Part shown: positions 1 to 64,000 of the stretch, piece by piece
Layout: the number at the start of each line of letters is the position of its first letter
Numbering within the stretch: position 1 is the stretch's first letter
Virus record (IMG/VR): IMGVR_UViG_3300019890_000003
Span: 1-64,000 of that record
Direction: 5' to 3' (one strand)
DNA: 64,000 bases
Source: a virus
Program-made: the position numbers and the translations under genes
The notes under the pieces: model-generated
Database searches by the model: none
What the model saw: only the letters and a program-made list of their open reading frames with translations
What the model was told of the DNA's origin: nothing

Positions 1-1
1 T

Positions 2-532
2 CTGGTATAGCAGGAAGAATGCCATCTGGCCGTTGTCATAGGTGACAACGGTCGTGTCGCCATTGGTGTCCGCCGGAAGGTTGACCGAAGAAGCGCCGTT
101 GGCATTCAACATCCCTTCGCCGTTCGCCGGGTTCATGCCATAGAGCAAGGCATTCCTGGCGAGCTGAAATTGGCCCTGGCGCATAGCAAGCGTATACGCC
201 TGCGTGATCGCCACGCCCCAACGACCAGCAGCCGCAGTGTCGTGGTGATCGTATTCGCTACGGACGCGGCATAGATAAGTTGGCGTAGAAATCTGCGCCA
301 TCTCGATATCGCAAGAAGGCAGCTGATTGTAAGCCGCCTGTCCAGCCGCCGCTCTCGTGCGAAGATTGATCTGCTTGATATAGACGTACAGATCTCCGTT
401 CGAGAGTTTCACAAGCGGCTCACCGCCCGCAAGAACATCGAATGCTCCAGAGGCCTGAGTGTATGGCAGAAGAAGTCCAGGATCCGTGAAGTTCGGATTT
501 ACCTGAACAAAGCTAGGTGCAAGAATGGGCAT
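2..532 (-). CDS. Major capsid protein (N-terminal part, runs off left edge)
   Basis: Not in the ORF track. ATG at 532 with SD GGAG; open frame MPILAPSFVQVNPNFTDPGLLLPYTQASGAFDVLAGG...NALLYGMNPANGEGMLNANGA. Lies after the protease/scaffold and decoration genes. Confidence 0.7.
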   Translation of the reverse strand, partial: MPILAPSFVQVNPNFTDPGLLLPYTQASGAFDVLAGGEPLVKLSNGDLYVYIKQINLRTRAAAGQAAYNQLPSCDIEMAQISTPTYLCRVRSEYDHHDTAAAGRWGVAITQAYTLAMRQGQFQLARNALLYGMNPANGEGMLNANGASSVNLPADTNGDTTVVTYDNGQMAFFLLYQ

Positions 533-546
533 TGGTCAGGTTCTCC

Positions 547-1461
547 TTAAACCAGAATGATGGCGGTGGAACCAGTTTGGTTCCAGTTCGCAAAGCCGGT
601 GGCGCTATTGTAGTTAACGATGAAGCTGTTACCGACTGCGATCTCCAACACTCTGACGAATGCTGGAGTTAAGGTTATGTCGCCAGTTCCATCATTGGCG
701 AGGATCGTGCCGCCAATTGTTCCGTAATACGCCGACGTCCCAGGCGCGGACACGGTGAACGCCGTGCTGCTCGTGAACGTATTAACGACGAAGGTGCCGT
801 TAACAGCGGTATTGCCGCCAGTGCCGGTTGAAGTAGCACCGCTGATATTGATAAGGTCTCCGACAGTCGCAACACCTGGCACGGCGCCGCTCGCAACCAC
901 GGCAATCTGACCGCCGTTGGTAGCCGCCCATGTCATACTGGTGATAGAAACCGTCGCGGTTCCGGTAAACGGCTGCAAGAAACCGCCCTTAAAATTCCAC
1001 TGCCAAGCAGATGCCAAGTTAATGGCATCGCCTTCAGTGCTCGCCAAAGACGCATCGCAAGCAACCGCGATCCTGGCGCCGGAACCAACGCGATAGAAAT
1101 TCACCTGTCCATAGGTTCCAACAAGCGGGACTTCAGACTGTGGAGAATTGATCGCAGCGTACTGCTGATCGAAGACAGACCATCCGGTGATGCCAGGGTT
1201 AGTCATGGCCGTTGCCCTGGTGATGATGCCTCCGAGTTCAGACCGTGGATTGGTCACAGACGGAGTCGGGACGCTCTCGATAATCGGAAGACCTCCCCAC
1301 ATCGGGAGAGTCTCGCTGGCAGCGAGAATTCCGCCAGAGAGCCCGAAGCGCACGGCAGGTTGATCAAGGGCAAAGCCCTGGATGTACCCGTCAGTCTTAA
1401 CGTTGAACGACCCAAGGGCATTCGTGGTGATGACTGGATTGAAGGTAATATTGGCGGTCAT
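547..1461 (-). CDS. Head decoration/structural protein with inserted beta-rich domain
   Basis: 304 aa between the protease and capsid genes; Thr/Gly-rich insert (SITSMTWAATNGG...AVNGTFVVNTFTSSTAFTVS). Confidence 0.55.
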   Translation of the reverse strand: MTANITFNPVITTNALGSFNVKTDGYIQGFALDQPAVRFGLSGGILAASETLPMWGGLPIIESVPTPSVTNPRSELGGIITRATAMTNPGITGWSVFDQQYAAINSPQSEVPLVGTYGQVNFYRVGSGARIAVACDASLASTEGDAINLASAWQWNFKGGFLQPFTGTATVSITSMTWAATNGGQIAVVASGAVPGVATVGDLINISGATSTGTGGNTAVNGTFVVNTFTSSTAFTVSAPGTSAYYGTIGGTILANDGTGDITLTPAFVRVLEIAVGNSFIVNYNSATGFANWNQTGSTAIILV

Positions 1462-3062
1462 TAGCGGTCACCCCTTGCTTTTCCGAGATTGAAGCGGGCA
1501 AGGCGTCGGCCGCCCGTGAATTGCGACATCCAAGCCATTGGACGCCCGTAGTACTCTTTGATCACGTGGCCGGTATCGCGATTGACACGGCGCACTTCGC
1601 GGAGGCCGCCAAGGCCGTTGATGTCCTCTGGCGTGATAGCCGCCGCCCATGCATCCTTGTAGATTTGGTCTTCCGCAATTTTGAAGACCTTGGGTGACAT
1701 AGCGAGTTCTTTGATATCGGCATCCTTAAATTCCGGGCTGTGCACCCGCAATTTACCAGCAACGCGGCGCCGATATTCGATCGGAAGTTCGTTTTGCATT
1801 GGACGCGGCGCGCTATCACCAAATGCTGAGAAGATGGGCTCAGCCTTGGATTGAGCCTCCGAGACAGCATCGCGATCCTCGTCGGATATCTGACGTGGCA
1901 CGAGCGCCTTGAATTCCGCCATCTGCTTTTTGAGATCTGCGAATTCGCTATCCATGCGGGCGGCGTCCTTCTTCTCTTCTTTTTCTTCCTTCTCTTCCTT
2001 TTCGTCGGCGTCCTTCTTTTTCTTGTCGGCCATCATGGCCGCCTCGGCGCCGTCCTTTTTCTTGTCGGCCTTCAGATCCTTAGGCTCGCCCTTCTCTTCC
2101 TCCTCTTCACCATCCTTCTTCTTAGAATCCTTGGTGAAGGGAATCTTTTCGGCTTTGCCCTCTTCCTCTTCGGCCTTCTCGGCGTCCTTCTTGGCGTCGT
2201 AAGCGTCCATGCGCTTGCCGAGCGCATCTAGGCACCCGAGGATTTTGTCGATCTTCTCGCCGGCTTCGGCGTCCGCCTTTGCTTGGGCGTCGGCCTTCGC
2301 AGCATCAACCTTTGCGGCGTCAACCTTTGCGGAGTCTTCCTTCTTCTCTTCCTTTTCGGCGTCGACCTTTTTATCGTCGGCCATGTCGCTATCCTTTACC
2401 TGCCCGCACACGTTGACCCCTTGTGCCAACTCTTGCGGGACAGAGCCTGGCGGGAAATTCATATTGGCGTTCGCTATAGTGAAGTTCATTTCGCTATCTG
2501 GTCTCACTTCTACATTTTGGATCCCTGTAGGCTCACCGCCCTTATCCCAGACGCCCTTGGCGCACACGGCTAGGTGATCCAAAAGGCTCGGCTCGCCCTC
2601 GATCAGCATCTTCTTGCCATCTGGCATATCGGTTTTGCTGTTGACTGTTGGGTCGGAGAACACGACAGCAGGCGAGGTGGACAGCTGCTCAGCGCCAATC
2701 ATCTCGATTGCTTCTTTGTCGTAGATCCTAGTGATGCCCCACAGCTCATCGCCCTTGGGATAGGCGAACATAACCGTCCCTACGACACGGTTGGCGAATT
2801 CCTCTGAATTGAGCATCGATGTTTGCGGGTGTTCCCAAATCACAGGGAGCCCGTTACACCGATCGATCATGTCCTTGGAGAGATAAACCCCAGGGTCGCG
2901 CCACACATACTCGTCAATGCCGCGCCGATAGCTGTGGCCAGTACCAGACACGCGCATGGCATAGAGAGACATGTCCCCAATGCGTTGGGGGCTATCCAAC
3001 TTCCCAGATGCTATCGCTCGCGCAATATCCAGCTCATTAGGAACGCCGGCAGCGGTAGTCAT
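1461..3062 (-). CDS. DUF2213-type prohead protease/scaffold protein
   Basis: N-terminal GLPVIWEHP...RVVGTV...LSTSPAV...LLDHLAVC motif pattern, followed by a long K/E/D/A-rich scaffold-like region. Confidence 0.8.
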   Translation of the reverse strand: MTTAAGVPNELDIARAIASGKLDSPQRIGDMSLYAMRVSGTGHSYRRGIDEYVWRDPGVYLSKDMIDRCNGLPVIWEHPQTSMLNSEEFANRVVGTVMFAYPKGDELWGITRIYDKEAIEMIGAEQLSTSPAVVFSDPTVNSKTDMPDGKKMLIEGEPSLLDHLAVCAKGVWDKGGEPTGIQNVEVRPDSEMNFTIANANMNFPPGSVPQELAQGVNVCGQVKDSDMADDKKVDAEKEEKKEDSAKVDAAKVDAAKADAQAKADAEAGEKIDKILGCLDALGKRMDAYDAKKDAEKAEEEEGKAEKIPFTKDSKKKDGEEEEEKGEPKDLKADKKKDGAEAAMMADKKKKDADEKEEKEEKEEKKDAARMDSEFADLKKQMAEFKALVPRQISDEDRDAVSEAQSKAEPIFSAFGDSAPRPMQNELPIEYRRRVAGKLRVHSPEFKDADIKELAMSPKVFKIAEDQIYKDAWAAAITPEDINGLGGLREVRRVNRDTGHVIKEYYGRPMAWMSQFTGGRRLARFNLGKARGDR

Positions 3063-3259
3063 TTCTCTCGCGATACCATCGCATCAAATCTAGCCGCGAG
3101 ATTGCCAACGGCATCCATCAGCCGCATGACCTTGTCGGAATCGATGCCGGTAAACGTCCCCTTATTCTTCCCGGCGTACAAAACGCTCTCACCCTTTTTC
3201 TCGCCATACTCCTTGGTGAGCGCTCCCTTGATTTTCTCGCCCTTGGATGTTAATGGCAT
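3059..3259 (-). CDS. Small phage head-region protein
   Basis: MPLTSKGEKIKGALTKEYGEKKGESVLYAGKNKG; stop overlaps the next start. Confidence 0.55.
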   Translation of the reverse strand: MPLTSKGEKIKGALTKEYGEKKGESVLYAGKNKGTFTGIDSDKVMRLMDAVGNLAARFDAMVSREK

Positions 3260-3285
3260 TTGCCCGCCCCGAAGTGAGTAAGAAG

Positions 3286-3450
3286 ATGAGCGACGCCAAG
3301 AACCCATATGGCATCAAAGATCCAAAGATTTTGGCTAAATGGAAAGCTGAGATGGATAAGATCCCTGGCGATTTTTATTGGGGATATAAATTTTTCGCCA
3401 TAATAGCGGCTGGCTTGTTCTTAGCGCTCATAGCTGGCGCAATATTCTAA
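3286..3450 (+). CDS. Small membrane protein, antisense to the head operon (moron-like)
   Basis: MSDAKNPYG...FFAIIAAGLFLALIAGAIF; AT-rich; fills the gap between minus-strand genes. Confidence 0.45.
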   Translation: MSDAKNPYGIKDPKILAKWKAEMDKIPGDFYWGYKFFAIIAAGLFLALIAGAIF

Positions 3451-3662
3451 CACTCGCGCTTGCGTCTGCGCAGCATGCTTGCATTCTCTTGCGCGCGAAC
3501 TTCCCGATTACTCCACGCCCATACTTCGCCAGTGCCATCCTGGAAGCACACCCAGATCAGATCGCATTCAGCGCCATAGTCGATAAGCACATGCGCGAGC
3601 GCGTGGCCCTTAGGCGTGTCCATCGGGAGCGGTGGATCGAGGCGGAGCATGGTTTGGGTCAT
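3447..3662 (-). CDS. Hypothetical phage protein
   Basis: 71-aa ORF overlapping the upstream gene stop. Confidence 0.55.
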   Translation of the reverse strand: MTQTMLRLDPPLPMDTPKGHALAHVLIDYGAECDLIWVCFQDGTGEVWAWSNREVRAQENASMLRRRKREC

Positions 3663-4486
3663 TGCTTAGCGCGCGCCAATTCCTCGGCGCCTCTTTTCGT
3701 CAGCATTTCGGCGGGCAAATCTCGCAGGGCGTAGATATATTGCGCATAACAGCGGCAGAATATTTCTTCACCAACCGCCGTGATGTCGTCATAATATCCA
3801 GCGGATCCAGGACGAATGAACCCGTCTCGCACTGCCCAACTGCCGCGTATCGCGTAAACCAATCCGTCTCGATCTTTGTGGTCTTCACGATAATCGTAAC
3901 CCGCTTGGCGCCAGTGCGAATGCCAGATCAGCGCGATTGCGCCTCCGTCTTGCGCAAGGATATTTGACAGATTGGCGGTGAACTTGTGGCCCTGATCGAT
4001 AAGCACGCGACGCTCTTCGAAAGGCAACCGGGCGAGTGCTTTACGGACCTCTTTTGCGGTTTGCAGCTTGCTAGTCGCGTCACTGCCTCCACCCGGTATT
4101 GATGTAGCCCAGCCTTGAAACCGCTGAAGCGTTTTCGCAATTACCTGCTCACGGTTCAGTTTGATGAGATCCGCTGACGCCAGAATTCTTCTATCCAGCT
4201 CAGCACGCAGATGCGGGGCCACCCGCTGTAGCGTAAATCTTTCAATACCAGGATGATAGCGAGCGATACCACCACGGTCGACAAGACGACGGTAAATCGC
4301 CGTGAGTCCAACTTTTAACAACTCCTCCATGCGCCATATTGGCGTAACGGTCCGCATTGCCGCCCGTCTAAGCTCTTCAGTCCAGAATGCGAGCCGCCCC
4401 GAAGTATCGAAACCGTATTCTGTTATGTCGGCGATCGCCAACCTGAGGACTTCGTAAAATCCTCGGCCGGCCCTTCGGTCCATCAT
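3659..4486 (-). CDS. Head morphogenesis protein (SPP1 gp7/Mu gpF-like)
   Basis: Follows the portal; WHSH...YREDHKDRDG...GEEIFCRC motif. Confidence 0.75.
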   Translation of the reverse strand: MMDRRAGRGFYEVLRLAIADITEYGFDTSGRLAFWTEELRRAAMRTVTPIWRMEELLKVGLTAIYRRLVDRGGIARYHPGIERFTLQRVAPHLRAELDRRILASADLIKLNREQVIAKTLQRFQGWATSIPGGGSDATSKLQTAKEVRKALARLPFEERRVLIDQGHKFTANLSNILAQDGGAIALIWHSHWRQAGYDYREDHKDRDGLVYAIRGSWAVRDGFIRPGSAGYYDDITAVGEEIFCRCYAQYIYALRDLPAEMLTKRGAEELARAKQ

Positions 4487-5979
4487 TTCCTAGAAGCCAA
4501 AGATAGCAATGCTTGCGCATTCTTAGCGGAGGAATCCTTGGAAGAGAACGGCGCTTGCGGCTTCGGCTCTTGCAATTGGGATTCCAGCACGTCTTGCTGA
4601 TTGCTCTTTTGCTCCTCGAAGAAGTCGGCTAGCGCTTCGGTGTCCAATTCCAGCGGCGTTCCGAAAAGAAGTTTGAATTCGTTGAAATTGTCACACGCCC
4701 ATTGCAATACGCGGGCCTTGTTTTCCGGATCCATCTCCGGCAAGAGCACCTCAGCCATGGCGATCACGGCCTTGAGTTTGACGTCCTCAACCTTGCTCTT
4801 TTCGCTATCTGGCTCTTCGAGGAGATTTGGCCACGCCGCGCGGAACGAGGACTGCCATTCTGCGAATGCTGTTTTGTAAGAACCGGTTATCTCCGGAAAG
4901 TTGGCTTTGAGGTTTTCGTAAACGTCCTCGTTCCATGCGCGGTACTGAACGATTTTTTCAAAAAATGCGTATAGCGGATTCATCCAGATTCGGATGCGAT
5001 TTACATATTGCGCGATGTTCTTGGCGTCTTCGCTGCCCTCGCCGAACCCTTCTGCAAACGTTTCGTCGATCAATATCTTGGCTGGCATATCGTCGCCGGC
5101 AGCAATATTCTCGAGAACATCCTTGCGGGCTAGAGCGAATGGCCCCTCAAGATTTTTCATGTCAAGGGCTTCAATGGATTCCTCTACATTAATCGAGATG
5201 ACGTTGTCGGTTTTCGCTTCCTTAAGAATGTTCCGCTTGAAGGCGGACGCCATATTCTGAATCTGATTAACGATCGCGCCATACGGTTTCATCTTGGCGA
5301 CAATCACCCCAGCCTTGCGGGTGATCATATCGTCCGTGATCATAGACTGGATGAAGGACTTTAGCGGATATAGCGCGCGCTGATAAACCGAACGGCCGAC
5401 GAACCCAAACGAGGCGACGGTATATGACAGATAGAGCGGATCCTCGTTCATAATGACTTGCGTACGCGTTACATCGTACGTCTGCCCTTGGACGATGATT
5501 CCTTTCGTTTTAAGGAAATCAAAGGCATTTGGATCCAAATTTAGAACTAGAGAGCCGGCGGTATTAAGCGGATCGAAAACGCTAAACGAAATATCTGCAT
5601 CAAACAGTTTTTCAAAATCGAGCGGCGTGTCATCTTTCTGCCCCTTCACCTTGATCGCAATTGAAGCGAGCCCATAAATACGGCAAAGACGCGCCGTCAT
5701 AGCGATATATCTATCGGCCCCTATTTTCTCCCATTCCTCAACGAATTTCTCCTTGAGAATGTCCTCTGGGCCTTTCTGGACATTGATCACGCGCGCCTGC
5801 GATTGAGCGATCTCAATCGGCTTGTCGACCATCTTCTTGCCGATGGGATGGTATTCGTAGATCAGCTTGGCGGTTGAATATGAGGGTTCAGAGCCGGGCT
5901 CGATATCATCGCACAGCAAAATCTCTTTCAGCTTGCTCCCCACTGAAGAGCTGTTGGTTTCGACTGTGCTTACGTTCAT
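4483..5979 (-). CDS. Portal protein (DUF1073-type)
   Basis: 498 aa between terminase and gp7-like gene; FVGRSVYQR and MPAKIL...GFGEGSED motifs. Confidence 0.8.
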   Translation of the reverse strand: MNVSTVETNSSSVGSKLKEILLCDDIEPGSEPSYSTAKLIYEYHPIGKKMVDKPIEIAQSQARVINVQKGPEDILKEKFVEEWEKIGADRYIAMTARLCRIYGLASIAIKVKGQKDDTPLDFEKLFDADISFSVFDPLNTAGSLVLNLDPNAFDFLKTKGIIVQGQTYDVTRTQVIMNEDPLYLSYTVASFGFVGRSVYQRALYPLKSFIQSMITDDMITRKAGVIVAKMKPYGAIVNQIQNMASAFKRNILKEAKTDNVISINVEESIEALDMKNLEGPFALARKDVLENIAAGDDMPAKILIDETFAEGFGEGSEDAKNIAQYVNRIRIWMNPLYAFFEKIVQYRAWNEDVYENLKANFPEITGSYKTAFAEWQSSFRAAWPNLLEEPDSEKSKVEDVKLKAVIAMAEVLLPEMDPENKARVLQWACDNFNEFKLLFGTPLELDTEALADFFEEQKSNQQDVLESQLQEPKPQAPFSSKDSSAKNAQALLSLASRK

Positions 5980-6227
5980 GATACAATCAACACGCTCGCG
6001 CTATTTGCCGGAGGGCCGGATCCGCTGCCATTCGAGGCGATCACAACAAGCGAAATGGTGGTGCCAACATCCGACAGTTGAACCGTGTAAGACACGCCGC
6101 CATCCCATGGCCCCGTGGCGAATATGTTTCCGTTCCGCAAAAGCTGGAAGTTGTAGCCAGTCGGGAAATTAACCCACAACCCCACGCTCCCGGTAAGAAC
6201 CTGGCCATGGACAGCTTGAGTTGTCAT
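5976..6227 (-). CDS. Small Ig-like/beta-sandwich protein
   Basis: SYTVQLSDVGTTISLVVIASNGSGSG pattern; translationally coupled. Confidence 0.5.
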   Translation of the reverse strand: MTTQAVHGQVLTGSVGLWVNFPTGYNFQLLRNGNIFATGPWDGGVSYTVQLSDVGTTISLVVIASNGSGSGPPANSASVLIVS

Positions 6228-6649
6228 CCGGGCATTATCCCAAGGGAAGGTAGAATTGTGTTAACCGGGAACGGCGCGCTCGGGAACGGCACTCTCTCGC
6301 CATCGATGTTGACTTGGAACTTCGTCCCCGTCGTCATCAAGGCGCTGATATTATAGGTTGGCGTGACCTTGTCTGGCGCCTGCACCCTTGTGATAACGAG
6401 GTTGGCGAAATATCCGGAATATTTCTGTTGCGTAAACGCGACATAGAAATCAGGCGCGATCTGCTGCAACACGCTCGTCTTCGCCGGAATGCCGAAGTTT
6501 CCGTAAAACGGAGATTCGCCAAGGTTCAACTTTAAGACCTGGACGAGCGCCGTAAGGAAGACGTATTCGCTGTTGCCGCCGCTATCTGTCTGAACCTCGA
6601 ACCATGATTTTTGCCCGAGTTCATCGGTAACGCGTCCGTAAACTCTCAT
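6224..6649 (-). CDS. Putative baseplate wedge/gp25-like protein in an unusual position
   Basis: MRVYGR...LKLNLGESPFYGNFGIPA motif recalled from genes normally found between the spike and baseplate J. Confidence 0.5.
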   Translation of the reverse strand: MRVYGRVTDELGQKSWFEVQTDSGGNSEYVFLTALVQVLKLNLGESPFYGNFGIPAKTSVLQQIAPDFYVAFTQQKYSGYFANLVITRVQAPDKVTPTYNISALMTTGTKFQVNIDGERVPFPSAPFPVNTILPSLGIMPG

Positions 6650-7941
6650 CAGAACCCCTCTGGGTTCCCAAGCGCAAGCGCAATGGCATAGGTAAAGGTG
6701 TCGAGCAAGTCATCGGCGCGCCTATAGGCATCCTTATCGCCCATGCGAAAACCGGTCACCTGCGTAATGAAATGGTTGCGGCTGACGCCTTTGTACACGA
6801 CCGTCTTATTAAATGCGTATTCGGTGATTTTCACCTTGCCCTGCGTAAAGGCCCCAGAGGCGTTCAGGGCTCGCGCATCCTTCCCGAGCATCGTCAGTTC
6901 GTTTTCGATCGGATGAGCCGCCCAGCCCCGGTTCTTGGCCTGCTGAAGCAGGATTATCCCGGAACCCTTGTCCTCGATCCATGCGCCGGTTGAACCGTGC
7001 CTAGCCCTATGATCGCGCGCTAATTCCTCGAGCCTAACATAAACGCCAGGAAGCCACGTCTCGAGTACAGCTCCTTCGATTTGGATGATGTCCCAATCGA
7101 GCAAAATAAGCGGAGCATTATCGCCAAGGTTATTGACGGCCCAATAGGAGACGGCTGTGCCATCATTTTCCTTACCGTCCTTGATGGCCGTGTCGATAAC
7201 GGCAAAAACCCCGTCGCACCTCGCCGGCGGCGGCAGTGGCTTCCCATCCTTGAACATCAGATCGATAGAGAAAAACGCGACGCCAGACCAATCGATGAAC
7301 TTCGCCAGATACTCCTGCTGGTAAACCAGAGGATGCTCTGTGCGCTGGAGGACCTCTAGATCCTCCGCCGGCAGGTATGGGTTACCGTGGCTTGGCGCCC
7401 AATATTCTTTAAAGCCATGCTCTGGCTCATTGCAGATCTTCCAAAAGAATTGCTCGATATCAATCCCATTGGTGTTGCTGGCGACGATCGTCCGGCCGCC
7501 GTAATCTAGCAGCGTGGGCTTAATGGCGTTGCGCCAAATCGTCATCATGTTGGGGCCGGCGAACGCGGCCTCGTCAATCAGGACAGTGTGATATTTCCTC
7601 GAACGGCCCGCGTACTCGTCATTGAGCGTCCAGAATTCAATCTCACCGCCAGTTACACAGCGTATTATGCCGCCCATCTGCGTGGATTGCTTAATGATAG
7701 GCTTTAGCCGCGCCTCGCACCATTTATAAAATGCCGACAATCTCTTGTAGTCTGGGGCGAAATACCCAACCAGCTTGCCGTCCAAGACATCAAGGCAGCC
7801 AACCGTCCCTAGAAACTCAGTCTTGCCCCATCGGCGCCCGCACCGGAGGATCGAATATCTAGAATCCTCCAAGGCGTCATGCGCTGTTTGCTGCCCCTCG
7901 TGGGCGGTTGGCAATTTGAGAGAGGCTTCTAGAACAAGCAT
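6649..7941 (-). CDS. terL: Terminase large subunit
   Basis: Walker A CGRRWGKT, Walker B VLIDEAA, motif III ASN, RNase H-like VIDTA, IEDKGSG and DDLLD. Confidence 0.95.
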   Translation of the reverse strand: MLVLEASLKLPTAHEGQQTAHDALEDSRYSILRCGRRWGKTEFLGTVGCLDVLDGKLVGYFAPDYKRLSAFYKWCEARLKPIIKQSTQMGGIIRCVTGGEIEFWTLNDEYAGRSRKYHTVLIDEAAFAGPNMMTIWRNAIKPTLLDYGGRTIVASNTNGIDIEQFFWKICNEPEHGFKEYWAPSHGNPYLPAEDLEVLQRTEHPLVYQQEYLAKFIDWSGVAFFSIDLMFKDGKPLPPPARCDGVFAVIDTAIKDGKENDGTAVSYWAVNNLGDNAPLILLDWDIIQIEGAVLETWLPGVYVRLEELARDHRARHGSTGAWIEDKGSGIILLQQAKNRGWAAHPIENELTMLGKDARALNASGAFTQGKVKITEYAFNKTVVYKGVSRNHFITQVTGFRMGDKDAYRRADDLLDTFTYAIALALGNPEGF

Positions 7942-8381
7942 TATTCCTTCGGCGTCGTTTTAAACCCGCCTTCCACTTTGATCACTAATTCCTGGGCTGT
8001 GTTTTGCGGCTGATGGGCGTTCACCCATCCCATCCGACGTTCAAGCCAGAATTCATTAGCTCTCTGTTTAACCTTTAAATCCTTACAATTTTGCATGGTG
8101 TCCAGGAGCGTGCCGGCAGCCTTAAGATTGGCTTCCCACATTCCCTCATTGAGTTCCTTGCGGAAATGCTTCTGTAGGGTGTGCTTCGCAATCCCCTTGC
8201 CATCATTCATATGCTTGGCAATTTCATCTTGTGGTATTCCACAGGCCGCAGCAATCCACACTGCTCTATGCTCACCATCTAATGGCTTGTAGAATGGAGG
8301 GCCTAGCTTCTTACCATCTTCTTCTACGGTGGCCGGTATCGGCTCCAATTCGTGAGGTTGGTTCTTTGGGAATCCTGGCAT
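7941..8381 (-). CDS. terS: Terminase small subunit (HTH)
   Basis: Directly upstream of terL; CGIPQDEIA...TLQKHFRKEL...FWLERRMGW. Confidence 0.65.
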   Translation of the reverse strand: MPGFPKNQPHELEPIPATVEEDGKKLGPPFYKPLDGEHRAVWIAAACGIPQDEIAKHMNDGKGIAKHTLQKHFRKELNEGMWEANLKAAGTLLDTMQNCKDLKVKQRANEFWLERRMGWVNAHQPQNTAQELVIKVEGGFKTTPKE

Positions 8382-8383
8382 AG

Positions 8384-8578
8384 CTAGCAAGTCGGGTTAA
8401 TGCGCGAAAACATATCGGCGAGTCTCTTTTCGTCATCGATGTCTGGCGACATCCGTTTTGATTGACGTACCGCTGCTATCAATACGCGCGGGTGGTATGC
8501 ACCAAAATAAACAACCTTGCCGCTGCATCTGCCACATTTGCACGCGTCGGCATGTTCATCGCGCATCGTCAACTCCAA
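8384..8578 (-). CDS. Hypothetical protein (CxCxxC)
   Basis: Short ORF in an operon context. Confidence 0.4.
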   Translation of the reverse strand: MELTMRDEHADACKCGRCSGKVVYFGAYHPRVLIAAVRQSKRMSPDIDDEKRLADMFSRINPTC

Positions 8579-8759
8579 GAATTCTTAATTCGGCATCACG
8601 AAGGCACTTCGCAATGTGGCATTTCATTTGGAAATCAACCCGTATCAAGCGTATGGCAAAGTCACGTCGTTGCTCCCACTCCGCAATCGTTTGCTTGTAT
8701 CGCCCCTCGATTTCAATCTTCTTGCGAGCGGCTTCCAAGCTAGCGATGGGAGATTCCAC
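8556..8759 (-). CDS. Hypothetical protein
   Basis: Short helical ORF in an operon context. Confidence 0.45.
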   Translation of the reverse strand: MESPIASLEAARKKIEIEGRYKQTIAEWEQRRDFAIRLIRVDFQMKCHIAKCLRDAELRILGVDDAR

Positions 8760-8762
8760 GGC

Positions 8763-9563
8763 TCAAATTCGCTGCAACTGCAAAGACAAGTGCGACGGTG
8801 CTTGATAGACAGGGGTAGGGGGCGTAGGACGACTCGCAATGAAAAAGACGCCGCCTACCGAAGTGAGCAACGAAAGCAACGCGATAATTCCGACTGCGAT
8901 CTGGATCGCCACTGAAGTTCCGCTGTGCGCGATCTGTGTCCTTTGGAATGCTTCGACAATCTTTCTTGAGTCAGCCTCCCCTTGGCCTTGCTGCTTGCCA
9001 CCTGCTATTTTCAAGGCGGCTAAATCGTTTGCCACCTGCACCAAAACTGGATCAGAGACAGAGGCGCGGCCACCTGTTTCGTAGCGGAACTGCTCGACTC
9101 CGGCGAGGCGCTTATCCATCGTGGCCAGCGTCGCCGCGATATTATCTGCAGTTTTATTGATGGTGTCAGAGAGAGATGTGGTGACCTTATCCAACTGCGT
9201 AGAAACCAAATCCGAGGTCGTCTTCATTTGCCCAGTCTGGGTTTCCGAAATCGCCTTGTCGTAATCCTTTTTCAACAGAGCAAGATCATCAATGCGCCGC
9301 CTCTCGGCAACCATTAACGCCTCGAAATGCTTGATTACCCATCCGACTTCAGAAGCGTTAAATCTTTGCCCAGCCGCGTCCAAGTCCCTTTGCGAACGCG
9401 CCTGCGCATCGACAAGCGCAAGAACGTTCTCCGTGGGGTCAATGACTGGCGCTCCTCCAGCATCAACGCCGATGCCTGGGCGGCCAGAGTCGCTGCGGCC
9501 CTTCACGCCATATCCTGAGGCACGCCTGGTTTGCCTTCCTCCCGATGGAGCCATATCAGCCAC
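8763..9563 (-). CDS. Coiled-coil protein with C-terminal TM helix
   Basis: 266 aa; heptad-like core; TM segment IAIQIAVGIIALLSLLTSVGGVFFIA-like near the C-terminus. Confidence 0.6.
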   Translation of the reverse strand: MADMAPSGGRQTRRASGYGVKGRSDSGRPGIGVDAGGAPVIDPTENVLALVDAQARSQRDLDAAGQRFNASEVGWVIKHFEALMVAERRRIDDLALLKKDYDKAISETQTGQMKTTSDLVSTQLDKVTTSLSDTINKTADNIAATLATMDKRLAGVEQFRYETGGRASVSDPVLVQVANDLAALKIAGGKQQGQGEADSRKIVEAFQRTQIAHSGTSVAIQIAVGIIALLSLLTSVGGVFFIASRPTPPTPVYQAPSHLSLQLQRI

Positions 9564-9575
9564 TTAGCTCCCCCC

Positions 9576-9794
9576 CTATCTACAATCTTTCTTCCAATTC
9601 TGGTCGCCTAATTTGCACGGTTTGTGCTTTGGTTTTGCCTTCTCATGCCCCCACCAGCCTGGATAACGTTCCGGCACCGGCCACGGCTTGTCGCCTATCC
9701 CCACATAATCATGACCGTAAACACAAATGTGGCGCCAATCACATAGCCACATGTCGGCAGCGAGGATCAGCGGGATAATCAATGGCCAATCCAC
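9576..9794 (-). CDS. Small membrane/secreted protein
   Basis: Hydrophobic N-terminus. Confidence 0.4.
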   Translation of the reverse strand: MDWPLIIPLILAADMWLCDWRHICVYGHDYVGIGDKPWPVPERYPGWWGHEKAKPKHKPCKLGDQNWKKDCR

Positions 9795-9997
9795 GCGTGC
9801 TTGGCGATTTTCGCGGCGATCTTTTTGACGTCCTCGATCGGTATGCAGATGACCGTGCTGTTGCCGACCATCGAGATCGTGAGCGGCTCGCCGTCGATCT
9901 TGACGGCGCCACCATAGATTTGATCGCGGATTATATCCTCGAGGTCCCCAAACGGAACGCGGACCTCGGCCTTGCGCTTCGGCTTATCCTTAGCCAT
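9779..9997 (-). CDS. Hypothetical protein
   Basis: Coupled ORF, 72 aa. Confidence 0.5.
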   Translation of the reverse strand: MAKDKPKRKAEVRVPFGDLEDIIRDQIYGGAVKIDGEPLTISMVGNSTVICIPIEDVKKIAAKIAKHAWIGH

Positions 9998-10242
9998 CAG
10001 AACTTCGGCACCTTAAGAGTGCCGCTAGATGCACCGCCAAGCGCGCCGGTCAACAGCACTACAATCATGTAGGCCGCGTAAAGCAGAATGCACACCAGGA
10101 TCACAACCAAGACAATCCGGATTAGCGTCATGAATGGTTCGCCGATGTACGGAGCCGCTAAGGCTAGCAATTGCTGCAAGGCCCACCACAAAACACCACA
10201 AATCACGAGAGCCGCGATGATGGTGAATGCCGTCATAATCAT
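9997..10242 (-). CDS. Two-TM membrane protein
   Basis: Two long hydrophobic segments. Confidence 0.6.
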   Translation of the reverse strand: MIMTAFTIIAALVICGVLWWALQQLLALAAPYIGEPFMTLIRIVLVVILVCILLYAAYMIVVLLTGALGGASSGTLKVPKF

Positions 10243-10243
10243 T

Positions 10244-10306
10244 TTAGATTCTCCCAAGAACTACCAGGATTATAAGAATGACGATGATGAAGCCGATGAT
10301 TGACAT
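10244..10306 (-). CDS. 20-aa hydrophobic micropeptide MSIIGFIIVILIILVVLGRI
   Basis: Read by hand; fills the intergenic gap; below the ORF-track cutoff. Confidence 0.4.
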   Translation of the reverse strand: MSIIGFIIVILIILVVLGRI

Positions 10307-10314
10307 GTCATGCC

Positions 10315-10608
10315 TTAATCACAGACCCACACACCATTGATCCAGCATGAAGGATACCAAGCTCCGCCTCGCCAGCCGCCATGGCCGCCGTGCCAATGGC
10401 CGCCTTCGTGGCCATGCCAGCCTTCATGGCCTCCGTGCCAACCACCGTGGCCGCCTTCATGGCCTCCGTGCCAACCACCGCCTCCGCCGTGCTCGTGGCC
10501 TCCACCGCCACCCTCATGGGCTGATGCGGTCATGCCAAGCGGCATTGCGCTCATGGCCACGGTTAGGAATAGAGCTACCATAAAATTACGCATTTTGGTC
10601 TCCGTCAC
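10315..10608 (-). CDS. Secreted Gly/His/Trp-rich low-complexity protein
   Basis: Signal peptide ending ASA; GGHEG/GWHG repeats; C-terminal CWINGVWVC. Confidence 0.65.
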   Translation of the reverse strand: MTETKMRNFMVALFLTVAMSAMPLGMTASAHEGGGGGHEHGGGGGWHGGHEGGHGGWHGGHEGWHGHEGGHWHGGHGGWRGGAWYPSCWINGVWVCD

Positions 10609-10913
10609 TTGTCTTCGTTAACGCCATGCTCAGCATCAATCTTGGCCTGCAGAGCGGTGATTTTCGCATCCAACTTATCTTTCTGAGCCTGCAACTCATT
10701 CATTTGCTTCTCTAGCTTAGAAGCGACACGAAGCTCAATCGGAGACTTGGTCTCGTGGCTCGCGCCTTTGTCCACCTCAGTCGTTTCTGTCGTGGATTTT
10801 TCCGTGGTCGTGGTGTCCGTAGACACCCCAGATTTCTTTGACGCCAAATCCGCCGCAAAGACTGGGCCTATCGCAAGCGCGACGATAAGTGTGCTAACCG
10901 CGAGAGTACGCAT
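10605..10913 (-). CDS. Secreted protein with coiled coil
   Basis: Signal peptide MRTLAVSTLIVALAIGPVFA; SD GGAG. Confidence 0.65.
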   Translation of the reverse strand: MRTLAVSTLIVALAIGPVFAADLASKKSGVSTDTTTTEKSTTETTEVDKGASHETKSPIELRVASKLEKQMNELQAQKDKLDAKITALQAKIDAEHGVNEDK

Positions 10914-11002
10914 TTTAGTCTCCTAGTTACAGATCGCCCCATGCACATATGGCAGCCATTGAAACGACAAAAATCGCAAGAATTTCGAGCTTGGTCGCAA
11001 CG

Positions 11003-11962
11003 TCAGGTATTGACATTGCAATCCTCCTCGCGCTCGCGCATGTAATTGTCCCATAGGCGCTCCAGATCGGGCTTGTTGCCAGCCCATTCGATCACGCCCC
11101 ACTGATTCTTCTTTAAATCCGTTATTGGATTGAAATCGTTCTCAAGAAGCACGCGCCACCGGAAGTTGTATTTTCTATCGCACTTCCGACCATGGAATGG
11201 ATGTTCAATTGTCTGATGACAGTATCCGAGCTTCTTATTGACCTGAGATAATGCCCGCGCTTCCCATGCTCTCAAGAACTTCACATAGTCTGCATTAATA
11301 CCATTTGGTAAAGATGCGCCGCACCGTCCAATCAGAGCGAGCGCCATGTGATGATCGCCGGCGCCGCACGCGCCTAATTCGAACAATCCGCCGATGCGGC
11401 CGATAACGCCAATCTGCCAGGCCCAGCAATAACCGGGATGAGGATAGGCATAGGGGCTATTAGTTAGAATCAGGGTCTTTGGATCAAACCTAGGGATAAC
11501 CCTGCTACCCTTATGGTAGAGGTATGCGAACGATTGAAACGCCGCGAGATGCTCGTCATTCGGCCCGAGATCGTAACAGGTCTTCCATGGTTGAACTACG
11601 GGGTATAATTGAAGATCCTTCAGCGCTTCGCTAGCCCAGCCGCTTTTCCGGAAAATTATATCGGCATCGAAGAAAGCCACGTAATTTGCGGTATGCGGGA
11701 GGCGCGACATTCCAATATTTAAGAGATTCTCTTTCGACCACGCCATTGTCGTAGCGCGCACTGGCACATGCGTCACGCGCTCGTGTGCCCCCATATCGTC
11801 TAGTTCATAGTCTCCAGCGCCATAGGCGCATTCAACTATCGTGATATCAACTTGGGGCTCGCTCAACCAGGAAGCTATAGCGGCGCGCACTAGCGCAATG
11901 CGCGATTTCCAACGTATAGGGTTAGACACCGCCGTCACAATGTGAAGCGTGGCGTGGCGCAT
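11003..11962 (-). CDS. GT-A fold glycosyltransferase-like protein
   Basis: ITIVEC, WSKENLLNIG, FFDADI (DxD), GAGDHHM, HPFHG. Confidence 0.65.
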   Translation of the reverse strand: MRHATLHIVTAVSNPIRWKSRIALVRAAIASWLSEPQVDITIVECAYGAGDYELDDMGAHERVTHVPVRATTMAWSKENLLNIGMSRLPHTANYVAFFDADIIFRKSGWASEALKDLQLYPVVQPWKTCYDLGPNDEHLAAFQSFAYLYHKGSRVIPRFDPKTLILTNSPYAYPHPGYCWAWQIGVIGRIGGLFELGACGAGDHHMALALIGRCGASLPNGINADYVKFLRAWEARALSQVNKKLGYCHQTIEHPFHGRKCDRKYNFRWRVLLENDFNPITDLKKNQWGVIEWAGNKPDLERLWDNYMREREEDCNVNT

Positions 11963-12136
11963 TTCGGCCTTCTTTTCTTACGAGTTATTGATCGACGGTC
12001 ACGGTTCCTGCGTCATAACAAGCCGTCCCCTCGGGGCACAGAACCGGAGGATCTGAGGCAAAAATCATTCGTATAGCCATGATCGCAAATGCCAGTAAAA
12101 CAAACCAAATCATGTCACTCGGACGTGGGGCACGTA

Positions 12137-12490
12137 TCACCAGCTGGCCTTCACTCTGTATTTGTTGAAATCTGCTGCGGCCGCGAACTCAAGATCCTGT
12201 CCAGCGGGCACCGTCTCAAGCAAACTAGTGAAAACTCTAATGTTTGTATGAACGCACGGGTTAAATCGTGATGGATGCCAGGCCTCTTCAATCCCTGTCG
12301 CGTCACACTTCGGCAACTTCACACTTTCTAAAAACAAGCCATATCCATCGAACCCAAATTTTGGATTCTCAACAACGTCGCGAACGGTGTAGATATGATT
12401 CTTCTGAAGTATTCCTGGGAAGTTATTTGTCGCTTCCGGAACGTGACCGGCATTGACACACACCACCAACTGACCAGGATAGAAGGCCAT
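12137..12490 (-). CDS. Small SH3/KOW-like phage protein
   Basis: MAFYPGQLVVCV...IYTVRDV; similar in style to 48191..48448. Confidence 0.55.
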   Translation of the reverse strand: MAFYPGQLVVCVNAGHVPEATNNFPGILQKNHIYTVRDVVENPKFGFDGYGLFLESVKLPKCDATGIEEAWHPSRFNPCVHTNIRVFTSLLETVPAGQDLEFAAAADFNKYRVKASW

Positions 12491-12628
12491 CTTCGATCTC
12501 TCTATTTTACGTTGACCCACGCCGCTACAATAAGCCCGCACATAACTGAAAAGATAATATGAAAATGATAGCTGACCCAATCAAAGACATCTGCGATGAT
12601 GTTCAGGAATGCATCCATCGTCGTCGGC

Positions 12629-13141
12629 CTAAGCACGATGGGTCCAACGATGGCGATGGTGCCAATGGTGCCAATGGTGCCAATGATGAACATGGCGGCC
12701 ACGGCCTCCGCGAAGACCATGCCAGATAGTGCTAGAGAATCCTCCATGTGAAGCACCCCAGCGCTTCATGAACCGAATCTGCGCAGGGACGGTACTTGGA
12801 TTCCTAGCGTTCAGTCCGGTCTGTCTAGTAAAGACCTCTCCCATTCCAGCGTCCCGATTACCTCTGGTATTATGACGGCCCCCATAATGCAATTGAAATG
12901 GCCCGAACGATGATCCATGATTGCCAATGTAGCAGTGGAAGCCTTCGGTATGGTAAACCTTTAGAAGTTGCCTAGTTTGTCTACCGCCCATCTCTTTAAT
13001 TATGGCTGTCCTGGAGACATCCATAATATGGCATCCAGCAAAAGCTTCCTGAAATGACAAACATGTCAAAACAACAGTTGCTAGAATTAATACCCATCGA
13101 CACCCAGTTGGTTTTCCAGAGAACATGCCCCATCCCCCCAA
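12629..13141 (-). CDS. Secreted lysozyme-superfamily-like protein with His/Trp tail
   Basis: Signal-like N-terminus; TEG...SFGPFQLHYGG; C-terminal HHW repeats. Confidence 0.5.
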   Translation of the reverse strand: MGGWGMFSGKPTGCRWVLILATVVLTCLSFQEAFAGCHIMDVSRTAIIKEMGGRQTRQLLKVYHTEGFHCYIGNHGSSFGPFQLHYGGRHNTRGNRDAGMGEVFTRQTGLNARNPSTVPAQIRFMKRWGASHGGFSSTIWHGLRGGRGRHVHHWHHWHHWHHRHRWTHRA

Positions 13142-13149
13142 ACTTGAAC

Positions 13150-13455
13150 CTATGGAAGAATATTCCCAAAGACAGCAGTATCGATGTAACTATGCGGATC
13201 AAACCTGACAAACAGAGGAGGATTAAAGAATGGTACTTGCGGAATATGATTGACTGGGTAGTGGCGCCTTGGCGGAGCAGGCGCATTGCAATCTGCTAAT
13301 TGAAAGAGCCCAGACTCAAGAGGAATCGGTCCAAGCGTAGAGTTATAAGAGTACCACCCGACCGGAATGTGGTTCGTATCTGACTTGCGGATGTTGATTT
13401 CTAGATACCATTGCCCTGGCACAAACGAGATAAACCTGGCATTTGGGCTCGTCAT
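13150..13455 (-). CDS. Protein with one C-terminal PFFNP...FDPHSYID repeat
   Basis: C-terminus parallels that of the upstream 1290-aa protein. Confidence 0.65.
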   Translation of the reverse strand: MTSPNARFISFVPGQWYLEINIRKSDTNHIPVGWYSYNSTLGPIPLESGLFQLADCNAPAPPRRHYPVNHIPQVPFFNPPLFVRFDPHSYIDTAVFGNILP

Positions 13456-16400
13456 GGCAATATGTGTCCGCCCCGAATCATTTGTTCGACATACATCATG
13501 GGGTTAAATTTGACGTTCTGCGTTGGATTGTAAAACGGAACGGCGTGAAACGCAGGTAGCGGCCTGGCAGAATAGTTTGTCCGCATAGTACTGCACTTTA
13601 AAACCGGTTCCCCGTTTAGCGAGATCTCGAACCTACCGATGTCGAAGGGCGGCTGCAGCCAATTCCCAAATACATCCTGCACAGCAATCCTAATAACCGC
13701 ATCTTTATCGGCGCAAAGAACAATGATGTTGGTTTCGGTGCGGGTGCATTCAGTGTTGTCTATATATGATAGCGGATCGAATCTTACGGTTATAAACGGA
13801 TTGAAGAATGGAACGCCGGTTACTGGAATAGGATAAAACGGAACGCGCTGCGGAACAATGAACCTGTCCCGATAGCGGCTATCGGCGAACGGCGCTCCGA
13901 GTAGAGATTGAACCTTCCCTTGGATTACCGTCGGTAGGAATGAGCTTGCCGGGTATTTTGTTGTGTCGCGATAGCTTTTATCGGCGAACGGAACGCCGAG
14001 CGCCCGCTGAACCGGCGGCTGAATAAGCCGTGGCAGGAACGGGTGCGGCGGATATTCAGAGGTATCCCGATATTTCCCGTCGCTGAACGGAACACCGAGT
14101 TGGGACTGAACCTTGCCCTGGATTACGCCAGGGAGGAACGCATTCTTTAGACCGGCGGCAGTATCGAAATAGCCCTTGACGTCGAACTTGACAACCGGGA
14201 ATGGATTGAAGAACGGCGTCTGAACCACCGCTGGCGCAGGGAATAGACCCTGGTTGAGCGGATAGACGTAGCTGTCGCGGTACGCTTTGGCATTGAACAG
14301 TACGACATTCTCAATGAGATTTAAGAACGTCGAGGCCGGCGTTTGAATTATGGATGGAAGAAACGCATTATCGCCGACGTTGGTCGGATCGCGAAATGCG
14401 AGTGCGTTAAACGGTGCGCCAAGCAGCGACTGGACCAACGGGAACGTTGTTGGTGGCGGATAGAGTTCGGTGTTCCTCGGATAGACGTATGTGTCCCGAT
14501 ACGTAGCCGAGTTAAACGGGGCGGCGTTCTCGACGAAATTCAGGAACGTCGATGTTGGCGTCTGAATGATATTCGGAAGGAATGCGTTGTCGCCGAAGTT
14601 AGCTAGATCACGGTATCCTAGCGCGTTAAACGGCGCCCCTAGATAAGCCTGAACCTTTCCTTGGATTGTAAACGGAAGGAATGCGTTGGAGTCGAAACCC
14701 CTATCACGGTAGCTCTGCGTGCTGAAGACTGCCGGAAGAGCTTGCCCAAAGAACGGCGAGAAGACAACAGCCTGATATAAATTATCGTTTACAGAGGTGG
14801 CGGACGAATCTCTGTAGCTTAAGGTATTGAATGGTATGGGCGGCGGTGGCGGTCCAATTAACGCGCCAACTGGCTCGCCAATCGACGGTAAGAATGTAGC
14901 GTAAAGACTTCTGGATTCGTTTGCAACAAACGTCGGCGATAGATACGGATTTGGGAGCGCGAGATCGCCTCCCGCGTCATTGTAGACAGTTTCTGAGCTT
15001 GGATCAGCCCGAACAGTATCCGAATTAACTACGCTGAGGTACGCAAGCCAAACAACCTGCCCCGCGACAAACAACGGATTCGCGGTCGTGTTGATTGTAT
15101 TCCAGGCGTCGTGGCTAGGGCCTCCTGTTGCCTGCGCTAGAAGACTGCCCGGCTTACCGGCTACGTCGGAATAAACAGCCAGGGATAGGGTTGAATTGCG
15201 GCCGGTTGAACAATTAACCGATATAGACTCGATTGTCCCAGAATTCGGCACGATATACGGGCCGTTCGCTACCGTAACCCCGACCAGGTTGTAAAGGGAA
15301 CCTATTGAGGTAGTAGTATACCCTAGCTCAAACCCACGCGGCAAAAACGCGTTGAAGGTCTGATAGCCTAGCGGGTCGCGATAGCTGACGTTATTGAACG
15401 GAACGGACGCAATCGGATTGAAGAACGGCGAGACAGTTGCTACCGGGAATAGACTCGGGTTCTCGCCACCGAGCGAATAATCCCGATAATTTAGGCCGTT
15501 GAACGAAACTCCTAATAAGGACTGTACCGGATTCTGAATTGTGGCCGGCAAGAACGCATTAGCGTCAAACAGGCTATCTCGGTAGTTCAGCCCATTGAAC
15601 GGCGCGCCAAGTTGAGATTGAATCTCTCCTTGAATAATGCTCGGCAGAAATGCGTTCGGGCTCGGATCAAAATTAGCCGGATCACGATAGTTCAGGCCGC
15701 TAAACGGAAGAGGCGGCAGCGGGCTGAAGAATGGCGAACCTACTGGAGCCGGGAAGAGGCTTGGATTCCTAGTCCAAGTCGAAGAATCTCGATAGCTAAG
15801 GCTGTTGAACGGAACTCCCAGCAACGATTGCGCTGGGTTCTGGATCGTCTGCGGCAGGAACGCATTGGGACTTGGATCGAAATTAGCTGGGTCGCGATAG
15901 CTCAGGCTGTTGAACGGCGCGCCGAGCAACGGCAGAATCGGGAATTGCAGTACCCGAGGAAGAAACGCGCTCCCATCAAAGAAACTGTCGCGGTAGTTAA
16001 GCCCGTTGAATGGTCCGCCGGTAAGGGACTGAATCTCTCCCTGAATGATGGACGGAAGAAATGCGTTGAATGTCTCATAACCAAGCGTGTCGAGATACGT
16101 CTTGGCGTCGAACTTGGAAACATTCTCAATGAAATTGAGGAATGTCTCGACCGGCGTTTGTATGACGCTCGGCAGAAACGCGTTTTCGCCGAAATTGCTC
16201 GGATCGGCGTATTTCTGCGAACTAAACTGTGCCGCCGTCGCCGGATTGAAAAACGGCGTCGCAGCCGGCGGTGTGCTATAAAGGCTTAGATTTACCGGCG
16301 GTATGAAATAGTCGCGATAGCCAGCGCCGCCAGTGTAGCCAGCGACGTTTAAATCGGCGCTTTCTACGGCCGTCCCGCCACCGGCTGGCACATACGTGAT

Positions 16401-17324
16401 AACGATAAGGCCTGCGCCGCCGACGCCACCGGTGCCTGCTGTCGATGATGACCAACCACCGCCACCGCCGCCACCGCCATAAAGGCCGCCAGCTCCGCCA
16501 TTACCAGCAGCGCTAGTGTCTGGGCTATTGCGCCCGCCACCGCCGCCACCGCCTCCACCAGAGCCTTTGGTGCCGTCTCCGACGTCTAGGCCATTGCCAC
16601 CCGCACCGCCGTTGCCAGCGACCGCTGCGCCATTGGTCGAGCCACCACCACCGCCACCAGATCCATTCGATCCTGTGCCGCCATTTACACCGGCACCGCC
16701 TCCTGAGCCGCCCGCCGTCGAGTCAACCGCCGCGCCACCTGGAGCCCCAGTGAACTGATCTACAAGCGGCGTGCCGCCTGTAGAGCCGCCGCCATTACCG
16801 CCGCCGCCGCCGCCGCCATTCTGGCTGAAGCCTGTACTCGCCCCTGAACTGCCGCCAGCCTTCCCAGCGCCGCCGGGGCCGCCAGCACCACCACCTGCCG
16901 ATGCGCCGTTAACAGTGTTAGCTTCCGCGCCGCCGTTACCGCCATTGACGGCCGTGCCGATCGAGCCGGATGCAAGGCCGCCTGGGCCGAATGTCGCCCC
17001 AGTAGCGCCGCCGCCCGCTTTCGCGCCGCAGCTCGAGCCGCCGAGAGTCGTGCCGTTAAACCAAGTGTCGCCGCCAGTGGTGCCGATAGCGCCGCCGACG
17101 CCGACCGTATAAGTGGCCGTGCCACCAGGCGTTAGGTTGACATTGGCGATCTTGGAATATGCGCCACCACCGCCGCCAGCACCTGTGGTATTGGTGCCTA
17201 CAACACCGCTAGCCCCGCCGCCTCCAGCACCGACCGTCTCAACGCTATTGTTTAAAATATTGAAATCGGTCGGAACATTGAATGTCGCGAGCGAGCCCGA
17301 CGTCAGATAAATGACTACCGCCAT
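13452..17324 (-). CDS. Giant virion-accessory-like protein: Gly-rich N-terminal domain plus about 21 F-x4-Y-x-D repeats with an inserted beta-sandwich
   Basis: 1290-aa ORF; repeats such as LGAPFNSLSYRD...NAFLP. Confidence 0.75.
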   Translation of the reverse strand: MAVVIYLTSGSLATFNVPTDFNILNNSVETVGAGGGGASGVVGTNTTGAGGGGGAYSKIANVNLTPGGTATYTVGVGGAIGTTGGDTWFNGTTLGGSSCGAKAGGGATGATFGPGGLASGSIGTAVNGGNGGAEANTVNGASAGGGAGGPGGAGKAGGSSGASTGFSQNGGGGGGGNGGGSTGGTPLVDQFTGAPGGAAVDSTAGGSGGGAGVNGGTGSNGSGGGGGGSTNGAAVAGNGGAGGNGLDVGDGTKGSGGGGGGGGGRNSPDTSAAGNGGAGGLYGGGGGGGGWSSSTAGTGGVGGAGLIVITYVPAGGGTAVESADLNVAGYTGGAGYRDYFIPPVNLSLYSTPPAATPFFNPATAAQFSSQKYADPSNFGENAFLPSVIQTPVETFLNFIENVSKFDAKTYLDTLGYETFNAFLPSIIQGEIQSLTGGPFNGLNYRDSFFDGSAFLPRVLQFPILPLLGAPFNSLSYRDPANFDPSPNAFLPQTIQNPAQSLLGVPFNSLSYRDSSTWTRNPSLFPAPVGSPFFSPLPPLPFSGLNYRDPANFDPSPNAFLPSIIQGEIQSQLGAPFNGLNYRDSLFDANAFLPATIQNPVQSLLGVSFNGLNYRDYSLGGENPSLFPVATVSPFFNPIASVPFNNVSYRDPLGYQTFNAFLPRGFELGYTTTSIGSLYNLVGVTVANGPYIVPNSGTIESISVNCSTGRNSTLSLAVYSDVAGKPGSLLAQATGGPSHDAWNTINTTANPLFVAGQVVWLAYLSVVNSDTVRADPSSETVYNDAGGDLALPNPYLSPTFVANESRSLYATFLPSIGEPVGALIGPPPPPIPFNTLSYRDSSATSVNDNLYQAVVFSPFFGQALPAVFSTQSYRDRGFDSNAFLPFTIQGKVQAYLGAPFNALGYRDLANFGDNAFLPNIIQTPTSTFLNFVENAAPFNSATYRDTYVYPRNTELYPPPTTFPLVQSLLGAPFNALAFRDPTNVGDNAFLPSIIQTPASTFLNLIENVVLFNAKAYRDSYVYPLNQGLFPAPAVVQTPFFNPFPVVKFDVKGYFDTAAGLKNAFLPGVIQGKVQSQLGVPFSDGKYRDTSEYPPHPFLPRLIQPPVQRALGVPFADKSYRDTTKYPASSFLPTVIQGKVQSLLGAPFADSRYRDRFIVPQRVPFYPIPVTGVPFFNPFITVRFDPLSYIDNTECTRTETNIIVLCADKDAVIRIAVQDVFGNWLQPPFDIGRFEISLNGEPVLKCSTMRTNYSARPLPAFHAVPFYNPTQNVKFNPMMYVEQMIRGGHILP

Positions 17325-17372
17325 GGCGACCCTAATGGTATGTCGCCTTAGGCGTCGTATGTTAGCCGCTGG

Positions 17373-17885
17373 CTATGGTAGCACCTTCAATATCCACGTA
17401 TTGATAAACGGCGTAATTCCAGGAGGAGGAGATAGGATCGCATTGTTGTAATCGGCACTGTCACGGTAACTCATACTGTTAAACGGCGCCCCGAGTTGCG
17501 ACTGCACTTTCCCCTGAATTAGCTTCGGCAGGAACGCGCTACCGTCAAAGAAGCTATCACGATACGTGAACGCATTGAATGGCGCCGGAATAAACGGATT
17601 AGAAAATGGCGCCAGCGTGGCGCCAAGGTATTGAATTACGCCGATCGCATCCGCGAGTTCCATCGCGGTTGTGGGTAGAGTCGGCAAAAGGCCGTTGTCG
17701 CTCCAGCTATTTCTATCCTGGTAGCTTAAACTCTGAAACGGAATTATGGGGGTTAGACCAAAAAACGGTTTCGCAGCAGCGGCCGGAGGATATAAGCTTT
17801 TGTTTAGCGGGAGATCCGCAGGATCGAGATAATTATGGCCATCAAACTTCGGCGGTCTGTTAAGAGATGTGCCGTATCGCGCCAT
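17373..17885 (-). CDS. Protein built of 4 F-x4-Y-x-D repeats
   Basis: FDGHNYLD, FQSLSYQD, FNAFTYRD, FNSMSYRD; shares YRDSFFDGSAFLP with the 1290-aa protein. Confidence 0.65.
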   Translation of the reverse strand: MARYGTSLNRPPKFDGHNYLDPADLPLNKSLYPPAAAAKPFFGLTPIIPFQSLSYQDRNSWSDNGLLPTLPTTAMELADAIGVIQYLGATLAPFSNPFIPAPFNAFTYRDSFFDGSAFLPKLIQGKVQSQLGAPFNSMSYRDSADYNNAILSPPPGITPFINTWILKVLP

Positions 17886-17909
17886 GAAGCCGGACCTCTC
17901 GGCTTATCC

Positions 17910-18725
17910 CTACAGCCATGCGTTTACGAATGGGTCCACAGCAGCCGGTGGAAGAAACGTCTGCAGATCGAACGCAGGTGATGCGAAGATGCCGTACGGA
18001 TCAGACTCCAGAAGCACAGCGTCTTGTTGGGTAAGCGCATGATCCCAAAAATAGATCGCCATCATCGCCGTGTCTGGCATGGCCTGGATCTCTAATGCGG
18101 CGGTTGATTGCGTACCGGCACCAGCAGAAACCCCCGTCGACGTCAGATATGATGCAGCATCCACCCAGACATTGCTGGTCAGTGGATTAATCTTAAGGGA
18201 GGCCAAAACACCATGAATTCCATTGCTTACTGCTGCGCCAGGACCGACAGTGGAGAACGCACCATAATAAAGGCAATGTAGGTTGCTGTTAGCTGAAGAC
18301 GTGAGCGGCCCGAAGCCGATGGGGCTAGCAGTGTTCGCGGCGTCACGCACGAACATCATGCCGTTGGCGCTGGCAGTCGAGACGCCTATCTGGCGATAAC
18401 GTATATAGAACGATATTTGTGGGGTCCACGCCACGATGCGCGGTGAGAGCGCGCCAGCCGCCGTGCATAAGCCATACCCGGTGTTAACCGCAGTACCAAT
18501 TACCGGCCCTTCCTGAGTGACAGCCGGTATCCCTGTGCAGGCGGCACCAGCATTTTGAACATCTACATAGAGAAAAGGCTTATTGATGCCGGTATAATCC
18601 ACCCAGGATATCCCAGGAAGATATGCACCAATCAGTCCATCCGCCAGCGGGTGAGTCCGGTTAATCGAAAGACTCGCCGGACGCGGAACCTGTTTCAGGC
18701 GTTGTCGCAACAGCTTGATAGGCAT
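17910..18725 (-). CDS. LamG/ConA-like lectin-fold virion accessory protein
   Basis: INRTHPLADGL start and IYFWDHALTQQD...DPYGIF end, typical of LamG-like phage proteins. Confidence 0.6.
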   Translation of the reverse strand: MPIKLLRQRLKQVPRPASLSINRTHPLADGLIGAYLPGISWVDYTGINKPFLYVDVQNAGAACTGIPAVTQEGPVIGTAVNTGYGLCTAAGALSPRIVAWTPQISFYIRYRQIGVSTASANGMMFVRDAANTASPIGFGPLTSSANSNLHCLYYGAFSTVGPGAAVSNGIHGVLASLKINPLTSNVWVDAASYLTSTGVSAGAGTQSTAALEIQAMPDTAMMAIYFWDHALTQQDAVLLESDPYGIFASPAFDLQTFLPPAAVDPFVNAWL

Positions 18726-18732
18726 ATGCGCG

Positions 18733-19209
18733 CTATGTCATGCTTATGTTGTAGGTGCGATAGCTAGATGTATTGCCTGACGCCGGCGTCGAGTTAGTAC
18801 CTGTCCCGTTGAAAATAACAAACTTAAAAGAGCCAGGCGGTATGACAATTTGAGTTAGAGAGCCATTTGTCGCTGTCGTGGTCACTACTGGTAAAGCGAT
18901 ACTACCGACCGAATAGTTAGAGGCTGGCGGCCCGGCCGCAGCCGTGGCGAACCGGCCATCACCATATGTCGAGCCATCTTGGTTAAGCGGGTAGAGATAA
19001 ACCCCCAAGAAGGGCGCACCAGTTGTCGTCATCGCCGCAATATGAACAGAGAAATCGCAGAACATATCAAGTGCCGTGCCGTTGGTGATGACGACAGAGC
19101 TAGCTATGGCGTCATTAATCGGAAGCGCCGTGGTAGTGAATTCCGTTCCGAACGCCGCCGTCCACGTTAGGCCTACGCCACTGCCAGCGATCCAGTGTGA
19201 AGCTGTCAT
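18733..19209 (-). CDS. Beta-sandwich structural protein
   Basis: 158 aa, Thr/Ala-rich; IVIPPGSFKFVIFN. Confidence 0.6.
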   Translation of the reverse strand: MTASHWIAGSGVGLTWTAAFGTEFTTTALPINDAIASSVVITNGTALDMFCDFSVHIAAMTTTGAPFLGVYLYPLNQDGSTYGDGRFATAAAGPPASNYSVGSIALPVVTTTATNGSLTQIVIPPGSFKFVIFNGTGTNSTPASGNTSSYRTYNISMT

Positions 19210-19317
19210 TTTCTTTCTAGCCTGCTATTCCACGTTGACGAACGGGTTGTTTGACGGCGCGAAATCAGTGGTGAATGCCGCGCTTGCTCCCAACCAGCTA
19301 ATAGAGGCAGAAGTGCA

Positions 19318-20364
19318 TCATGGCGGGCCATAGAAGCTAACACTGCTTGCTTGGATGGCATTGTCGATAGCGTCAGCCGTTTGCGACGCTACGATGTAGC
19401 CCTCATAAAAGGCGCCTGGAGAAGCATTACTTCCATCGCCGCCCTGCATCATAGCGATCCCCCCTTCAAGAAGCAGCGGGGTATGATCGCCTGGCAAAGC
19501 CACATTGTTATTCCAGGTTATTAAAGCCCCGGTTTGCGCATGTCCAGTTTTTCCTGTCCATACGGTTGCCCCATCTGTCTTCGCAATACCATTTTCGATA
19601 GTCGCACCCGCATAGCCGGTGCCAGACAAAAATAGGCCGCCATTCTCGATATCAATCGACTGCAATGGATTTGGATTTCCCCCCAGACCCAAGGCGAACA
19701 TGTGACCGTTGCCGTTATCGGAATAAGTACTCTCGCCCTCGCCAAAATCAAAGCAGCAGTTGTTGACCGAAAAGGTGCCGTTAATCGTCCAATATTCCGT
19801 CACAGGAACGCTAGCACCAGTGACTGGTGTGCCTGGCATTCCGCCATTGTTTGGATCGCCATTCCGTGTCCCAGTGCTATAACCAACCGCTGGCCGCTGA
19901 GGTCCATCTAATGTGCCGTTAAGCTCCTTCTCGGCATTGAAAACTATTTTGCCATTGGTAAGAACAATCCTGCGAACAAGCGCAGAGCTTCCTGTCGCTC
20001 CAAACCCAGTATTGGCAATAAAATCGAGATGGCTAGGCCCTTGGTCATAGAGCTTGGACATAAAGCAGGTTGTAGACGTGCAGAACGTGTCATAAGCCGC
20101 GTGATCTACGATGCCGTTGATCATGCCAATATCGAGAGTCGTGCTATCACTAGCCCGCACCGCTTGAAACAACTTACCGGTGTAGCTGTGGCTAAGAGCA
20201 CGATTCAACGAATAAGCCACCACCGCCGGCTTGTTCGCCAAAGCCAGAATATCCATCGGCCACTTGTTTGTTTTGCTACCATACTGATGAGTCATAATCG
20301 TAGCATGCGCGCCAACGCCAAGAATGCAGACTAGCAATATTAGAAGAAGGCTTCGCAGCTTCAT
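19318..20364 (-). CDS. Secreted alpha-L-arabinofuranosidase B (GH54)-like protein
   Basis: Signal peptide; AYSLNRAL, RASDSTTLDIG, FCTSTTC...LYDQ, NNCCFDFGEGE, DIENG, GGDGSN...GAFYEG match AbfB catalytic-domain motifs. Confidence 0.75.
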   Translation of the reverse strand: MKLRSLLLILLVCILGVGAHATIMTHQYGSKTNKWPMDILALANKPAVVAYSLNRALSHSYTGKLFQAVRASDSTTLDIGMINGIVDHAAYDTFCTSTTCFMSKLYDQGPSHLDFIANTGFGATGSSALVRRIVLTNGKIVFNAEKELNGTLDGPQRPAVGYSTGTRNGDPNNGGMPGTPVTGASVPVTEYWTINGTFSVNNCCFDFGEGESTYSDNGNGHMFALGLGGNPNPLQSIDIENGGLFLSGTGYAGATIENGIAKTDGATVWTGKTGHAQTGALITWNNNVALPGDHTPLLLEGGIAMMQGGDGSNASPGAFYEGYIVASQTADAIDNAIQASSVSFYGPP

Positions 20365-20951
20365 AGGATTGTTGCTGCTTCAAGCGTCATATCTGAGGTA
20401 GAGCCTGGGGTATTGGTCGAGGCAGCCTTCCCTATGATGACCGCAAAAAGCGATCCTGACGCCCCAGAAATCGCTTTACCGATATTGTCAAGATTATAGA
20501 TCGTCATCGTGCCAAAATCGCTATTCGCCACCGCCAGAGGATAAATTCCAAGCAAATTGGCCATATCGGCGCCATTCCATGTTGGAGCGGCATGATCAGC
20601 ATATGTGCCATTTGATGGGGAAGCCTTGAAGATGGCTACGTCGAATTGAAGCGTTTGAATGCTGGCCTTAAATTTCAAGGTCAGACTGATCAATTCTCCG
20701 TCGAATGTCGTCGCGTTCAGGATATTGGCGATCGTAATAATGCCGCCCCATACAAAGCCGGAGGTATACGAGCTGGCTGTAATAGTGGGGGTGACGGACA
20801 CATCCATGATCTGGCCAACCACAGGAACTTGTGCTTGGTCAGAAGCGATAACTACGGGGTGACTATTGGCACTTGTATTTGATCCGCTATTTTGAAGTGT
20901 GTTGATCGTTTGCCCTGAACCGGGCGTGACGGTGACTGTTGGCAACGCCAT
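20361..20951 (-). CDS. Structural/accessory protein
   Basis: ANSHPVVIASDQ motif common in phage fibre-like proteins. Confidence 0.55.
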   Translation of the reverse strand: MALPTVTVTPGSGQTINTLQNSGSNTSANSHPVVIASDQAQVPVVGQIMDVSVTPTITASSYTSGFVWGGIITIANILNATTFDGELISLTLKFKASIQTLQFDVAIFKASPSNGTYADHAAPTWNGADMANLLGIYPLAVANSDFGTMTIYNLDNIGKAISGASGSLFAVIIGKAASTNTPGSTSDMTLEAATIL

Positions 20952-20985
20952 GTTATATCACCGTCACCGCTAGCCACATCATCCG

Positions 20986-21501
20986 TCAGATCGTCTCGTA
21001 AACGATATGTCCACCGATAAGGCCTGCTGTACTGCCGGTGAACCCTGATAGAGATGCGTCTCCATTCGGCCCGGTAACGCCGACAAGTTTGAAGTACTCA
21101 CCTGGATCCATTGCCGTCCAGCGCACGATGCCACCAAACGCATTGAAGGTAAGATTCAACCTGCCAAGCGTCACGACGTTAGACCTGGTTGGCTGCGTCG
21201 TTGCCGCAATATATCCTACAGCCGGCAACGCTAGTGCAGCGGCTGCTGGATCCATAGGACCATTCGATGACGTACCCGCAGCCAGAGCGGTAGGCGTGGC
21301 GCCAGCGGTCGAATCGCGCGACAAAACCATATACTGCGGCGCAGACGAAGTGGCTTGGCCGCCCATGTACACTTCGCTGATGTCGTTACGCTGAGTGGCA
21401 GAGCCGCCACCAAGAGCCATATATGTACCGGTCGTTAGAACCGCGTTGTCGGCTGTCGCGGCAGTCGTGAAGCTGTTGGTGGAAAACGAATACTTGGTCA
21501 T
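20986..21501 (-). CDS. Beta-sandwich structural protein
   Basis: 171 aa, Thr/Ala-rich; SD GGGG/AAGG upstream. Confidence 0.6.
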   Translation of the reverse strand: MTKYSFSTNSFTTAATADNAVLTTGTYMALGGGSATQRNDISEVYMGGQATSSAPQYMVLSRDSTAGATPTALAAGTSSNGPMDPAAAALALPAVGYIAATTQPTRSNVVTLGRLNLTFNAFGGIVRWTAMDPGEYFKLVGVTGPNGDASLSGFTGSTAGLIGGHIVYETI

Positions 21502-21507
21502 AGCCCC

Positions 21508-21873
21508 TTATCCTTTTAGAAGCGGTGAGACAGACGTTAAGTTCGGGAGCGGGTTATATCCCGCCTCTTTTCTGAACGCCTGCTCTTGAAGGTGATCAAG
21601 CGTCTTAACAAAGGGAGTACATTCAGCGTGGCATGAAGGCTTGTCGCAGATGAACCGATCGCACTTCCGGCAATGGCCACGGGCTCGAACCCTGTACGGA
21701 TTCATAATCACGACATCGTCGCAATGAGCGCAGGTTTGTGTAGGCGCCTCTAACACCTTGCCCTCTGGCACCGCCATGGTTGGATCGAGGCCAACGGCGA
21801 ATAGCTCATCAGCGGTTATCCCTGGACTCGCGCGGTGATCGACGAGCAGGTGTCCTTCTTTTCTGCGCATCAT
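21508..21873 (-). CDS. Zinc-finger protein
   Basis: CAHC...CRKC...ICDKPSC...C. Confidence 0.6.
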   Translation of the reverse strand: MMRRKEGHLLVDHRASPGITADELFAVGLDPTMAVPEGKVLEAPTQTCAHCDDVVIMNPYRVRARGHCRKCDRFICDKPSCHAECTPFVKTLDHLQEQAFRKEAGYNPLPNLTSVSPLLKG

Positions 21874-21909
21874 TTCGCCAAACCGTCACAGAGTGGTGAT
21901 TAAAAAAGG

Positions 21910-22029
21910 TTGCCGATCGCAAATTTACCGACGAGGCGGATGGCGACTTAATCAGGCCGTTACTGGACGCAGGCGTTGCGGCGCCTTGCCCATACCTGAG
22001 GGGTACCAACCCGAAAATGCGATCGGCAA
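21910..22029 (-). ncRNA. 120-nt rod-like structured RNA / terminator-like element
   Basis: Perfect 12-bp terminal inverted repeat TTGCCGATCGCA (21910-21921 / 22018-22029), nested internal stems, followed by a T-run on the minus strand. Confidence 0.45.
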
Positions 22030-22030
22030 T

Positions 22031-23440
22031 TCAGTGCCACACACCGACCCAATCGACGAATAGGTCGTACTTCCCAGATGGAGGCGGGAGCGAAACCCAC
22101 CCACCGCCGGATGCAAGCTCCAGCATCGGCGCCCATAGCGGCTTCACTGCGGAATTAGGGGAGCTGTATTGCGGAAATGAATCGCATTTCAGCTGCACCT
22201 CGTCGAAATATTCACAGACAGTGCCGGTTGCGCTGCCAGAATTCGAAATCTTCATCCCGACAGTGTGCCAATCCCAGGTGAGATCCGCGCCCGACCCAAG
22301 AGGATACCCGGCATACCCGCCATTGGGGCTAGCTGGAAAGAACGCTGGCGCATATGCGTGCGTAAATGCCTGGTGATAATGGATGTCATTCCCGAACATT
22401 TCGGTCATGTCCATCTCCATGCCGCCATGAGTCTGATCGCTCAACTCAAGCATCCAGAAGGATGGCCACGTACCGCCTGAACAGGTATTATCGCCTGGGA
22501 CGTTACAGAAGGAGTTCGGGATCAGAATACGGGCGTCATAGTATCCGTCTGTTAGGCCAGGCGCAGAGGCTGATTTATCAGGATATCCTGTGCCGAGGAT
22601 CCCACACCGTTGCTTACGGCCAAAGCCGTAGGGATCGACATAAGCAGGATCGAAAGTGTTGCGGATACGCAACCCGCCCTGTGGTAGAATGGTAAATGGA
22701 TTGTACCCATTGACACTGTCGGTGTGCTCATTGGCGCAATCGCCGAAGTCTTGTCCGGTGAAGAGCCCTTCATACCATTTGAAACCATCAGATGCCGTTG
22801 GGGCAGTGCAGCTAGGCCACGTACCGGTGCCTGGCTTGCATGGTGTTGAGTTGAGCGTCGTGAAATGATCGCTGAAGGCGAGGGTCATTCCTGACGCTGG
22901 CGCAGGGGTTGGGATGGCAGGACGTGTGCCAGCTACAAAGAGCTTATACCTGCCCTGCAAATGGACTGTAGGACTACCGCCAGGCACGACATCGTAGGCA
23001 TTGAATTCCACAGTGAGCGGGCCTGCTGGCTCGGCGGATAGGTCGAGCAGACCGGTGAACATGCTGCCTGAGCCTTGTGTAAGCCTCACGGCCATCGCAC
23101 CATGCGTCCATACTTCGACATTGAGCGAGCCCAGCGCCTTGATAACGATCTGTTGCGGGCTGGCCGATACCGTCGCATTCGCGTCGGTGATGCCGAGATC
23201 CAACAAGGCTGGTGACGAAATCTGATTAGACGTCACGACATTGGGTGAGCAGGGTAAAATGATCCCCATCTGGTTGGTGGTGGCCGATGACGAGGAGCAT
23301 GTTGGGACCGGCTGACAAAGCGGCACGGTGATCTGCGTATAGCCGCTAGAGCACTCGGCGTGCGCCTCAGGGAACGCGAAGAAATGAACATACCCCAGCG
23401 CTATGAGGAGGAATAAAACCGCGATGAAGTATTTCAGCAT
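22031..23440 (-). CDS. Secreted GH16-like glycoside hydrolase
   Basis: Signal peptide plus Cys tag; FSDHF, GTWPSFWML, EMDMTE (ExDxxE), WHTVG, VDWVGVW. Confidence 0.75.
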   Translation of the reverse strand: MLKYFIAVLFLLIALGYVHFFAFPEAHAECSSGYTQITVPLCQPVPTCSSSSATTNQMGIILPCSPNVVTSNQISSPALLDLGITDANATVSASPQQIVIKALGSLNVEVWTHGAMAVRLTQGSGSMFTGLLDLSAEPAGPLTVEFNAYDVVPGGSPTVHLQGRYKLFVAGTRPAIPTPAPASGMTLAFSDHFTTLNSTPCKPGTGTWPSCTAPTASDGFKWYEGLFTGQDFGDCANEHTDSVNGYNPFTILPQGGLRIRNTFDPAYVDPYGFGRKQRCGILGTGYPDKSASAPGLTDGYYDARILIPNSFCNVPGDNTCSGGTWPSFWMLELSDQTHGGMEMDMTEMFGNDIHYHQAFTHAYAPAFFPASPNGGYAGYPLGSGADLTWDWHTVGMKISNSGSATGTVCEYFDEVQLKCDSFPQYSSPNSAVKPLWAPMLELASGGGWVSLPPPSGKYDLFVDWVGVWH

Positions 23441-25089
23441 GTGTGCGGGCTCGATGGCGCCGTGCCAGTTTGGGGAATTACGAAGCCAGGCGGTCCCCAC
23501 GTCCGATCGAAGTCCGTGAAGCTCACTGGCGCGCTGAAGACTGGCGACGTCGGATCGATGACATACGACCAGCATGTCAACTTCGGGTCTCCCGTGGTTG
23601 GGCTGGCATCGGTATAATTGCCGCCTGAGCTAAGCGTACCGCTCCCATAATTGTGATAGAAATTCGCCGTGATCGTCGGCGCGGTAGGCGGAGACCCACT
23701 CAGAATATTGTAGCCGCCACCGGCGGCGCCGCTGATGACGATGTTGTGCTCGACCTGATTGCCGTCCATGTTCGAATTAACGGGGCATGTCGTGGTTTGA
23801 AACGCCACAATGCTCTGTCCGAGAGTCGATAGATCGATCAGGTTGTTGTTCACCCGAACGTTACGGCCGCCATGGAAGAGCATGGCGGTATTCGAACCAT
23901 TGCGCCCAGTGATAACATTCCCGGTCGCGAGGATGTCCGTGGCGCAGTCATCCGCATACATGGCCGAGCCGAAGCCCGAACCGAGGGTGGCAAACGTGTT
24001 TGCGTCGCGGATGTAATTGTTGGTCCATTGGGCGCCGGTGCCGGTTTGCCTGGTGGCGTCGACTTGGTAGATCCCGCTACAATCCGCCTGCGCGGTGCAG
24101 GTGTTCCAAATCGCCATGTGGTCGATGTGGGGATTGGTGAGGACGCTACCGCTGCCAGGGTTGGTTATGTTTATGCCCCATGAATTGGTATCATGGATAA
24201 CGCCATGCGAAATCGTCATGCCGACAGGACCGTAGAAGGATATTCCGCCTGGCGCTGAGAAGTTGGAGTTCGTGGCGTACTCGTTAAAGATGATGAAATC
24301 TTTGAGGATGACGTTCGTATCGCCGCCCGTCGAATGGAAGCCGCTGTGCTGGAAATCGTGCAGCGACAGGCCGTCGATCGTCACATTTGTGGTGTGATCG
24401 AAGTTGAAGATGAAATGCAGGCCGTTGCCGAAGGCCGTCGAGCCGCCCGTAAGGTCGGCGCTGTCATAGCCGTCCGGAGGATAATAGGACCACGTCTCGC
24501 CACTATCGGCCGACGTGAGGGCTATCCCACAGGTAATGCCGGTGCCGCCGTCGCAATTCTGGACTGGCGTTGGGAAGCTGTAGCTGCCGGCGCGGATGTA
24601 TGTGGTTAGGATCGTGCCGCTCGCGCGCATGGCCGCTTGGGCTTTGCTAAGCGTGGCGAATGGCGCAGCTAGAGTCCCAGCATTGCTATCGCTGCCATTA
24701 GTGGCAACGTAGAACGCAGATGCCAAAGCTGGATTCACGGTCAAGGCAAGGGACGCCGTGCCTGTCCCGCCAGCGTTCGTCGCGCTCTCGGTCGTATTCG
24801 TGGTGCCGGTGACCGTGGGCGTGCCGGAAATAAGGCCGGTGCTGGTGTTGACTGACATGCCAACGGGCAGGGGCGATGCGCCCCAGCTCGTAGGGGTATT
24901 CGTGGCCGTGATCTGGAAACTGCACGAGGTGTTAACCGTGCAGCTTCCTGATGCCGGGCTCGTAATCACCGGCGCCGGCGTGCTGTTTAATTGGCACAAC
25001 GGCACTGTGACCGCAGTGTATCCAGCCGCGCACTCGGCAAAGGCGGGGCCGGCTAGCGCAACAAGGAAGGCTGCGAGAATACCTCTCAT
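23434..25089 (-). CDS. Secreted He_PIG Ig domain plus right-handed beta-helix protein
   Basis: Signal peptide plus Cys tag; LPVGMSVNTSTGLISGTPT; FYVATNGSDSNAGTLAAPFATL; Asn-ladder repeats. Confidence 0.75.
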   Translation of the reverse strand: MRGILAAFLVALAGPAFAECAAGYTAVTVPLCQLNSTPAPVITSPASGSCTVNTSCSFQITATNTPTSWGASPLPVGMSVNTSTGLISGTPTVTGTTNTTESATNAGGTGTASLALTVNPALASAFYVATNGSDSNAGTLAAPFATLSKAQAAMRASGTILTTYIRAGSYSFPTPVQNCDGGTGITCGIALTSADSGETWSYYPPDGYDSADLTGGSTAFGNGLHFIFNFDHTTNVTIDGLSLHDFQHSGFHSTGGDTNVILKDFIIFNEYATNSNFSAPGGISFYGPVGMTISHGVIHDTNSWGINITNPGSGSVLTNPHIDHMAIWNTCTAQADCSGIYQVDATRQTGTGAQWTNNYIRDANTFATLGSGFGSAMYADDCATDILATGNVITGRNGSNTAMLFHGGRNVRVNNNLIDLSTLGQSIVAFQTTTCPVNSNMDGNQVEHNIVISGAAGGGYNILSGSPPTAPTITANFYHNYGSGTLSSGGNYTDASPTTGDPKLTCWSYVIDPTSPVFSAPVSFTDFDRTWGPPGFVIPQTGTAPSSPHTC

Positions 25090-26363
25090 CTGAATGTCAC
25101 GCCAATGCAAGTCATGGCGCCAGAATTACCAGCCGTGAACGTTTGCGCTACGGGAGCTGACGCAGGCGCGTAATCTCCCCATCTATAAAAATCAGCGATC
25201 CCGCTTCCGGCTGTTACAACATGCGACAGCGTTGCCGGTGACAATGCCGTTGGAGAGCCGAGATCGTTCATCCCGACATAGAATGCCCACTCTCCTGACT
25301 GCCATGTTTCGCTTATTGCCGGCACGACGCATGTCGTTCCATTTGACGTGTTTGCCTTACTCGATACTGCCTTAACCGCAATCGACCCAGACGACGTTTT
25401 GTAATTCCTGATATTCCCGTCAATTGCCGCATAGGCCAGACCGGAACCAGGCATCGTTACCGTGTAAGATGCAGGCTCAGAACTTGCAGTACGAGAAAAG
25501 AGTGCTGTCGTGAAGTTCCCATAAACTGGATCAAGTGCATTAGCTAGGCGGGCAACCACCGTCCACCCTGCCGGGGTGTTTGGCGTCTCGACAGGATCGG
25601 TTAAGGCCGTCTGCGAAGTGACGACCATAAACATTAAATCGCCATTGGCGACGCCAGCAGGCGTGCTCAATACGACGGACTGCGAAGCCGAAGCATTATA
25701 TCCGCCGTCAGCGCCGAAGGAAATTGTGCCAGAGCCGGCCGCCGCGATGGTCAACGCCAGGTTTTGAGTTCCCGTCCCCGCCCCATTGGTTGCACTAAGG
25801 CCGACGGTGCTCGAACTAGCTGCCGTTGGCGTACCGGAGATAGTACCGGTCGAAGTGTTAATCCCGAGAGGAGCCGGAAGATTGCTTGCGCCATAGCTGG
25901 TCGGCATATTGGTTGCGGTAATATGATATGTAAATCCAGTGCCCACCGTGCCAGACGCCGTGGTGGGGCTGTTGATAACCGGTGGCGAGCCAGCGGCGGC
26001 GATAGTCAGGGCCAGCGTCTCATTGCCGGTGCCCGTCCCATTCGTCGCGCCTAGCGTGACGTTGCCGCTAAAGGGGGCAGTGGGAGTGCCTGATATGAGA
26101 CCGGTCCCCGTATTGACCCCAAGGGGTGATGGAAGCCCGGTAGCACTGTAGCTAGTGGGCGAATTGGTTGCGGTAATCTGGTAGCTGAAGGCCATCCCGG
26201 CGGTGCCGCTAGCGGTTGACGGACTAGTGACGACGGGCGCGCCAGTGGTGTTTTGCTGGCAGGCAAAGACGTTACTCAGCTGCGTGTAACCCGTAGCGCA
26301 CTGGGCATTTGCTCCCACCGTAAGCGCGATAAGTGCCGTGAAAGCAATGGCTAAGGACTTCAT
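25086..26363 (-). CDS. Secreted protein with two He_PIG Ig domains plus a beta-sandwich
   Basis: Signal peptide plus Cys tag; two ITATN.PTSY.A..LP..LG.NT.TG.ISGTPT units. Confidence 0.75.
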   Translation of the reverse strand: MKSLAIAFTALIALTVGANAQCATGYTQLSNVFACQQNTTGAPVVTSPSTASGTAGMAFSYQITATNSPTSYSATGLPSPLGVNTGTGLISGTPTAPFSGNVTLGATNGTGTGNETLALTIAAAGSPPVINSPTTASGTVGTGFTYHITATNMPTSYGASNLPAPLGINTSTGTISGTPTAASSSTVGLSATNGAGTGTQNLALTIAAAGSGTISFGADGGYNASASQSVVLSTPAGVANGDLMFMVVTSQTALTDPVETPNTPAGWTVVARLANALDPVYGNFTTALFSRTASSEPASYTVTMPGSGLAYAAIDGNIRNYKTSSGSIAVKAVSSKANTSNGTTCVVPAISETWQSGEWAFYVGMNDLGSPTALSPATLSHVVTAGSGIADFYRWGDYAPASAPVAQTFTAGNSGAMTCIGVTFR

Positions 26364-26397
26364 TGTGTAGATCCTTTGAGTAAACCGGAATTAGTAC

Positions 26398-26426
26398 TTG
26401 ACTATCGAGGGCAAATGCCTTAGGTT
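26398..26426 (+). promoter_or_regulatory. Sigma70-type promoter with operator in spacer
   Basis: TTGACT-17-TAGGTT; AGGGCAAATGCCTT at 26408-26421. Confidence 0.6.
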
Positions 26427-26508
26427 AGCATGAAGGCGGGGAAGCAGAGTCAACGAGGGCGGTTGCCGCCCCAAACACTCAGCCCCGTCGACAATTGGAG
26501 AAACGGAG

Positions 26509-26712
26509 ATGACTTTTCTTGAAACCCTCGAACCGCTTGTGCACGCGGCAGAGCGATATGCACAACTAACTGAAATCCGCGAACAGCGCGGCGCGGGAGA
26601 TTTCGTCGAGAAAGATTCCGGCAAGCGTATAACTTTATGGACGGCTCAAAAAGAGGCAGCCGATGCGCTTTGTGCCGCTGCTATCGAATTCTCAAAATGG
26701 GGGAGGCAATGA
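26509..26712 (+). CDS. Early hypothetical protein
   Basis: SD GGAG; first gene after the promoter. Confidence 0.6.
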   Translation: MTFLETLEPLVHAAERYAQLTEIREQRGAGDFVEKDSGKRITLWTAQKEAADALCAAAIEFSKWGRQ

Positions 26713-26939
26713 CCCAATTTCATGAAGGCCAAGAGGTGGAAGTAGCGCCGTTATCCGAAATGTTTGGCGCGTGGCGCAAGGCAAAGATCGTTGAAGTTGA
26801 TCAACGAGCCGTGCAAACCTCGCCGATAAAACATCTAGTCGAGTTCGCTGATGGTACGCGCGGCGTGTTCGATGCGGATCACATCAGATCTCTTACCTAC
26901 AGAGGTCTAACTGCCCGTAACACGACAGGCATTTACTGA
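26709..26939 (+). CDS. Tudor/SH3-like small protein
   Basis: SD GGAGG; FHEGQEVEV...WRKAKIV...LVEFADG. Confidence 0.6.
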   Translation: MTQFHEGQEVEVAPLSEMFGAWRKAKIVEVDQRAVQTSPIKHLVEFADGTRGVFDADHIRSLTYRGLTARNTTGIY

Positions 26940-26941
26940 GT

Positions 26942-27049
26942 TGACGTTTCGGCTTGCCGGGTTCTTAGCCTCGCCCGGCAAAGCGAAGCGCCAGAAACGG
27001 AGCCGCCCAAGACTGGGAGATTGCGCGGATAGTTTGCCCGCGACGCTTC
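26942..27049 (+). repeat. Structured intergenic element, copy 1
   Basis: TGACGTTTCGGC-TTGCCGGG..CCCGGCAA-AGCGAAGCGCCAGAAACGGAGC...TGCGCGGATA...TGCCCGCGACGCT. Confidence 0.7.
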
Positions 27050-27151
27050 ACAACAAAGGCCGGACCGACGCGCCACGCGGACAACGCATTAGCACCGCTA
27101 GCCGCAGCGCGCCGATCCGTAACTCAACGAAACTAGGAGATTAACAAGGAA

Positions 27152-27430
27152 ATGAAAACACGCGAACAAAAGTACGAAGCCATTTGGGATCGGGCAATCA
27201 TGCTCGACTCCAAAAACCAAACAGAGACATTCTTGGACCTTGCCAAATGGCTCAACAAGAATGGATTTCGTAACCAAGCGGGGAAGCCATATAGGCCAGT
27301 CCCGCGTGGTGTCGCTAAGGTTGTCGCCTCTGCATGGACATATGCAGCCGACAGGTTCGGAGAGAAGAAGGCGCTCCCGATTGCAAATGCCTTCACTGGC
27401 TCAACCGGGGAATATTCTTGGACTGAGTGA
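27152..27430 (+). CDS. Small protein with a recombinase-type DNA-binding motif
   Basis: LAKWLNKNGFRNQAGKPY resembles the serine-recombinase RD subdomain. Confidence 0.55.
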   Translation: MKTREQKYEAIWDRAIMLDSKNQTETFLDLAKWLNKNGFRNQAGKPYRPVPRGVAKVVASAWTYAADRFGEKKALPIANAFTGSTGEYSWTE

Positions 27431-27535
27431 CGTTTCGGCCTGCCGCTTGTGGGCGGCAGAGCGAAGCGCCAGAGTTTCAAAATCCGGCGGGCAATCTCCC
27501 TTGCGGATACAAGGCGGCGGAATCTTTGTCGCTTC
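27428..27535 (+). repeat. Structured intergenic element, copy 2
   Basis: TGACGTTTCGGC-CTGCCGC..GCGGCAG-AGCGAAGCGCCAGA...TTGCGGATA...CGCTTCAC. Confidence 0.7.
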
Positions 27536-27557
27536 ACCTTAACCATAAGAGGAAATC

Positions 27558-27821
27558 ATGACAACCAAAACTAACGTACCAGCCGTACACCTAACCCCAA
27601 AGCAACAATCCGTCATGAACGGCGCGCTGAGGGACACGCTTCTCAGCGAGCGCGCCATTGCCCGTTTAGAGGCGGCTGCGGAGGCCGTACACGCCCAAGC
27701 CAATGGGGGACGGGGATTTCAGGCTGTCAGCTCAAAGGAGGGCTTCGCGGCCACTATTAAGCACGGCAAGACCCTAATCGAAATTCAGGGCGATAGCTTT
27801 GCTGTAAGGCAAACGGATTGA
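27558..27821 (+). CDS. Early hypothetical protein
   Basis: SD GAGG; 87 aa. Confidence 0.6.
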   Translation: MTTKTNVPAVHLTPKQQSVMNGALRDTLLSERAIARLEAAAEAVHAQANGGRGFQAVSSKEGFAATIKHGKTLIEIQGDSFAVRQTD

Positions 27822-27831
27822 GGAGAAGAAC

Positions 27832-28035
27832 ATGAGCGACATGCGAGAGAAGATTTATCATGACCTTTTTGATGCTCAGCATCTGCTGAAAGCGCTAAAG
27901 TTCATTCTCGATGAAACCGAGGAGGGCACCGATAGTGGGCTGATGATGTCCAGTGTCGCAGACGCGATCATGGCTAAATTGGAGCAGATCGAGATCCGTC
28001 TTGACGCGAAGACTGATATCAGCCTTGCAGCCTAA
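27832..28035 (+). CDS. Early acidic hypothetical protein
   Basis: SD GAGGAG; ends in LAA, an ssrA-like degron. Confidence 0.6.
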   Translation: MSDMREKIYHDLFDAQHLLKALKFILDETEEGTDSGLMMSSVADAIMAKLEQIEIRLDAKTDISLAA

Positions 28036-28123
28036 TGACGCAAGCCCATGGGCATCATGGTGCCCATGCACGAGCGCCAGAAATGGAGCAGCTGATGCGC
28101 GGATAACAGTGCCCGCGACGCTC
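28036..28123 (+). repeat. Structured intergenic element, copy 3
   Basis: TGACG..CATGGGCA..TGCCCATG..GAGCGCCAGAAATGGAGC...TGCGCGGATA...TGCCCGCGACGCT. Confidence 0.6.
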
Positions 28124-28334
28124 GGCTTAAAACCCAGGCATCCACTGCAACGGGTGCCTGGGCGCCTAGCAAGCTAGGTCTTAATGCCCGACGGCCGGGG
28201 TACGATTCGCAAAACCGAAATTACGCTGTCGAATTATGGAATGTCGTAGCATTGATAACAACTTATGGAGCGATTCGGCGCTAGAGCGCAACGAAAAGCC
28301 ACATCCACACGATATCGCTCATTGACATCCAGTT

Positions 28335-28405
28335 TGGCGGGGTTGCCGGTTAGCTACGCCGGTCCTACGCGGGCTCCCGCGCCGTGCTGCTCACACTACA
28401 ACCCC
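28335..28405 (-). ncRNA. Degenerate tRNA-like RNA with encoded CCA and no canonical anticodon loop
   Basis: GGGGTTG-TA-GTGT(GAGCA)GCAC-G-GCGCG(GGAGCC)CGCGT-AGGA-CCGGC(GTAGCTA)ACCGG-CAACCCC-G-CCA. Confidence 0.65.
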
Positions 28406-28414
28406 AGATATAAA

Positions 28415-28657
28415 TTAATCCCCGCACTCGCGGCGATACAGCTCGCAATTGCCCTGGCCCTCTTCGCCTAGCTCATGCTTATGGGCGCAAGCCGCGCGCA
28501 ATTCCCGACACCTACCCTCGGCATGATCCCTGTGGTGTTCATGCTGTAATGGCTCAACTCTGAGCCCATTAGGGCCAATCTCAAATTCCTGTGAGAATGC
28601 CGACAGCGGGAAGGCAAACGCGGCAGCAAGGATCAGGGCGAGGGCGTATGAACGCAT
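28415..28657 (-). CDS. Small secreted Cys-rich protein
   Basis: Signal peptide; CRELRAAC.HK.ELGEEGQGNC..YRREC. Confidence 0.65.
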   Translation of the reverse strand: MRSYALALILAAAFAFPLSAFSQEFEIGPNGLRVEPLQHEHHRDHAEGRCRELRAACAHKHELGEEGQGNCELYRRECGD

Positions 28658-28743
28658 GGATTATTTCCCAACAAATGGCGCGAGGGCGGCAACCAAAAAG
28701 CAGATTGCCGTAACCAAATACATGATATCTTGGAAGCGTTGCA

Positions 28744-29316
28744 CTACGCAGCCTTATCGGTTGCGATAATATGTTCCGGATAAGCAATCGCATTCCATTT
28801 TGCTACCGGATCAACTAGCCAATCATCGCTCCAATGGCCAGGTGGATGCGGCAGCTTGATTTCGTTTATCGAACGCAACGCACTGTGCGGTACAAAATAG
28901 GCGCCCTCGCGTTCGCCGTGAGAATGCAACCATTCCGCTCGGCGCGCGTCTTGCGCCATTATCCAGCCCCATACGATGAACATAGGGCCTGTGCCGGTTA
29001 CGAGAGAGTAGGGACGATCTTTCGAATCTTTTCGTACAATCAACTGATATTCGTGTTGCGTCCTAGTTCTAACCTCAAAGTCACCGACGTCCGGATCATT
29101 AGGCCGATTAACTGATTTCCGCCATTGCAACCCTGTCGCTTTGGCAAAACAGCATTCGCCGCGCGCGCCTGTCCGATGCAAAAACTCGCCGCCCGTCGCG
29201 CCGTATTTATCCTCGCTATGAAGGCGCTCTGATTCGGCTTGCCTCAAATTACCGATCTCGTCGGCCTCCGACATCTCAGCAGGCGTAAGGCTCCAAGGCT
29301 GAGCAATGAATTTCAA
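28744..29316 (-). CDS. PD-(D/E)XK nuclease-like protein
   Basis: GE...PDVGDFEVRT pattern. Confidence 0.5.
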   Translation of the reverse strand: MKFIAQPWSLTPAEMSEADEIGNLRQAESERLHSEDKYGATGGEFLHRTGARGECCFAKATGLQWRKSVNRPNDPDVGDFEVRTRTQHEYQLIVRKDSKDRPYSLVTGTGPMFIVWGWIMAQDARRAEWLHSHGEREGAYFVPHSALRSINEIKLPHPPGHWSDDWLVDPVAKWNAIAYPEHIIATDKAA

Positions 29317-29682
29317 ATTGGATGGGCTTTCTAAGGGCTTTTGCCCACCGGGAGGTCAAAAAAAGGCCCGCGTGTGAGATCGCGAGCCATAAGTTTGGCT
29401 TGGGAGGAAATCACGGAACGGCCAGCGCATCAAGCGCAAAGAGGCACGGTGCGTTTCTGACACAAAGCATAGGCAAAGGCCCATGTCAAGCGGTATCGAT
29501 AGGCTTTTGCCCAACGTCATCAGATTTCACAATTACCGGGCGTTGCCGCCACGGGAATAGCTCTTGCTTGTAGGTTGCCGCCATAATCACAACCTTGGCT
29601 ATTACGCCGAAGCACATGGCGGCAAAAGCCAACCCCATCAGAATGCCACAGCCGGCACCAACCAAAAAGCCAATGACGAATT

Positions 29683-29952
29683 CTAGGTGCACGTTATCTG
29701 CTCGCGGAAGCTCTCAAGGTTTTTGCGCTCTGGCATGGTGAGCTTTTGGCGATCGCCTGAGCGCTTGTTCCGGATGTTGCAGCACACGTAGCAACTGCAC
29801 GTTTGCGGCTGTTCCTTAAACCTCGCCATGGCCTTGGGATCGGTCCAGCACGGGCACGACAAATCCTCGTAATGCTGATTACGATCTTCCTTCAGCCGCC
29901 GCCACATATGGCGGCTTTCCTGATGGCGCCTATATGAAATTTCCCTGGTCAT
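29683..29952 (-). CDS. Cys-rich hypothetical protein
   Basis: CSCYVCCN motif. Confidence 0.55.
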   Translation of the reverse strand: MTREISYRRHQESRHMWRRLKEDRNQHYEDLSCPCWTDPKAMARFKEQPQTCSCYVCCNIRNKRSGDRQKLTMPERKNLESFREQITCT

Positions 29953-30258
29953 TCCTTAGGCCTCTCACCATAAAAGCCAGCAATAATTCTCATCAATTCG
30001 TGCGGAGTGAATTCCCCGTCCAGCGTTATTGATTTTTCATTGAAGCATATCCACGCGCCATCGCGAGATAGGTCTACCGTTGTCCCCTTTGGGACGGGGG
30101 CGTTAATAAATTCATCGAGAGTTGTTCTTGTCATCGCCGACCTATCCACATCGCCAAATCCAACACGACAGCTACTCCGACGCAAATGACTGCCGCGCCA
30201 ACAAGGATGGCCGCTAAGTCGAGGATGATGCCGCCGATGTTAACCACCCAATCGAGCA

Positions 30259-30789
30259 TCATCTCCGCCCCAATTTCTTCAACAGTTGCGCAAGCGAAAA
30301 CAAAATCTCGATCGCGTGCGGCTCGAGCAATGGATCGATCTCAGCCTCGTGCACCGTGAGCATGCGCAACGCGCTAAATCCGTAAATGCTTTGGCGCTTG
30401 AGAGGTTTCTCGAGGCGCTCGAGTTCCTCCTTGAGCTTGATCGCCTTCTCCTCGCTTACCCCAGCCCCAGAGCCAGAACCGCCATCCGATGTTGGTTGCG
30501 GAATGCCCTTAGCCGCATAGAATTGGCGCACCAATCCGCCATACTCGATCCCGCTGTCGTAAATCTCTCGCCTTAGCTTGTGCCGAAGACACATTCGCCC
30601 AAGCGGGGATTCGCACTCTTGAAGGTTGTCACCACGCCGATGCGGTTGCGATAACACTGTAATCATTTCGGCTATCCCAACATATTTGTCTCGATCGGCG
30701 GCAAGCAAGCGCTTCAAACGCCCGTTGGGCTCACGCGGGCCGAACTTTCGCTTGCGGCCGAGGCGGTTCATCTGCTCATTCGCCAGCAT
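30259..30789 (-). CDS. Putative late-gene regulator (Q-like position)
   Basis: GRKRK...REPNGRL basic N-terminus; near the end of the leftward early operon. Confidence 0.45.
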   Translation of the reverse strand: MLANEQMNRLGRKRKFGPREPNGRLKRLLAADRDKYVGIAEMITVLSQPHRRGDNLQECESPLGRMCLRHKLRREIYDSGIEYGGLVRQFYAAKGIPQPTSDGGSGSGAGVSEEKAIKLKEELERLEKPLKRQSIYGFSALRMLTVHEAEIDPLLEPHAIEILFSLAQLLKKLGRR

Positions 30790-31000
30790 TCGCGACTAAC
30801 CAAAGGGCAATTGCAGCCCCCACGAACAAAGCTAGAACTGCGATTATCGTAACTTGCAACCAGTTCATTCCGCCGCCTCGCGCATCCGCTTTTTCCTCAT
30901 GTAGTCACGCATATATCGGCGCATATACGCGTTGTACCTTTCGCGTGTACTCCAGTTCCCATTCTTCGATCCGCTCGCAGAAGTCTCAATGGGTTGCTCG

Positions 31001-31201
31001 TCATAAGCAATCTTGCCGCGATATAGCTTCATGCGGCCCATCGTCCTCGACAAACTCCACGCCACTCGACAAGCATTCCAAACATATTTTCCTCGGCTTC
31101 GTGGAGATTGGCGGCTTCGACGGATCGCTCCAATCGATGCAATACCCGATTGCCGTGCGTTGTACGCCACAATAATCGCAAAATGGATGATTTTCTATCA
31201 T
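31001..31201 (-). CDS. Zn-ribbon hypothetical protein
   Basis: CDYC...CLEC. Confidence 0.45.
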   Translation of the reverse strand: MIENHPFCDYCGVQRTAIGYCIDWSDPSKPPISTKPRKICLECLSSGVEFVEDDGPHEAISRQDCL

Positions 31202-31271
31202 TTTACCGACGTTCTATCCCATTTTCCTAGTGTTCTCGCGTATAAAGGGCAGTTATGTCAGCATTGCTGAC

Positions 31272-31523
31272 CTAACTATCCAGCCTCGCCGTCTCGGTTT
31301 CCACGCGGCGCACGCCCTCGACAAGCCATGCTTGCCGGAAAATCTTTTCATTATCGGCCATGCAAATTTCCAGGATCTCATACGGCACGCCTGGCAATGG
31401 CTTATCGTCTTTGTCGAGCGGTTGCCATTCGACATCGGCCTCGAAGCGCGCAACCGCTCGCACACCTTCCGGCGGCGACAATCCATCTCGGCATCTAGCC
31501 AACACGTGAAATCTAATTTTCAT
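31272..31523 (-). CDS. Hypothetical protein
   Basis: Coupled ORF. Confidence 0.45.
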   Translation of the reverse strand: MKIRFHVLARCRDGLSPPEGVRAVARFEADVEWQPLDKDDKPLPGVPYEILEICMADNEKIFRQAWLVEGVRRVETETARLDS

Positions 31524-31717
31524 ACTGGCGGCCTATCCCAATTAAATCCATCCTTCACAGATTGATTTAGCTCATTGATGATTTCATCAATGTACATCTT
31601 GTCCTTGTAATCAACATCGACCCATACATAAGCAACATGTATCCATCCAATCGCGCTCTTTTGACACAACTCCAACATCACTACGGACATGCGCTTAATT
31701 TGATCCATCACATTCAC
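31520..31717 (-). CDS. Hypothetical protein
   Basis: Coupled ORF. Confidence 0.45.
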   Translation of the reverse strand: MNVMDQIKRMSVVMLELCQKSAIGWIHVAYVWVDVDYKDKMYIDEIINELNQSVKDGFNWDRPPV

Positions 31718-32121
31718 CTCTTGCGGAAAACTTCCCGTGTGGCCCTATCCGGATCGATCGGCACACCAGAGCGCAAATCCGCCACCACTTTTTGGAAGCC
31801 GTCGATAATACGCTGCCTCGTTATGGCATCGTTCTGCGACGGCATGCTTGTCAACTCACGTGGCCGTCTTCGCTGCGCCTCGCGCGCGGCAAAAGCTTCC
31901 GCAGCTTGAAACAACTCGGCCGCCGTGGGCAAAAACCGCCCATCGCCAATTTTGCCCTTGGCCGCATACTCGCAGGCCTCGATCACAAATCGCGGTTCCC
32001 GCTTCTCGAGAACCTCCCAATACGCCATCAATTTTCCCTTGCGCTCACTCTCGTCGCCACTCTGTGGGTAGCAAAGGAATAGTTTTGCCAGGGCCTTCTT
32101 CGCGTCCTGTTGTGTCATCAT
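31714..32121 (-). CDS. Helicase-loader-like (lambda P / G39P position) protein
   Basis: Follows the initiator; AYWEVL...RFLPTAAEL motif. Confidence 0.55.
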   Translation of the reverse strand: MMTQQDAKKALAKLFLCYPQSGDESERKGKLMAYWEVLEKREPRFVIEACEYAAKGKIGDGRFLPTAAELFQAAEAFAAREAQRRRPRELTSMPSQNDAITRQRIIDGFQKVVADLRSGVPIDPDRATREVFRKR

Positions 32122-32893
32122 CGCCCTCTAAAAATGCTTTCGTCGCGCCGCCAGATCCATTGCTTCGCCCATGCCCATTCGGGCTTGCGCGCGCCGGTTG
32201 ATCCAACCATCGCTCTTGGTTCAGGAATGTTGCCGGGTTCAGCCAAGGACGGTCTGGAGGCTTGTCGCACCTGTAGCGCTCAATACCCAAAAGAATGGCT
32301 TGCTGATCGAAATCTGGTTGTTTGGCTATTCGCTCGAATGATTTCCGCGCCGCCGGCTTCCCAACTTTGTTCGGCCACATTTCCCAAAATTCATCAAAGC
32401 ATCTGCTTACCGGCGAAGTCCGAGCTTGGCTTGGACAACTCTCAATAGAGGTACGATTCTTTATCGTTAAGGTAGGATCTAGATCTAGGTGTAGAGACTC
32501 TTTCCTAGATCCTAGATCAGGCGCGAGGCTTCGCGAGGCTTCGCGAGTCTTTCGCGAGGATTCGCGAGGGCCTGGTATTTTGGAAATCCCCGGATGGTCA
32601 ATCTTTTGATGTTTCAACCAGTTACATATTTGCAAATATGAATCACCGTCAATCGTATATTTCTCAACACAACCGTTAGCAACCAATTCATCCATCCAGC
32701 CGTCGAGAAGCTCTCGCGCATCATCGTCGTATGGAAAGAGAAGGCTCGCGAGCATTCGCGAGGCCGCGCGAGAACGTCCCGAATCGTCCGCAATCGTCCA
32801 TAATTCAATGAATAAGAGCCGCGCATCGCGCGACAATTTCCCAATAGTTTCGGATTGAGGAAATTCCGGTTTGATGCTTCTGATGCGCGCCAT
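32045..32893 (-). CDS. Replication initiator protein
   Basis: MARIRSIKPEF...ARLLFIELWTIADDSGR...NWLKHQKID; C-terminal FDEFWEMWPNKVGK...PATFLNQERW. Confidence 0.85.
   Translation of the reverse strand: MARIRSIKPEFPQSETIGKLSRDARLLFIELWTIADDSGRSRAASRMLASLLFPYDDDARELLDGWMDELVANGCVEKYTIDGDSYLQICNWLKHQKIDHPGISKIPGPRESSRKTREASRSLAPDLGSRKESLHLDLDPTLTIKNRTSIESCPSQARTSPVSRCFDEFWEMWPNKVGKPAARKSFERIAKQPDFDQQAILLGIERYRCDKPPDRPWLNPATFLNQERWLDQPARASPNGHGRSNGSGGATKAFLEGDDDTTGREEGPGKTIPLLPTEWRRE
32474..32570. repeat. Putative origin iterons inside the initiator gene
   Basis: Five tandem ~10-bp (T)CGCGAG units at 32521-32570, next to CTAGAT repeats. Confidence 0.55.
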
Positions 32894-32899
32894 TACACA

Positions 32900-33412
32900 T
32901 CACCGGCCCAACAAAGCGACGATATCGGCGACAGCCGCCGCGCACTTTTCGTCTTTCTGCATCCTGTCCTTAACGCGCTTGACAGAATGAATAACAGTGG
33001 CGTGATCTAAGCCAAAATAGCCGGCGATCCTTATAAAGGAAAACGGGACAAGCGCCATCTCATGTCCTTGATACCGAACTTGACGGCAAAACGTGCGCAT
33101 AATGTACAACGCAACCTGTCGAGGCTTCACGATACGCGCTAGCTTCGTTCGGACTTTAATCTCATCCACAGATAGCCCATAGTACGCGGCCGTTACATGA
33201 ATAACTGACTTCGGCGTAGCGCGGCCACCAAACAGGCGGTCGTTAATCTCTCGCCACCTGGCTGCTATTTCTTCAACAGCAGTAGGCGCCGTCTCTGGCT
33301 CAATATCTGGCAGTTCGACGCTCGGCATCGGCTCTGGCTCAGACGGTGGCAACATCCACAACCGCTCATGAACAGCAAGATAGTGCGCCTTGAGTTCAGC
33401 ATCGATGCTCAT
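32900..33412 (-). CDS. DnaA C-terminal HTH (Bac_DnaA_C)-like protein
   Basis: IVKPRQVALY...SFIRIAGYFGLDHATVIHSVKRV. Confidence 0.75.
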   Translation of the reverse strand: MSIDAELKAHYLAVHERLWMLPPSEPEPMPSVELPDIEPETAPTAVEEIAARWREINDRLFGGRATPKSVIHVTAAYYGLSVDEIKVRTKLARIVKPRQVALYIMRTFCRQVRYQGHEMALVPFSFIRIAGYFGLDHATVIHSVKRVKDRMQKDEKCAAAVADIVALLGR

Positions 33413-33723
33413 TCCGCCGCATCCTCGTATAACATAGATCTTTCAGATACCCACTCGTCCGGCTCAATGGCTACAACCGGCAATTGCTTTGCTCTTTCTA
33501 TCAAAGGCTCAAGCGGTTGCGGATGGCGCGGGCGCCAAAGCAAGGGCATGCTTTCTAATTCATTCCAAGGATTATTAATCGAACCTAATGTATCGCCAGT
33601 CCATTCGCCTAAATCAATGCGCCAACTTTTATTTGAATCCTCAACATACACGTCAACCCACACGCCAATAGGCGGCGGATTGTCGAATGTCTGCCAGCGA
33701 TTCTTCTTCCCTTTTTTCGTCAT
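33409..33723 (-). CDS. Hypothetical protein (DUF551-like)
   Basis: WQTFDNPP...LWRP.HPQP. Confidence 0.5.
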   Translation of the reverse strand: MTKKGKKNRWQTFDNPPPIGVWVDVYVEDSNKSWRIDLGEWTGDTLGSINNPWNELESMPLLWRPRHPQPLEPLIERAKQLPVVAIEPDEWVSERSMLYEDAAE

Positions 33724-33724
33724 A

Positions 33725-34156
33725 CTAGCTCCCGGTTAGCCTGATGCGTACACAATTCCAGTTTTCAAATAAGTACAGCACTTCCTTCATTGTCCGGCAA
33801 ACCGAATGCGGCACATTGTTCCGGATACACCAAAGCTGGAAGGCTTGTTGATCATCGGTGAGCTGCTCGCCTTCTCGTTTTAGTTCGAGGCAATGCATCT
33901 GTCCGGTTGGCGGCACTAGCACAAAGTCAGGCCAACCACGGCGCACACCCATTCTCTTCAACTTCGTTGCCGTCCGGACGTCCCTTAACTCGCCGCTTGC
34001 GATATGGGTCCATTGCCAATCAGGCAAACAATGCTCGCGAAGCACTTTCGCAACATCGTACTGCAGTACAATCTCTTTAGGCCTCGACGCCGCCGCCTTG
34101 CGTAAACGCGGTTTGCGGCCTTGGGCAAGCATAAGGAAGGGGAGGGTGGCTCTCAT
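33725..34156 (-). CDS. VRR-NUC nuclease
   Basis: KRMGVRRGWPDF...LELKREGEQLTDDQQAF. Confidence 0.85.
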   Translation of the reverse strand: MRATLPFLMLAQGRKPRLRKAAASRPKEIVLQYDVAKVLREHCLPDWQWTHIASGELRDVRTATKLKRMGVRRGWPDFVLVPPTGQMHCLELKREGEQLTDDQQAFQLWCIRNNVPHSVCRTMKEVLYLFENWNCVRIRLTGS

Positions 34157-34497
34157 AATTTACGTGTCGGCGCAAATATGGTTTGCCGCTGCCCATACTC
34201 CGCCCTCAGATCCTCTAGGTGCCTGTCACATGCAGCCACTAAATCAAAAGAGCCAAGCGAGTTTTCTCGCAACTCTTTCGGCCCAGCATTATCGGCGTTT
34301 CTAAAATGCCGGCGCTGTGGTGGCCGCCTTGGTGGTGGCGGTTGGAATAGATAGACAACCGGGTCGCCGGCGCGGATGCGCCGCTTGACGCGCTTAACGG
34401 TACTAAGGTTGCAATTGAAGCGAATGGCAAGCTGCTGGTTCGTTAACTCACCGTTAACGAGAAGATTGCACTCGGACTTGGTAAGGGGCGTGCTCAT
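34153..34497 (-). CDS. HTH protein
   Basis: TNQQLAIRFNCNLSTVKRVK. Confidence 0.6.
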   Translation of the reverse strand: MSTPLTKSECNLLVNGELTNQQLAIRFNCNLSTVKRVKRRIRAGDPVVYLFQPPPPRRPPQRRHFRNADNAGPKELRENSLGSFDLVAACDRHLEDLRAEYGQRQTIFAPTRKL

Positions 34498-34498
34498 T

Positions 34499-34660
34499 TT
34501 ATTTGCGCAGATGTAGGAATTGACGGATAGTGTGTAGTTCGATCCCTACCCATACCGCCGCCCAAACTATCGCGGCAGATATGGCGGCTGCGCCAAGGAA
34601 GAACCAATGCCCTAAACTATCGACATGTTCTATCAACTCGTGGAATTGGGCATCGTTCAT
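34499..34660 (-). CDS. Small membrane protein, paralog B
   Basis: Read by hand: MNDAQFHELIEHVDSLGHWFFLGAAAISAAIVWAAVWVG... Confidence 0.55.
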   Translation of the reverse strand: MNDAQFHELIEHVDSLGHWFFLGAAAISAAIVWAAVWVGIELHTIRQFLHLRK

Positions 34661-34830
34661 TTTCTCGATCTTTCATTCCAAAGCATTTCTAGCCACGCCA
34701 AGAGCAGAACAATCGCGAGAACGGCCAACATCATGCTGCCACCGAAAAGAATGGATTGCCATGTTGGGTTAATACGGAATGCAGAAGCGTCTACATGTTC
34801 AAGCAGTTCCTGGAATTGGGCATCAGTCAT
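34657..34830 (-). CDS. Small membrane protein, paralog A
   Basis: Read by hand: MTDAQFQELLEHVDASAFR...; SD GGAGG; ATGA overlap with paralog B. Confidence 0.55.
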   Translation of the reverse strand: MTDAQFQELLEHVDASAFRINPTWQSILFGGSMMLAVLAIVLLLAWLEMLWNERSRK

Positions 34831-35034
34831 AGTGTGCCTCCTAAAGTAACCGCCTTATCGAGTTTCACGGGCATTATGAACCCAGCCTAGCGGCTGCCGA
34901 AAGGAAGGAACCCGAACTCGATCTTGTAGCGCCTTGCACGCTTGCCCGTTGACGGTGCGGCTGCAGGTAAAGTACCCTCCTCGCGGGATCTTTGGATTCT
35001 ATTGAAGATGTACCATCCGGCGATGTTGCCGCGC

Positions 35035-35343
35035 CTACTCCGCCGCCTTGGCTCGGCGCGAGCGCGCGGTTTTCATGTACGCGTCAATCTGCCTTGCAAC
35101 ATCGAGCTTTATCCCGCCGGTGCCCTTCTTGACGCCTAAACGGAGACGCGGGAGGAATTTCGAATTCTCGACGGCAAACGTGCCGAACTCGGTATCGATC
35201 AAGTGCGCGGCCCGGATGCGAGCTTCGCGTAGCGTCCGCGCCCGTTTCTTTTTGAGGATGGCTAAGGCGCGCTCTTCTAATGGCGCCGTTTCGCGCAAGA
35301 ATTCGTCGATTTGTTTAAGGAAGTCAGCTGCTGTCGGTATCAT
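35035..35343 (-). CDS. Cro-like regulator
   Basis: FLKQIDEFL...TEFGTFAVENSKFLPRLR...LDVARQIDAYM; divergent from the repressor. Confidence 0.65.
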   Translation of the reverse strand: MIPTAADFLKQIDEFLRETAPLEERALAILKKKRARTLREARIRAAHLIDTEFGTFAVENSKFLPRLRLGVKKGTGGIKLDVARQIDAYMKTARSRRAKAAE

Positions 35344-35352
35344 GATAAGCCT

Positions 35353-35590
35353 AATATAAAAGGCAATTGCCCTCTTTGTCAACGCAAAACGTCACCAATC
35401 CGGTATGTGCAGCGATGGCATTTGTGCTATGCGGCAACACAAAGTCTTTACCGCTCCCGCCCACGTTAGGTAATTGTACCTATGGACCGCAGGGCATTTG
35501 TCCTGTAAGTGGGCGCGACATTTTGTCTCGTAAGAGATCGGCAACATTTGCCCTGTAATTTTTTATTTTAGAAATTTGGGATTTTGCCCA
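35353..35590. promoter_or_regulatory. Genetic-switch region with several operators and a leftward promoter
   Basis: Minus-strand TTGACA (35382-35377) and TATATT; operator-like copies at 35360, 35491, 35541 and 35577. Confidence 0.65.
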
Positions 35591-36009
35591 TGCCAATATC
35601 TGACGCGCAGCGCGCTCGCTTTCGAGAAGAAATGGATAGGGTAGGCGTCGACAGTAAAAAGGCCGCCTCGGTTAAAGCTAGATGGAAGAGCGGGCCGAAG
35701 GCCGGAAAGCCGTTGAGCGACAGTTACATAAGCCAAGCTTTAAACAAAGGCCGAGGCAGCTATCAAGGCATGGAGCTTATCTGCGAGGCGACAGGCGGGG
35801 ATTGGCCATACGTGAAGGATGGGAAGCGCACGCCGCCGTTTATTAAAGGGCAAGGGCCACGCTCCGTCACCTCGCCGCCGCTTGATTTCGACGCGCTTCG
35901 TGACTTGATAGCGTCGGCGCTCGGGATAGCTGGGATGTCCCCACAAGACGCCGCGTCTCTGGCGAAAAGCGTCGTGAAAACTTGGCGAGACAGGCAATCT
36001 CTCGATTGA
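35590..36009 (+). CDS. CI-like repressor (XRE HTH, no S24 peptidase domain)
   Basis: LSDSYISQALNKGRGS...ICEATGGDWPYVKDG; divergent from the cro-like gene. Confidence 0.6.
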   Translation: MPISDAQRARFREEMDRVGVDSKKAASVKARWKSGPKAGKPLSDSYISQALNKGRGSYQGMELICEATGGDWPYVKDGKRTPPFIKGQGPRSVTSPPLDFDALRDLIASALGIAGMSPQDAASLAKSVVKTWRDRQSLD

Positions 36010-36345
36010 TTACCTTGCGTTTCGGTTCCGGACTAAAAATCAATTGACGCTTTAATTCATTGATTTGAGCCAACATTCCCCTCAATAAGACGCGGTCCCA
36101 CAGCGCTCGGCGCGCGCGTTCACTCTGCATGGCGAAATCCCTATTATTAAGGTTGATCAGAAATTGGGAGGAGCGAAACGAAACAGGCTCGTTGCATTAT
36201 TTGACACAAAACACACGCAAAACGAAACGGCATCGTTGCGTTACCAATAGCTAAGCACGTTTCCGGCCAGAACGTCCACTCACGAAACATTAAATAAAAG
36301 TCAGGGTTGCCTAAGGAGTGGGCACAAAGATTTATATCCTGATCG

Positions 36346-36386
36346 AGGGCAATTGCCTTGACATCGGCGACATTTGCCCTTACTAA
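36346..36386 (+). promoter_or_regulatory. Promoter with tandem operators
   Basis: AGGGCAATTGCCTT overlapping TTGACA-17-TACTAA; second site in the spacer. Confidence 0.6.
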
Positions 36387-36423
36387 CGTGGCAACCATAG
36401 CAAATCAACTGATGAGGAAACAC

Positions 36424-37233
36424 ATGGAAGCCCACAAATTGGCCAATCTATTCCCACTCATGGACGAGCTGGAATTGAAAGGCTTGACTGAATCTATCCA
36501 CATGAACGGCCAACGTGAACCGATCATCCTCTATGAGGACCAGATCCTGGATGGCCGTAACCGCTACGCGGCTTGCATCGCGGCCAACGTGGATCCCGTC
36601 TTTGCGCCATTCCCCGGTGGCGACCCACTCGACTTCATCGTCGATCACAATCTTCGTCGGAGGCATTTGACGCCGGCGCAAGCGCAATTGGCGGCTGCCG
36701 AATATGCGAACATGAAACGCGGCGCGCCAGTCGGAAATCAAAACGCTGCGACAACAAAGGTTCCAATTGGTCCTTTTGTTTCACCACAAGAAGATCAAGA
36801 GGTTACGTCAGTTAACCTAAAAACCGCAGCCGACAAAATGGGCGTGAGTCACACCTCGGTAAGGCGTGCGTCGGCAGTCAAAAATAGCGGGCGGACCGAT
36901 TTGATCGAGGACATAAAGGCCGGCAAGCGCACGGTGTGGAATGCCTACGAAGAAATGCAGGGCAGGGAGCCAGGCGAAAAGAAGCCGTCTGCCGAGCGCA
37001 ATGGTAATGGCAAGGCTCGGCCACGTCGAGCGCCTCTGCACGAGGAAATTGGCGTGACCATGTGGTCGCATCTCAAGGTGGCCCTCATGGCGCTGACTAA
37101 TCTGCCGGCCGCCGATGAAGTTGCCGCCATCACCAAAAAGAATCCCAGAAGAGTCATGCTCGTCGATGCGCGCGTCTCTAGGGCAACCAAATGGTTGACG
37201 GAGTTTTCAAACGCATGGAACCAGGGAGCCTGA
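36424..37233 (+). CDS. ParB/Srx N-terminal domain plus HTH protein
   Basis: AHKLANLFPLM...ILDGRNRYAAC...NLRRRHLT...AADKMGVS. Confidence 0.75.
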   Translation: MEAHKLANLFPLMDELELKGLTESIHMNGQREPIILYEDQILDGRNRYAACIAANVDPVFAPFPGGDPLDFIVDHNLRRRHLTPAQAQLAAAEYANMKRGAPVGNQNAATTKVPIGPFVSPQEDQEVTSVNLKTAADKMGVSHTSVRRASAVKNSGRTDLIEDIKAGKRTVWNAYEEMQGREPGEKKPSAERNGNGKARPRRAPLHEEIGVTMWSHLKVALMALTNLPAADEVAAITKKNPRRVMLVDARVSRATKWLTEFSNAWNQGA

Positions 37234-37234
37234 C

Positions 37235-38059
37235 ATGACTGCGCTTAAGAAAGTTGACTTTGGCCGTCGGATTATAACGCCGGCCGACGCACAAAAGCTG
37301 ATCGAACACAATCAGCATAATCGCCCAATCCGCGACCGGCACGTCGCGCGCATTGCCAACGAAATAAAACTGGATCGATGGAAGTTCAATGGCGACACGA
37401 TCAAACTCGCCGACACCGGAGACGTGCTCGACGGCCAGCATCGGCTTTGGGCCATCATCATGGCAGATAAGCCCGTTGAGACGATCATTGTCAACGGGAT
37501 CGCGCGCGACGCCTTTGCGACTATCGACACCATCAGGCAAGCGCGCACCGGATCCGATGTCTTGGCGTTGAACAACGTCAAGCGCTATCGCACCATCATG
37601 GCGTCTGGGCTCTCGTGGTTCATCCGCCTTCGCCGCAATGTGATGGTTGAGTGGAAGGCGCCCGAGAACAAGATCGAAAACTCTGACATCGAGGCGGCGG
37701 CAATCGAGAATCCCGACTTCTATCTAGCCGTCGAACGTGTGATGTGTCTTCGCGGGCTCACCAACCCATCCATCTTCGCATTTCTTTATTTCGTGCTTTC
37801 GAATCGGAACTACGATCTTGCAGAGAGAATGGTTAACACGCTCGAGAATCCAGAAGGGGTTGCACTGAGCGATCCGTTCTACCGCTTGCGCTCCTACCTT
37901 ACTTCCGATCACCACAAGCGCAAGGAGCCCTTGACGACGATCGCCATTGCAATCAAGGCAATCAATCTCGCCGACAAAGGGCAAAAAATCCAAGCCCTGG
38001 CATGGCGCAGCCAAGGCAAGAATGCCGAGGCTTTCCCAACACTCAACGTTAAAAAATAA
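37235..38059 (+). CDS. Second ParB/Srx-like protein
   Basis: ITPADAQKLIEHNQHNRPI...WKFNGDTI...LDGQHRLWAI. Confidence 0.7.
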   Translation: MTALKKVDFGRRIITPADAQKLIEHNQHNRPIRDRHVARIANEIKLDRWKFNGDTIKLADTGDVLDGQHRLWAIIMADKPVETIIVNGIARDAFATIDTIRQARTGSDVLALNNVKRYRTIMASGLSWFIRLRRNVMVEWKAPENKIENSDIEAAAIENPDFYLAVERVMCLRGLTNPSIFAFLYFVLSNRNYDLAERMVNTLENPEGVALSDPFYRLRSYLTSDHHKRKEPLTTIAIAIKAINLADKGQKIQALAWRSQGKNAEAFPTLNVKK

Positions 38060-38077
38060 CGCCCGCATGCGAGGGGA

Positions 38078-38120
38078 TGGCAAAATCCCCTTGACACGAC
38101 GAGGGCAAATGCCCTAGAAT
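38078..38120 (+). promoter_or_regulatory. Promoter with operator in spacer
   Basis: TTGACA-18-TAGAAT; AGGGCAAATGCCCT at 38102-38115. Confidence 0.7.
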
Positions 38121-38155
38121 GCCCCTATGAATTAGCTCTTGCCTGAGGAACCGCC

Positions 38156-38476
38156 ATGCTTACCGAAGCCGAAGTTGAGACGAAAACCTTCGAGGCTATC
38201 GAAGCCGCGACCACCTATGCAGCCGAGTGTGCAATTCGAGTTAGGGCAAGGGATTTTGCCCTTTGCCCAGCTCTCCTCGACAGCATCGAACCAGGTCTTT
38301 CGACGAAGTCACCGAGGCGCATGCGCGCGACCATCATGGGCTTCATTGGCGACGAGATGATGAAGCCTCGCCGCGACTTTTCTTTTGGCGGTTTTATTCC
38401 GTTGATCAACCTGAACGGCGCGCTGAATTACGCGAATCAATGCGTCGCGATCGAGAGCCGCGAGTTCGCGCGATGA
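38156..38476 (+). CDS. Early hypothetical protein
   Basis: SD GAGG; follows the promoter. Confidence 0.55.
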   Translation: MLTEAEVETKTFEAIEAATTYAAECAIRVRARDFALCPALLDSIEPGLSTKSPRRMRATIMGFIGDEMMKPRRDFSFGGFIPLINLNGALNYANQCVAIESREFAR

Positions 38477-38555
38477 TATGGGCTTTTCTTATGACATTTC
38501 TCCTTGGCTTTATTGCTGGGGTTATCGTCTGCATAGCAATTGACGAGGCAAATCG

Positions 38556-38807
38556 ATGAGAAGCCCAACCCCTTGGGAATTTCAAATGCACGAGCTTCAA
38601 ATAGGGTTTTCGTGCGCCGTTTATGACGCGACTGGAGTCCCCTTAGATCTCGGCCACCTAGATGAGGAGGACCTGCGCATAATCTCCGCCGTCCATGATT
38701 TGCTGTCTGCAGCAAGGACAGCGGCCGCCATGATCGACGCGCAGGCCTATCCTGGCGTCGTCGCGAAACTGCAAATCGCCGTGGCTAAGGCAGAGGGACG
38801 CGAATGA
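38556..38807 (+). CDS. Hypothetical phage protein
   Basis: SPTPWE...IISAVHDLLSAA...AVAKAEG, a common phage pattern. Confidence 0.6.
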   Translation: MRSPTPWEFQMHELQIGFSCAVYDATGVPLDLGHLDEEDLRIISAVHDLLSAARTAAAMIDAQAYPGVVAKLQIAVAKAEGRE

Positions 38808-38986
38808 GCACTGAAACAGCCCCATGGAACGTCATCGATCATCTCAATACACCCGAGGCGATCGGCCAATACATCATCGCGGCATTTGAGGACGGAGATC
38901 CCGAGCTTATTTCCGCAGTTATCGGCGACGTGGCCCGCGCCATGAGTCGTCTTCTCGATGAAATGGAGCGCCACAGTGAGCCATGA
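38804..38986 (+). CDS. HTH-less antitoxin fragment (HI1420-type addiction antidote N-terminus)
   Basis: PWNVIDHLNTPEAIGQYIIAAFEDGDPELISAVIGDVARA, then ends. Confidence 0.65.
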   Translation: MSTETAPWNVIDHLNTPEAIGQYIIAAFEDGDPELISAVIGDVARAMSRLLDEMERHSEP

Positions 38987-39178
38987 ATCGCTAGTGCATT
39001 ACAAGTTCGCCGTACTGAGCGCTACCGCGCTTTACGGCCCAACCATTGAGCGCAGCTTTGGGCGCCCGCTTATCGTCCGGTCGAAGAAAGCTGATGCGCT
39101 AGCGCGCGCACTCCCCGAGCCAGAGCGCACCGCCGTCGAGAAGCTCTTCGCGCTACTGCGCAATATCGTGGAGATGAA

Positions 39179-39361
39179 ATGACCAACATACTCGTGACTA
39201 CCTATCTTCGTGATCTCGCGGAGCGCCTTATGATGATCTCGGGGAGTTGTGGCGTGGACGATACCGACGTCAAACAACTCCTAGATCTAGCCGACACACT
39301 AGATGAGGAGCGCGCTGGACGCCTGCTGAGGAGTACAAGCGCCAATGACCAAGTACCTTAG
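39179..39361 (+). CDS. Hypothetical protein
   Basis: Coupled ORF. Confidence 0.45.
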   Translation: MTNILVTTYLRDLAERLMMISGSCGVDDTDVKQLLDLADTLDEERAGRLLRSTSANDQVP

Positions 39362-39364
39362 CCT

Positions 39365-39781
39365 ATGATGACGGAGGATATCGAAAATCTCGCTATCCAA
39401 TTGTGTGCTCTCGCTACGGCGCGCGGGAGAAGTATCGAGCTTGCGAATGCCGTCAGCTATTTGACAGATATTACCGCTCCGCACGTGCGAGTTTCGGACA
39501 TTCAAGAGATAGTGGCTATGGAGTATGGCGTTACTGTACACGAAATGAAAGCCAGACGAGGCAGCCACGCAAAGATAGTTAGGCCTCGCCACATCGCTTA
39601 TTTCATCGCTACCAAGTTAACTGCTCTATCGTTCAGCGCAATAGGTCATATCTTTGGGAACCGAGACAGGACTACAATCCTTTATGGCGTGCGCCGCGTT
39701 AAGGATCGAGTGGCGAGCGACACTGCATTTGCTGATGAAGTCGCGCTATTAATACGAAGAATCACAGGAGCAATAGAATGA
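39365..39781 (+). CDS. DnaA C-terminal HTH-like protein
   Basis: IVRPRHIAYF...SFSAIGHIFGNRDRTTILYGVRRV. Confidence 0.8.
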   Translation: MMTEDIENLAIQLCALATARGRSIELANAVSYLTDITAPHVRVSDIQEIVAMEYGVTVHEMKARRGSHAKIVRPRHIAYFIATKLTALSFSAIGHIFGNRDRTTILYGVRRVKDRVASDTAFADEVALLIRRITGAIE

Positions 39782-39987
39782 TCGACATAGAGAAGGGCAT
39801 ACCGTTCCCAGCTATTCGCTGCAGAAAGTATCCATTTGATAAAATGGAAAAGGGCGATTCCTTTTTTATCGCCACCGACAAACTGAACTCGGTGCACAAT
39901 TCCGCATCCGTTTGGGGACGGCGGCACAACATGAAGTTCGTGGTTAGAAAGGTAGACGACGGCGCTCGTGTCTGGCGAATCAAATAA
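39778..39987 (+). CDS. Small DNA-binding-like phage protein
   Basis: IEKGIPFP...KYPFDKMEKGDSFF...GARVWRI. Confidence 0.65.
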   Translation: MIDIEKGIPFPAIRCRKYPFDKMEKGDSFFIATDKLNSVHNSASVWGRRHNMKFVVRKVDDGARVWRIK

Positions 39988-40140
39988 CAAGACTACCCGC
40001 CTAGGGTACCTCCCGGCAGCCGCTCCACCAACGGGCTATGTTTAAAGGACATTCAAGACAAAGTTCGGGTTCTTAGGCGGGTAATCTTATCATGCCTGTG
40101 AAACTTTGTAAGGTGGATACTTCAACAACGAGTGATACAC

Positions 40141-41073
40141 ATGACTATCAACGCCAAGATACTCGCCCCATCAGACCGCGAAGAATGGCTAGAGCAACGC
40201 CGCCGCGTAGTTGGCGCGAGCGAGATCGCCGTGTTGTTCGATAAATCGCCCTGGGTAAGCCCGTTCAAGCTGTCCGCAATCAAAGGCGGCCTAATTGAGG
40301 ATGATGACGAAAATCAGAACATGCGGTGGGGACGCTTGCTTGAACCTATTGCCGTCCAACTTATTAAGGAAGAGCATCCGGATTGGACCGTCCAATATAA
40401 CACCCTCCCCAATCTGCAATATTTTGTAGATCCTGCTAATCGAATTGGCGCGACGCCGGATGCTTTCGTAAAAATTCCAGGGCGTGAGGGGCGCGGCATA
40501 ATTCAAATAAAATCCGTCGATCAGTCTTCTTTCAGAAAGCGATGGCTTCAAAACGGCGGTGATATAGTGCCGCCTATTTATGTCGCACTACAGGCAGCCA
40601 TTGAGTGTGCCATTACTAATTCCCAATACGCTCTTGTCGCAGCACTGGTTATCAGAGAAGATTTACACTTAGAAGAAGTGCCGTTGACGCCAGGCCTCTA
40701 TGCCGCCGCCGCCGCGCGCTCACTAGCATTTTGGGAGAAAGTTGATCGTGGAGAGACGTATGCGCCAGACTTCGAAAAAGACGGAGATCTCATCCGCAAC
40801 ATCTACGCCGACGCGTCGGACGGGAAAGAGATCGATCTCAGCGGAGACAACGAAATTCTTGAATTGGCGGAAAACGATCGGGTCCTCATGGGCGTTGAAT
40901 CAGAAGCCACAGCCGCCCGCAAAATCATCAAGAACAAACTCAAATTCAAAATGAAGGATGCCAACGTTGCGCTGTTTCGCGGGGATGTTATCGCGACGGC
41001 CACGACCGTGCATCGAAAACCGACAGCGGCCACGACCTACAGGCAATTTAAATTTAAGGAGAACAAGCAATGA
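40141..41073 (+). CDS. YqaJ/lambda-exonuclease family recombination nuclease
   Basis: WLEQRRRVVGASE...WGRLLEP...GATPDAF...IQIKS. Confidence 0.85.
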   Translation: MTINAKILAPSDREEWLEQRRRVVGASEIAVLFDKSPWVSPFKLSAIKGGLIEDDDENQNMRWGRLLEPIAVQLIKEEHPDWTVQYNTLPNLQYFVDPANRIGATPDAFVKIPGREGRGIIQIKSVDQSSFRKRWLQNGGDIVPPIYVALQAAIECAITNSQYALVAALVIREDLHLEEVPLTPGLYAAAAARSLAFWEKVDRGETYAPDFEKDGDLIRNIYADASDGKEIDLSGDNEILELAENDRVLMGVESEATAARKIIKNKLKFKMKDANVALFRGDVIATATTVHRKPTAATTYRQFKFKENKQ

Positions 41074-41322
41074 GAAGGCTAGCGAAAAAGCTAATTATTC
41101 CAGTTGTAGGAGCATCAATCTTAGTGGTGGCAGTATGGATGCTAGTCGATGTTGGTTACCAACTCGGCAAGGCCACGCCATGCGTCGACGAAGAGCAATT
41201 CGAAGTTCACCCTATGGAAGTTCCGCAATGAAATTCATCTTCCTCTATATCCTGCTCATCGCCCTGGTGCTCACGTCGGCGGCACTTGGCTTGATCGCCC
41301 TCGTTGCACACGCTCACGCATC

Positions 41323-41640
41323 ATGAAGCTAGTCAGCATCCAATCTCCATACGCAGGCAACATCGAGCGCAACGTCGCCTATGCGCGGCGCGCGCTTCGC
41401 GACTCGCTTGATCTAGGAGAGGTGCCATTCGCCTCGCACTTGCTCTATACGCAGGTCCTTAGAGACGAGAGCCCGGAACGGCAACGCGCCCTTGAGTGCG
41501 ATCATGCCTTTCTTGCCAAGTGCGACCTAGTCGCTTTCTATGCCGATTTTGGTATTTCCCCCGGCATGGACGAAGCCATGGCGAAGGCGGACGGCCTAAA
41601 AATTCAAATGACTATTCGCTATATTGGCAATTGCCCTTGA
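41323..41640 (+). CDS. Nucleoside 2-deoxyribosyltransferase-like (DUF4406-like) protein
   Basis: SPYAGNIERNVAYAR...PFASHLLY...GISPGMDE. Confidence 0.65.
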   Translation: MKLVSIQSPYAGNIERNVAYARRALRDSLDLGEVPFASHLLYTQVLRDESPERQRALECDHAFLAKCDLVAFYADFGISPGMDEAMAKADGLKIQMTIRYIGNCP

Positions 41641-41665
41641 CTTCCAAGGCATTTGCCCTCATATG
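41624..41665 (+). promoter_or_regulatory. Promoter with tandem operators
   Basis: TGGCAATTGCCCT overlapping TTGACT; AAGGCATTTGCCCT at 41646-41659. Confidence 0.55.
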
Positions 41666-41701
41666 TATATTAAGCAATTCTGCTAACCGGAGGACTATGA
41701 A

Positions 41702-42388
41702 ATGGACGCCTGCATTTTTGTCTTAACTATCAACATGATGACGCCGGTTTATATGTCAGACCGCGCCACATACCTCACCGATTTAACCGCTGGTGATAAA
41801 GTCTGCGTGATGGAAATTCTGCCGGACGAGTGGATGTCAATCCATTGGTCGGCTGGCGGCATTGGGCACACCGGCTTCCTGCATGGTGCAACCGTGCACA
41901 AGGAAGCAAAGCCAACTGAGCCCACGCCTTACGAAGAGCACGAGGCGTTACCGCCGCCGCAACCTATTGCGCCGCCCACACCAAGTATGCCACCGCAACA
42001 GCAGCGTGGCTACCCAGGGCAGCCAATGCCCTCGCAAGAGCAACGCAGCGCCAGCACGCCGAATTTGCCACGCGTCTTGGCTATGACATGCCAGCCATCT
42101 GACATTGGCGCGCGCTCGTATGATGTCTTTTTTAAAGACGGCGATCCATCATTAAAAATCACCGGCTCTAACGTGCCACGTTGGTATCACGTAATCGACC
42201 GGCACGATAACAGCGGCGGCCACATTCTCTATGTTGCGGCCAAACGACAAGACCAAGAGCGCACACTCTATTTTGCCTTCGATTATTCGCAAACAAACGG
42301 CGATGCGAGCGCGATCAGAGTGAAGGCGCCGAACGGCTACGACGCCAAGGATAAGTGCTGGATGGATTGGGAACAAACATCTTACTAG
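41702..42388 (+). CDS. SH3-like plus Pro-rich linker plus unknown domain protein
   Basis: LTAGDKVCV...WMSIHW...TGFLH; PPPQPIAPPTP linker. Confidence 0.55.
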   Translation: MDACIFVLTINMMTPVYMSDRATYLTDLTAGDKVCVMEILPDEWMSIHWSAGGIGHTGFLHGATVHKEAKPTEPTPYEEHEALPPPQPIAPPTPSMPPQQQRGYPGQPMPSQEQRSASTPNLPRVLAMTCQPSDIGARSYDVFFKDGDPSLKITGSNVPRWYHVIDRHDNSGGHILYVAAKRQDQERTLYFAFDYSQTNGDASAIRVKAPNGYDAKDKCWMDWEQTSY

Positions 42389-42651
42389 GAGAGTGAAATG
42401 GAAATGCTCTGGATGATAACGAAGATCATACTCGCCATTATCGTGGTCTCAAACGTCGCGCTAATCTGCCTCTTCGCGGTGGCGGCGTGGAGGAACGATC
42501 CATGACTCCTATGTACGCCATCCTGCTCGGCATTGTTATCTTTTGTGTGGTGATTTCTGCCTTCAAATGGTGAGCAAGATGAACGCGGCAAAGGGCAATC
42601 CTGTGACAAAAGTGGGCATTTGCCCTAATGGTGAGTGAACAAGGAGGAATT

Positions 42652-42963
42652 ATGAAGGACATCACTGCTAGGTACGAGAGATACCGTTTTATGAGTCTCG
42701 TCGGATATGTCGGATCTCGTAGATGGGCAGAGGAAATTAACGCCGCTTATCTGGCGATGCGCAATCGTCCAAGGCGACTTGGAGACATGTCGGTAAATCA
42801 GCTTAGAGAGCACCTGGACCACACAGAACAGTTATATGACACATATGTTCAAGATGGATGTGAGAGAGGGCTAGGGTATGCCATCTATCTCGCGCAGAAG
42901 ATGACCAGTCTTCGCGAACAAATCCAACTTAGTAATAGGAGATCAAAACATGCAAGCGATTAA
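42652..42963 (+). CDS. Hypothetical protein
   Basis: SD AAGGAGG; operator at 42613-42626 upstream. Confidence 0.55.
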   Translation: MKDITARYERYRFMSLVGYVGSRRWAEEINAAYLAMRNRPRRLGDMSVNQLREHLDHTEQLYDTYVQDGCERGLGYAIYLAQKMTSLREQIQLSNRRSKHASD

Positions 42964-43180
42964 TACGAATGACCTGCGTGCGCAAATATTGCACGACCTA
43001 GACGACATAAGGGCTGGAAAATTAAGCAAGGGCGAGGCGCGCGTGATTATAGGCATGCACCGCAATCTCATTGAGACATTGAAGGTCGATCTTGCTTATG
43101 CAAACTCGCAAGTGCTCAACATCCGGCCAGTTGAAATTATTTTGAAGCACGCCTCCAAATTAGGTATCGCCGCAGAGTAG
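42950..43180 (+). CDS. Hypothetical protein
   Basis: SD AGGAG. Confidence 0.55.
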   Translation: MQAINTNDLRAQILHDLDDIRAGKLSKGEARVIIGMHRNLIETLKVDLAYANSQVLNIRPVEIILKHASKLGIAAE

Positions 43181-43241
43181 ATGATGGTGACGGAGGCAGG
43201 GGCATTTGCCCTTAGGGTGGTTAGAACTTAGGGAGGTTGCT

Positions 43242-44225
43242 ATGAATGACATAGTCGCACGCGATGACAAAATTGCATCCAAAATCGACACCGAGGTCAC
43301 CGGGAACTTGCCAGTCTCAAACAGCGCTGGCGGCGTGAATTTCGCCAACGCCGGGCAGGTTATGGAATTCGCTAAAATGTTATCGGTATCGAACGTCGCC
43401 GTGCCGAAACACCTTCGGGGCAACCCCGGCGCTTGCTTGGGAATTGTCATGCAAGCGATCGAGTGGCGCATGAGCCCGTTCGCCGTCGCGAACAAATCCT
43501 ATAGCGTCAGCGACAGGCTCGCATACGAAGCCCAGCTGATCCACGCGGTTGTCTTGCAACGCGCGCAGATTGTCGGCCGCATCAAATTTGAATTTAGCGG
43601 AGATGGCGCGTCACGCACATGCCGCACATGGGCGCAGCTCAAAGGCTCTGACGAGATCGTGGATTACACCTCGCCCAGGATCGGCGATATCAAAACCAAA
43701 AACTCGCCGTTGTGGGCGGCGGATCCGGACCAACAGCTAGGTTACTATTCTGTGCGCGCCTTTTGCCGCCGGAATTTCCCAGAAATTCTCATGGGCATTT
43801 ATTCCAAGGACGAACTCGAGGAGTCGCCGCGCATCGGCCCGGAGGCCGCCAGGGACGTCACCCCCAAGAGATCCTTAGCCGATAGGCTAGCATCAATCGC
43901 CGACAATAAGGACAATAGGTTCTATCGGCAGACGCCGGAAGCTATCGCGGAAGAACATGCCGCAGAGGCCAAGCACGATCCGGAGACAGGCGAGGTTGTT
44001 GATAAGGAGCATCAAGAGCATCCGCTTGAACATCCAGGTGTGAAGGGGATGACTGCAGAAACCGCCGAGGTAAAGCTCGCTGGGATGCTCGCCGCGAGGA
44101 ATGGCCAAAAAGAGTTCACTAAGTGGTGGCGTAGACTCTCGCCGCCGGATGCCGAGCGCGCGGAGCCGTATATGGAAGAGTTCAACGCAATCCTAGCGGA
44201 ACAAAGTGGTGCGCCTCGTGGCTAG
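43242..44225 (+). CDS. recT: RecT-family single-strand annealing protein
   Basis: VPKHLRGNPGAC...WRMSPFAVANKSY...SPLWAADPDQQLGY...PEILMGIYSKDE. Confidence 0.85.
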   Translation: MNDIVARDDKIASKIDTEVTGNLPVSNSAGGVNFANAGQVMEFAKMLSVSNVAVPKHLRGNPGACLGIVMQAIEWRMSPFAVANKSYSVSDRLAYEAQLIHAVVLQRAQIVGRIKFEFSGDGASRTCRTWAQLKGSDEIVDYTSPRIGDIKTKNSPLWAADPDQQLGYYSVRAFCRRNFPEILMGIYSKDELEESPRIGPEAARDVTPKRSLADRLASIADNKDNRFYRQTPEAIAEEHAAEAKHDPETGEVVDKEHQEHPLEHPGVKGMTAETAEVKLAGMLAARNGQKEFTKWWRRLSPPDAERAEPYMEEFNAILAEQSGAPRG

Positions 44226-44484
44226 CCTTAAAGAGATGAGGGCGCGAGCGATCGAGGTGATGGCGATGGCTATGTGTAATGTTCATGGCGGAGAAACTCC
44301 TTGGCAAGATCTAGTCGAGGGGGCGGGCGCTGCCTTTGATGCCCTCGGCGCGGCTGGGTTCATCGTCCTCGGGCCAAAGTACACGGAAGAGCAGCTGCTA
44401 GCTGGGCTGAATTCCTATAGCGAGCCGCTAACAGCTTTCGAGACAATAGCCGCCGCAGGGGATCTCGCGAGGAAGCCGGAATGA
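44206..44484 (+). CDS. Tandem paralog 1
   Basis: AAFDALGAAGFIVLGP...AAAGDLARKPE. Confidence 0.55.
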   Translation: MVRLVASLKEMRARAIEVMAMAMCNVHGGETPWQDLVEGAGAAFDALGAAGFIVLGPKYTEEQLLAGLNSYSEPLTAFETIAAAGDLARKPE

Positions 44485-44750
44485 CACGAGAGGAATTTAG
44501 GACGAAGGCGCTCGATGTGATGGAGGGTGCTTATGAAGACGCGTTGCATGCTGGTGGCACAGTTAGAGACACCGTGACCGCCGCCCTCGACGCCCTCGGC
44601 GCCGCCGGGTTCAAAGTTGTAGGGCCGGAGGTGACGCGGGAAATGCTTGATGCCTCGCATATGCGTGGTGGATACGCTGCGCTCTTCGAGTCCATGGCCC
44701 TCTTCGAGGCCATGGCCCTCGCCGGAGATCTAGCAAGGAAGCCGGAATGA
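44481..44750 (+). CDS. Tandem paralog 2
   Basis: AALDALGAAGFKVVGP...ALAGDLARKPE. Confidence 0.55.
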   Translation: MTREEFRTKALDVMEGAYEDALHAGGTVRDTVTAALDALGAAGFKVVGPEVTREMLDASHMRGGYAALFESMALFEAMALAGDLARKPE

Positions 44751-44938
44751 CCGAAGAGTTCAATTACGAACGCGCCGCAATTGAAGCTGGGTGGATGCCC
44801 CTTGGCACCGGCCGCTGGATCAAGCGCGGGGCTGGCGGTTGCTACGACGGGACGGCCAGGGAATTGTGCATGTTCCTCGGCATCGGCCCGGAATGGGAGG
44901 CGTGGAAGGCAAAGCCATATGTCAAACCGTCCAGCTAG
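44747..44938 (+). CDS. Hypothetical protein
   Basis: Coupled ORF. Confidence 0.5.
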   Translation: MTEEFNYERAAIEAGWMPLGTGRWIKRGAGGCYDGTARELCMFLGIGPEWEAWKAKPYVKPSS

Positions 44939-45095
44939 CTTTACCGAAGCCGATGCGAAGCGCGCATGCAGGGCCGCGCCGGATCGGGTCGTGGAGATCC
45001 ATTTGCCGGATGGGACGGTGATCCGTATGATTCCAGGCGGCACGCAAGAAGCAGTTAAGTCCACGGTTGTGGAGAAAAAGGACGTTAGGCTGTGA
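44919..45095 (+). CDS. Excisionase-like protein
   Basis: MSNRPASFTEADAKRACRAA...VEIHLPDGTVIRM; two genes upstream of int; SD GGAAGG. Confidence 0.6.
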   Translation: MSNRPASFTEADAKRACRAAPDRVVEIHLPDGTVIRMIPGGTQEAVKSTVVEKKDVRL

Positions 45096-45310
45096 AAATT
45101 ATAGTCGCAGCAGCGACCGTCGCCATCACCACGACTGGTGTGCCGCATGCCGATCCGCGTGGCCCTATTACCGACGATTTCAAGCGAGGGGCGTGCTACG
45201 TTCTCGATCTATGGAATCAGACACTTCGTATGCCTGACGGCACGAAGATGCAGGGAGATATCACGCTTTCTGGCAAAAACTCATTCACCTGCCCAATGGC
45301 TCCACAATGA
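45092..45310 (+). CDS. Small secreted-like protein
   Basis: Hydrophobic N-terminus; two Cys. Confidence 0.45.
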   Translation: MKIIVAAATVAITTTGVPHADPRGPITDDFKRGACYVLDLWNQTLRMPDGTKMQGDITLSGKNSFTCPMAPQ

Positions 45311-46317
45311 TTCGCCCAATGCCGCCAAACCTTTACCTGGAACGCAACCGTCACGGGACGGCCGTGTTCTATGTTCGCGTCGGGAAGGGGCCACGGATAC
45401 GTGTGCGTGGGGCTTACGGGTCATCTGAATTTGCCAGCAATTACAACACTGCCATCCTCGGCATAGCGCCACAGAGCGGCCCCGTGACGGCCACGGGCAC
45501 CCTAGGATGGCTCATCGAGCGTTACGAGGATTCCAGCGCCTGGGAGAGGCTCTCCGCAGCCACAAAGAGGCAGAGGGGCTATGTCTTCAAGACCGTGGCC
45601 AAGCGGGCAGGGGATACGCCGCTAAGTTCCATCACAGCGAAGGTTATACGGCAGGGCGTCGAGGATCGCGCCAAGACGCCATTCGCCGCCAATGGTTTTC
45701 TGAAAACGATGCGCGTGCTGTTCCAATGGGCCAAGCGCGCGCAACACGTTGATGCGGATCCGACCGCAGGCGTAATGGGCTTTCCTAACAAAACTGAGGG
45801 ACACCACACATGGACGGACGAGGAGATTTCGTGTTTCGAATCGCGGTGGCCAGTCGGGACCCGACAGCGATTGGCACTCTCTATTTTGCTCTTTACGGGG
45901 TTGCGCCGTGGGGATGCCGCAGTGCTAGGACGGCAACATATCAAGGGTGGTGTGATCTCATTGCGAACCACAAAGACCGGCCAGCAAGTCACTATCCCAA
46001 TCCTCCCTCAGCTTGCCGAGATTATAAATGCGACGAAGACGGGTGACCTCGCCTTCATTGCGACGGCGGCCGGCCGGCCAATGACGGCGGAGAGTTTCGG
46101 ATCTTGGTTCCACGAGGCGTGCAAGGCGGCTGGGGTGCCAGGATCCGCGCATGGGTTGCGCAAGGCGGGCGCGACGCGCGCGGCGAACAACGGCGCGACG
46201 ACGGCTCAATTGAATGCCATTTATGGATGGACTGGCGAGAAGATGGCGTCGCTCTATACGAGGAATGCCGATCGTGCGCGGTTGGCGCGGGACGCAATGA
46301 GGAAGCTAGTGAAATGA
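45307..46317 (+). CDS. int: Tyrosine integrase
   Basis: TGLRRGD (R), KTG (K), HGLRK (HxxR), YGW, LYT (Y) catalytic motifs. Confidence 0.95.
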   Translation: MIRPMPPNLYLERNRHGTAVFYVRVGKGPRIRVRGAYGSSEFASNYNTAILGIAPQSGPVTATGTLGWLIERYEDSSAWERLSAATKRQRGYVFKTVAKRAGDTPLSSITAKVIRQGVEDRAKTPFAANGFLKTMRVLFQWAKRAQHVDADPTAGVMGFPNKTEGHHTWTDEEISCFESRWPVGTRQRLALSILLFTGLRRGDAAVLGRQHIKGGVISLRTTKTGQQVTIPILPQLAEIINATKTGDLAFIATAAGRPMTAESFGSWFHEACKAAGVPGSAHGLRKAGATRAANNGATTAQLNAIYGWTGEKMASLYTRNADRARLARDAMRKLVK

Positions 46318-46324
46318 AATGGCA

Positions 46325-46550
46325 ACATTCGCCCGCACCGGATTTAACCCTAGCGCCCGCACCTCGTCCGAAGCCGAATAAAATCAACCTCAAAAATAAG
46401 CACTCGTGTCCCAGCCGGGAATGTCGGTTTAGTGTGAAAGACTAATAGAATCAATGATGGTGCGGGAAACTTCGAGGGGGGAATTTACTATAAAGGCTTA
46501 AATGGACGTTAAATTACACACCACATTCCCCGCACCTACCCCCGCACTTT
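46325..46550. other. Putative intact attP
   Basis: Arm-type repeats CCCGCAC(C) at 46332, 46356, 46529 and 46541, inverted at 46459; AATCAA IHF-like half sites; AT-rich. Confidence 0.7.
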
Positions 46551-46561
46551 GAGAGTTAATT

Positions 46562-47053
46562 ATGCCTAAGCCGCTGCCGCCTTATCTTCGCAAAGAAATC
46601 ACGCGCCACGGACATGTTGTCTGGTACGTCCGCGTCCGTAAGGGTCCAAGAACACGAATCCGTGGAGAGTTTGGATCTGAACATTTCATGAAGTCATATA
46701 GCGCGGCGATAGTCGGAGACCCGGTTCCGTCGCTGGCAGATGGCCATTCACAAATGATGCGGGTCGGCACCTCGCCGAAACCGACGGGGCATATCTATTT
46801 CGCCAGCGACGGGCGTTATATTAAAATTGGGTTTGCTTCGAATGTCAAAAACAGAGTCGCAAGTCTGCAAACCGGGCATCACAAAAAACTTGCTGTTCTC
46901 CGAGTTGAGAAGGGAACCATGGAGGATGAGGCCAAATTTCACGAACGATTTGCGACTCTTCGCGCTCGCGGTGAATGGTTTCGCCGAGAAGGCGAACTTG
47001 CTGAGTACGTCGGCATAGAGCCGATAACATTTCACAAGGACGTCAGGCTCTAA
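46562..47053 (+). CDS. Integrase N-terminal domain fused to GIY-YIG (T5orf172/MUG113-like) domain
   Basis: First 52 aa match the Int N-terminus at 28 positions; HIYFA...IKIGFA...RVASLQTG...E..FH.RF...GEWF. Confidence 0.75.
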   Translation: MPKPLPPYLRKEITRHGHVVWYVRVRKGPRTRIRGEFGSEHFMKSYSAAIVGDPVPSLADGHSQMMRVGTSPKPTGHIYFASDGRYIKIGFASNVKNRVASLQTGHHKKLAVLRVEKGTMEDEAKFHERFATLRARGEWFRREGELAEYVGIEPITFHKDVRL

Positions 47054-47069
47054 TGGACACGGTGGAGAA

Positions 47070-47315
47070 ATGATATCTGACGAAATGCTCAATCACATTG
47101 CCACGCTAGAAGAAGGCCAGAAGAGTGCATTAGACGATCATGAAGAGCGCATCGCCGAGCTGGAAGCCAAGATCGAGGCACCTCATGCCAGGCTTGCAGC
47201 GTTATCGGCACGCATCGCTGAGCTTGAGGCCGCTATCGAAAAACTTTCCAAACACTATTGGGATCTTGAAACGGAAATGGATGAGAAATTCGCCAAATTA
47301 GAGGCGCTGAAATGA
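47070..47315 (+). CDS. Coiled-coil protein
   Basis: Repeated RIAELEA. Confidence 0.55.
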   Translation: MISDEMLNHIATLEEGQKSALDDHEERIAELEAKIEAPHARLAALSARIAELEAAIEKLSKHYWDLETEMDEKFAKLEALK

Positions 47316-47674
47316 GCTATTGTCGCTGGTCGTCAGACAATTGGAAGTGCGACTTGTACTGCTACGAGTATTGCGAAGGCGGGTGGACAACGCATGTCGC
47401 CGGCACTAGAATCGTAGGCGATGTCCCAGAAGTAAGGTGGGATGGCCCTAACTGGATGGATACCCATAAGGCCGTGGGTGAGTTTTTGAAATCAGCCGAG
47501 TACCGCAACATAGGGTTGCCCTACGACGGAAAGACTTTCAACGACCCGACACTTGAGACATTCCGAGATCGGCTATTGTACCTTCGTGGAGTCGGCTATA
47601 ATTTCCCGGATTATGTGCTTGAGAATATCAAGGAGGAAATCGCTGAGAGAGACGTGGAGGAGGTAGCGGAATGA
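47312..47674 (+). CDS. Conserved hypothetical phage protein
   Basis: MSYCRWSSD...CDLYCYE. Confidence 0.6.
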   Translation: MSYCRWSSDNWKCDLYCYEYCEGGWTTHVAGTRIVGDVPEVRWDGPNWMDTHKAVGEFLKSAEYRNIGLPYDGKTFNDPTLETFRDRLLYLRGVGYNFPDYVLENIKEEIAERDVEEVAE

Positions 47675-47944
47675 TCTGGGGCTTAGATGAAACCAACGCC
47701 TTCGTGCGCTGCTTTCGTTGCCATAAGCTCGTGGCGATCGAGTTTGACTACTGGTGCATAGATTGCGACGGATACCCACCACCGTATTACGCTGGCGAAT
47801 TGTGGGCCTATTGGGGTGCGTGATGACAATTATCACTATGCTTTTTTTCTTCGCATTTGGTTATATTGCGCGCAGCATCCTTGTCATTATTGGCTATGAA
47901 CTAGATAGGCGCCGTGTGAGGCGCTCAAAATGCAGGGATGACAA

Positions 47945-48148
47945 ATGACCGAAGTCGTATTTACACCAGCGGAAGATATGACAGTGCAAGAGCTTTGTAT
48001 CTTGCTGACTCCAATGTCTCGCGGGATGACGCCATGGAAGCCATGGACGTTATCTCCGGAATGGTGGAGCAGCATGCCGCCACATCTCAAGCGGCACTTC
48101 GAGCTAACAGCAACCGGCAAAGAAAAAACACCGCCGCCGCAAGACTGA
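47945..48148 (+). CDS. Hypothetical protein
   Basis: 67-aa ORF. Confidence 0.45.
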   Translation: MTEVVFTPAEDMTVQELCILLTPMSRGMTPWKPWTLSPEWWSSMPPHLKRHFELTATGKEKTPPPQD

Positions 48149-48190
48149 CGCAAGCCAGCAAGCGACGGCGGCTAAGAGGAGCAATAGCGC

Positions 48191-48448
48191 ATGTTCAAGG
48201 TAGGTCAGAGAGTTTTGTGCATCATTGATAATTTCGATCCGGATGCGAGCCCTAATCCTCCTGCACATAAAGTTTTATGGCCTGTGAAGGGGTATGAATA
48301 TACAGTTTCCTGGATCCGAGAAAGGCATGGTTGGGCATGGCCCAACCATTGTGAGCTAGGGTTGGTCTTAGAGGAACTACCTTACCATCTAGGATTCGAT
48401 GCGCGCGCATTTACCACAGCGGTTAGTCATGATCGAAAATATCGATAG
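48191..48448 (+). CDS. Small SH3/KOW-like phage protein
   Basis: MFKVGQRVLCI...YTV; SD GAGGAG. Confidence 0.55.
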   Translation: MFKVGQRVLCIIDNFDPDASPNPPAHKVLWPVKGYEYTVSWIRERHGWAWPNHCELGLVLEELPYHLGFDARAFTTAVSHDRKYR

Positions 48449-48498
48449 AGCATGAACGTGAGCCTGCCTGAGCACCTCGAGGTTGTGCTTGAACTTGA

Positions 48499-48543
48499 TT
48501 AGCAATTCCTTGTCGTTATCTACCGACGAGCCAGCATTGCTAA
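48499..48543. terminator. Hairpin between converging transcription units
   Basis: TTAGCAAT..CTTGTCG/CGACGAG..ATTGCTAA inverted repeat. Confidence 0.35.
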
Positions 48544-48685
48544 TGTAATACACCTCGAACCAGCTTCTTGATATGGTCCGCGTAGGCCGCGTCGATCGCG
48601 GCCTTTTCCATTTCCCATTTGCGCGGACCAGCTTCGATGCTCATCGGCTTCTCCGGAAATGGCCATTCGATATGGAATTTCTCCG

Positions 48686-49444
48686 TCATGCCTTGAAATG
48701 CGCCATGCGCTCCACGAGCACGGACAGGTCTAAATTCGCCGGTGACCGGCCCCTGTTGATCCATGACGCGATTAGCACCGCGTCGACTGAATCGAAATAC
48801 GATTTCACCGCATCCAAGCTGACGGGCATCAGCTGGCCCCATGTCCACACATATAGATAATTCTCGTCATATTTTTCACAGCACACACAGTGGCCACCCC
48901 AACTTCCGGGCTTCCAATCTGCCGCGACGTAGTCGTTCGTTTGCCACTTGTTCATCGTCCAGCTATCCGCTGTCTGCCACGCCTTTGGCAACGAGACGCC
49001 GAGATCGACGCATCCAAACCAATCGATCGCGCGCTTAATATTTTGAGCGTCGCCAGGGTCGATTGAGGCCGTGCCGATGAAATGATGCCCGAAGGCGCCA
49101 TTGTTCATCACATATTTGAGAACGTCCTCGATCACGAGGCCGGTATCTTTGCCGCCTGTGAGCTTGTAATAAAGAGATAGCACGTCGCGGGTTGTCGGAT
49201 ACCACTCTTTGCCGAAGGCTTCCTTCATGGCGCCGATGATAATGTTTGCAATCGCTGCACAAGTGCAATCGCCGACCGTATCGTTTCCGAAAACAGGCCT
49301 GGACTTATCTCCATCCGTCCAATCTCGCGTTGGCTCAGGTGCCGGGAGATCGGTTCCAAAGACAGATGCAAATGACACACGCTTCGATTTATCCGCCGGA
49401 TGCGGAGGAAGGCATCCTAGCTTTTTATTAGAATGATCAGGCAT
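48686..49444 (-). CDS. Papain-like (C1-type) cysteine peptidase
   Basis: GNDTVGDCTCAA, WGGHCV, WTWG. Confidence 0.65.
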   Translation of the reverse strand: MPDHSNKKLGCLPPHPADKSKRVSFASVFGTDLPAPEPTRDWTDGDKSRPVFGNDTVGDCTCAAIANIIIGAMKEAFGKEWYPTTRDVLSLYYKLTGGKDTGLVIEDVLKYVMNNGAFGHHFIGTASIDPGDAQNIKRAIDWFGCVDLGVSLPKAWQTADSWTMNKWQTNDYVAADWKPGSWGGHCVCCEKYDENYLYVWTWGQLMPVSLDAVKSYFDSVDAVLIASWINRGRSPANLDLSVLVERMAHFKA

Positions 49445-49514
49445 CAGGTCCCACCGCCGATTAAATAGAGAACAAAAAGCACGAGAAGCACCGTCCACAC
49501 GGTATCGACGAAGC

Positions 49515-49715
49515 TCATTTGATTTCCGGCTCGATCAGCGGGTAAACCCCGAGTTTGTTAGCTTTGAGGGCGGCGAGAAGCGCATCAATTAGGCCTGGAA
49601 CATAGCCCTCAATCTCGCCCTCGAACCAGCCAGCGGCCGACGCATTGTCTCTGACATACTGCTTGCCGGCCTCTGTTAGGATTGTCTTGATGTTATCAGC
49701 CGCCATTATCGCCAT
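49515..49715 (-). CDS. Hypothetical protein
   Basis: Short ORF in the late operon. Confidence 0.45.
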   Translation of the reverse strand: MAIMAADNIKTILTEAGKQYVRDNASAAGWFEGEIEGYVPGLIDALLAALKANKLGVYPLIEPEIK

Positions 49716-49935
49716 CCATGGTGATGGTAGGGGATGCCAATGCCGATCCCTATGCCGCCGTCGTCATCTGGGACGATCGCGCAAGCGCTTAGGACAAGCA
49801 TGGCCAGGATCGATAATGCGAAGACGAATTTAACGGACGTTACCACCGTCGGAACTCCTATGAAGGACAAAGACAATAAACCCGAAGATCGCGAAAATTA
49901 TCAGATAGCCTACCATCGCAACCACATGGCGCGCG

Positions 49936-50121
49936 TCACCCCTCTGGAGGATCCGGCGCCTTTGTCTCTTCGGCAGTCTTAGCCAATGCCTTGAACGCAT
50001 CTGAGAACTCATGGTGGATTTGCAAACTAATTCTGCCTTCTGACGTCTCTCCACGGAACCACGTAATGATGTGGATGAACACGAGGATCCACACACCAAG
50101 GAACGTTAGGATCGCCAGCAT
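49936..50121 (-). CDS. Small membrane protein
   Basis: N-terminal TM; coupled to the GT2 gene. Confidence 0.45.
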   Translation of the reverse strand: MLAILTFLGVWILVFIHIITWFRGETSEGRISLQIHHEFSDAFKALAKTAEETKAPDPPEG

Positions 50122-50819
50122 TATCGGATATCTCTATGCGCGGTGGTCACCGGCTTTCCGGCGTACGCCACGGAAAGATAGTTCAGCGCATACGTCATCC
50201 CGGTTTTAATAATCCCCTCGGCTTGTATGCGCCGGCCAGAAGCCGGCATCGCCATATCCCAAGCCCAGCATATTTTCCCGTGCTCGGCCACGCGTACCGC
50301 GAGATCGGTGTCCTCGCCGTAGAACTCGATCGATGTGTTGAAGCCGCCCGCGCGCTCAAGCGCGTCGCGCCGAACCGCGAAATTCCCGCCTTGTAGCATC
50401 GCGCCGGTAATCCGATAAATCAGATAGGCATTCATGTTAAAGAACAGCGCCAAAACGCGTTGCCGTCTAGGCAAGTCATAGAAAAAGGATGGCCCAGTGA
50501 CGGCCGCGATAGGCTCGCCGAAATGCTTCAGAAGCCGCGTAAACCAATAAGCTGGCATGCGCGTATCCGCATCGATGCAGCAGATGATGTCGCCCCTGGC
50601 CGCCTCGAAGCCCCTTTGCCTAGCAAAGGAGATTCCCTTCCGTGGCTCGTCTACCACAACCGCGCCGTAGGCAACGGCGCCCGTTCTGTCCGTGGAGGCG
50701 TTGTTAACGACAATAATTTCAATCTGACGGAAACAATTCTTGGCTGCGTCCTTAATCGCCGCAAGGCAATCAGGCAATTCCGCTTCTTCATTATATGCGG
50801 GGATAACGACGCTAATCAT
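50121..50819 (-). CDS. GT2 glycosyltransferase
   Basis: ISVVIPAYNEE, VVNNASTD, CIDADT, GGFN...YGEDTDL. Confidence 0.9.
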   Translation of the reverse strand: MISVVIPAYNEEAELPDCLAAIKDAAKNCFRQIEIIVVNNASTDRTGAVAYGAVVVDEPRKGISFARQRGFEAARGDIICCIDADTRMPAYWFTRLLKHFGEPIAAVTGPSFFYDLPRRQRVLALFFNMNAYLIYRITGAMLQGGNFAVRRDALERAGGFNTSIEFYGEDTDLAVRVAEHGKICWAWDMAMPASGRRIQAEGIIKTGMTYALNYLSVAYAGKPVTTAHRDIR

Positions 50820-51456
50820 GCGGAATTTGCATCCACAAGAACATGGCGCCAACAATGGCACAAACGAAAACAATTAGGATCAAAATTGAATTCATCGGCC
50901 ACACCACCAATCTGATGGATGTATGACACATCCGACCACATAAATCGGCAGAAACAAAAGGCCAAACACCAGCACGAAGGCCACGATTGCTTTCACTTCG
51001 TGCACTTAACGGAGGTGGTGTGGATGCCCTCGGTGGTTTGTGTCGTCACCGGCTTATAGGAGCATGCGTTCTCGGACACATAGCCGTGCTTTTCCATCAC
51101 GGGCGTCCTGCAATAAGGCACGTATCCCGCACAAATAATCACAACAGCCGCGACGAGTTTCATTTGGGCACGCATATGGTGGCGGTCATTCCGCCTTGCT
51201 CGTAGGGACTCATCTTTGCAATTTCCACACGCGCGTTCTCACATGCGGCCTGCGAGCTGAACTCGGTGGAAAATCCCAATAGGGGATTGGTATTCCATAT
51301 GAGAAAGATCAACACATACATCATTTGGTCTCCAGCGCGATCGCCGCGACGAGTTTCATCCTTTATCGCCCAACTTCCAAATGAGGATAGAAACCGCCAA
51401 GGCAATCACTATAGCAACACCAATCGCGGTGGCCACTCCTATAAAAACACACTTCA

Positions 51457-51822
51457 TCACTTAGTCCAGTAGCCATAGATAGGCTTGCCATTCAGGTATC
51501 CAAGAATGACTGGCGCTGATGGAGATCCAACCGCCATTGCAAATTGTCTCCTGGACATGCCGGCCACTGGTTTCGGCGGGATCAGGACTGAACACACTTG
51601 CGAGGCCACCATGGTTATTTGCGCCGCCGTGGGGTTCACGAGCCCGTCATCAGCCAAGACCGTCTCAAGGGAGGCAACGGTAGGCACAGCCCCGCATGCC
51701 GTGTCTATGGCGTTCCCAAGCGCGTCTAGGACCGATGCTGGCGTCACCCCAGGGAAGTCAGCCTGGAGGGTGGCGCAACCGGTGAGCGCGAGAAGCGCGC
51801 AAGCGGCAATAAGATTTTTCAT
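51457..51822 (-). CDS. Lipoprotein (possible spanin component)
   Basis: Lipobox LTGC; lies in the lysis cluster. Confidence 0.55.
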   Translation of the reverse strand: MKNLIAACALLALTGCATLQADFPGVTPASVLDALGNAIDTACGAVPTVASLETVLADDGLVNPTAAQITMVASQVCSVLIPPKPVAGMSRRQFAMAVGSPSAPVILGYLNGKPIYGYWTK

Positions 51823-51964
51823 TCCTTAGATTCCTCTGCAATGATTACGGCCAATCGGCGCTCGACTTCCCTTAGTTCGTCTAAGTCACAAAGGCGCAAG
51901 AGTGCCTCGATATCTTTGACCAATGCGTCTCCAGTGACTCTTTTCCAAACAGGGCTAAGGGCGC

Positions 51965-52384
51965 TCACGTGCGTAGCCCTGTGAAGATACCGGTGCGAGG
52001 ATCGTAGAGAGACTGGCCCTTAGATGGCACGAACCCGCCTTTGCCATCCGGAACCATAGTTGATCCAACGCCTAGGACGATCGGGACAAGGAACGTCGCG
52101 ACGGCGAGCGCATCGGCTGGGACGGTTAGGGCCGGAATGAAAACGGCGCCAATCTTGAGGAACGTATCAATTAGCGACGCGCCAGCCTCGATCTCGCCTA
52201 GGACGTTATGATCCTTCCACGCAGCCTCGAAGCCGACCCAATCTCCGGACTTGAAGAACCCGAGGACCTTCTCGATATCCGCGATTTCAGCTTCGATGTT
52301 AGCTGGTAGGCCAATAGGCGCAACCGGTGTCGGCACTGGCGTGCTAGGGAAAAGGCTCCCGATCCAACCAAGAATGCCGCTCAT
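51965..52384 (-). CDS. Membrane protein in the lysis cluster
   Basis: Hydrophobic C-terminal half. Confidence 0.5.
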   Translation of the reverse strand: MSGILGWIGSLFPSTPVPTPVAPIGLPANIEAEIADIEKVLGFFKSGDWVGFEAAWKDHNVLGEIEAGASLIDTFLKIGAVFIPALTVPADALAVATFLVPIVLGVGSTMVPDGKGGFVPSKGQSLYDPRTGIFTGLRT

Positions 52385-52689
52385 TTGCTAACGACCTTAT
52401 CGTCTGGCGCGAACTGGGCGGAAGTGGCGATTTCCGGAGTTGTCACGATCGAATGCACCTCGGGGAGCGCACTCGCGGCGGCAATCGTGCCGCCTGTGGA
52501 ATGCACCCAAAGGCCCCAGATAAAAGTGGCAATGCCCGGTGCTAACCCAAGAAGGAAAACCGTCAAAGCGCCGGCGGATGCCGTTGTCGCCCATCCCTTA
52601 GAAACAAGGACTCCAGAAATTACCGCAGAGGCATATGTGATCACCCAACGAATCGCCATTGTAATTTGGTCTTGTGTAATTCCTAACAT
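52381..52689 (-). CDS. Holin
   Basis: Two TM helices; directly after the endolysin. Confidence 0.65.
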   Translation of the reverse strand: MLGITQDQITMAIRWVITYASAVISGVLVSKGWATTASAGALTVFLLGLAPGIATFIWGLWVHSTGGTIAAASALPEVHSIVTTPEIATSAQFAPDDKVVSK

Positions 52690-52697
52690 CCCAACTC

Positions 52698-53165
52698 CTA
52701 TGCTGCGGTTATTGCTGGCGGCGAGGCCCCACGAACGGCCTCAATGGCAATCCCGGCCCAATGGATGCGGCTAGGCATGTTGATGATGCCGGCGCGCTCA
52801 TAGCCGCGCTCAAAGGCCACCGTGGCGGCTTTCAGATTAGGCGCCTTGGCGACAGCGGCGACCGTGGCACCATCTTGGTGAAGCTCTTTTACGAGATAGC
52901 CGTAATTCGCTGCCTCGGAATGCCAATCGAGCTTGACGACTTCGCAATAGTGCAAAAATTCTCGCGCGCGCGGGCCGGTCCATTGCGCCCAACCAAAGCC
53001 GCCGCGATTTGGCTTCGCGCCGATCTCCCGCAATTCTAGAAGGCCATCACTCTCGTGGCCGAGGTTGCCCATGCAGCCGGCGGCCTGGAAGTCTTCCCAA
53101 TCAAACTCTGTCATGAGCTTTGGGATGACGAGGCGGCAGGTATCTTGGAAAAGAATCGTCGACAT
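52698..53165 (-). CDS. Endolysin (phage tail lysozyme family)
   Basis: AAGCMGNLGHES...GFGWAQWTGPR...FERGYERAG. Confidence 0.85.
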   Translation of the reverse strand: MSTILFQDTCRLVIPKLMTEFDWEDFQAAGCMGNLGHESDGLLELREIGAKPNRGGFGWAQWTGPRAREFLHYCEVVKLDWHSEAANYGYLVKELHQDGATVAAVAKAPNLKAATVAFERGYERAGIINMPSRIHWAGIAIEAVRGASPPAITAA

Positions 53166-53549
53166 CGCCGCCTCGCTGTGAACGCGCTGGTGACGGTGTC
53201 TTAGAGGGCTTTTGCCCGCGTTGTCAAGGGCATGCCTATATGAAAGGTATCCCGGCGAAAAACACCGCCAACACACTTCCAAACAATATGCCGCCTTCAC
53301 ACGCATCTCCGAGGGAAGCGTCATCCTCCTTCGAAAAAATGTACCCGCCAATCAGAACGGCGGTGCCGGTAAAAAAGATCGGCGAAAATGTTTCTAACAT
53401 CTCTCACCCCATCACCGTTAAGGTTGCGACAGCCACACAATACAAGCGCCGAAAACGAGGCCCACAATGGCGCCGGAAAGAGCGGCGCCGAAGATAGCGA
53501 TAAGGAACGGTCTGTTATCCATAGCGACACCCATACCAGCGAAGGCCGC

Positions 53550-53590
53550 ATGATACGGGGCAAATGCCTTTTGTCAAGAGGCAAAAGCCT
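53550..53590 (-). promoter_or_regulatory. Operator-bearing promoter upstream of two small membrane ORFs and the lysis cassette
   Basis: Minus strand TTGACA-AAAGGCATTTGCCCCG-TATCAT. Confidence 0.6.
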
Positions 53591-53680
53591 ATTATGGTTG
53601 GGCGATGGCGGCAAGGGCGAGCGCTAATATGGTCATCGAAACGCCGATTGCAATCGCGAGGATCTCAGGCCAATGCTCGC

Positions 53681-54397
53681 CTAGCAATGGGTGACCAAGC
53701 CGGCGTTGACTGTAAAGAATGGGGTTGGCGGTCCGAAGCATGACACCGCCATGGTGCCTTTGACGTTTACGCTCCCGACGTCTAGTGTAAGCATACCTGA
53801 GCTGTGGATGTGGAAGTCGCTAGGCCATTGTTGTAGCCATGCGCTTGATCCATCTGGCGCTTCCCACCAAATGTAATCGTACACCGGCATGCCTATCGCG
53901 GCGCCCGCCTCGAGCGCGCCGTTGGCGAAGACAATTCCGGTTTTGTATTGCTGGGTGTTTGGGGCGATGGCCAAGGCCGTTCCACACTCATGCTCATTTG
54001 CCTGCCCGTTCCCGCAATCGATCAGGAGATTGGTGTTCGTGACTGGATTCCAATTGTATGGGGCACGCCCGGCCACCACCGGCCCTTGGTTGACAAGGGA
54101 GTTTTCCTCGTCGATCAGGCGGCCGGAGCTACCCGGCGTGATGACGCCAAGCGTGTAACGCGCCCAGGCGTTCCCAGAGCCGCCGCCGCTGTTGAGCATC
54201 GCGATCGCGGTGTCGGCGACGGTGTAATTGTTGATGGTTCCCAAAGTTTGCGTGGCGGCCACACTACCGCTCCCCGCCGCCGCGCCAAAATACGCTCCGA
54301 CGAAGGACGGTACCGTGTTGCAAACCGGGGCCACGCATGTTTGTGCGGACGCCGCCGAGCTGAAGAGAGCGGCGAGTAAGACAAAATAACTTCGCAT
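53681..54397 (-). CDS. Secreted fibre/spike-like protein
   Basis: Signal peptide ASA^QTCVAPVC; C-terminal VSC.GPPT.FFTVNAGLVTHC. Confidence 0.65.
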   Translation of the reverse strand: MRSYFVLLAALFSSAASAQTCVAPVCNTVPSFVGAYFGAAAGSGSVAATQTLGTINNYTVADTAIAMLNSGGGSGNAWARYTLGVITPGSSGRLIDEENSLVNQGPVVAGRAPYNWNPVTNTNLLIDCGNGQANEHECGTALAIAPNTQQYKTGIVFANGALEAGAAIGMPVYDYIWWEAPDGSSAWLQQWPSDFHIHSSGMLTLDVGSVNVKGTMAVSCFGPPTPFFTVNAGLVTHC

Positions 54398-54402
54398 TGC
54401 GA

Positions 54403-54780
54403 TTAACTACACGTAACGGTGATAGTCGTTGGGGCCGAGGTGCCGGTCGAACTTATCGCGTAGAGCACAAACGTATAGGTCCCTGCCGTTCCCGCGCTCA
54501 TATAAAACAAGCTTGTATTTGGACCGGGATTGGACGCAGTAAAAAGCGGCGGACTCCCTCCGCTAGTGCTGTACCCATAAAACGACGTAACGTTACCGGA
54601 AGCCGTGGCTTGATATGTGTTATTAATCCCGCCAACCACACAATTTGATGTCGTCAAAGGGCTCGTGATCACCGGATTCGTTTGTTGACACACCGGAAGC
54701 GCCGGACCAGCCACGCATTGAGCAAAAGCGGAGGCTGGGGCAAAGAAAAATAGAATTAGCAGACGACACAGTTTCGTCAT
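54403..54780 (-). CDS. Secreted single Ig-like domain protein
   Basis: AFA^QCVAGPALPVCQQ then PVITSP...YQATA...GTYTFVLYA. Confidence 0.65.
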   Translation of the reverse strand: MTKLCRLLILFFFAPASAFAQCVAGPALPVCQQTNPVITSPLTTSNCVVGGINNTYQATASGNVTSFYGYSTSGGSPPLFTASNPGPNTSLFYMSAGTAGTYTFVLYAISSTGTSAPTTITVTCS

Positions 54781-54790
54781 CACCACCGCC

Positions 54791-57310
54791 TCATAGTTCC
54801 GCCGCCGTAGTTGAAACATTTGTAATACTACAAGTTCCTCCTGCACCGCCTGCGGATAATTGAACATCAAACCAAAGAGCTGTTGATAGGGTTCTTCCAG
54901 TTGTGACTCCAGAAAGAGAAAAAACGCTTATCTGATCTGTGGCGAACGTCGTCTGTTCTGACGCTCCAAGAACCGTTCCAGTAGTGGCCGCTCCGAGTGT
55001 TGGGGCGGTACCAGTTCCGAACCGAAGAGCCACAAAACATCTGTCGTTCGTAAGTGTGTTCGCTACAGAACCGTTTACAATAAATAAGACCGTGCCGGTT
55101 TTTGTCGGAGTGATTGCGCCCGCAAGGCCCTCCATCACTGCTGTTACACTAGAATTCCCACTAGCTGGATTTGATGGGGCGGCCGTACCACCAGAGGTGG
55201 CCAAACTGCATGTCGAGCCAAGGGTACAGGTGACGCCGTTAACTGTCGTGCTAGGATTCGCCAGCTTGGTGTTCGTGACGGCAGCAGAACCTATCGTTGT
55301 CGCGCACGAGCCAGCCGATGTTGTGACATCTCCAGTCAACGCTGGTGTCTGCCCGCAAGCAAGTGAACTCGCAATATTGGAAAACGCTAATGGCGATCCG
55401 CCGATTTGATACGTGCCAGAAGCTAGATTGAGACCGCCGCCAGTGGAAAGCGTAAGCAGCGCGCCATAACCGCCGCCATTAACCTGGCCGCTCCAAACCA
55501 GATTGCCGCTTGGACTAATTGCCCCTTGAACAGGTTGCAGTTCTTCGATCACGTCGACGGTCTGGCTACCGGCGGTCGCGTTGGTCTTCCAACCTTGGCC
55601 CGTGAAGTGCACGCGCGGCGACCATTTCTGAGCACCAACCGTCGCCGCCGTAATATCCGTCAAGAGCAAACCATCGGTGCTAGTGGCAGCGATCGCTTGC
55701 GTGCCAGTGATAGCACCAGAGGTCCCTAGGCTCGTTAAAGTGCCCAAACTCGTCAGGGACGATGCCGTGACGCCGGCCGCCAGAGTGGCACCTGTCAACG
55801 TGCCTGCCGGAGCTATAACCGCGTTCGAGCCTGCCGAGACAATCAACCCCTTCCCGTTAACATTGAAGTTAGGGATAGAAGTCGATGAGCCGAAGGAACC
55901 CACATTCGTGTTAACCGTGGCCAACGTTGTGGCGCAACCAACGGACGTGACATCACCTGTTAATGTACCGCACGCTCCAATGGCAGCGGTGGTCATAGCG
56001 GTAACAAGACCCTTGCCGTTTACCGTTATAACTGGGACAAGCGAGGAGCTTCCGAAGGTGCCTGTATTGGCGTTGACCGTGTTCAACGTGGTAACAAAAC
56101 TATTCGCCGGCGTCGTGAGATCCCCGGACATCGCCGCCGTTTGTAAATTAGTTCCTGAGAATGCGAGCGTCGCCCCGAGCGCCACCGCTCCCGCATTGCC
56201 GATCGAACCGGAAGAATTCCCTACCAGGCTGCTTGCAGCAACCGTTTGAAACTTGCCATAGGTTACGGCGTTCGCCGCGATCGTCGTGGCGCATGAGCCA
56301 GCGCTCGACGTGACGTCACCCGTATTGGCTGGCTCACTAGCGCAAGCGACATTGAATCCAGATGCGGTGGTGCCGCTCGCCAACGTGCCGGTGCCGGTAA
56401 TGTTAGCCTGGGTCGCCGCTGGGATTGTCGATGAAATCGACGGGACTCCGCCAGCGCCCGTAATGAGCACGCCGTTGTTCGCCGTCGCAAGCCCGACGAC
56501 GGTTGTCCCGGCCGCGTTGTACCAAGCGAGCTGATTGATCAATGCAGACGTTACGGTGCCGCCACCGCCGCCAACCGTGCAAGCGCCACCGGCATCGATG
56601 AAATTGCCGCTTGCATCGATCGAGACGCAGTGACCGCTGGTAAGGGTGCCTGTCGCTGTAGCAAAGGTGGTCGTGCTACCAGAGCGCGTGCCAAAAGCGA
56701 CATTCGAAGTTCCCGCCCCAATCAATGGGGCATTAGCCGTCAGAGTCGCGAGACCGGTGCCGCCATTAGCAACGGAAACCTGCCCTGTCAGATCGGTGGC
56801 CGGGATCGCCGGAAGATCGGCATTGACGAGCGCGCGGAATGTGGGCGTCCCTGTCGAGCCACTCGGCGCGGCGAACACCTTGTTTGTTGTCTGTGTTGCG
56901 AGCGATACGGCAAACGTGCCAGCGCCGGTAATAGGGGATCCGCCGACGGCCATAATAGACGGGACCGTCATAGCAACGGATGTTACAGTGCCGCCGCCTG
57001 TAAGGGATATGCACCCAAGAACTCCGCCATTGTTGTATAAGCCAAATCCGTTCGTGCAAGCGCCGGTGATCGGGCTCCCAACCGTCAGGCCAACGGCTGA
57101 TCCATTTACGAAGAAGCCGCCCGAAACATTTATGGTGCCGATACCCTTTTGGCCGCCAGTCGGCGCGCCCATAGTAAGGCCGCCATTGTTGTAAAAAAGA
57201 GATAGCGACGGCCCGTAATTCCAAGGGTCCGGCGGCGGACCAGGGCCGGTCTGCGCATAGACAGCGCTAGAGAGCGCCGCGAATCCTAGGATTGCGAGGA
57301 CACGTTTCAA
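54791..57310 (-). CDS. Long fibre protein with signal peptide
   Basis: 839 aa, Thr/Gly/Ala-rich; TGDVTS and GSSS..P...VNGKGL repeats. Confidence 0.7.
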   Translation of the reverse strand: MKRVLAILGFAALSSAVYAQTGPGPPPDPWNYGPSLSLFYNNGGLTMGAPTGGQKGIGTINVSGGFFVNGSAVGLTVGSPITGACTNGFGLYNNGGVLGCISLTGGGTVTSVAMTVPSIMAVGGSPITGAGTFAVSLATQTTNKVFAAPSGSTGTPTFRALVNADLPAIPATDLTGQVSVANGGTGLATLTANAPLIGAGTSNVAFGTRSGSTTTFATATGTLTSGHCVSIDASGNFIDAGGACTVGGGGGTVTSALINQLAWYNAAGTTVVGLATANNGVLITGAGGVPSISSTIPAATQANITGTGTLASGTTASGFNVACASEPANTGDVTSSAGSCATTIAANAVTYGKFQTVAASSLVGNSSGSIGNAGAVALGATLAFSGTNLQTAAMSGDLTTPANSFVTTLNTVNANTGTFGSSSLVPVITVNGKGLVTAMTTAAIGACGTLTGDVTSVGCATTLATVNTNVGSFGSSTSIPNFNVNGKGLIVSAGSNAVIAPAGTLTGATLAAGVTASSLTSLGTLTSLGTSGAITGTQAIAATSTDGLLLTDITAATVGAQKWSPRVHFTGQGWKTNATAGSQTVDVIEELQPVQGAISPSGNLVWSGQVNGGGYGALLTLSTGGGLNLASGTYQIGGSPLAFSNIASSLACGQTPALTGDVTTSAGSCATTIGSAAVTNTKLANPSTTVNGVTCTLGSTCSLATSGGTAAPSNPASGNSSVTAVMEGLAGAITPTKTGTVLFIVNGSVANTLTNDRCFVALRFGTGTAPTLGAATTGTVLGASEQTTFATDQISVFSLSGVTTGRTLSTALWFDVQLSAGGAGGTCSITNVSTTAAEL

Positions 57311-57325
57311 CGGCCTTCTCCAGGC

Positions 57326-57640
57326 TTAATAAACGACGACAGTGAATTTGTGATTGCTCGTGGCGGCGTTCACGAGCGTCGCGGTGACTTGGCCTGGAAT
57401 TAGGTTCCAACTCTGCCCCGGTTGGAGCGCAATGGCCGTTCCATTCGCATTCAAGCCTGGAGACACGCCAGTCGGGTCTACGATAAGCGGCTCTGCCGTG
57501 CCGATACCTTGATCAGAGGCCGTGAGCGGATTCACGATATATCCGCCATTATAGCCAGCCGGCAAGGCGAAGGCGGCAGTTACCGCCGTCCCGCCGGTTG
57601 TGATAAAACTGTGGGCGCCTGCGACTGGTGTTACGGTCAT
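57326..57640 (-). CDS. Stand-alone beta-sandwich adaptor domain
   Basis: Paralog of the N-terminus of 59445..60554 (NPL.ASDQGI...VNAATS.H.FT). Confidence 0.65.
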   Translation of the reverse strand: MTVTPVAGAHSFITTGGTAVTAAFALPAGYNGGYIVNPLTASDQGIGTAEPLIVDPTGVSPGLNANGTAIALQPGQSWNLIPGQVTATLVNAATSNHKFTVVVY

Positions 57641-57649
57641 GTTCAGGTC

Positions 57650-58816
57650 CTATTGGTATTGACAACCGGATCCTGATGTACCGGCGACGCTTCCTGGATA
57701 GTAGTTCAAGTTACCGCCGGATAGTGTTTCGATAACGCCGTTCAGGACGCAATCGAATTTCCCCCCGGTCACATTTCCAGCGCCGGTTATCGACGGAAGT
57801 ATTAGACCTTCAAAACCGGCACCTCGAGCGACTACAAAATATTGCACGGTTATTGGAGTCGTTATTACCATCGACGTAGTACCGGCGATAAATCCACCGT
57901 AATTTGCATCAAACACCGCACCGCATCCAGGATTGCATGCCTGACCAGTACTGGATCCAGAGACAGAAATTGTCCCAGAACCTACATTAACACTGGATTG
58001 CTGCGCGAAAACCCCATCCCCGTAGCATGTTCCAAAAATGATATTGGTAATCGTCAATGCTGTTTGTTGCTGTGCAAAAATACATGCGCCGAGACTGTCT
58101 GCGGGTGTCGAATCGGTCTGTATTAGGGTAAATCCGTTAAACGATTGGCCTGTGACTCCTGTAGCCGTAATGGTAGATGTCGTGCTTGACGAAATTACCA
58201 CAAGGGATGGAGTGCTGACGTTTCCTATCCAATTTACAAACCCATTCCCGCCAACCGGAAGTAGAACGACAGGAGCGTATGTGCCGGTGCCGACATTGAT
58301 GGTGATGGTGAATCCATTAGCATTGTATTTGCTGATGAACGTTGCGGCATGTTGCAAGGTTAGCCAACAGTTAGGTGACACCCCCGTGTTTGAATCGTTT
58401 CCGCTTGTCGCAACACAGAATGTCGTGGGGGCAAAAAGTATCGGTTGAGGTGAGATAGTGCTATCGAGCACATACTCTGTGCCGTCATACACCAATACCG
58501 TCAACTGACCGGCAACCATCTCTTGGCCGCCAAGAACAGTCAGACCGCTCTGAGTTGCCTTTTTAATCGCGGTAGCTGCCGTACCACCAACGGCCGCAGT
58601 TGCCGCCCCCGTGTTCGTCGCCGATGGGAGGAACCGGATAGGGACGCCAACCAAATCGGCGATAGAGGAAACGTTTGGAATGCCGATTACGATAGCGTTC
58701 GCCGTGCCGGTGGTTGTCGCCTGCCACGTTTGCTGCGATATGAATTGCGCGCTCGCCGGTATCGACGCCGCGAAGACAAGCGCGAGGCAAACTAAAATAT
58801 TCCTTATGGTCCGCAT
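57650..58816 (-). CDS. Tail fibre/beta-helix protein with signal peptide
   Basis: TGTANAI...RFLPSATNTGAAT; CVATSGNDSNTG...WLTLQHA...TINVGTGTY. Confidence 0.7.
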   Translation of the reverse strand: MRTIRNILVCLALVFAASIPASAQFISQQTWQATTTGTANAIVIGIPNVSSIADLVGVPIRFLPSATNTGAATAAVGGTAATAIKKATQSGLTVLGGQEMVAGQLTVLVYDGTEYVLDSTISPQPILFAPTTFCVATSGNDSNTGVSPNCWLTLQHAATFISKYNANGFTITINVGTGTYAPVVLLPVGGNGFVNWIGNVSTPSLVVISSSTTSTITATGVTGQSFNGFTLIQTDSTPADSLGACIFAQQQTALTITNIIFGTCYGDGVFAQQSSVNVGSGTISVSGSSTGQACNPGCGAVFDANYGGFIAGTTSMVITTPITVQYFVVARGAGFEGLILPSITGAGNVTGGKFDCVLNGVIETLSGGNLNYYPGSVAGTSGSGCQYQ

Positions 58817-59448
58817 CAGTAAACGCCTCCGACGTCCCAGAAATTACTACCGTAATAGGTGAATGACGCCTTCATGTGGTTGACATTCAAGACAATGAAC
58901 GATTGATTTGAAATCGTCATCCCAGCCGGTGCATTGATCGTAACCGGGAAGCCCTGAAAATTTCCGATTAGATCGGAATATGTGATCATTTGGCCGATCG
59001 ACGCGCCGCCAGGCAATGTCGTCGACGAGTTTGCTATGGATGTTGTTCGCTGCAGTCCTATCGCGCCATCGGTTGAGTTCGTTGTGAACACGCCGCTAAG
59101 CGTGATAATGCGCGGCGTGGCCGGGCTGGCGACAGATTGAAGAAAGGACGTCATCTGGCCGGCGGTGAGTTGGTGGATGAAGAAATCTCCAGCCAACCAA
59201 TTTAGGGGCGTCGTGCCCTCTTGGCCACGTAGCATCGTAACGGTGTCCGTTGCGATGGCGGTTACCTGAACAATTTCATTGAGAGTTTGCGTTGCGGCGT
59301 CGATAAGAGTGGCTGCGAAAACCTGTCCGGTACTTGGGACCGGGAACTCAATCCCCGATCCAGGCGCTAAATTCGCGGTGACAGCTACGTTTGTTATTGC
59401 TCCAGCAAGAGTCGAGTTTGCGTTGTTTTTGAATATAAAGGTGGTCAT
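58816..59448 (-). CDS. Tail fibre attachment/baseplate protein
   Basis: FKNNANSTLAGAI...NEIVQVTA...RGQEGT..LNW. Confidence 0.7.
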   Translation of the reverse strand: MTTFIFKNNANSTLAGAITNVAVTANLAPGSGIEFPVPSTGQVFAATLIDAATQTLNEIVQVTAIATDTVTMLRGQEGTTPLNWLAGDFFIHQLTAGQMTSFLQSVASPATPRIITLSGVFTTNSTDGAIGLQRTTSIANSSTTLPGGASIGQMITYSDLIGNFQGFPVTINAPAGMTISNQSFIVLNVNHMKASFTYYGSNFWDVGGVY

Positions 59449-60554
59449 GCGAACTCGCCTTTTGCATAGATGTGAACTATAACGGGAGAGAATTGAAATG
59501 GCATCTCAAGCGCACCTGTATCTACTGCCTCTTTAAAGATAGTTGATAGTGGCGGAACCACTTCGCTAACGAATGTTGATGTCACTGAATTGTATGGCCC
59601 AAAGTGATCGTTGTATGCGGCGCCTGGGATTGGGTTATAAACGTGCGATTTTGTGATTGTACGGAAGCCGGAGATAATAGTTATATTCAACTGCTGATTC
59701 ACGCCAAACGTGACACTAATCGAATATGTCGGGCCGTCAAAGTCCGCTCCGTTCTCTCCGAATAAGAACCTTATGATTCTGGCCTTTAGCCACAATGGCG
59801 AAAAATACTTCCCATCACCCTTAAAGAAGTGCCACGTGATGATGCGCTTGAAAATATCATCTGTAGTCGTGGCGACATTGCTAGAGCCAATAAACTGAAA
59901 CCCGTTGTAGGGGTTCTTCTGATTAAAATATTGTGTGTTGTACGGGCCGACAGAGTGAAAAGTGCCGGATGACAGAACTGGGCGCGCGAGCCCATAGATT
60001 CCAGCAGCGACCCAATCGAGGAGGGCGCCAAAGATTTGCGGTTGGGTGTAAATCGGAAGATTGATGGAATTGAACCAATCCACGAACTCTTGTGCATACG
60101 TGTTGTATGCGAGCACAAAAGCCTGGAGGTCGTCATCATCCGTGTATTGCTGATACAGGTAGCTTGGGAGGGCGGTTGTCAGACCGGTCGGACCTGACGG
60201 CGGGAATGATCCAACAAGAGGAGTAAAGAACGGAGGCGCCGGTTGCCACAGAATGGAAGTGAACTGATGACCACTCGTCGCCGCATTGACATAAATGCTG
60301 TTCGTACTGTTCGGCGTGGCAAAATAGAATTGGCCTGGGAGAAGTTCAAACGTCGTTTGGTTGGCGATAAGCCCAGGCGGCCCAACCTCGCTTACATATA
60401 TGGCCTCCGGGATTGCGATGCCCTGATCGCTTGCATTTAGCGGGTTCCAGATAACGCCGCCGGACAACAAGGCATGGATTGCGACAACCGGCGTGCCGCC
60501 AGTTATAATCGCGCTTGCGTTCCCGTGGAACAGATTGACGGGCGCAGACGTCAT
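59445..60554 (-). CDS. Baseplate wedge (DUF2612/gpI-like) protein with extra N-terminal domain
   Basis: PSYLYQQYTDDDDLQAF...LLDWVAAGIYG..RP...TDDIFKRIITW. Confidence 0.7.
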   Translation of the reverse strand: MTSAPVNLFHGNASAIITGGTPVVAIHALLSGGVIWNPLNASDQGIAIPEAIYVSEVGPPGLIANQTTFELLPGQFYFATPNSTNSIYVNAATSGHQFTSILWQPAPPFFTPLVGSFPPSGPTGLTTALPSYLYQQYTDDDDLQAFVLAYNTYAQEFVDWFNSINLPIYTQPQIFGALLDWVAAGIYGLARPVLSSGTFHSVGPYNTQYFNQKNPYNGFQFIGSSNVATTTDDIFKRIITWHFFKGDGKYFSPLWLKARIIRFLFGENGADFDGPTYSISVTFGVNQQLNITIISGFRTITKSHVYNPIPGAAYNDHFGPYNSVTSTFVSEVVPPLSTIFKEAVDTGALEMPFQFSPVIVHIYAKGEFA

Positions 60555-61987
60555 TAACCCTGTCCGATAACGACAAGCGTGGGATTAGTGAAAAAGAACG
60601 ATTCAGGATCCCCAGCGATTATCCCAGTGCCGCCGATCGGCGACGTGCCAATTCCATTGATCGACACGGCAAACACCATGCGGGTTAGAAGAGCTGGCGG
60701 CAGAACCGATTCAATCGCAGTCTGGAATGTCGCTTGCAACTCAAACAGGTTCATCGGTTGCCCGACCGAAATCGAATTGACATAGGTGACTAGAGCGGGG
60801 TTCCCGAGCTGCTCCACAGCAGCACCGCCGACGAAATTTACGGCCGATGTATTCCATGTGACGACGACGGCCACCGTTTGCTGTGGTGGACTAACGTAGA
60901 TAATATTATAGGTGTCCGGAAAGTCGACTATCGATACGGAATTGTTGCGTAGATTCGGTGTGAGATAGCCGCCGCCGATGTAAACGCTATATCCGACAGA
61001 CGTATCTAGCCCCGTGCTGAAATTCTTCTCATCAATCACCGTCACTGTGAGCGGAACGCCGTTGATTTGGTACATCCCAAGGACATTAAAGGCGGTAACG
61101 ATCTGTCCGTTGGAATAGCCGTGATTTAGTGCCGTCGTGACAACGGCGGGATTTGCCTGCGTGATGTTTGTGATCGACATCACCGATCCAACAATCGTCG
61201 ATGGATCGCCAATGGCTTGGAAAATCGCGAGCGCGACTTGGAAAGTGTCGCCACCGCCAACAATGACCTCCCATCCACCAGTTGTCTGCTGAAGGACAGA
61301 GATCAAATTTTGTTGAACGCCAGGGACATTTCCAACAAGCGTTTTCAGGAAGCGTGGCATTCCCTGACTTGCCGCGAGCCCAGCTTGGAGAACACGCGTG
61401 CGAAATTCCGACTCGGTTTCAGCCGCGAGGCCAGGCGTTCCTGGAGCGGGATTGGTAACGGTTACATTAAAGCCGGATGGAACCGACGTCACAAGTTGTG
61501 TGACCGTTCCGGCTAGAACCGCCCATGATCCAGAGACAGTTCCAAAAGCCGTGACAGGAAGTGAATTTCCGGTGACGGCGCCTATAATTGCCGCTTCTTG
61601 GACAGAATATTGGAACGTGCCGTCTGTGACGAGAAACCCGATGGGGATGATATATCCAGCAGGCCCGCTAAACACCACGTTGACGCTTGTGACGGTAGAA
61701 CCATGAAGGCCCGCATTGTTCCCTAGATATATCTGCCCAAGCTGATTACAGAGGAAAGCGTTTGCACCGAACGGTGTAATTGAATTAAGCAACTCGACGC
61801 GGAACGAATCCATTTCGACGATGGCGGCAACATCGGTGCTGCTGATATCCTCAATAAGCGTGCCAGGCAGGTTCGCCGTGTATCCAGGATTCGTCGCGGA
61901 GACTGATGCGACGAGGTTTTGTTCGATTGTCGTTGGCGGTATCGGCTGAAGGCCTGATGGAGCCATGACTGTGGGGAGTTCTGCCAT
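60554..61987 (-). CDS. Baseplate J/gp47 protein
   Basis: PGYTANLPGTLIED...GYIIPIGF...ETESEFRTRV; inserted FCCH-like domain ITNITQANPAVVTT..HG. Confidence 0.85.
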   Translation of the reverse strand: MAELPTVMAPSGLQPIPPTTIEQNLVASVSATNPGYTANLPGTLIEDISSTDVAAIVEMDSFRVELLNSITPFGANAFLCNQLGQIYLGNNAGLHGSTVTSVNVVFSGPAGYIIPIGFLVTDGTFQYSVQEAAIIGAVTGNSLPVTAFGTVSGSWAVLAGTVTQLVTSVPSGFNVTVTNPAPGTPGLAAETESEFRTRVLQAGLAASQGMPRFLKTLVGNVPGVQQNLISVLQQTTGGWEVIVGGGDTFQVALAIFQAIGDPSTIVGSVMSITNITQANPAVVTTALNHGYSNGQIVTAFNVLGMYQINGVPLTVTVIDEKNFSTGLDTSVGYSVYIGGGYLTPNLRNNSVSIVDFPDTYNIIYVSPPQQTVAVVVTWNTSAVNFVGGAAVEQLGNPALVTYVNSISVGQPMNLFELQATFQTAIESVLPPALLTRMVFAVSINGIGTSPIGGTGIIAGDPESFFFTNPTLVVIGQG

Positions 61988-63145
61988 TTATCCAGCTATC
62001 CAATTGGTGCCATTGCAGAACGCAGGGCATACGACGCCGCCGCCGCCGGCATCAATCAACGTTGACCCGAAAGTGGCGACAGAAGTGTTCGTCACGTAAC
62101 CCCTCAGGCCTCGATGGCTCGCTGGTGGATATGCCGCGTTAAGCCCCGTAACGGTATATGGATTGGTAAGCACGGTGTCGGCCGCCGACACGCCGGTTAT
62201 CGCGGCGCTCGTGCCGCTCACGGCGCCTGATGGAGATATCCCACCACCACCGCCACCACCACCGCCTGAAAACATCCCTCCGAGCGCGCTTAGGATCCCG
62301 GTAACATTGGTGTTGCCGCCGATATTCGTATTGCCGGAAATGTTGGTGGTTGGACTATTGATGTCGGTTTTCGGGGCAGTGACGTTTACCTGCGCCGACG
62401 AGGTAATCTGATGACCGCTTTGGCCAATCGCATGGGTGTGCTTGCCGCCGAACATAGATAGCAACAGGCCGATAGGGCCAGAACCGCCTTGAGGAACAAT
62501 AGACTGGGTATGATCACCATTTTGTTGATCCTTGATCGTATGCAGCAACCCGTTCAAGGGATGCAACAAAGATGTCATATTGTAAGTTGGGTTGGACGTC
62601 GGTCCAGTCTGTCCCTGCGCGCCGGTCGAACTTGTTACGCCGTTCGTCGGATGAACGATATGCTTGGCTTTTTTGTTCGTGTCCCGATGGACTGTACCTG
62701 TCGGGCCGTATCCCATGAGCGCCGTTTGATCGTCAGTCGGCGTGAAGTTCTGATTCCCAATCGGGGCGAAAACCAACGGGCTTAGGTTCCCTGGGTAGGT
62801 GAAGTTCGCTGGCGTGCTTGCCCCTAACCCAGAAATATTTCCCAGGTTCGCGGCGCCAGATGAAAGGACGCCCTTATCGCCAGGGGTGTCTCCGCTTGCT
62901 GGCTTGATCGGATACCGAATGTATTCTGGCCCCCAGAGCGGCATTGTTACGTTTGGCAGCGTCCAGGGACCTAGCGCCGTCCCCTGCGTCTCAAACTTCA
63001 GCGTCATGATCGTATTGGACTTATCGATCTTTACGACCGAGGCTGGCAAGTCCTTTGGATAGTTTTGGATGCGGCCGGCGGCTTGCTTATTTGCGCCGGT
63101 ATTCTGCTTGACGCCAAAATTATGTTTCTGGACGTCATTGGCCAT
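61988..63145 (-). CDS. Baseplate central spike (Gp138/gpV-like)
   Basis: OB-fold-like N-terminus PASVVK...GPEYIRYPI...GDKG; beta-helix NISGNTNIGGNTNVTG. Confidence 0.7.
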   Translation of the reverse strand: MANDVQKHNFGVKQNTGANKQAAGRIQNYPKDLPASVVKIDKSNTIMTLKFETQGTALGPWTLPNVTMPLWGPEYIRYPIKPASGDTPGDKGVLSSGAANLGNISGLGASTPANFTYPGNLSPLVFAPIGNQNFTPTDDQTALMGYGPTGTVHRDTNKKAKHIVHPTNGVTSSTGAQGQTGPTSNPTYNMTSLLHPLNGLLHTIKDQQNGDHTQSIVPQGGSGPIGLLLSMFGGKHTHAIGQSGHQITSSAQVNVTAPKTDINSPTTNISGNTNIGGNTNVTGILSALGGMFSGGGGGGGGGISPSGAVSGTSAAITGVSAADTVLTNPYTVTGLNAAYPPASHRGLRGYVTNTSVATFGSTLIDAGGGGVVCPAFCNGTNWIAG

Positions 63146-63998
63146 TAGATGTACCCGGATTCAGAAGCGCCTCAATAATAGTCACCCAGGCGTCACCAGA
63201 TGGTTGGCGAAAATTGCCTACATGCCGAATTGAGTTGATTGTGAACGTGCCTTGGAATGTAAGAGGAGTGTTTAAGCCTTGTTGTGCTTCGAACGTCGAT
63301 ATTACCGGAGTTGGCGGCAGCGTAACTTGATCGCCTGTTTTCAAATCACCGCGCATCACGGTTTTGATTGATATTTTTTTCTGCTCGATCCAAGTCGGCT
63401 GGCCAACTAGATCGATGAATTGGATCATCTTTGCGCCGGGCGGCGATGTCCCGTCATGCACGGTTATCTCGCCCTGTTGCATACAAAGGCCGACGCCTGG
63501 ATAGTTCTGCTGCCCAATCATTATTTGTTGGCTAATAGGGCGCAGGATCTTATTAAGCTCTTCCAAAGTGCCGCAATAATGAATCGTGTCCTGCGGCGCG
63601 ACAAGTTGCGAGCTGATGTTGATGTTTGCTGTTTGGTCTGGGTAAGCAGTCTGCAAAGTCTGTTGCAGGGCTTCGCTAAGGGTCTGCCCCTTTTTCCAAT
63701 TAACCACAATATTTTTAGGCGGTGGGTTCTGCGCGTTTGGTTGCGCCGGCGGGTCGGGTGCCGTTCCTGGGAAAACAACAAAATTCAAGGTCATATCAGT
63801 CATGACCCAATTACCCCAGCTTGAATAGACATATCCCTTAATTAGCGTTCCGTACTCAGACGATTGCGCAGTCGCCAGCGGTAGGCCTGGTGCCATCCCA
63901 GCCGACATGGTGAATGGTTGGTTTATAAATTGCGTGCCCTGGCTTATTGTCTCGAGCGCCTCGCCCCAAATTGTGATCTCGGCTGGCTTGAAAGTGTC
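63135..63998 (-). CDS. Baseplate hub protein (partial, open to the right edge)
   Basis: AGMAPGLPLA...GNW...DLVGQPTWI...VMRGDL...IRHVGNFRQP; frame stays open beyond 63908. Confidence 0.75.
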   Translation of the reverse strand, partial: DTFKPAEITIWGEALETISQGTQFINQPFTMSAGMAPGLPLATAQSSEYGTLIKGYVYSSWGNWVMTDMTLNFVVFPGTAPDPPAQPNAQNPPPKNIVVNWKKGQTLSEALQQTLQTAYPDQTANINISSQLVAPQDTIHYCGTLEELNKILRPISQQIMIGQQNYPGVGLCMQQGEITVHDGTSPPGAKMIQFIDLVGQPTWIEQKKISIKTVMRGDLKTGDQVTLPPTPVISTFEAQQGLNTPLTFQGTFTINSIRHVGNFRQPSGDAWVTIIEALLNPGTSNGQ

Positions 63999-64000
63999 CG

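Follow-up and report, generated by a model that had tools for sequence, protein, structure and literature searches.

Three adjacent genes in the 64,000-nt stretch of viral DNA analysed here (the window) share a repeat of about 35 amino acids, and the question arises what the proteins built of it do for the phage: whether they form a part of the virion, dock other proteins to it, or act outside of it. The source is a contractile-tailed soil phage, which encodes a sheath protein of 463 aa and a tape-measure-like protein of 622 aa.

Organisation of the repeat locus

The long repeat protein P0001 is encoded between two smaller genes, P0002 and P0003. Three small neighbours of P0001 carry the repeat unit, either whole (P0002 and P0003) or as a C-terminal fragment (a 271-aa protein). 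The features of the locus are as follows:

19225..19317, minus strand: 30 in-frame codons after the TGA of a GH54-like gene, with the end NNPFVNVE-stop
17910..18725, minus strand: 271-aa protein, ending with FLPPAAVDPFVNAWL, a truncated-unit cap
17373-17885, minus strand: P0002, 170 aa; short N-terminal segment, four units and the C-terminal cap TPFINTWILKVLP
13452-17324, minus strand: P0001, 1290 aa; long repeat protein
16380..17324, minus strand: P0001 residues 1-315; TNF-like and glycine-rich domain (38% Gly), read as a putative head
15339..16337, minus strand: P0001 residues ~330-662; repeat block 1, an F-less first unit and nine units
14838..15338, minus strand: P0001 residues ~663-829; inserted segment of ~170 aa
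13758..14837, minus strand: P0001 residues 830-1189; repeat block 2, 10-11 units
13452..13757, minus strand: P0001 residues 1190-1290; half-domain D1 (...IRIAVQDVFGNWLQPPFD...), last B-type unit and the end GGHILP
13150-13455, minus strand: P0003, 101 aa; D2, one unit and the end GNILP

The stop codon of P0001 overlaps the start codon of P0003 (ATGA), and the P0001 C-terminus ending with GGHILP represents a short form, as compared to the long form of those relatives in which D1 and D2 are fused. The 30-codon stretch downstream of the GH54-like gene may be what is left of a capped gene, or else a read-through tail.

The repeat genes are located at 13-18 kb, on the late strand, upstream of the terminase gene. 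Genes of the baseplate hub, wedge and fibre-like proteins occupy the region of 52-64 kb, and those of the sheath (71112-72503), tube and tape measure the region of 66-72 kb; the repeat genes are not encoded in this tail/baseplate module, which lies ~35 kb away and already looks complete. Interleaved with the repeat gene set are genes of Sec-exported enzymes, namely of He_PIG/beta-helix proteins and of the GH54-like enzyme. The synteny of the locus is kept in L009, L010, L012, and L013. Promoter and terminator scans gave results at the chance level.

The repeat unit and its distribution

An earlier note, made from the sequence alone, had counted about 21 copies of F-x4-Y-x-D in the 1290-aa protein, four repeats in the upstream 170-aa gene and one in the downstream 101-aa gene. 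A regular-expression search for F-x4-[YF]-x-[DE] returned the same numbers (21 sites in P0001, four in P0002, and one in P0003), as compared to a mean of 0.76 and a maximum of six in 2000 shuffles of P0001 residues 331-1290. The strict motif places nine sites before the P0001 insert and 12 after it; since an F-less YRD (residues 336-338) and a unit split by the insert come in addition, the division into ten and eleven copies proposed previously is reasonable. FNPMMYVE, the degenerate last copy, occurs in P0001 as described, and the two spacer subtypes recognised at that time are genuine; our analysis added a third one, IIQTP-xx-TFLNFIEN, of 38 aa. The order of subtypes in repeat block 1 is B C A A A B A A B, followed by the start of a unit that is interrupted by the insert, and repeat block 2 ends with A A A B, likewise in all relatives.

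The unit, which can be written as ...AFLP-xx-IQ-xx-VQS-x-LG-x-PF-x4-YRD, comprises 32-38 aa, mostly 32 or 35 aa, and the composition is rich in proline and aromatic residues (P 11.5%, F 8.7%). In the 32-aa class, 18 of the 32 positions are conserved in at least 64%, with invariant Gly and Pro among them; the invariant residues are P10, Q14, G22, F25, and Y30, the Arg-Asp pair is near-invariant, and two G-x-x-F-x-P-x-x-(I/Y) half-units can be distinguished ~16-17 aa apart. Such dense conservation suggests that the 32-aa unit folds as a structural repeat instead of combining a short linear motif with a free spacer.

The DNA identity among repeat copies is only 60-85%, and the Arg of YRD uses all four CGN codons, which indicates an old array that has been conserved as protein and not a recent DNA duplication. 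A recent tandem duplication of DNA, as well as a low-complexity artefact, is ruled out by this copy identity together with the saturation of synonymous sites. With synonymous sites saturated and dN/dS of at most 0.2, the proteins are real and constrained. Individual units keep their identity between phages, and those of block 2 align one to one with the units of relatives; the number of units ranges from 19 to 26 among relatives.

The repeat family, which the earlier note had not recognised, remained unrecognised after profile comparisons. Searches of Pfam-A, PHROGs v4, and NCBIfam with the unit assigned no family to P0001 and P0003 and only a chance match to P0002 (E up to 0.1); the relatives P0005-P0011 likewise gave no family for the unit. 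Neither the repeat body nor a profile of the C-terminal domain gave a significant match among PDB sequences. A unit profile search of 1.84 billion protein representatives retrieved nine real proteins, all from a few soil-phage contigs. No match was obtained by blastn/tblastn of a collection of 50,697 phages with the locus, P0001, and the 171-aa and 158-aa neighbours, no relatives of P0002 were found among viral contigs, and the search of 185,579 species genomes with the family alignment revealed no prophage copies. Look-alikes sought in the ESM Atlas included no usable match to the repeat half of P0001, and only unnamed viral clusters were returned for the 171-aa neighbour; a literature search for the motif strings returned nothing relevant. 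The possibility that the repeats are of the RHS/YD, RTX or PEP-CTERM type was rejected on account of the lack of family matches and of caps that are too short for a membrane anchor. As judged from these sequence comparisons, the repeat family is new and previously undescribed.

The AlphaFold2 prediction for the repeat alignment (46 rows, ~30 deep) contained no self-contained solenoid or propeller and only short helices at low confidence. It agrees with the extended chain envisaged in the earlier note, but the agreement is weak, as the alignments were shallow, and the monomer models (pLDDT of 26.9 and 38.9) had no confident fold and a confidence too low to speak against a solenoid or propeller. 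Such low values for monomers are consistent with an intertwined or partner-dependent fibre, and they may only reflect the shallow alignments.

Head, C-terminal domain and capped neighbours

The comparison of P0001 residues 1-315 with PDB sequences by phmmer indicated similarity to the tail fibre protein gp24 of cyanophage Pam3 (7yfw, 7ypx; E 4e-4). The aligned pairs, P0001 residues 5-159 and 205-312 versus gp24 chain residues 83-223 and 162-275, cover both ends of the domain (SG..f.vP, TPG...YTVG, and GGVG..GlivitY). The match is compositionally biased (domain score of 15 bits, bias of 53), and Pfam gave no match for the head. In Pam3, the fibre is trimeric, and the TNF-like/glycine-rich domain of gp24 forms its distal tip, which recognises the receptor (PMC9608196). 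The opening strand, the TPG...YTVG motif, the GGGGxGG-type stretches, and the closing GGVG..G(L/I)I(V/I) strand are common to gp24 and the P0001 head. However, in gp24, which has 280 aa in all, this domain is C-terminal and stands behind a short N-terminal helical docking bundle, whereas in P0001 it lies at the very N-terminus, with ~975 aa of repeats and other domains behind it. A gp25-like chaperone was not recognised here. The Pam3-like domain occurs in the genome once, and its resemblance to the receptor-binding tip of the Pam3 fibre makes P0001 residues 1-315 a predicted head. In the relatives P0005-P0007, the head is replaced by a beta-sandwich of ~185 aa exactly at the ...ADLN(V/I)... 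junction. The same beta-sandwich occurs also in a free form of 189-193 aa that ends with a cap (34% identity, E 1e-16), and further family members have a PKD-like domain or other heads ahead of the units. In every member of the family, the globular domain comes first and the unit or units are at the C-terminus.

The insert of ~170 aa, for which the earlier note had suggested a beta-sandwich-like fold, interrupts a unit spacer, with NAFLP on one side and PF-x4-YRD on the other, and is absent from P0005-P0007. It had no match in Pfam or PDB, and its AlphaFold2 pLDDT was below 40. Its origin as a copy of the 271-aa capped protein was considered and rejected, as the two are not similar.

The most conserved part of the family is D1-D2, with 82% column identity among three phages. 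In the phage studied and in one relative, this C-terminal domain is split, its second half (D2) being the product of the 101-aa gene; P0003 is 57% identical to residues 869-959 of P0007 (E 1e-33). The ATGA junction and the MTSPNAR start of P0003 recur in L014, with synonymous differences, and dN/dS of P0003 is 0.1-0.2, on the basis of which we rejected the possibility that P0003 is a meaningless leftover.

The cap at the ends of neighbouring proteins is a truncated unit of the form PF[VI]NxW. For instance, P0009 (153 aa), an orthologue of P0002, ends with PNPFVNVWMLQIR, and the comparison of P0007 residues 502-536 with the ends of P0009 and P0010 identifies the cap as the truncated unit itself. 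In this genome, PF[VIFLM]N is confined to the described gene set, the sole other match lying in a spurious frame on the plus strand. The 271-aa protein belongs to no known family and is an orphan in a set of 5.8 billion proteins. Neither P0001-P0003 nor the 271-aa protein has a signal peptide, in contrast to the surrounding glycanases, which indicates that the former are in the cytoplasm during virion assembly. By their sequences, the capped neighbours fit some kind of module recruitment or co-assembly.

Possible roles of the repeat proteins

The explanation that we tentatively prefer, although we hold it at somewhat less than even confidence, is that P0001 forms the principal chain of an accessory modular host-binding fibre or adhesin with a repeat stalk, a swappable N-terminal head, and a C-terminal attachment end. 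P0001 would be expressed late and assembled in the cytoplasm. Its N-terminal TNF-like/glycine-rich domain would be a distal, exchangeable binding head, and its ~21 family-specific units of 32-38 aa would form an elongated stalk, the folding of which may need self-association (probably oligomerisation) or partners. The conserved C-terminal D1 (or D1/D2) with the last unit would serve as the attachment end. P0002, P0003 (D2 and a unit), and the 271-aa protein (a domain and a cap) may join the same assembly via the unit or PF[VI]NxW. The virion association, polarity, oligomeric state, and binding partners of P0001 are those that we infer for it from these features. The presence of a Pam3-gp24-like head that is swapped in relatives argues for a fibre or adhesin rather than for a cement or scaffold protein, and the C-terminus is the best-conserved part, as expected where a conserved partner is met. 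A variable number of units and a tolerated insert fit fibre shafts, which commonly vary in this way.

Certain features speak against a fibre. The locus is far from the seemingly complete baseplate/tail-fibre module, and the interleaving of the repeat genes with those of Sec-exported enzymes counts against it, as such enzymes cannot be virion parts. Additionally, the Pro- and aromatic-rich composition and the low-confidence short helices are atypical of known fibre shafts, and the polarity of most known phage fibres is the reverse of one with a distal N-terminus and a C-terminal anchor. The long-tail-fibre proteins gp34, gp36, and gp37 of phage T4 are encoded by adjacent genes sharing a repeat motif, and their products join into one composite fibre. 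The repeat proteins described here may be compared to them with respect to a repeat common to adjacent genes and varying in number between relatives; they differ in the lack of a match to Pfam or PHROG fibre families, in the position of the locus, which is not beside baseplate genes, in the Pro/aromatic-rich composition, and in the N-terminal location of the variable head. In triple beta-spiral shafts, for example those of the adenovirus fibre and of reovirus sigma1, the repeats are ~15-20 aa long, and the chains fold only when intertwined as trimers. A possible analogy lies in the short pseudo-repeats of these shafts, in which hydrophobic residues are conserved and turns contain Pro or Gly, but the unit described here is 32-38 aa long and has no detectable homology to them.

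Three other roles have to be weighed against the fibre. In line with the main idea of the earlier note, each unit could be a docking peptide for one subunit of a sheath strand or capsid lattice, so that a chain running along the structure would display the head, the insert, and D1, and single-unit or capped proteins would dock as decorations. The occurrence of the unit or cap at the end of otherwise unrelated domains fits such a portable anchor, as does the absence of a self-contained fold in the AlphaFold2 predictions. By the tail length rule (1.5 A per residue, about 40 A per disc), the 622-aa tape measure corresponds to roughly 23 discs, which is close to 21-22 units, a coincidence that is numerology only; the contigs of relatives contain no tail genes for comparison. 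However, the range of 19-26 units among close relatives and the 170-aa domain inserted in a spacer argue against a strict ruler, swappable heads of the receptor-binding type would be unexpected on a cement or ruler protein, nearly the whole 32-aa unit is conserved, its 'spacer' included, nothing ties the units to capsid or sheath subunits, and no partner was identified. We therefore regard lattice docking as unlikely. Still less probable, in our opinion, is a platform resembling a cellulosome, in which the units of P0001 would be receptor sites and the PF[VI]NxW caps the matching 'dockerins', so that several binding or enzymatic modules (P0002, the 271-aa protein, and the free beta-sandwich of relatives) would be carried on one chain. 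Its attraction is that capped proteins are always encoded beside the long protein, that PF[VIFLM]N is restricted to the gene set (the spurious plus-strand frame aside), that a cap remnant may follow the GH54-like gene, and that the beta-sandwich is either fused to repeats or free with a cap, which by 'Rosetta-stone' logic points to an interaction. Yet there are just two to three capped proteins for ~21 units, the GH54-like enzyme has a Sec signal and would be apart from the cytoplasmic P0001, and the cap is a truncated unit and not a distinct partner module, which suggests homotypic co-assembly instead of a receptor-ligand pair. An array of docking sites that recruits tagged modules to one chain is what the locus may share with scaffoldins and dockerins, and ~35-aa disordered units binding a periodic partner are a possible analogy with the fibronectin-binding repeats of staphylococcal FnBPA; it is related in sequence to neither of them, its 'tag' is a truncated unit, and nearly all unit positions are conserved.

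Comparably improbable is a role outside of the virion, in which lysis would set free P0001 and its partners as multivalent binders of host polysaccharides (EPS, capsule, or O-antigen), with the aromatic residues, Arg, and Asp of the units contacting successive sugar repeats alongside the exported glycanases. The interleaving of the genes with those of the exported He_PIG/beta-helix proteins and the GH54-like enzyme, and the separation of the locus from tail genes, are in line with this role, and so are the Phe and Tyr that are invariant in each unit and its near-invariant Arg-Asp, these four being residues typical of sugar-binding sites. However, having no signal peptide, the proteins could not act before lysis; assembly by protein-protein contacts is suggested by the strongly conserved C-terminal domain as well as by the caps, and the only solved homologue of the head is a virion fibre tip.

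Apart from the role of P0001 itself, the unit of 32-38 aa and its PF[VI]NxW truncation could constitute a portable assembly peptide, an idea that we put forward as speculative and rather doubtful. Various heads (glycine-rich/TNF-like, beta-sandwich, PKD-like, and D2) would attach to one common stalk or periodic virion lattice by ending in the unit or units, which would give a combinatorial, 'bottle-brush' display of heads, and the domain split over two genes (D1 on P0001 and D2 on P0003) would reassemble in trans.

If P0001 is indeed a fibre protein, it would represent a new type of shaft repeat in uncultured soil myoviruses, the host-recognition apparatus of which has so far been obscure, and its polarity would be unusual, with an exchangeable N-terminal receptor-binding head and a conserved C-terminal anchor. 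Were it a lattice-bound scaffold instead, it would belong to a new class among the accessory proteins of tails or capsids. The shared unit and cap, together with the conserved C-terminal split, make this locus a simple system for studying the assembly of multi-protein adhesins and the exchange of their modules, and a short portable assembly peptide could serve the display of cargo on phage particles.

The repeat genes and their surroundings

The source record (77,681 bp, rated complete by CheckV; the window is its first 64 kb) represents a contractile-tail phage, with genes for the sheath, tube, two tape-measure-like proteins, baseplate hub, wedge and fibre-like proteins at ~52-72 kb, and the head genes, portal and terminase at 0.5-8 kb. 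Its portal shares ~47% identity with those of Yersinia, Klebsiella and Pantoea myoviruses. The minus strand holds every gene between 26.4 and 0.5 kb, and the repeat genes belong there to a gene set upstream of the terminase.

Gene set containing the repeat genes, in order (minus strand)
Three Sec-signal proteins: He_PIG; He_PIG with beta-helix; one more
Cys-rich 121-aa protein
20986-21501, 171-aa protein; then a 196-aa protein
GH54-like arabinofuranosidase with signal peptide (PF09206, 2e-45)
158-aa protein; then 17910-18725, 271-aa protein
17373-17885, P0002, 170-aa repeat protein
13452-17324, P0001, 1290-aa repeat protein
13150-13455, P0003, 101-aa repeat protein
12629-13141, 170-aa protein with signal peptide or lipobox

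No signal peptide is present in P0001-P0003 or in the 271-, 158-, 196- and 171-aa proteins. The 171-aa protein is kept in all related loci (e.g., L010:7458-7973 and L013:895-1410) and falls into a widespread unnamed family of tailed-phage proteins (~30 clusters in the ESM Atlas). The gene at 12629-13141, directly downstream of the repeat genes, has homologues in two related loci (L009:1269-1754 and L012:1273-1719); its product has a GSSFGPFQLHYGG motif and a C-terminal tail rich in His, Trp and Arg, matches no family, and may function in lysis or act on the envelope. A 6-bp hairpin (GGCGAC, 11-nt loop, GTCGCC; 17325-17347, minus) immediately adjoins P0001's ATG and overlaps the sole AAGG upstream of it, and could influence translation initiation.

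Two further observations lie past the window end. At G000 65940-69937 (L016:2941-6938, minus), two adjoining tape-measure-like paralogues (622 and 709 aa) are encoded, both matching phrog_7694, the second having an additional tail-lysozyme/hub-like C-terminal region. An HNH/endonuclease VII-like gene (G000 74315-74893, L016:11316-11894, minus) is located between head and tail genes, within the structural run.

The repeat unit and its relatives

P0001 contains the motif F-x4-[YF]-x-[DE] 21 times, P0002 four times and P0003 once, at a spacing of 32-38 residues, against an average of 0.76 such sites (maximum 6) in the shuffled P0001 body. Alignment of 52 units from three phages gave the consensus AFLP-xx-IQ-xx-V-xxx-LGAPFN-xxx-YRD, with three spacer subtypes: A, IQG-x-VQS-x-LG; B, N-x-L(F/Y)P…PFFNP; and C, IIQTP..TFLNFIEN. 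Among 90 units counted in nine proteins the commonest lengths are 32 and 35 aa; within the 32-aa class, conservation reaches 64% or more at 18 of the 32 positions, with P10, Q14, G22, F25 and Y30 invariant. The presence of G-x-x-F-x-P-x-x-(I/Y) twice per 32-aa unit, ~16-17 residues apart, hints at an older half-unit. Copies share merely 60-85% identity as DNA. Comparison with orthologues shows saturation at synonymous sites (pS 0.64-0.76) and a pN of 0.24-0.33, which puts dN/dS at 0.2 or below. The array is thus old and constrained at the protein level.

The repeat has no match in Pfam, PHROGs, NCBIfam or PDB sequences, and our literature search found no paper containing the motif strings. A unit profile (E ≤1e-3) had 11 matches among 1.84 billion representative proteins, two of which (P0013 and P0014) were rejected as unrelated repeats. 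A word-indexed search of 5.8 billion proteins revealed three long relatives: P0005 (1156 aa), P0006 (1160 aa) and P0007 (968 aa). Contig scans yielded seven loci, L009-L015 (L009 and L015 are one contig, counted twice), six from metagenome records, presumably of soil judging by record names, and one from IMG/VR; 185,579 species genomes and 50,697 phage records contributed none.

The number of units in relatives ranges from 19 to 26. P0001 has an extra segment of ~170 aa, a candidate domain without an assigned fold, which interrupts the spacer of one unit. The C-terminal units match one to one across phages, and their order just before the C-terminal domain is A-A-A-B or A-A-B in every relative. 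No self-contained solenoid or propeller appeared in AlphaFold2 models, whose confidence was too low to argue against such a fold (mean pLDDT 26.9 for the 961-aa body with 8 sequences; 38.9 for a five-unit segment with a 46-row repeat alignment ~30 rows deep). The latter model placed short low-confidence helices over P-xx-IQ-xx-VQS-x-L.

Head, C-terminal domain and cap

Residues 1-315 of P0001 (38% Gly) align with the TNF-like, glycine-rich domain in gp24, the tail fibre of Pam3 (E 4e-4), and the alignment takes in non-glycine motifs at either end of the domain. In Pam3 this domain forms the tip by which a trimeric fibre recognises its receptor (PMC9608196). In P0005-P0007, a beta-sandwich-like domain of ~185 aa occupies the place of this head, at the same ADLN(V/I) junction; L010 and L013 also encode it, two genes upstream, as a free-standing protein of 189-193 aa (34% identity, E 1e-16).

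The C-terminal domain is the best-conserved part of the family (82% column identity across three phages). Its long form comprises halves D1 and D2 and the last unit (P0006, P0007, L012); its short form, D1 and the last unit (P0001, P0005, L014). In the window, D2 and a last unit are encoded apart, by P0003 (57% identity to P0007 residues 869-959, E 1e-33), the ATG of which overlaps the P0001 stop. L014 has an identical ATGA junction and MTSPNAR start and differs at many synonymous sites, from which we conclude that the split is conserved and reject its interpretation as debris. On this 1.7-kb metagenome contig the P0001 orthologue shifts reading frame near base 1200 (L014:1190-1205), either by an assembly error or as a broken gene; the short-form C-terminus and the start of the P0003-like gene are intact despite it.

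Several small proteins end in a cap, PF[VI]NxW, which corresponds to the leading two-thirds of a unit and finishes with Trp and hydrophobic residues, as comparison with hybrid units (e.g., P0007 residues 502-536) indicates. P0002 ends TPFINTWILKVLP, the 271-aa protein DPFVNAWL, the free beta-sandwich proteins of relatives NPFV(S/N)IWIS(R/Q), and small repeat proteins (130 aa in L010, 129 aa in L013, P0009, P0010) NPF(V/M)N(L/V)W.(I/L)Q(I/Y)R. Because caps are truncated units, every family member consists of globular domain(s) followed by C-terminal unit(s) or a truncated unit. Among frames of at least 50 aa in this genome, PF[VIFLM]N is confined to the repeat gene set, save one spurious plus-strand match. 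The GH54-like gene is followed past its TGA by 30 open in-frame codons ending NNPFVNVE-stop (19225-19317, minus); this stretch is either a read-through tail or what is left of a capped gene that the GH54 insertion displaced.

A candidate modular adhesin or fibre

We tentatively consider P0001 a candidate elongated modular adhesin or fibre, with a distal N-terminal head and a C-terminal attachment end, with which the small proteins would co-assemble via the shared unit or cap. This reading is favoured by a head that is of receptor-binding type and swapped at a fixed junction, by variation in repeat number and tolerance of insertions, by conservation along the whole unit, Gly and Pro being invariant, by strong conservation of the far end, by the presence of the unit in several adjoining genes, and by the absence of export signals and the late-strand position of the genes. 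It is weakened by the distance of the locus from the tail module, by the exported enzymes interleaved with the repeat genes, and by a polarity and composition unusual for a fibre.

The cap also lends some support to both proposals of the earlier note. A scaffold docking on a lattice of capsid or sheath subunits appears unlikely, and its action as a ruler is disfavoured by the variable unit count, insertions and head swaps. We regard as quite improbable a cellulosome-like platform recruiting modules and, to the same degree, a non-virion multivalent glycan binder acting with glycanases.

Modular phage adhesins and fibres, the kind in which we place P0001, are already known; what is new is the repeat family, together with the position of the head at the N-terminus, the truncated unit that caps partner proteins, and a C-terminal domain whose division between two genes is conserved.

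Follow-up and report, generated by a model that had tools for sequence, protein, structure and literature searches.

A short paired-cysteine tag directly behind the signal peptide of exported, glycan-directed proteins in a soil phage

The 64,000-nt stretch of phage DNA analyzed here (the window) carries three minus-strand genes, A, B and C, that overlap end to end (Table 1). Gene A ends in TFR and a stop codon within an ATGA overlap with the ATG of gene B at 25089, and the TGA of gene B (23436-23434) lies within ATGCTGA, the first seven bases of gene C, whose ATG is at 23440. Each of the three proteins has an n-region with K/R, an uncharged hydrophobic core and an AxA motif, directly followed by a tag of 15-16 residues with the consensus [Q/E]-C-x2-G-Y-T-x6/7-C-Q. 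An earlier, sequence-only reading of this DNA had described translationally coupled genes with a signal peptide and a near-identical module (after ANA, AFA and AHA), and the overlapping stop and start codons and rule-based signal calls confirm this description. Signal peptides were predicted by a script that looks for a basic n-region, an uncharged h-region of 8-17 residues and small residues at -3/-1. By these rules A, B and C, as well as two genes of the fiber region, D and E, have Sec-type signals for which cleavage by signal peptidase I is predicted. Lipoprotein signals (signal peptidase II) were rejected because the lipobox [LVI][ASTVI][GAS]C is absent; in every tag of the window, as in 36 of the 39 relatives, the residue before the cysteine is Q or E.

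Table 1. Tagged genes, their tags and neighboring genes of the fiber region (positions are those of the window).
Feature	Coordinates	Strand	Length	Content
Gene A	25086..26363	(-)	425 aa	ORF call; signal peptide 1-20, type-1 tag 21-36, two He_PIG Ig domains ~40-206, C-terminal beta-sandwich-like domain ~207-425
Type-1 tag of A	26256..26303	(-)		QCATGYTQLSNVFACQ; residues 21-36, straight after ANA
Gene B	23434..25089	(-)	551 aa	ORF call; signal peptide 1-18, type-2 tag 19-33, He_PIG Ig 39-119, putative right-handed beta-helix ~120-551
Type-2 tag of B	24991..25035	(-)		ECAAGYTAVTVPLCQ; residues 19-33
Gene C	22031..23440	(-)	469 aa	ORF call; signal peptide 1-28, type-2 tag 29-43, beta-sandwich ~50-175, GH16 catalytic domain ~183-469
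Type-2 tag of C	23312..23356	(-)		ECSSGYTQITVPLCQ; residues 29-43
Gene D	54403..54780	(-)	125 aa	Signal peptide 1-20, short tag 21-32, small Ig-like domain
Short tag of D	54685-54720	(-)		QCVAGPALPVCQ; residues 21-32, after AFA
Gene E	53681..54397	(-)	238 aa	Signal peptide, then QTCVAPVCN
839-aa fiber-like protein	54791..57310	(-)	839 aa	Signal peptide, no tag; 14 cysteines in mature chain

The cargo behind the tag differs from gene to gene, as had been claimed. The He_PIG profile (PF05345) matches A with 57 bits (2.7e-15, two stretches) and B with 32.6 bits, both above the Pfam gathering cut-off of 24; C and D gave no match to this profile at the gathering score. AF2 models the Ig domains of A with high confidence and its C-terminal domain with low confidence, and the structural look-alikes of this C-terminal part among Atlas models are ~200-aa beta-sandwich domains of phage proteins. 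Against the Pel9A-like and right-handed beta-helix families (PF22842, PF13229), B reaches 22.3 bits, below the gathering cut-off of 25.2, and the NCBIfam PelN model matches only its N-terminal part (1.5e-10). The putative beta-helix part of B is, however, 45-49% identical to tagged proteins from three other loci (L003, L004 and L012) that do pass PF13229. Gene C has the beta-jelly-roll and the E-x-D-x(-x)-E motif of GH16 enzymes (E342-M-D344-M-T-E347); across 27 homologues D344 and E347 never vary and E342 hardly does. Its AF2 model (mean pLDDT 83) finds GH16 laminarinases as the best PDB folds (E ~1e-12). Gene C itself has no Pfam match at E<=0.01, and PF00722 is carried by 10 of its homologues. 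Only the closest homologues of C (P0003, P0005 and P0006) keep the tag. The more distant ones have N-terminal signal sequences and no tag; one is named as a Methylocella MAG protein and most are metagenome proteins.

The tags fall into three types. Type 1, QCA[TS]GYTQLSNV[FY]ACQ, is borne by non-catalytic binding modules, type 2, ECAxGYTx[IV]xVP[LI]C, mostly by beta-helix and GH16 glycanases, and a short form, C-A-x-G-x3-5-P-V-C-Q, by proteins encoded just behind a long exported fiber. The position is fixed at +2 of the mature chain, and A-x-A-[QE]-C lies within the first 60 residues of 36 of the 39 sequences. A six-frame pattern search of the whole 77.7-kb genome found the tag in A, B, C and D only, and a profile of the tag separates these four source genes (59-73 bits) from the next-best frame (5.8 bits). 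The two cysteines of the tag are the sole cysteines in 16 of 36 mature tagged chains, and cysteine counts are even in 33 of the 36 and in all eight exported proteins of the window. Even counts, often made up of the tag pair alone, fit oxidative folding after export, and we infer that the pair closes a disulfide. In AF2 models of A and C the tag is not packed onto the following domain and is modeled with low confidence: in A it forms a hairpin (E26-28 / E35-37) at a pLDDT of about 60, and in C it is unpacked, at a pLDDT below 50.

The sequence-only reading also placed related tags in the fiber region, in D and E, and this is supported for D alone. The ATG of D sits 10 nt past the stop codon of the 839-aa exported fiber gene, and D carries the shorter version of the tag (match of the tag profile to P0032 at E 1.3e-11; homologue P0055 47% identical). 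In E, the tag profile finds no match even at E<=100. A tag in E, whose mature chain has six cysteines, is therefore not supported; apart from its signal peptide, all that E has in common with the others is two cysteines close together. The 839-aa protein shares repeats with annotated tail fibers, and its C-terminal domain also occurs in the fiber of L003 and in a 189-aa exported protein; it is a candidate partner of the short tag of D. It is itself exported without a tag, like a 388-aa protein and a GH54-like enzyme nearby. A cargo domain containing 'FNVGY' is also found inside the 1290-aa adhesin of the window, a protein without a signal peptide, which indicates that the cargo domains are parts of fibers. 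The only signal-less fiber of the window is a 210-aa stub (phrog_8469), with a stop codon that runs into the start codon of the exported gene that comes first.

To find out how far the architecture extends, we searched a profile of signal peptide plus tag against 1.84 billion protein cluster representatives. This gave 28 matches at E<=1e-3, about 23 of them foreign clusters with the motif. All foreign clusters are metagenomic; some belong to two further phage records, others to two MAGs of Beijerinckiaceae. At least eight cargo groups follow the tag, including He_PIG, beta-helix, GH16 and M23 domains, so the combination of tag and variable cargo reaches beyond close paralogs. In each of the seven loci compared (the window, L003, L004, L005/L009/L014, L010, L012/L013 and, only probably, L007), a type-1 gene and a type-2 (enzyme) gene are neighbors. 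In one case a cargo is a covalent part of a fiber elsewhere: the short-tagged protein of L003, whose gene overlaps the stop codon of the fiber gene, has a cargo that shows 72% identity, across 193 aa, with the tip at the C-terminus of the exported fiber in another phage (L004). The carriers differ in virion type, G001 being podovirus-like and the window and G002 myovirus-like. On Methylocapsa-type contigs, a two-gene tagged cassette has an IS element on one side and porin-like or host-like genes on the other; the tag occurs in one of 201 genomes of the family of this Methylocapsa MAG.

Judged from codon comparisons, the tag is under strong purifying selection. For type 1, 336 codon comparisons across seven loci comprised 135 identical codons, 189 synonymous differences (56%) and 12 amino-acid-changing differences. 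All of the latter stem from one locus, and the peptide is invariant in the other six. The tags of the window likewise diverge from one another at many synonymous sites. Recent gene conversion as the source of this sameness was rejected because synonymous sites differ so widely. The invariance of type 1 also means that covariation with a partner is not measurable.

Tentatively, we read the tag as a periplasm-oxidized docking peptide that assembles separately encoded modules outside the cytoplasm. A Sec-exported protein would reach the oxidizing periplasm, where a disulfide would close a hairpin of 8-12 residues, and the closed hairpin may act as a small autonomous module for protein-protein docking. 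Type 1 would join type 2 and the short form would join the fiber, uniting glycan-binding and glycan-cutting modules in one extracytoplasmic complex whose cargo could be swapped while the connector stays unchanged. The adjacency of type-1 and type-2 genes and the fiber-tip fusion case point indirectly to such a docking role, and there is a precedent in Klebsiella and K1-5-type phages, whose secondary receptor-binding proteins dock by way of a short, conserved peptide at the N-terminus (PMC6872550, PMC13352976). Counting against it, the loop is also found at an internal position (P0048) and as tandem copies (P0043, P0049 and a 904-aa protein of L004), so that a free N-terminus is not required. 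If the tag is a connector, exported modules that bind or degrade glycans would dock through an element that is very small, defined by its sequence and transferable, and the tag would offer a concrete handle on what tailed phages do with fiber-like proteins that bear secretion signals. Both tag peptides, type 1 and type 2, and the C-terminal domain of the fiber are specific candidates for binding, which makes the question experimentally tractable even without a cultured host. A wider proposal, which we regard as speculative and improbable, is that the host-recognition apparatus is partly built outside the cytoplasm, from exported and oxidized fibers, lectins and glycanases that are clipped together by three cognate Cys-loop connectors and join the particle only at lysis, when compartments mix. 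If true, this extracytoplasmic branched complex would give tailed phages a plug-and-play system for receptor binding that has no described counterpart among them.

The complex could end up on released virions or stay at the cell envelope. It is possible, though we doubt it, that the ligand of the loop is part of the host envelope (peptidoglycan, LPS or an outer-membrane protein) and that the loop holds phage lectins and glycanases at the producing cell. The effect, just as doubtful, would be that receptor polysaccharide is trimmed or masked in late infection or in lysogens, leading to phage exclusion, easier release or surface display; an anchoring loop would suggest that receptors are trimmed from within the infected cell. 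The invariance of the tag would follow from a host ligand that is itself invariant, and such anchoring agrees with its occurrence in both virion types, with the cassette between an IS element and host-like genes, and with the signal sequences of the untagged distant GH16 homologues. It also agrees with an M23 peptidase preceded by tandem copies of a related loop, as tandem repeats ahead of a peptidase are an arrangement typical of wall-targeting repeats. However, anchoring leaves both the adjacency of two conserved tag types and the fiber-tip fusion unexplained. Furthermore, the tag is no general host signal given its rarity in the family of the Methylocapsa MAG, a Sec signal by itself leads only to the periplasm, and the tagged genes lie within late structural operons, translationally coupled to structural genes. 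The simplest reading, that the disulfide hairpin only shields or nucleates the N-terminus (for instance against periplasmic proteases or acid soil), has no binding partner and was spread, as a cassette of 'signal peptide plus start', when modules were shuffled, seems unlikely to us. The signal-peptide c-region GLTxxANA does travel with type 1, and Q or E at +1 could cyclize to pyroglutamate. Behind the short form there is in every case an Ig-type start (PVITSP), even at the internal copy in P0048, and this suggests an ancestral loop-plus-Ig unit. Yet all 16 positions, polar surface ones included, are kept in six of seven loci although synonymous change is saturated, which exceeds what a stability cap needs; the two tag types stay distinct and paired, the tag is directly fused to non-Ig folds as well, AF2 leaves it unpacked on the next domain, and the untagged exported neighbors manage without it.

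The docking peptide we favor had originally been conceived as a disulfide-closed tag that could attach cargo to a common partner, either the virion or the lysogen surface. Its presence on unrelated cargoes, the purifying selection and the cysteine counts agree with the first part of this idea, while a single conserved virion docking site is unlikely given podovirus-like and myovirus-like carriers and a cassette with non-phage flanks. Such direct docking, in which the inner membrane is breached at lysis and tagged proteins plug into one conserved particle site (baseplate, head or the 1290-aa repeat protein), is in our view very unlikely. The tagged genes do lie in or beside fiber and adhesin modules, and the window has only the fiber stub where a signal-less fiber would be. 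Fiberless T4 particles can take up isolated tail fibers in vitro. Against this, no structural protein outside the exported block is common to all tag-bearing phages, morphotypes differ, G001 also has ordinary signal-less tailspikes, and the parts read of G001 and G002 showed no repeat adhesin.

The tag itself has no earlier description, and parts of the arrangement have parallels elsewhere. Collectins, ficolins and C1q-type lectins use cysteines at the N-terminus, in front of variable glycan-binding heads, to join their subunits into multivalent assemblies within an oxidizing compartment. Those of the collectin type bond between chains beside a collagen stalk, whereas closure within the loop is the simplest reading of the tag, and collagen is absent. 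Phages KP32, K11 and KP34 of Klebsiella, K1E/K1-5/SP6 and G7C have a short (7-29 aa) conserved N-terminal peptide before variable depolymerase or binding cargo (PMC6872550, PMC13352976), and the tagged proteins share this feature as well as neighboring genes with exchangeable cargo. However, the proteins of these branched systems are cytoplasmic and lack a signal peptide. The docking peptides there contain no cysteine pair and do not resemble the tag in sequence, which here comes in paired types, and the primary receptor-binding protein receives them through a T4gp10-like branching domain; no branching domain turned up here in the Pfam and PHROG scans. Because the tagged proteins carry predicted Sec signals, we rejected their assignment to this class. 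WceF of Pantoea stewartii, a glycan-modifying enzyme with a fold like that of phage tailspikes, acts on the exopolysaccharide of its producer and not on a virion, according to the part of the source considered; it is a bacterial gene, and that part describes no conserved N-terminal tag family with variable cargo (PMC7949094). The MAT fibers of Bdellovibrio bacteriovorus are phage-fiber-like and, like the tagged proteins, have a signal peptide, a conserved module next to it and variable adhesive tips (PMC10769870). Their module is presumed to bind a surface element, and this logic of a conserved N-terminal anchor is another point for envelope anchoring (PMC10769870). We nevertheless rejected membership in the MAT superfamily, because no ~130-aa beta-rich domain directly follows the signal peptide; what is conserved here spans 12-16 residues and is followed by differing domains. 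MAT genes lie on the chromosome of a predatory bacterium and have no sequence relation to the tagged genes, which are phage late genes. The source of the latter is a soil phage, and the same tag is found in a few uncultured relatives, on otherwise unrelated sugar-binding and sugar-cutting proteins.

Genes A, B and C of the window are predicted to yield mature chains that start with QCATGYTQLSNVFACQ, ECAAGYTAVTVPLCQ and ECSSGYTQITVPLCQ, respectively, each holding a short two-cysteine loop (the tag). Their reading frames run into one another, with an ATGA overlap between A and B and ATGCTGA in common between B and C. Gene D, which starts 10 nt past the stop of the exported 839-aa fibre-like gene, carries a short tag, QCVAGPALPVCQ. 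When the whole genome was searched in six frames, the tag pattern turned up in these four genes only. The sequence-only reading had listed a related tag in gene E (QTCVAPVCN); this is unsupported, because the tag profile does not recognise the gene even at E<=100, and we do not count it as tagged.

Pfam, the Atlas and AF2 models and a conserved motif agree with the cargo that had been described from sequence for A (Ig and beta-sandwich), B (Ig and beta-helix) and C (GH16). Gene A encodes two He_PIG Ig domains and a C-terminal domain of ~200 aa, whose Atlas model is similar to beta-sandwich domains frequent in phage proteins. B combines He_PIG with a predicted beta-helix, and C combines a beta-sandwich with a GH16 domain. 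The model of C (pLDDT 83) matches laminarinase folds (E about 1e-12), and its motif E342-x-D344-x-x-E347 is conserved. B and C have no close relatives in IMG/VR, and when residues 1-40 of B were used as a word-based query, only B itself came back. Among cultured phages, no relative of B was found and the fibre has short repeat matches only. The window covers the first 64 kb of an IMG/VR virus record of 77,681 bp, which is rated complete by CheckV, and its terminase, portal, head, baseplate hub and wedge, and fibre genes make the phage myovirus-like.

Coordinates of features in the window and in related contigs
Feature	Position	Strand	Description
Gene A	25086-26363	-	Sec-type leader ending AxA, then tag
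Gene B	23434-25089	-	Sec-type leader ending AxA, then tag
Gene C	22031-23440	-	Sec-type leader ending AxA, then tag
Gene D	54403-54780	-	Shorter tag
Gene E	53681-54397	-	Not counted as tagged
Large terminase subunit, portal, head morphogenesis genes	3.6-8 kb
Baseplate hub, wedge, fibre genes	57-64 kb
Lysozyme and lipoprotein cassette	51-53 kb
Genes for 121-aa and 171-aa proteins	20986-21873 (21508-21873 and 20986-21501)	-	Downstream of tagged cassette
Homologues of the 121-aa and 171-aa proteins	L012:7775-8693		77-79% identical
Repeat adhesin	13452-17324	-	1290 aa, without signal peptide
Fibre-module run	53681-58816	-	Four consecutive genes
GtrB-like glycosyltransferase	50121-50873	-	phrog_841
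Arabinofuranosidase-type exported protein	19318-20364	-	348 aa, without tag
Small exported Gly/His-rich proteins	~10318-10593	-	HEGGGGGHEHGGG-type
Small exported Gly/His-rich proteins	L010:7725-8018; L012:12899-13330		HEGGGGGHEHGGG-type
SagB/YcaO cluster	L005:3779-7998		Methylocapsa MAG contig
Phosphoesterase-like gene	L010:11143-11483		Exported; after tagged cassette

To assess how far the tag extends, we built a profile from the signal peptide together with the tag and ran it against a set of 1.84 billion representative proteins. At E<=1e-3 there were 28 matches, including three from the window itself and two doubtful ones (P0054 and P0056), and ~23 foreign clusters hold the motif at the equivalent position. 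Their cargo is diverse, comprising at least eight unrelated groups (those named by Pfam include He_PIG, beta-helix, GH16 and M23 peptidase), so the expectation that the tag would be joined to variable cargo beyond the local paralogs was borne out. The tags are of two main types, type 1 (A-Q-C-A-[ST]-G-Y-T-Q-L-S-N-V-[FY]-A-C-Q) and type 2 (A-E-C-A-x-G-Y-T-x-[IV]-x-V-P-[LI]-C-Q), and the short form occurs in D, P0055 and a 366-aa protein of locus L003. In 36 of the 39 collected sequences, the first cysteine is the second residue (+2) once the predicted signal peptide is removed. By cluster look-up, the profile matches are metagenome singletons. Neither Pfam nor NCBIfam has a model that spans the tag, and a literature search found no description of the motif or of exported tailspikes. 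Specific to this case is a conserved connector-like tag with paired types, for which we found no description in a family library or paper.

The two types come in pairs. In all seven tag-bearing loci (probably so in L007), a type-1 gene adjoins a type-2 gene, and in many cases the codons of the two overlap or almost touch. The type-2 cargo consists mostly of predicted beta-helix or GH16 enzymes (Pfam); none of the type-1 cargo matched a catalytic family. Some cargo also occurs fused to fibres. For instance, the short-tagged L003 protein, whose gene overlaps the stop of a fibre gene, has cargo that matches the C-terminal tip of the exported fibre of phage record G002 at 72% identity over 193 aa, so that one domain is found both as part of a fibre and as a separate tagged protein. 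Similarly, the 'FNVGY' cargo domain of tagged 190-aa proteins from other phages (L003, L004) has a counterpart (36% identical) inserted at residues 664-811 of the window's signal-less 1290-aa adhesin. One binding module thus serves in exported and in non-exported proteins alike, and the cargo domains are ordinary fibre parts.

Codon comparisons indicate strong constraint on the type-1 tag. Across 16 codons in the seven loci with DNA, 336 pairwise comparisons gave 135 identical, 189 synonymous and only 12 amino-acid-changing pairs, all 12 from a single locus. Type 2 is looser (67 identical, 76 synonymous and 67 amino-acid-changing). The tags inside the window also differ from each other at many synonymous sites. 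This wide divergence rules out recent gene conversion as the source of their identity, which therefore reflects selection at the protein level rather than recent recombination.

Each of the window's eight exported proteins has an even number of cysteines, as do 33 of 36 tagged proteins, 16 of which have the tag pair only; the other genes of the phage comprise 39 with even and 23 with odd counts. A lipoprotein signal is ruled out, as Q or E precedes the tag cysteine. AF2 modelled the type-1 tag as a hairpin (pLDDT about 60) and the type-2 tag as unpacked; for A and C it gave the domain folds, with low confidence at the tag. Related loops are found in tandem in P0043, P0049 and a 904-aa protein of L004, and one lies internally in P0048, ahead of an Ig domain, which marks the loop as an autonomous mini-domain. 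In the metagenome proteins P0043 and P0049 there are three or four such loops (CHSGGTQPSIPLC[EQ]QQ) separated by Q/E/R-rich linkers, followed in P0043 by an M23 peptidase domain. We infer export, cleavage and disulfide closure of the tagged proteins, as well as any interaction that they make.

Searches with degenerate DNA patterns, covering the three types of tag, retrieved just two other IMG/VR records. G001 (48 kb, rated complete) combines internal virion proteins of the T7 type with ordinary tailspikes that lack signal peptides, and its three tagged genes all lie within a seven-gene exported block ahead of the lysis genes. G002 is partial and myovirus-like, with tagged genes flanked by the baseplate on one side and a long exported fibre on the other. 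The window shares synteny with metagenome contigs L012/L013 and L010, which carry different tagged genes at the equivalent position, ahead of conserved homologues of the window's 121-aa cysteine-rich (CxxC...CxxC) and 171-aa proteins. This pair is a conserved core beside a variable cassette.

A two-gene cassette (type 1, 113 aa; type-2 GH16, 302 aa) has an IS element on one side and host-like genes on the other; it occurs in a Methylocapsa MAG and two metagenome contigs, and another copy is present in a Beijerinckiaceae USC-alpha MAG; Beijerinckiaceae are therefore the likely host group. The genome scan recovered only these two Beijerinckiaceae MAGs and one chance match in Adhaeribacter with no open frame. 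Because just one of 201 Beijerinckiaceae genomes has the tag, a general host sorting signal is rejected for the genomes searched. The Methylocapsa MAG contig also encodes, a few kb from the cassette, a SagB-type dehydrogenase, a YcaO-like protein and a Gly/Cys-rich small ORF, a cluster of the thiazole/oxazole peptide type that is probably unrelated.

As to what the tag does, we tentatively rank first a peptide through which exported modules dock or assemble, because this would explain why the tag is N-terminal and invariant, why its types are paired and why a fusion case exists. Branched receptor-binding systems offer a precedent in their conserved docking peptides, to which the tag can be likened (PMC6872550, PMC13352976). 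Anchoring of the tagged proteins to a component of the host envelope comes second and is rather unlikely. It would fit the independence of the tag from virion type, the two-gene cassette in non-phage surroundings and the tandem loops ahead of a wall hydrolase, and its logic is similar to that of Bdellovibrio MAT fibres (PMC10769870). Below it we place a purely structural cap, which we regard as improbable, and direct docking of the tag on a conserved virion site, which seems more improbable still.

Several other genes deserve mention. The four genes of the fibre-module run (388, 839, 125 and 238 aa) all encode proteins with a Sec-type signal peptide and an even number of cysteines. The 388-aa gene begins in overlap with the stop of a gene whose 210-aa product has no signal peptide and matches just the N-terminal part of tail-fibre families (phrog_8469). 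Near the lysis cassette, the GtrB-like glycosyltransferase, of the O-antigen conversion type, is a second route by which the phage may change host surface glycans. Besides its signal peptide, the arabinofuranosidase-type protein contains the catalytic domain of alpha-L-arabinofuranosidase B (PF09206, 2.4e-45). On L010, the phosphoesterase was assigned by eye from the sequence. The small Gly/His-rich proteins recur in related phages.

Follow-up and report, generated by a model that had tools for sequence, protein, structure and literature searches.

The window, that is, the whole stretch of DNA analysed here, comprises bases 1–64,000 of a 77,681-bp virus record that has been judged complete. 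Segments 26942–27051, 27428–27537 and 28036–28126 of its plus strand are three copies of one element. They are positioned in a separate 1.7-kb plus-strand unit, which contains five small open reading frames (ORFs) and is flanked by two blocks of minus-strand genes. The portal protein of the phage is only about 47% identical to that of any cultured phage, and the genes for RecT, YqaJ and an ordinary tyrosine integrase are located outside the array.

The small-gene array and the three copies of the element

In the ORF list, the array begins with a 67-residue ORF of gene family F15 (26509–26712, +), for which searches of Pfam and PHROG returned no match, and a homolog of which sits between two elements in contig L265. 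The second ORF (26709–26939, +; family F1) starts at an ATGA overlap and has a weak Agenet/Tudor-like match below the cutoff (Agenet, E = 4e-4). Homologs of F1 adjoin elements in L264, L267, L254, L266, L248 and L251. The DNA of the third ORF (27152–27430, +; 92 residues) is 78% identical to that of its ortholog in L080, the closest relative of the window phage. The fourth ORF (27558–27821, +; 87 residues) belongs to family F2, members of which flank elements in L129, L246, L127, L258, L266 and L265. No match to the last ORF (27832–28035, +; 67 residues) is present in L080, which carries a different sequence there. All five ORFs lack a firm family assignment, and ARAGORN detected no tRNA or tmRNA in the region 26000–29500.

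The minus-strand genes that diverge from the array (22031–26363) encode proteins with He_PIG Ig-like domains and a beta-helix, and a GH54-like arabinofuranosidase is encoded further on (19318–20364). Together, they are a glycan-active set rather than classic tail genes. On the opposite side of the array, directly after copy 3, a hairpin and a subsequent T-run (TTTTAA) can be read by eye from the minus strand at 28126–28162. It is probably the terminator of the converging minus-strand unit and not a part of the element, although a simple terminator scan did not list it.

Copy 1 (26942–27051, +) is the full form of the element, as recognized from its sequence and fold, and matches the covariance model R1 with 99 bits (E = 9e-21). 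Its UGA (26942–26944) is preceded by the stop codon of the upstream gene (26937–26939). The stem P1a (26945–26951 paired with 26984–26990) is separated by an internal loop (26952–26953 and 26982–26983) from the inner stem P1b (26954–26961 paired with 26974–26981). The hairpin is followed by the linker CCAGAAAC (26991–26998), GGAGC (26999–27003), the stem P3 (27024–27028 paired with 27038–27042), and the segment A2 with the sequence GCUUC (27045–27049). An optional third module, the long hairpin D3 (27061–27119, +), lies between copy 1 and the SD sequence of the next gene.

Copy 2 (27428–27537, +), also recognized from sequence and fold, matches the model with 60.9 bits (E = 7e-12). Its UGA (27428–27430) doubles as the stop codon of the third ORF; the hairpin P1 (27428–27471) and A2 (27531–27535) are intact, and domain 2 is degenerate. 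Copy 3 (28036–28126, +; E = 3.8e-8) is a terminal variant without a downstream gene. The TAA stop codon at 28033–28035 is immediately followed by the UGA of the element (28036–28038), P1a is weakened, domain 2 is intact, and the 3′ end reads GCUCGGC instead of GCUUCAC. An ortholog of copy 3 in L080 and L264, which is also terminal, has the same inner stem and is 83% identical.

Model R1 was built from ten copies, with copy 3 outside the seed. When it was applied to the full genome, 13.7 kb of which lie beyond the window, it identified exactly three copies, all in this one array. Folding of P1 alone yielded z-scores of −3.05 and −3.15. An earlier note on this DNA had described three elements at stop codons, inner stems that are unlike in sequence yet pair with each other, and a second conserved block, which copies 1 and 3 retain and which has degenerated in copy 2; the sequence, the fold and the table of segments agree with this description. 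The extent of the element, however, had been underestimated, as it ends in GCUUCAC and copy 1 is followed by the hairpin D3.

Known types of expression signals were sought around the element. A scan of the region 26200–28600 for the sigma70 promoter consensus found none in any element. An intrinsic terminator scan of the same region listed none on the plus strand, leaving the array without a recognizable terminator; P1 is followed by CCAGAAAU and not by a U-run. A candidate sigma54 −24/−12 sequence noticed by eye on the reverse strand was rejected, as its GG-to-GC spacing is 11 instead of 10 and it is located in variable sequence. Mini-ORFs inside the element (Met-Arg-Gly-stop; Met-Glu...) were discarded because their frame and length are not conserved among the copies, and so was programmed read-through of UGA-C, for which the extension peptides differ and stop at random.

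Anatomy and pairing of the element

The element has a length of 50–180 nt, typically roughly 100 bases, and is composed, from 5′ to 3′, of UGA, P1a, GC, P1b, WG, segment B, CCAGAAAU, GGAGC, an insert, AAUG, P3, AC, A2, and AC. The 5′ arm of P1a has the sequence CGUUUCG or the variant CCCUUCG, and segment B is CGAAGCG. P1b is a variable stem of 7–9 bp with a tip of 2–95 nt, and the two-nucleotide bulges GC (5′) and WG (3′) that flank it form a 2 × 2 internal loop. P1 contains 2 + 7 + 7–9 bp arranged around a mismatch and the 2 × 2 loop, of which the 7-bp base is conserved. It is an irregular hairpin equivalent to roughly 20 bp, or about two helical turns, with a central internal loop and a median stability of −24 kcal/mol. 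In the second domain (D2), the variable insert after GGAGC is 8–70 nt long, P3 consists of CGCGG, a loop and CCGCG, and the 3′ end is formed by A2 (GCUUC) within the terminal GCUUCAC. The insert often contains GUCCUAGG with a palindromic CCTAGG core (for example in L129, L080, L250, L267 and L248), which suggests sub-families or a further recognition site.

Near-invariant blocks of 8 to about 20 nt (GAAGCGCCAGAAAUGGAGC, AAUGCGCGGAUA and CCCGCGACGCUUCAC) are retained in the element while the flanking genes diverge by 15–30%. Truncated, duplicated and chimeric forms are nevertheless numerous. Short forms keep P1 and have B joined almost directly to GCUUCA, units consisting of domain 2 only occur in tandem, and there is also a minimal remnant. 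The short forms and the tandem domain-2 units keep the A:B pairing, including an A–U compensatory pair. Hairpins of the D3 type follow elements in L431 (2215–2275) and L393 (~5628–5718), precede the SD sequence of the next gene in L266 (~1783–1850) and L253, and occur once more in L248. They share the core GCGGACAMCGC, and their distal stem differs between copies yet stays paired.

The upper stem of the P1 hairpin is shown to be maintained by compensatory changes. Across 60 distinct copies, in alignments that were fitted to the model and thus favour pairing, 95% of cells pair, compared with 37–52% when the partners are slid. Double changes are present in 17 of 24 pairs, and none of 500 shuffles reached the observed values. 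Among the 32 full-length copies, double changes affect eight pairs of P1 (seven in P1b and one in P1a) and one pair of P3, and P1a, P2 and P3 are otherwise nearly invariant in sequence. The slid controls and a de novo RNAalifold run speak for P1b and P3 being real. The earlier note had described the elements as covarying, which holds strongly for the upper stem of P1 and modestly for P3; the remaining helices are conserved in sequence.

The same independent RNAalifold run indicated a second possible fold. It pairs B with A2 (GAAGCG:CGCUUC) through six Watson–Crick pairs in 33–34 of 34 copies, and it contains a CC/GG mini-hairpin, the loop variants of which (GAAA, GUAA, GCAA and GUGA) are all of the GNRA type. 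This second option exists because the element repeats its 5′ end, GACGUUUC, directly at its 3′ end, GACGCUUC; A2 thus copies A1, and B can pair with either of them, so that the topology is like that of an attenuator. Since P1a, P2, the mini-hairpin and B:A2 hardly vary in sequence, covariation is blind to the choice between the two folds. Among 31 copies folded as free RNA, the minimum free energy structure contains A1:B in 22 and B:A2 in three. When the stop codon and the following 12 nt are occluded, mimicking a terminating ribosome, B:A2 forms in 14 of the 31.

All copies have the same orientation as the flanking ORFs and are located in arrays of small ORFs, with 3–6 copies per array. In 36 of the 60 copies, the UGA of the element itself terminates an upstream open frame of at least 40 codons. 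Of the 49 copies with an upstream ORF, 46 have its stop codon no more than 9 nt away from P1a. The next start codon, provided with an SD sequence, is usually 9–30 nt past the end of the element. Because the stop codon abuts P1a and the start codon follows closely, the element fills the gap between the stop codon and the SD sequence. P1 is similarly stable on both strands, the sense strand being the more stable in 27 of 56 copies; therefore, strand asymmetry cannot be used to argue for RNA over DNA. A role at the RNA level is instead indicated by the orientation, by the register to the stop codon and SD sequence, and by a conserved U·G pair in P1a and a G·U pair in P2, which fit the sense strand.

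Element family and cassette boundaries

The family was collected by pattern scans of viral, metagenome and genome collections, the results of which were filtered with R1. This yielded 67 matches, 60 of them distinct, in about 30 environmental phage contigs and one metagenome-assembled genome (MAG). Unseeded copies in other contigs reach E = 1e-18. The MAG, labelled Alphaproteobacteria, is the only bacterial carrier, and its element is single-copy. The clade carrying the element is a small group of temperate phages, so far from environmental contigs only. The search against Rfam that the earlier note had proposed gave no match for the whole window at gathering thresholds, and permissive settings returned only three matches at chance level (E = 1.4–7.3), all outside the elements. 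The region had no blastn match among 50,697 phage records, and a full-text search of papers did not find the 15-mer core. Scans of viral and genome collections with short patterns of 14–17 nt gave mostly chance matches, and all 80 genome loci listed from a loose pattern scan were negative with R1. A further degenerate scan gained only one contig, which makes the family too narrow for a covariation test of the conserved helices.

In the relatives, a Cro/CI-type HTH gene precedes the arrays, and ERF or YqaJ recombination genes follow them. The designation of the region as an early cassette in the earlier note therefore suits the relatives, whereas the array of the window is a plus-strand unit of its own. 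Maps of gene families show that the arrays share families, that the order and number of these families vary, and that gene content varies between conserved flanks. Neither a consistently linked binding protein nor a consistently adjacent recombinase emerged from the array gene maps.

The element is shown to mark cassette boundaries at which genes are gained, lost and permuted. The comparison of relatives for gene gain and loss, which the earlier note had suggested together with a role of the elements as recombination anchors, identified such a case by blastn of L247 against L261: L247 contains a 2.1-kb two-gene insertion bounded by two elements, and L261 has one chimeric element at this site. 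The insertion (1199–3270, +) encodes a 207-residue ORF and a 482-residue GHKL-type ATPase (HATPase_c_3). PADLOC, applied to the larger cargo genes, gave only a weak N-terminal GHKL-ATPase match to the defence protein MzaB, and the insertion may represent defence-type cargo.

A cassette of family F21, accompanied by a P1 with a 54-nt tip, provides a second case. In L247 the gene precedes the hairpin and the cassette is located after F10; in L261 the hairpin precedes the gene and the cassette is located between F23 and F20. It is thus circularly permuted and relocated, as is expected from excision of a circle and its re-insertion through the element. A rare variant is found both in a minimal remnant in L261 and in the element that L247 carries at the corresponding site. 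The inferred junctions are scattered, those of the 2.1-kb insertion being within P1 and those of the relocated cassette near A1, B/A2 and the minimal remnant. In L080, two elements are arranged in tandem without an intervening gene. Together with the variable content between conserved flanks, these rearrangements uphold the idea of recombination anchors. The F21-family protein encoded in L126 (637–951) and L261 is a secreted protein with Gly-Gly-Trp-His repeats behind a signal peptide, and other cassettes encode small lipoprotein-like or membrane proteins.

Proposed function of the element and comparison with known systems

The best reading of these observations, to which we assign a probability of about 0.5, is that the element is an intercistronic mRNA punctuation module, acting by an RNA mechanism that we infer, and at the same time a homology patch for cassette shuffling. 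The element would be part of a polycistronic mRNA that covers small accessory genes, and P1, the base of which contains the stop codon, would punctuate the transcript. Cleavage by an RNase III-type double-strand-specific endonuclease, or the blockage of an exonuclease, would provide the upstream cistron with a 3′ hairpin that protects it. After A1 had been cut away or covered by a ribosome, B (GAAGCG) could re-pair with A2 (CGCUUC), which would close domain 2 and provide a defined 5′ leader just before the next SD sequence. Each cassette would thereby carry a standard, context-independent expression signal. It is proposed that the repetition of this 50–180-nt element in direct orientation offers a homology patch for shuffling by the RecT, ERF or YqaJ recombination systems of the phages.

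Several observations count against the punctuation module. Occlusion yields B:A2 in only about half of the folds, domain 2 of copy 3 has no obvious job because no gene follows it, and the hairpin alone is no proof of an RNA role over a DNA role, since P1 is equally stable in the antisense strand. Furthermore, RNase III does not require this degree of primary-sequence conservation, which points to some sequence-specific partner. Strong conservation can be explained by such a partner or by multi-state pairing, and two other explanations consequently stay alive. One of them, possible but doubtful, is a ribosome-actuated coupling switch without cleavage: the terminating ribosome would melt A1:B, and the formation of B:A2 would alter access for downstream initiation, so that translation of each gene would depend on, or be insulated from, that of the preceding gene. 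The position of the UGA next to P1a (the stop codon itself in 36/60 copies, within 9 nt in 46/49), the complementarity of B to the direct copies A1 and A2, and the shift of the minimum free energy structure to B:A2 upon occlusion (14/31 compared with 3/31) are all in line with such a switch, and multi-partner pairing predicts near-invariant segments. However, neither conformation clearly masks the SD sequence, and A2 forms just a weak 4-bp pairing with SD-like sequences. Conservation of the UGA extends to copies in which it is not the upstream stop codon and could be purely structural (UG:CA), and the terminal copy has no downstream gene to control. The other explanation, which we consider rather unlikely, is a platform for a sequence-specific phage or host protein, either a nut- or put-like signal to RNA polymerase or a translational repressor operator attached to each cassette. 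Near-invariant blocks of 8 to about 20 nt amid genes diverging by 15–30% would be expected of a protein-binding site, the GNRA mini-hairpin is reminiscent of boxB, and the arrays of the relatives are positioned in an early operon after a Cro/CI-type gene; nevertheless, R1 has no match in HK022 and Rfam none in the window, an array has 3–6 copies instead of a single one for the operon, the scan of the array detected no intrinsic terminators that would call for antitermination, and no candidate binding protein consistently linked to the arrays was found.

Explanations at the level of DNA have still less to recommend them. If the element were a site of site-specific recombination, P1 would be extruded in the manner of attC, and a recombinase would move ORF cassettes at core repeats in A1 and A2. 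The conserved base, unpaired spacer and variable 2–95-nt tip of P1, its equal stability on either strand, the direct repeats GACGYUUC that flank each ORF, and the circular intermediate implied by the permuted cassette are compatible with this idea. Yet it would not account for domain 2, for D3 or for the constant register with stop codon and SD sequence, the inferred junctions do not share one position in the element, the arrays have no recombinase as a consistent neighbour, the attC cores RYYYAAC and GTTRRRY are absent, and there is no integron-type integrase, the sole integrase being 17 kb away and far below the IntI and Xer cutoffs; we regard a DNA recombination site as very improbable. A selfish or neutral repeat that gene conversion homogenizes, with a hairpin that is a functionless by-product of its palindrome, would suit the narrowness of the family (about 30 contigs) and the many truncated, duplicated and chimeric forms. 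It is highly unlikely in view of the compensatory changes that hold P1b and P3 paired despite sequence divergence, the strict orientation and register to stop codon and SD sequence, and the GNRA type kept in every loop variant; moreover, useless direct repeats that risk gene deletion should be purged. There is also a small chance that the element is an active RNA device, a ribosome-sensing switch or self-processing RNA, forming the junction of a recombinase-independent, integron-like cassette system of phages. If so, one portable unit would supply each captured ORF with a stop signal, with a boundary of the transcript and with a standard leader.

The punctuation module resembles the attC sites of integrons in that it lies directly after the ORF of a cassette, often including the stop codon, and in that its hairpin combines a conserved base with an unpaired spacer and a variable tip; in both systems the small cassettes are promoterless and arranged in arrays, and circular intermediates are implied. 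Unlike attC, the element has no R″/R′ core motifs: its 5′ arm is GACGTTTCGG and its 3′ arm CGAAGCGCC, and RYYYAAC/GTTRRRY are present on neither strand. IntI and attI are also missing, the additional domains are tied to the downstream ribosome-binding site, and the crossovers are not at a single point. The only tyrosine recombinase of the window (45307–46317) has best NCBIfam matches of 22–43 bits, compared with cutoffs of 220–371 bits. A dedicated attC-like recombination system is therefore unlikely.

Of the RNA signals, the put RNA of phage HK022 forms two stem-loops just downstream of the early promoters (putL and putR). By contrast, the element is present in 3–6 copies per array, each after a gene, and R1 has no match in the whole HK022 genome; nothing speaks for the put-like antitermination that the earlier note had considered. 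R0.5, R1 and R1.3, the RNase III processing sites of the T7 early region, are also repeated between small early genes. When folded, they form gap-filling hairpins with a lower stem that starts from the stop codon, an internal loop and an upper stem of ~9–10 bp, and P1, an irregular hairpin between cistrons, likewise spans about two helical turns and has an internal loop. The element differs from the T7 sites in its additional D2 and D3, in the A1/B/A2 triple, and in belonging to a temperate phage with an integrase and RecT. A search of positions 1–12000 of T7 with the covariance model gave no match at E values up to 10. The RNase III-type processing put forward in the earlier note is compatible with the anatomy of P1 at the stop codon, whereas homology to the T7 sites, as to HK022 put, is excluded at the level of the covariance model.

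The start-associated sequences (SAS) of Cluster K mycobacteriophages are 13-nt motifs overlapping the ribosome-binding site, and in the extended form (ESAS) they are joined by imperfect 17-bp inverted repeats, the spacer of which varies. These sequences precede unrelated genes, are conserved across genomes and have an unknown function (Pope et al. 2011, PMC3203893). Like the element, they are repeated in sense orientation, shortly before the starts of non-structural genes. However, SAS have no link to an upstream stop codon, no multi-domain structure and no reported cassette shuffling, and their sequence is unrelated.

Accessory regions of phages have the fastest turnover of genes for defence, counter-defence and host interaction, and the way in which single small genes can be swapped without breaking expression has been detailed only for a few systems, such as integrons and the promoter-early stem-loops (PeSLs) of T4-type phages. 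A PeSL combines a strong sigma70 promoter with a terminating stem-loop, and PeSLs also give rise to mini-circles (Arbiol et al. 2010, PMC2839356; Comeau et al. 2014, PMC4122927). Both PeSLs and the element are short repeated intergenic modules with a stem-loop that extend from the upstream stop codon to the SD sequence or start of the next gene, and both surround small ORFans in plastic regions, where they mediate indels and replacements. As with PeSLs, the repeats described here are found at the boundaries of indels and replacements between related phages. Unlike PeSLs, the element contains no promoter or terminator consensus, and the spacing between its conserved blocks is variable; its hairpin is strong (median −24 kcal/mol), with no U-run after it. 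Its length is two to three times that of a PeSL, its several domains can pair in alternative ways, it shares no common sequence with PeSLs, and it belongs to temperate phages of GC-rich environmental bacteria. If the proposed RNA processing or switching is correct, the element would be a natural genetic insulator like those built by synthetic biologists, and it would be a marker for hypervariable cargo islands in uncultured phages. PeSLs are the nearest precedent in function and genome ecology, and the fold of the element is new; the family would represent a second, structurally unrelated phage solution to the same task, in the form of a portable stop-to-start connector with a conserved multi-domain RNA fold.
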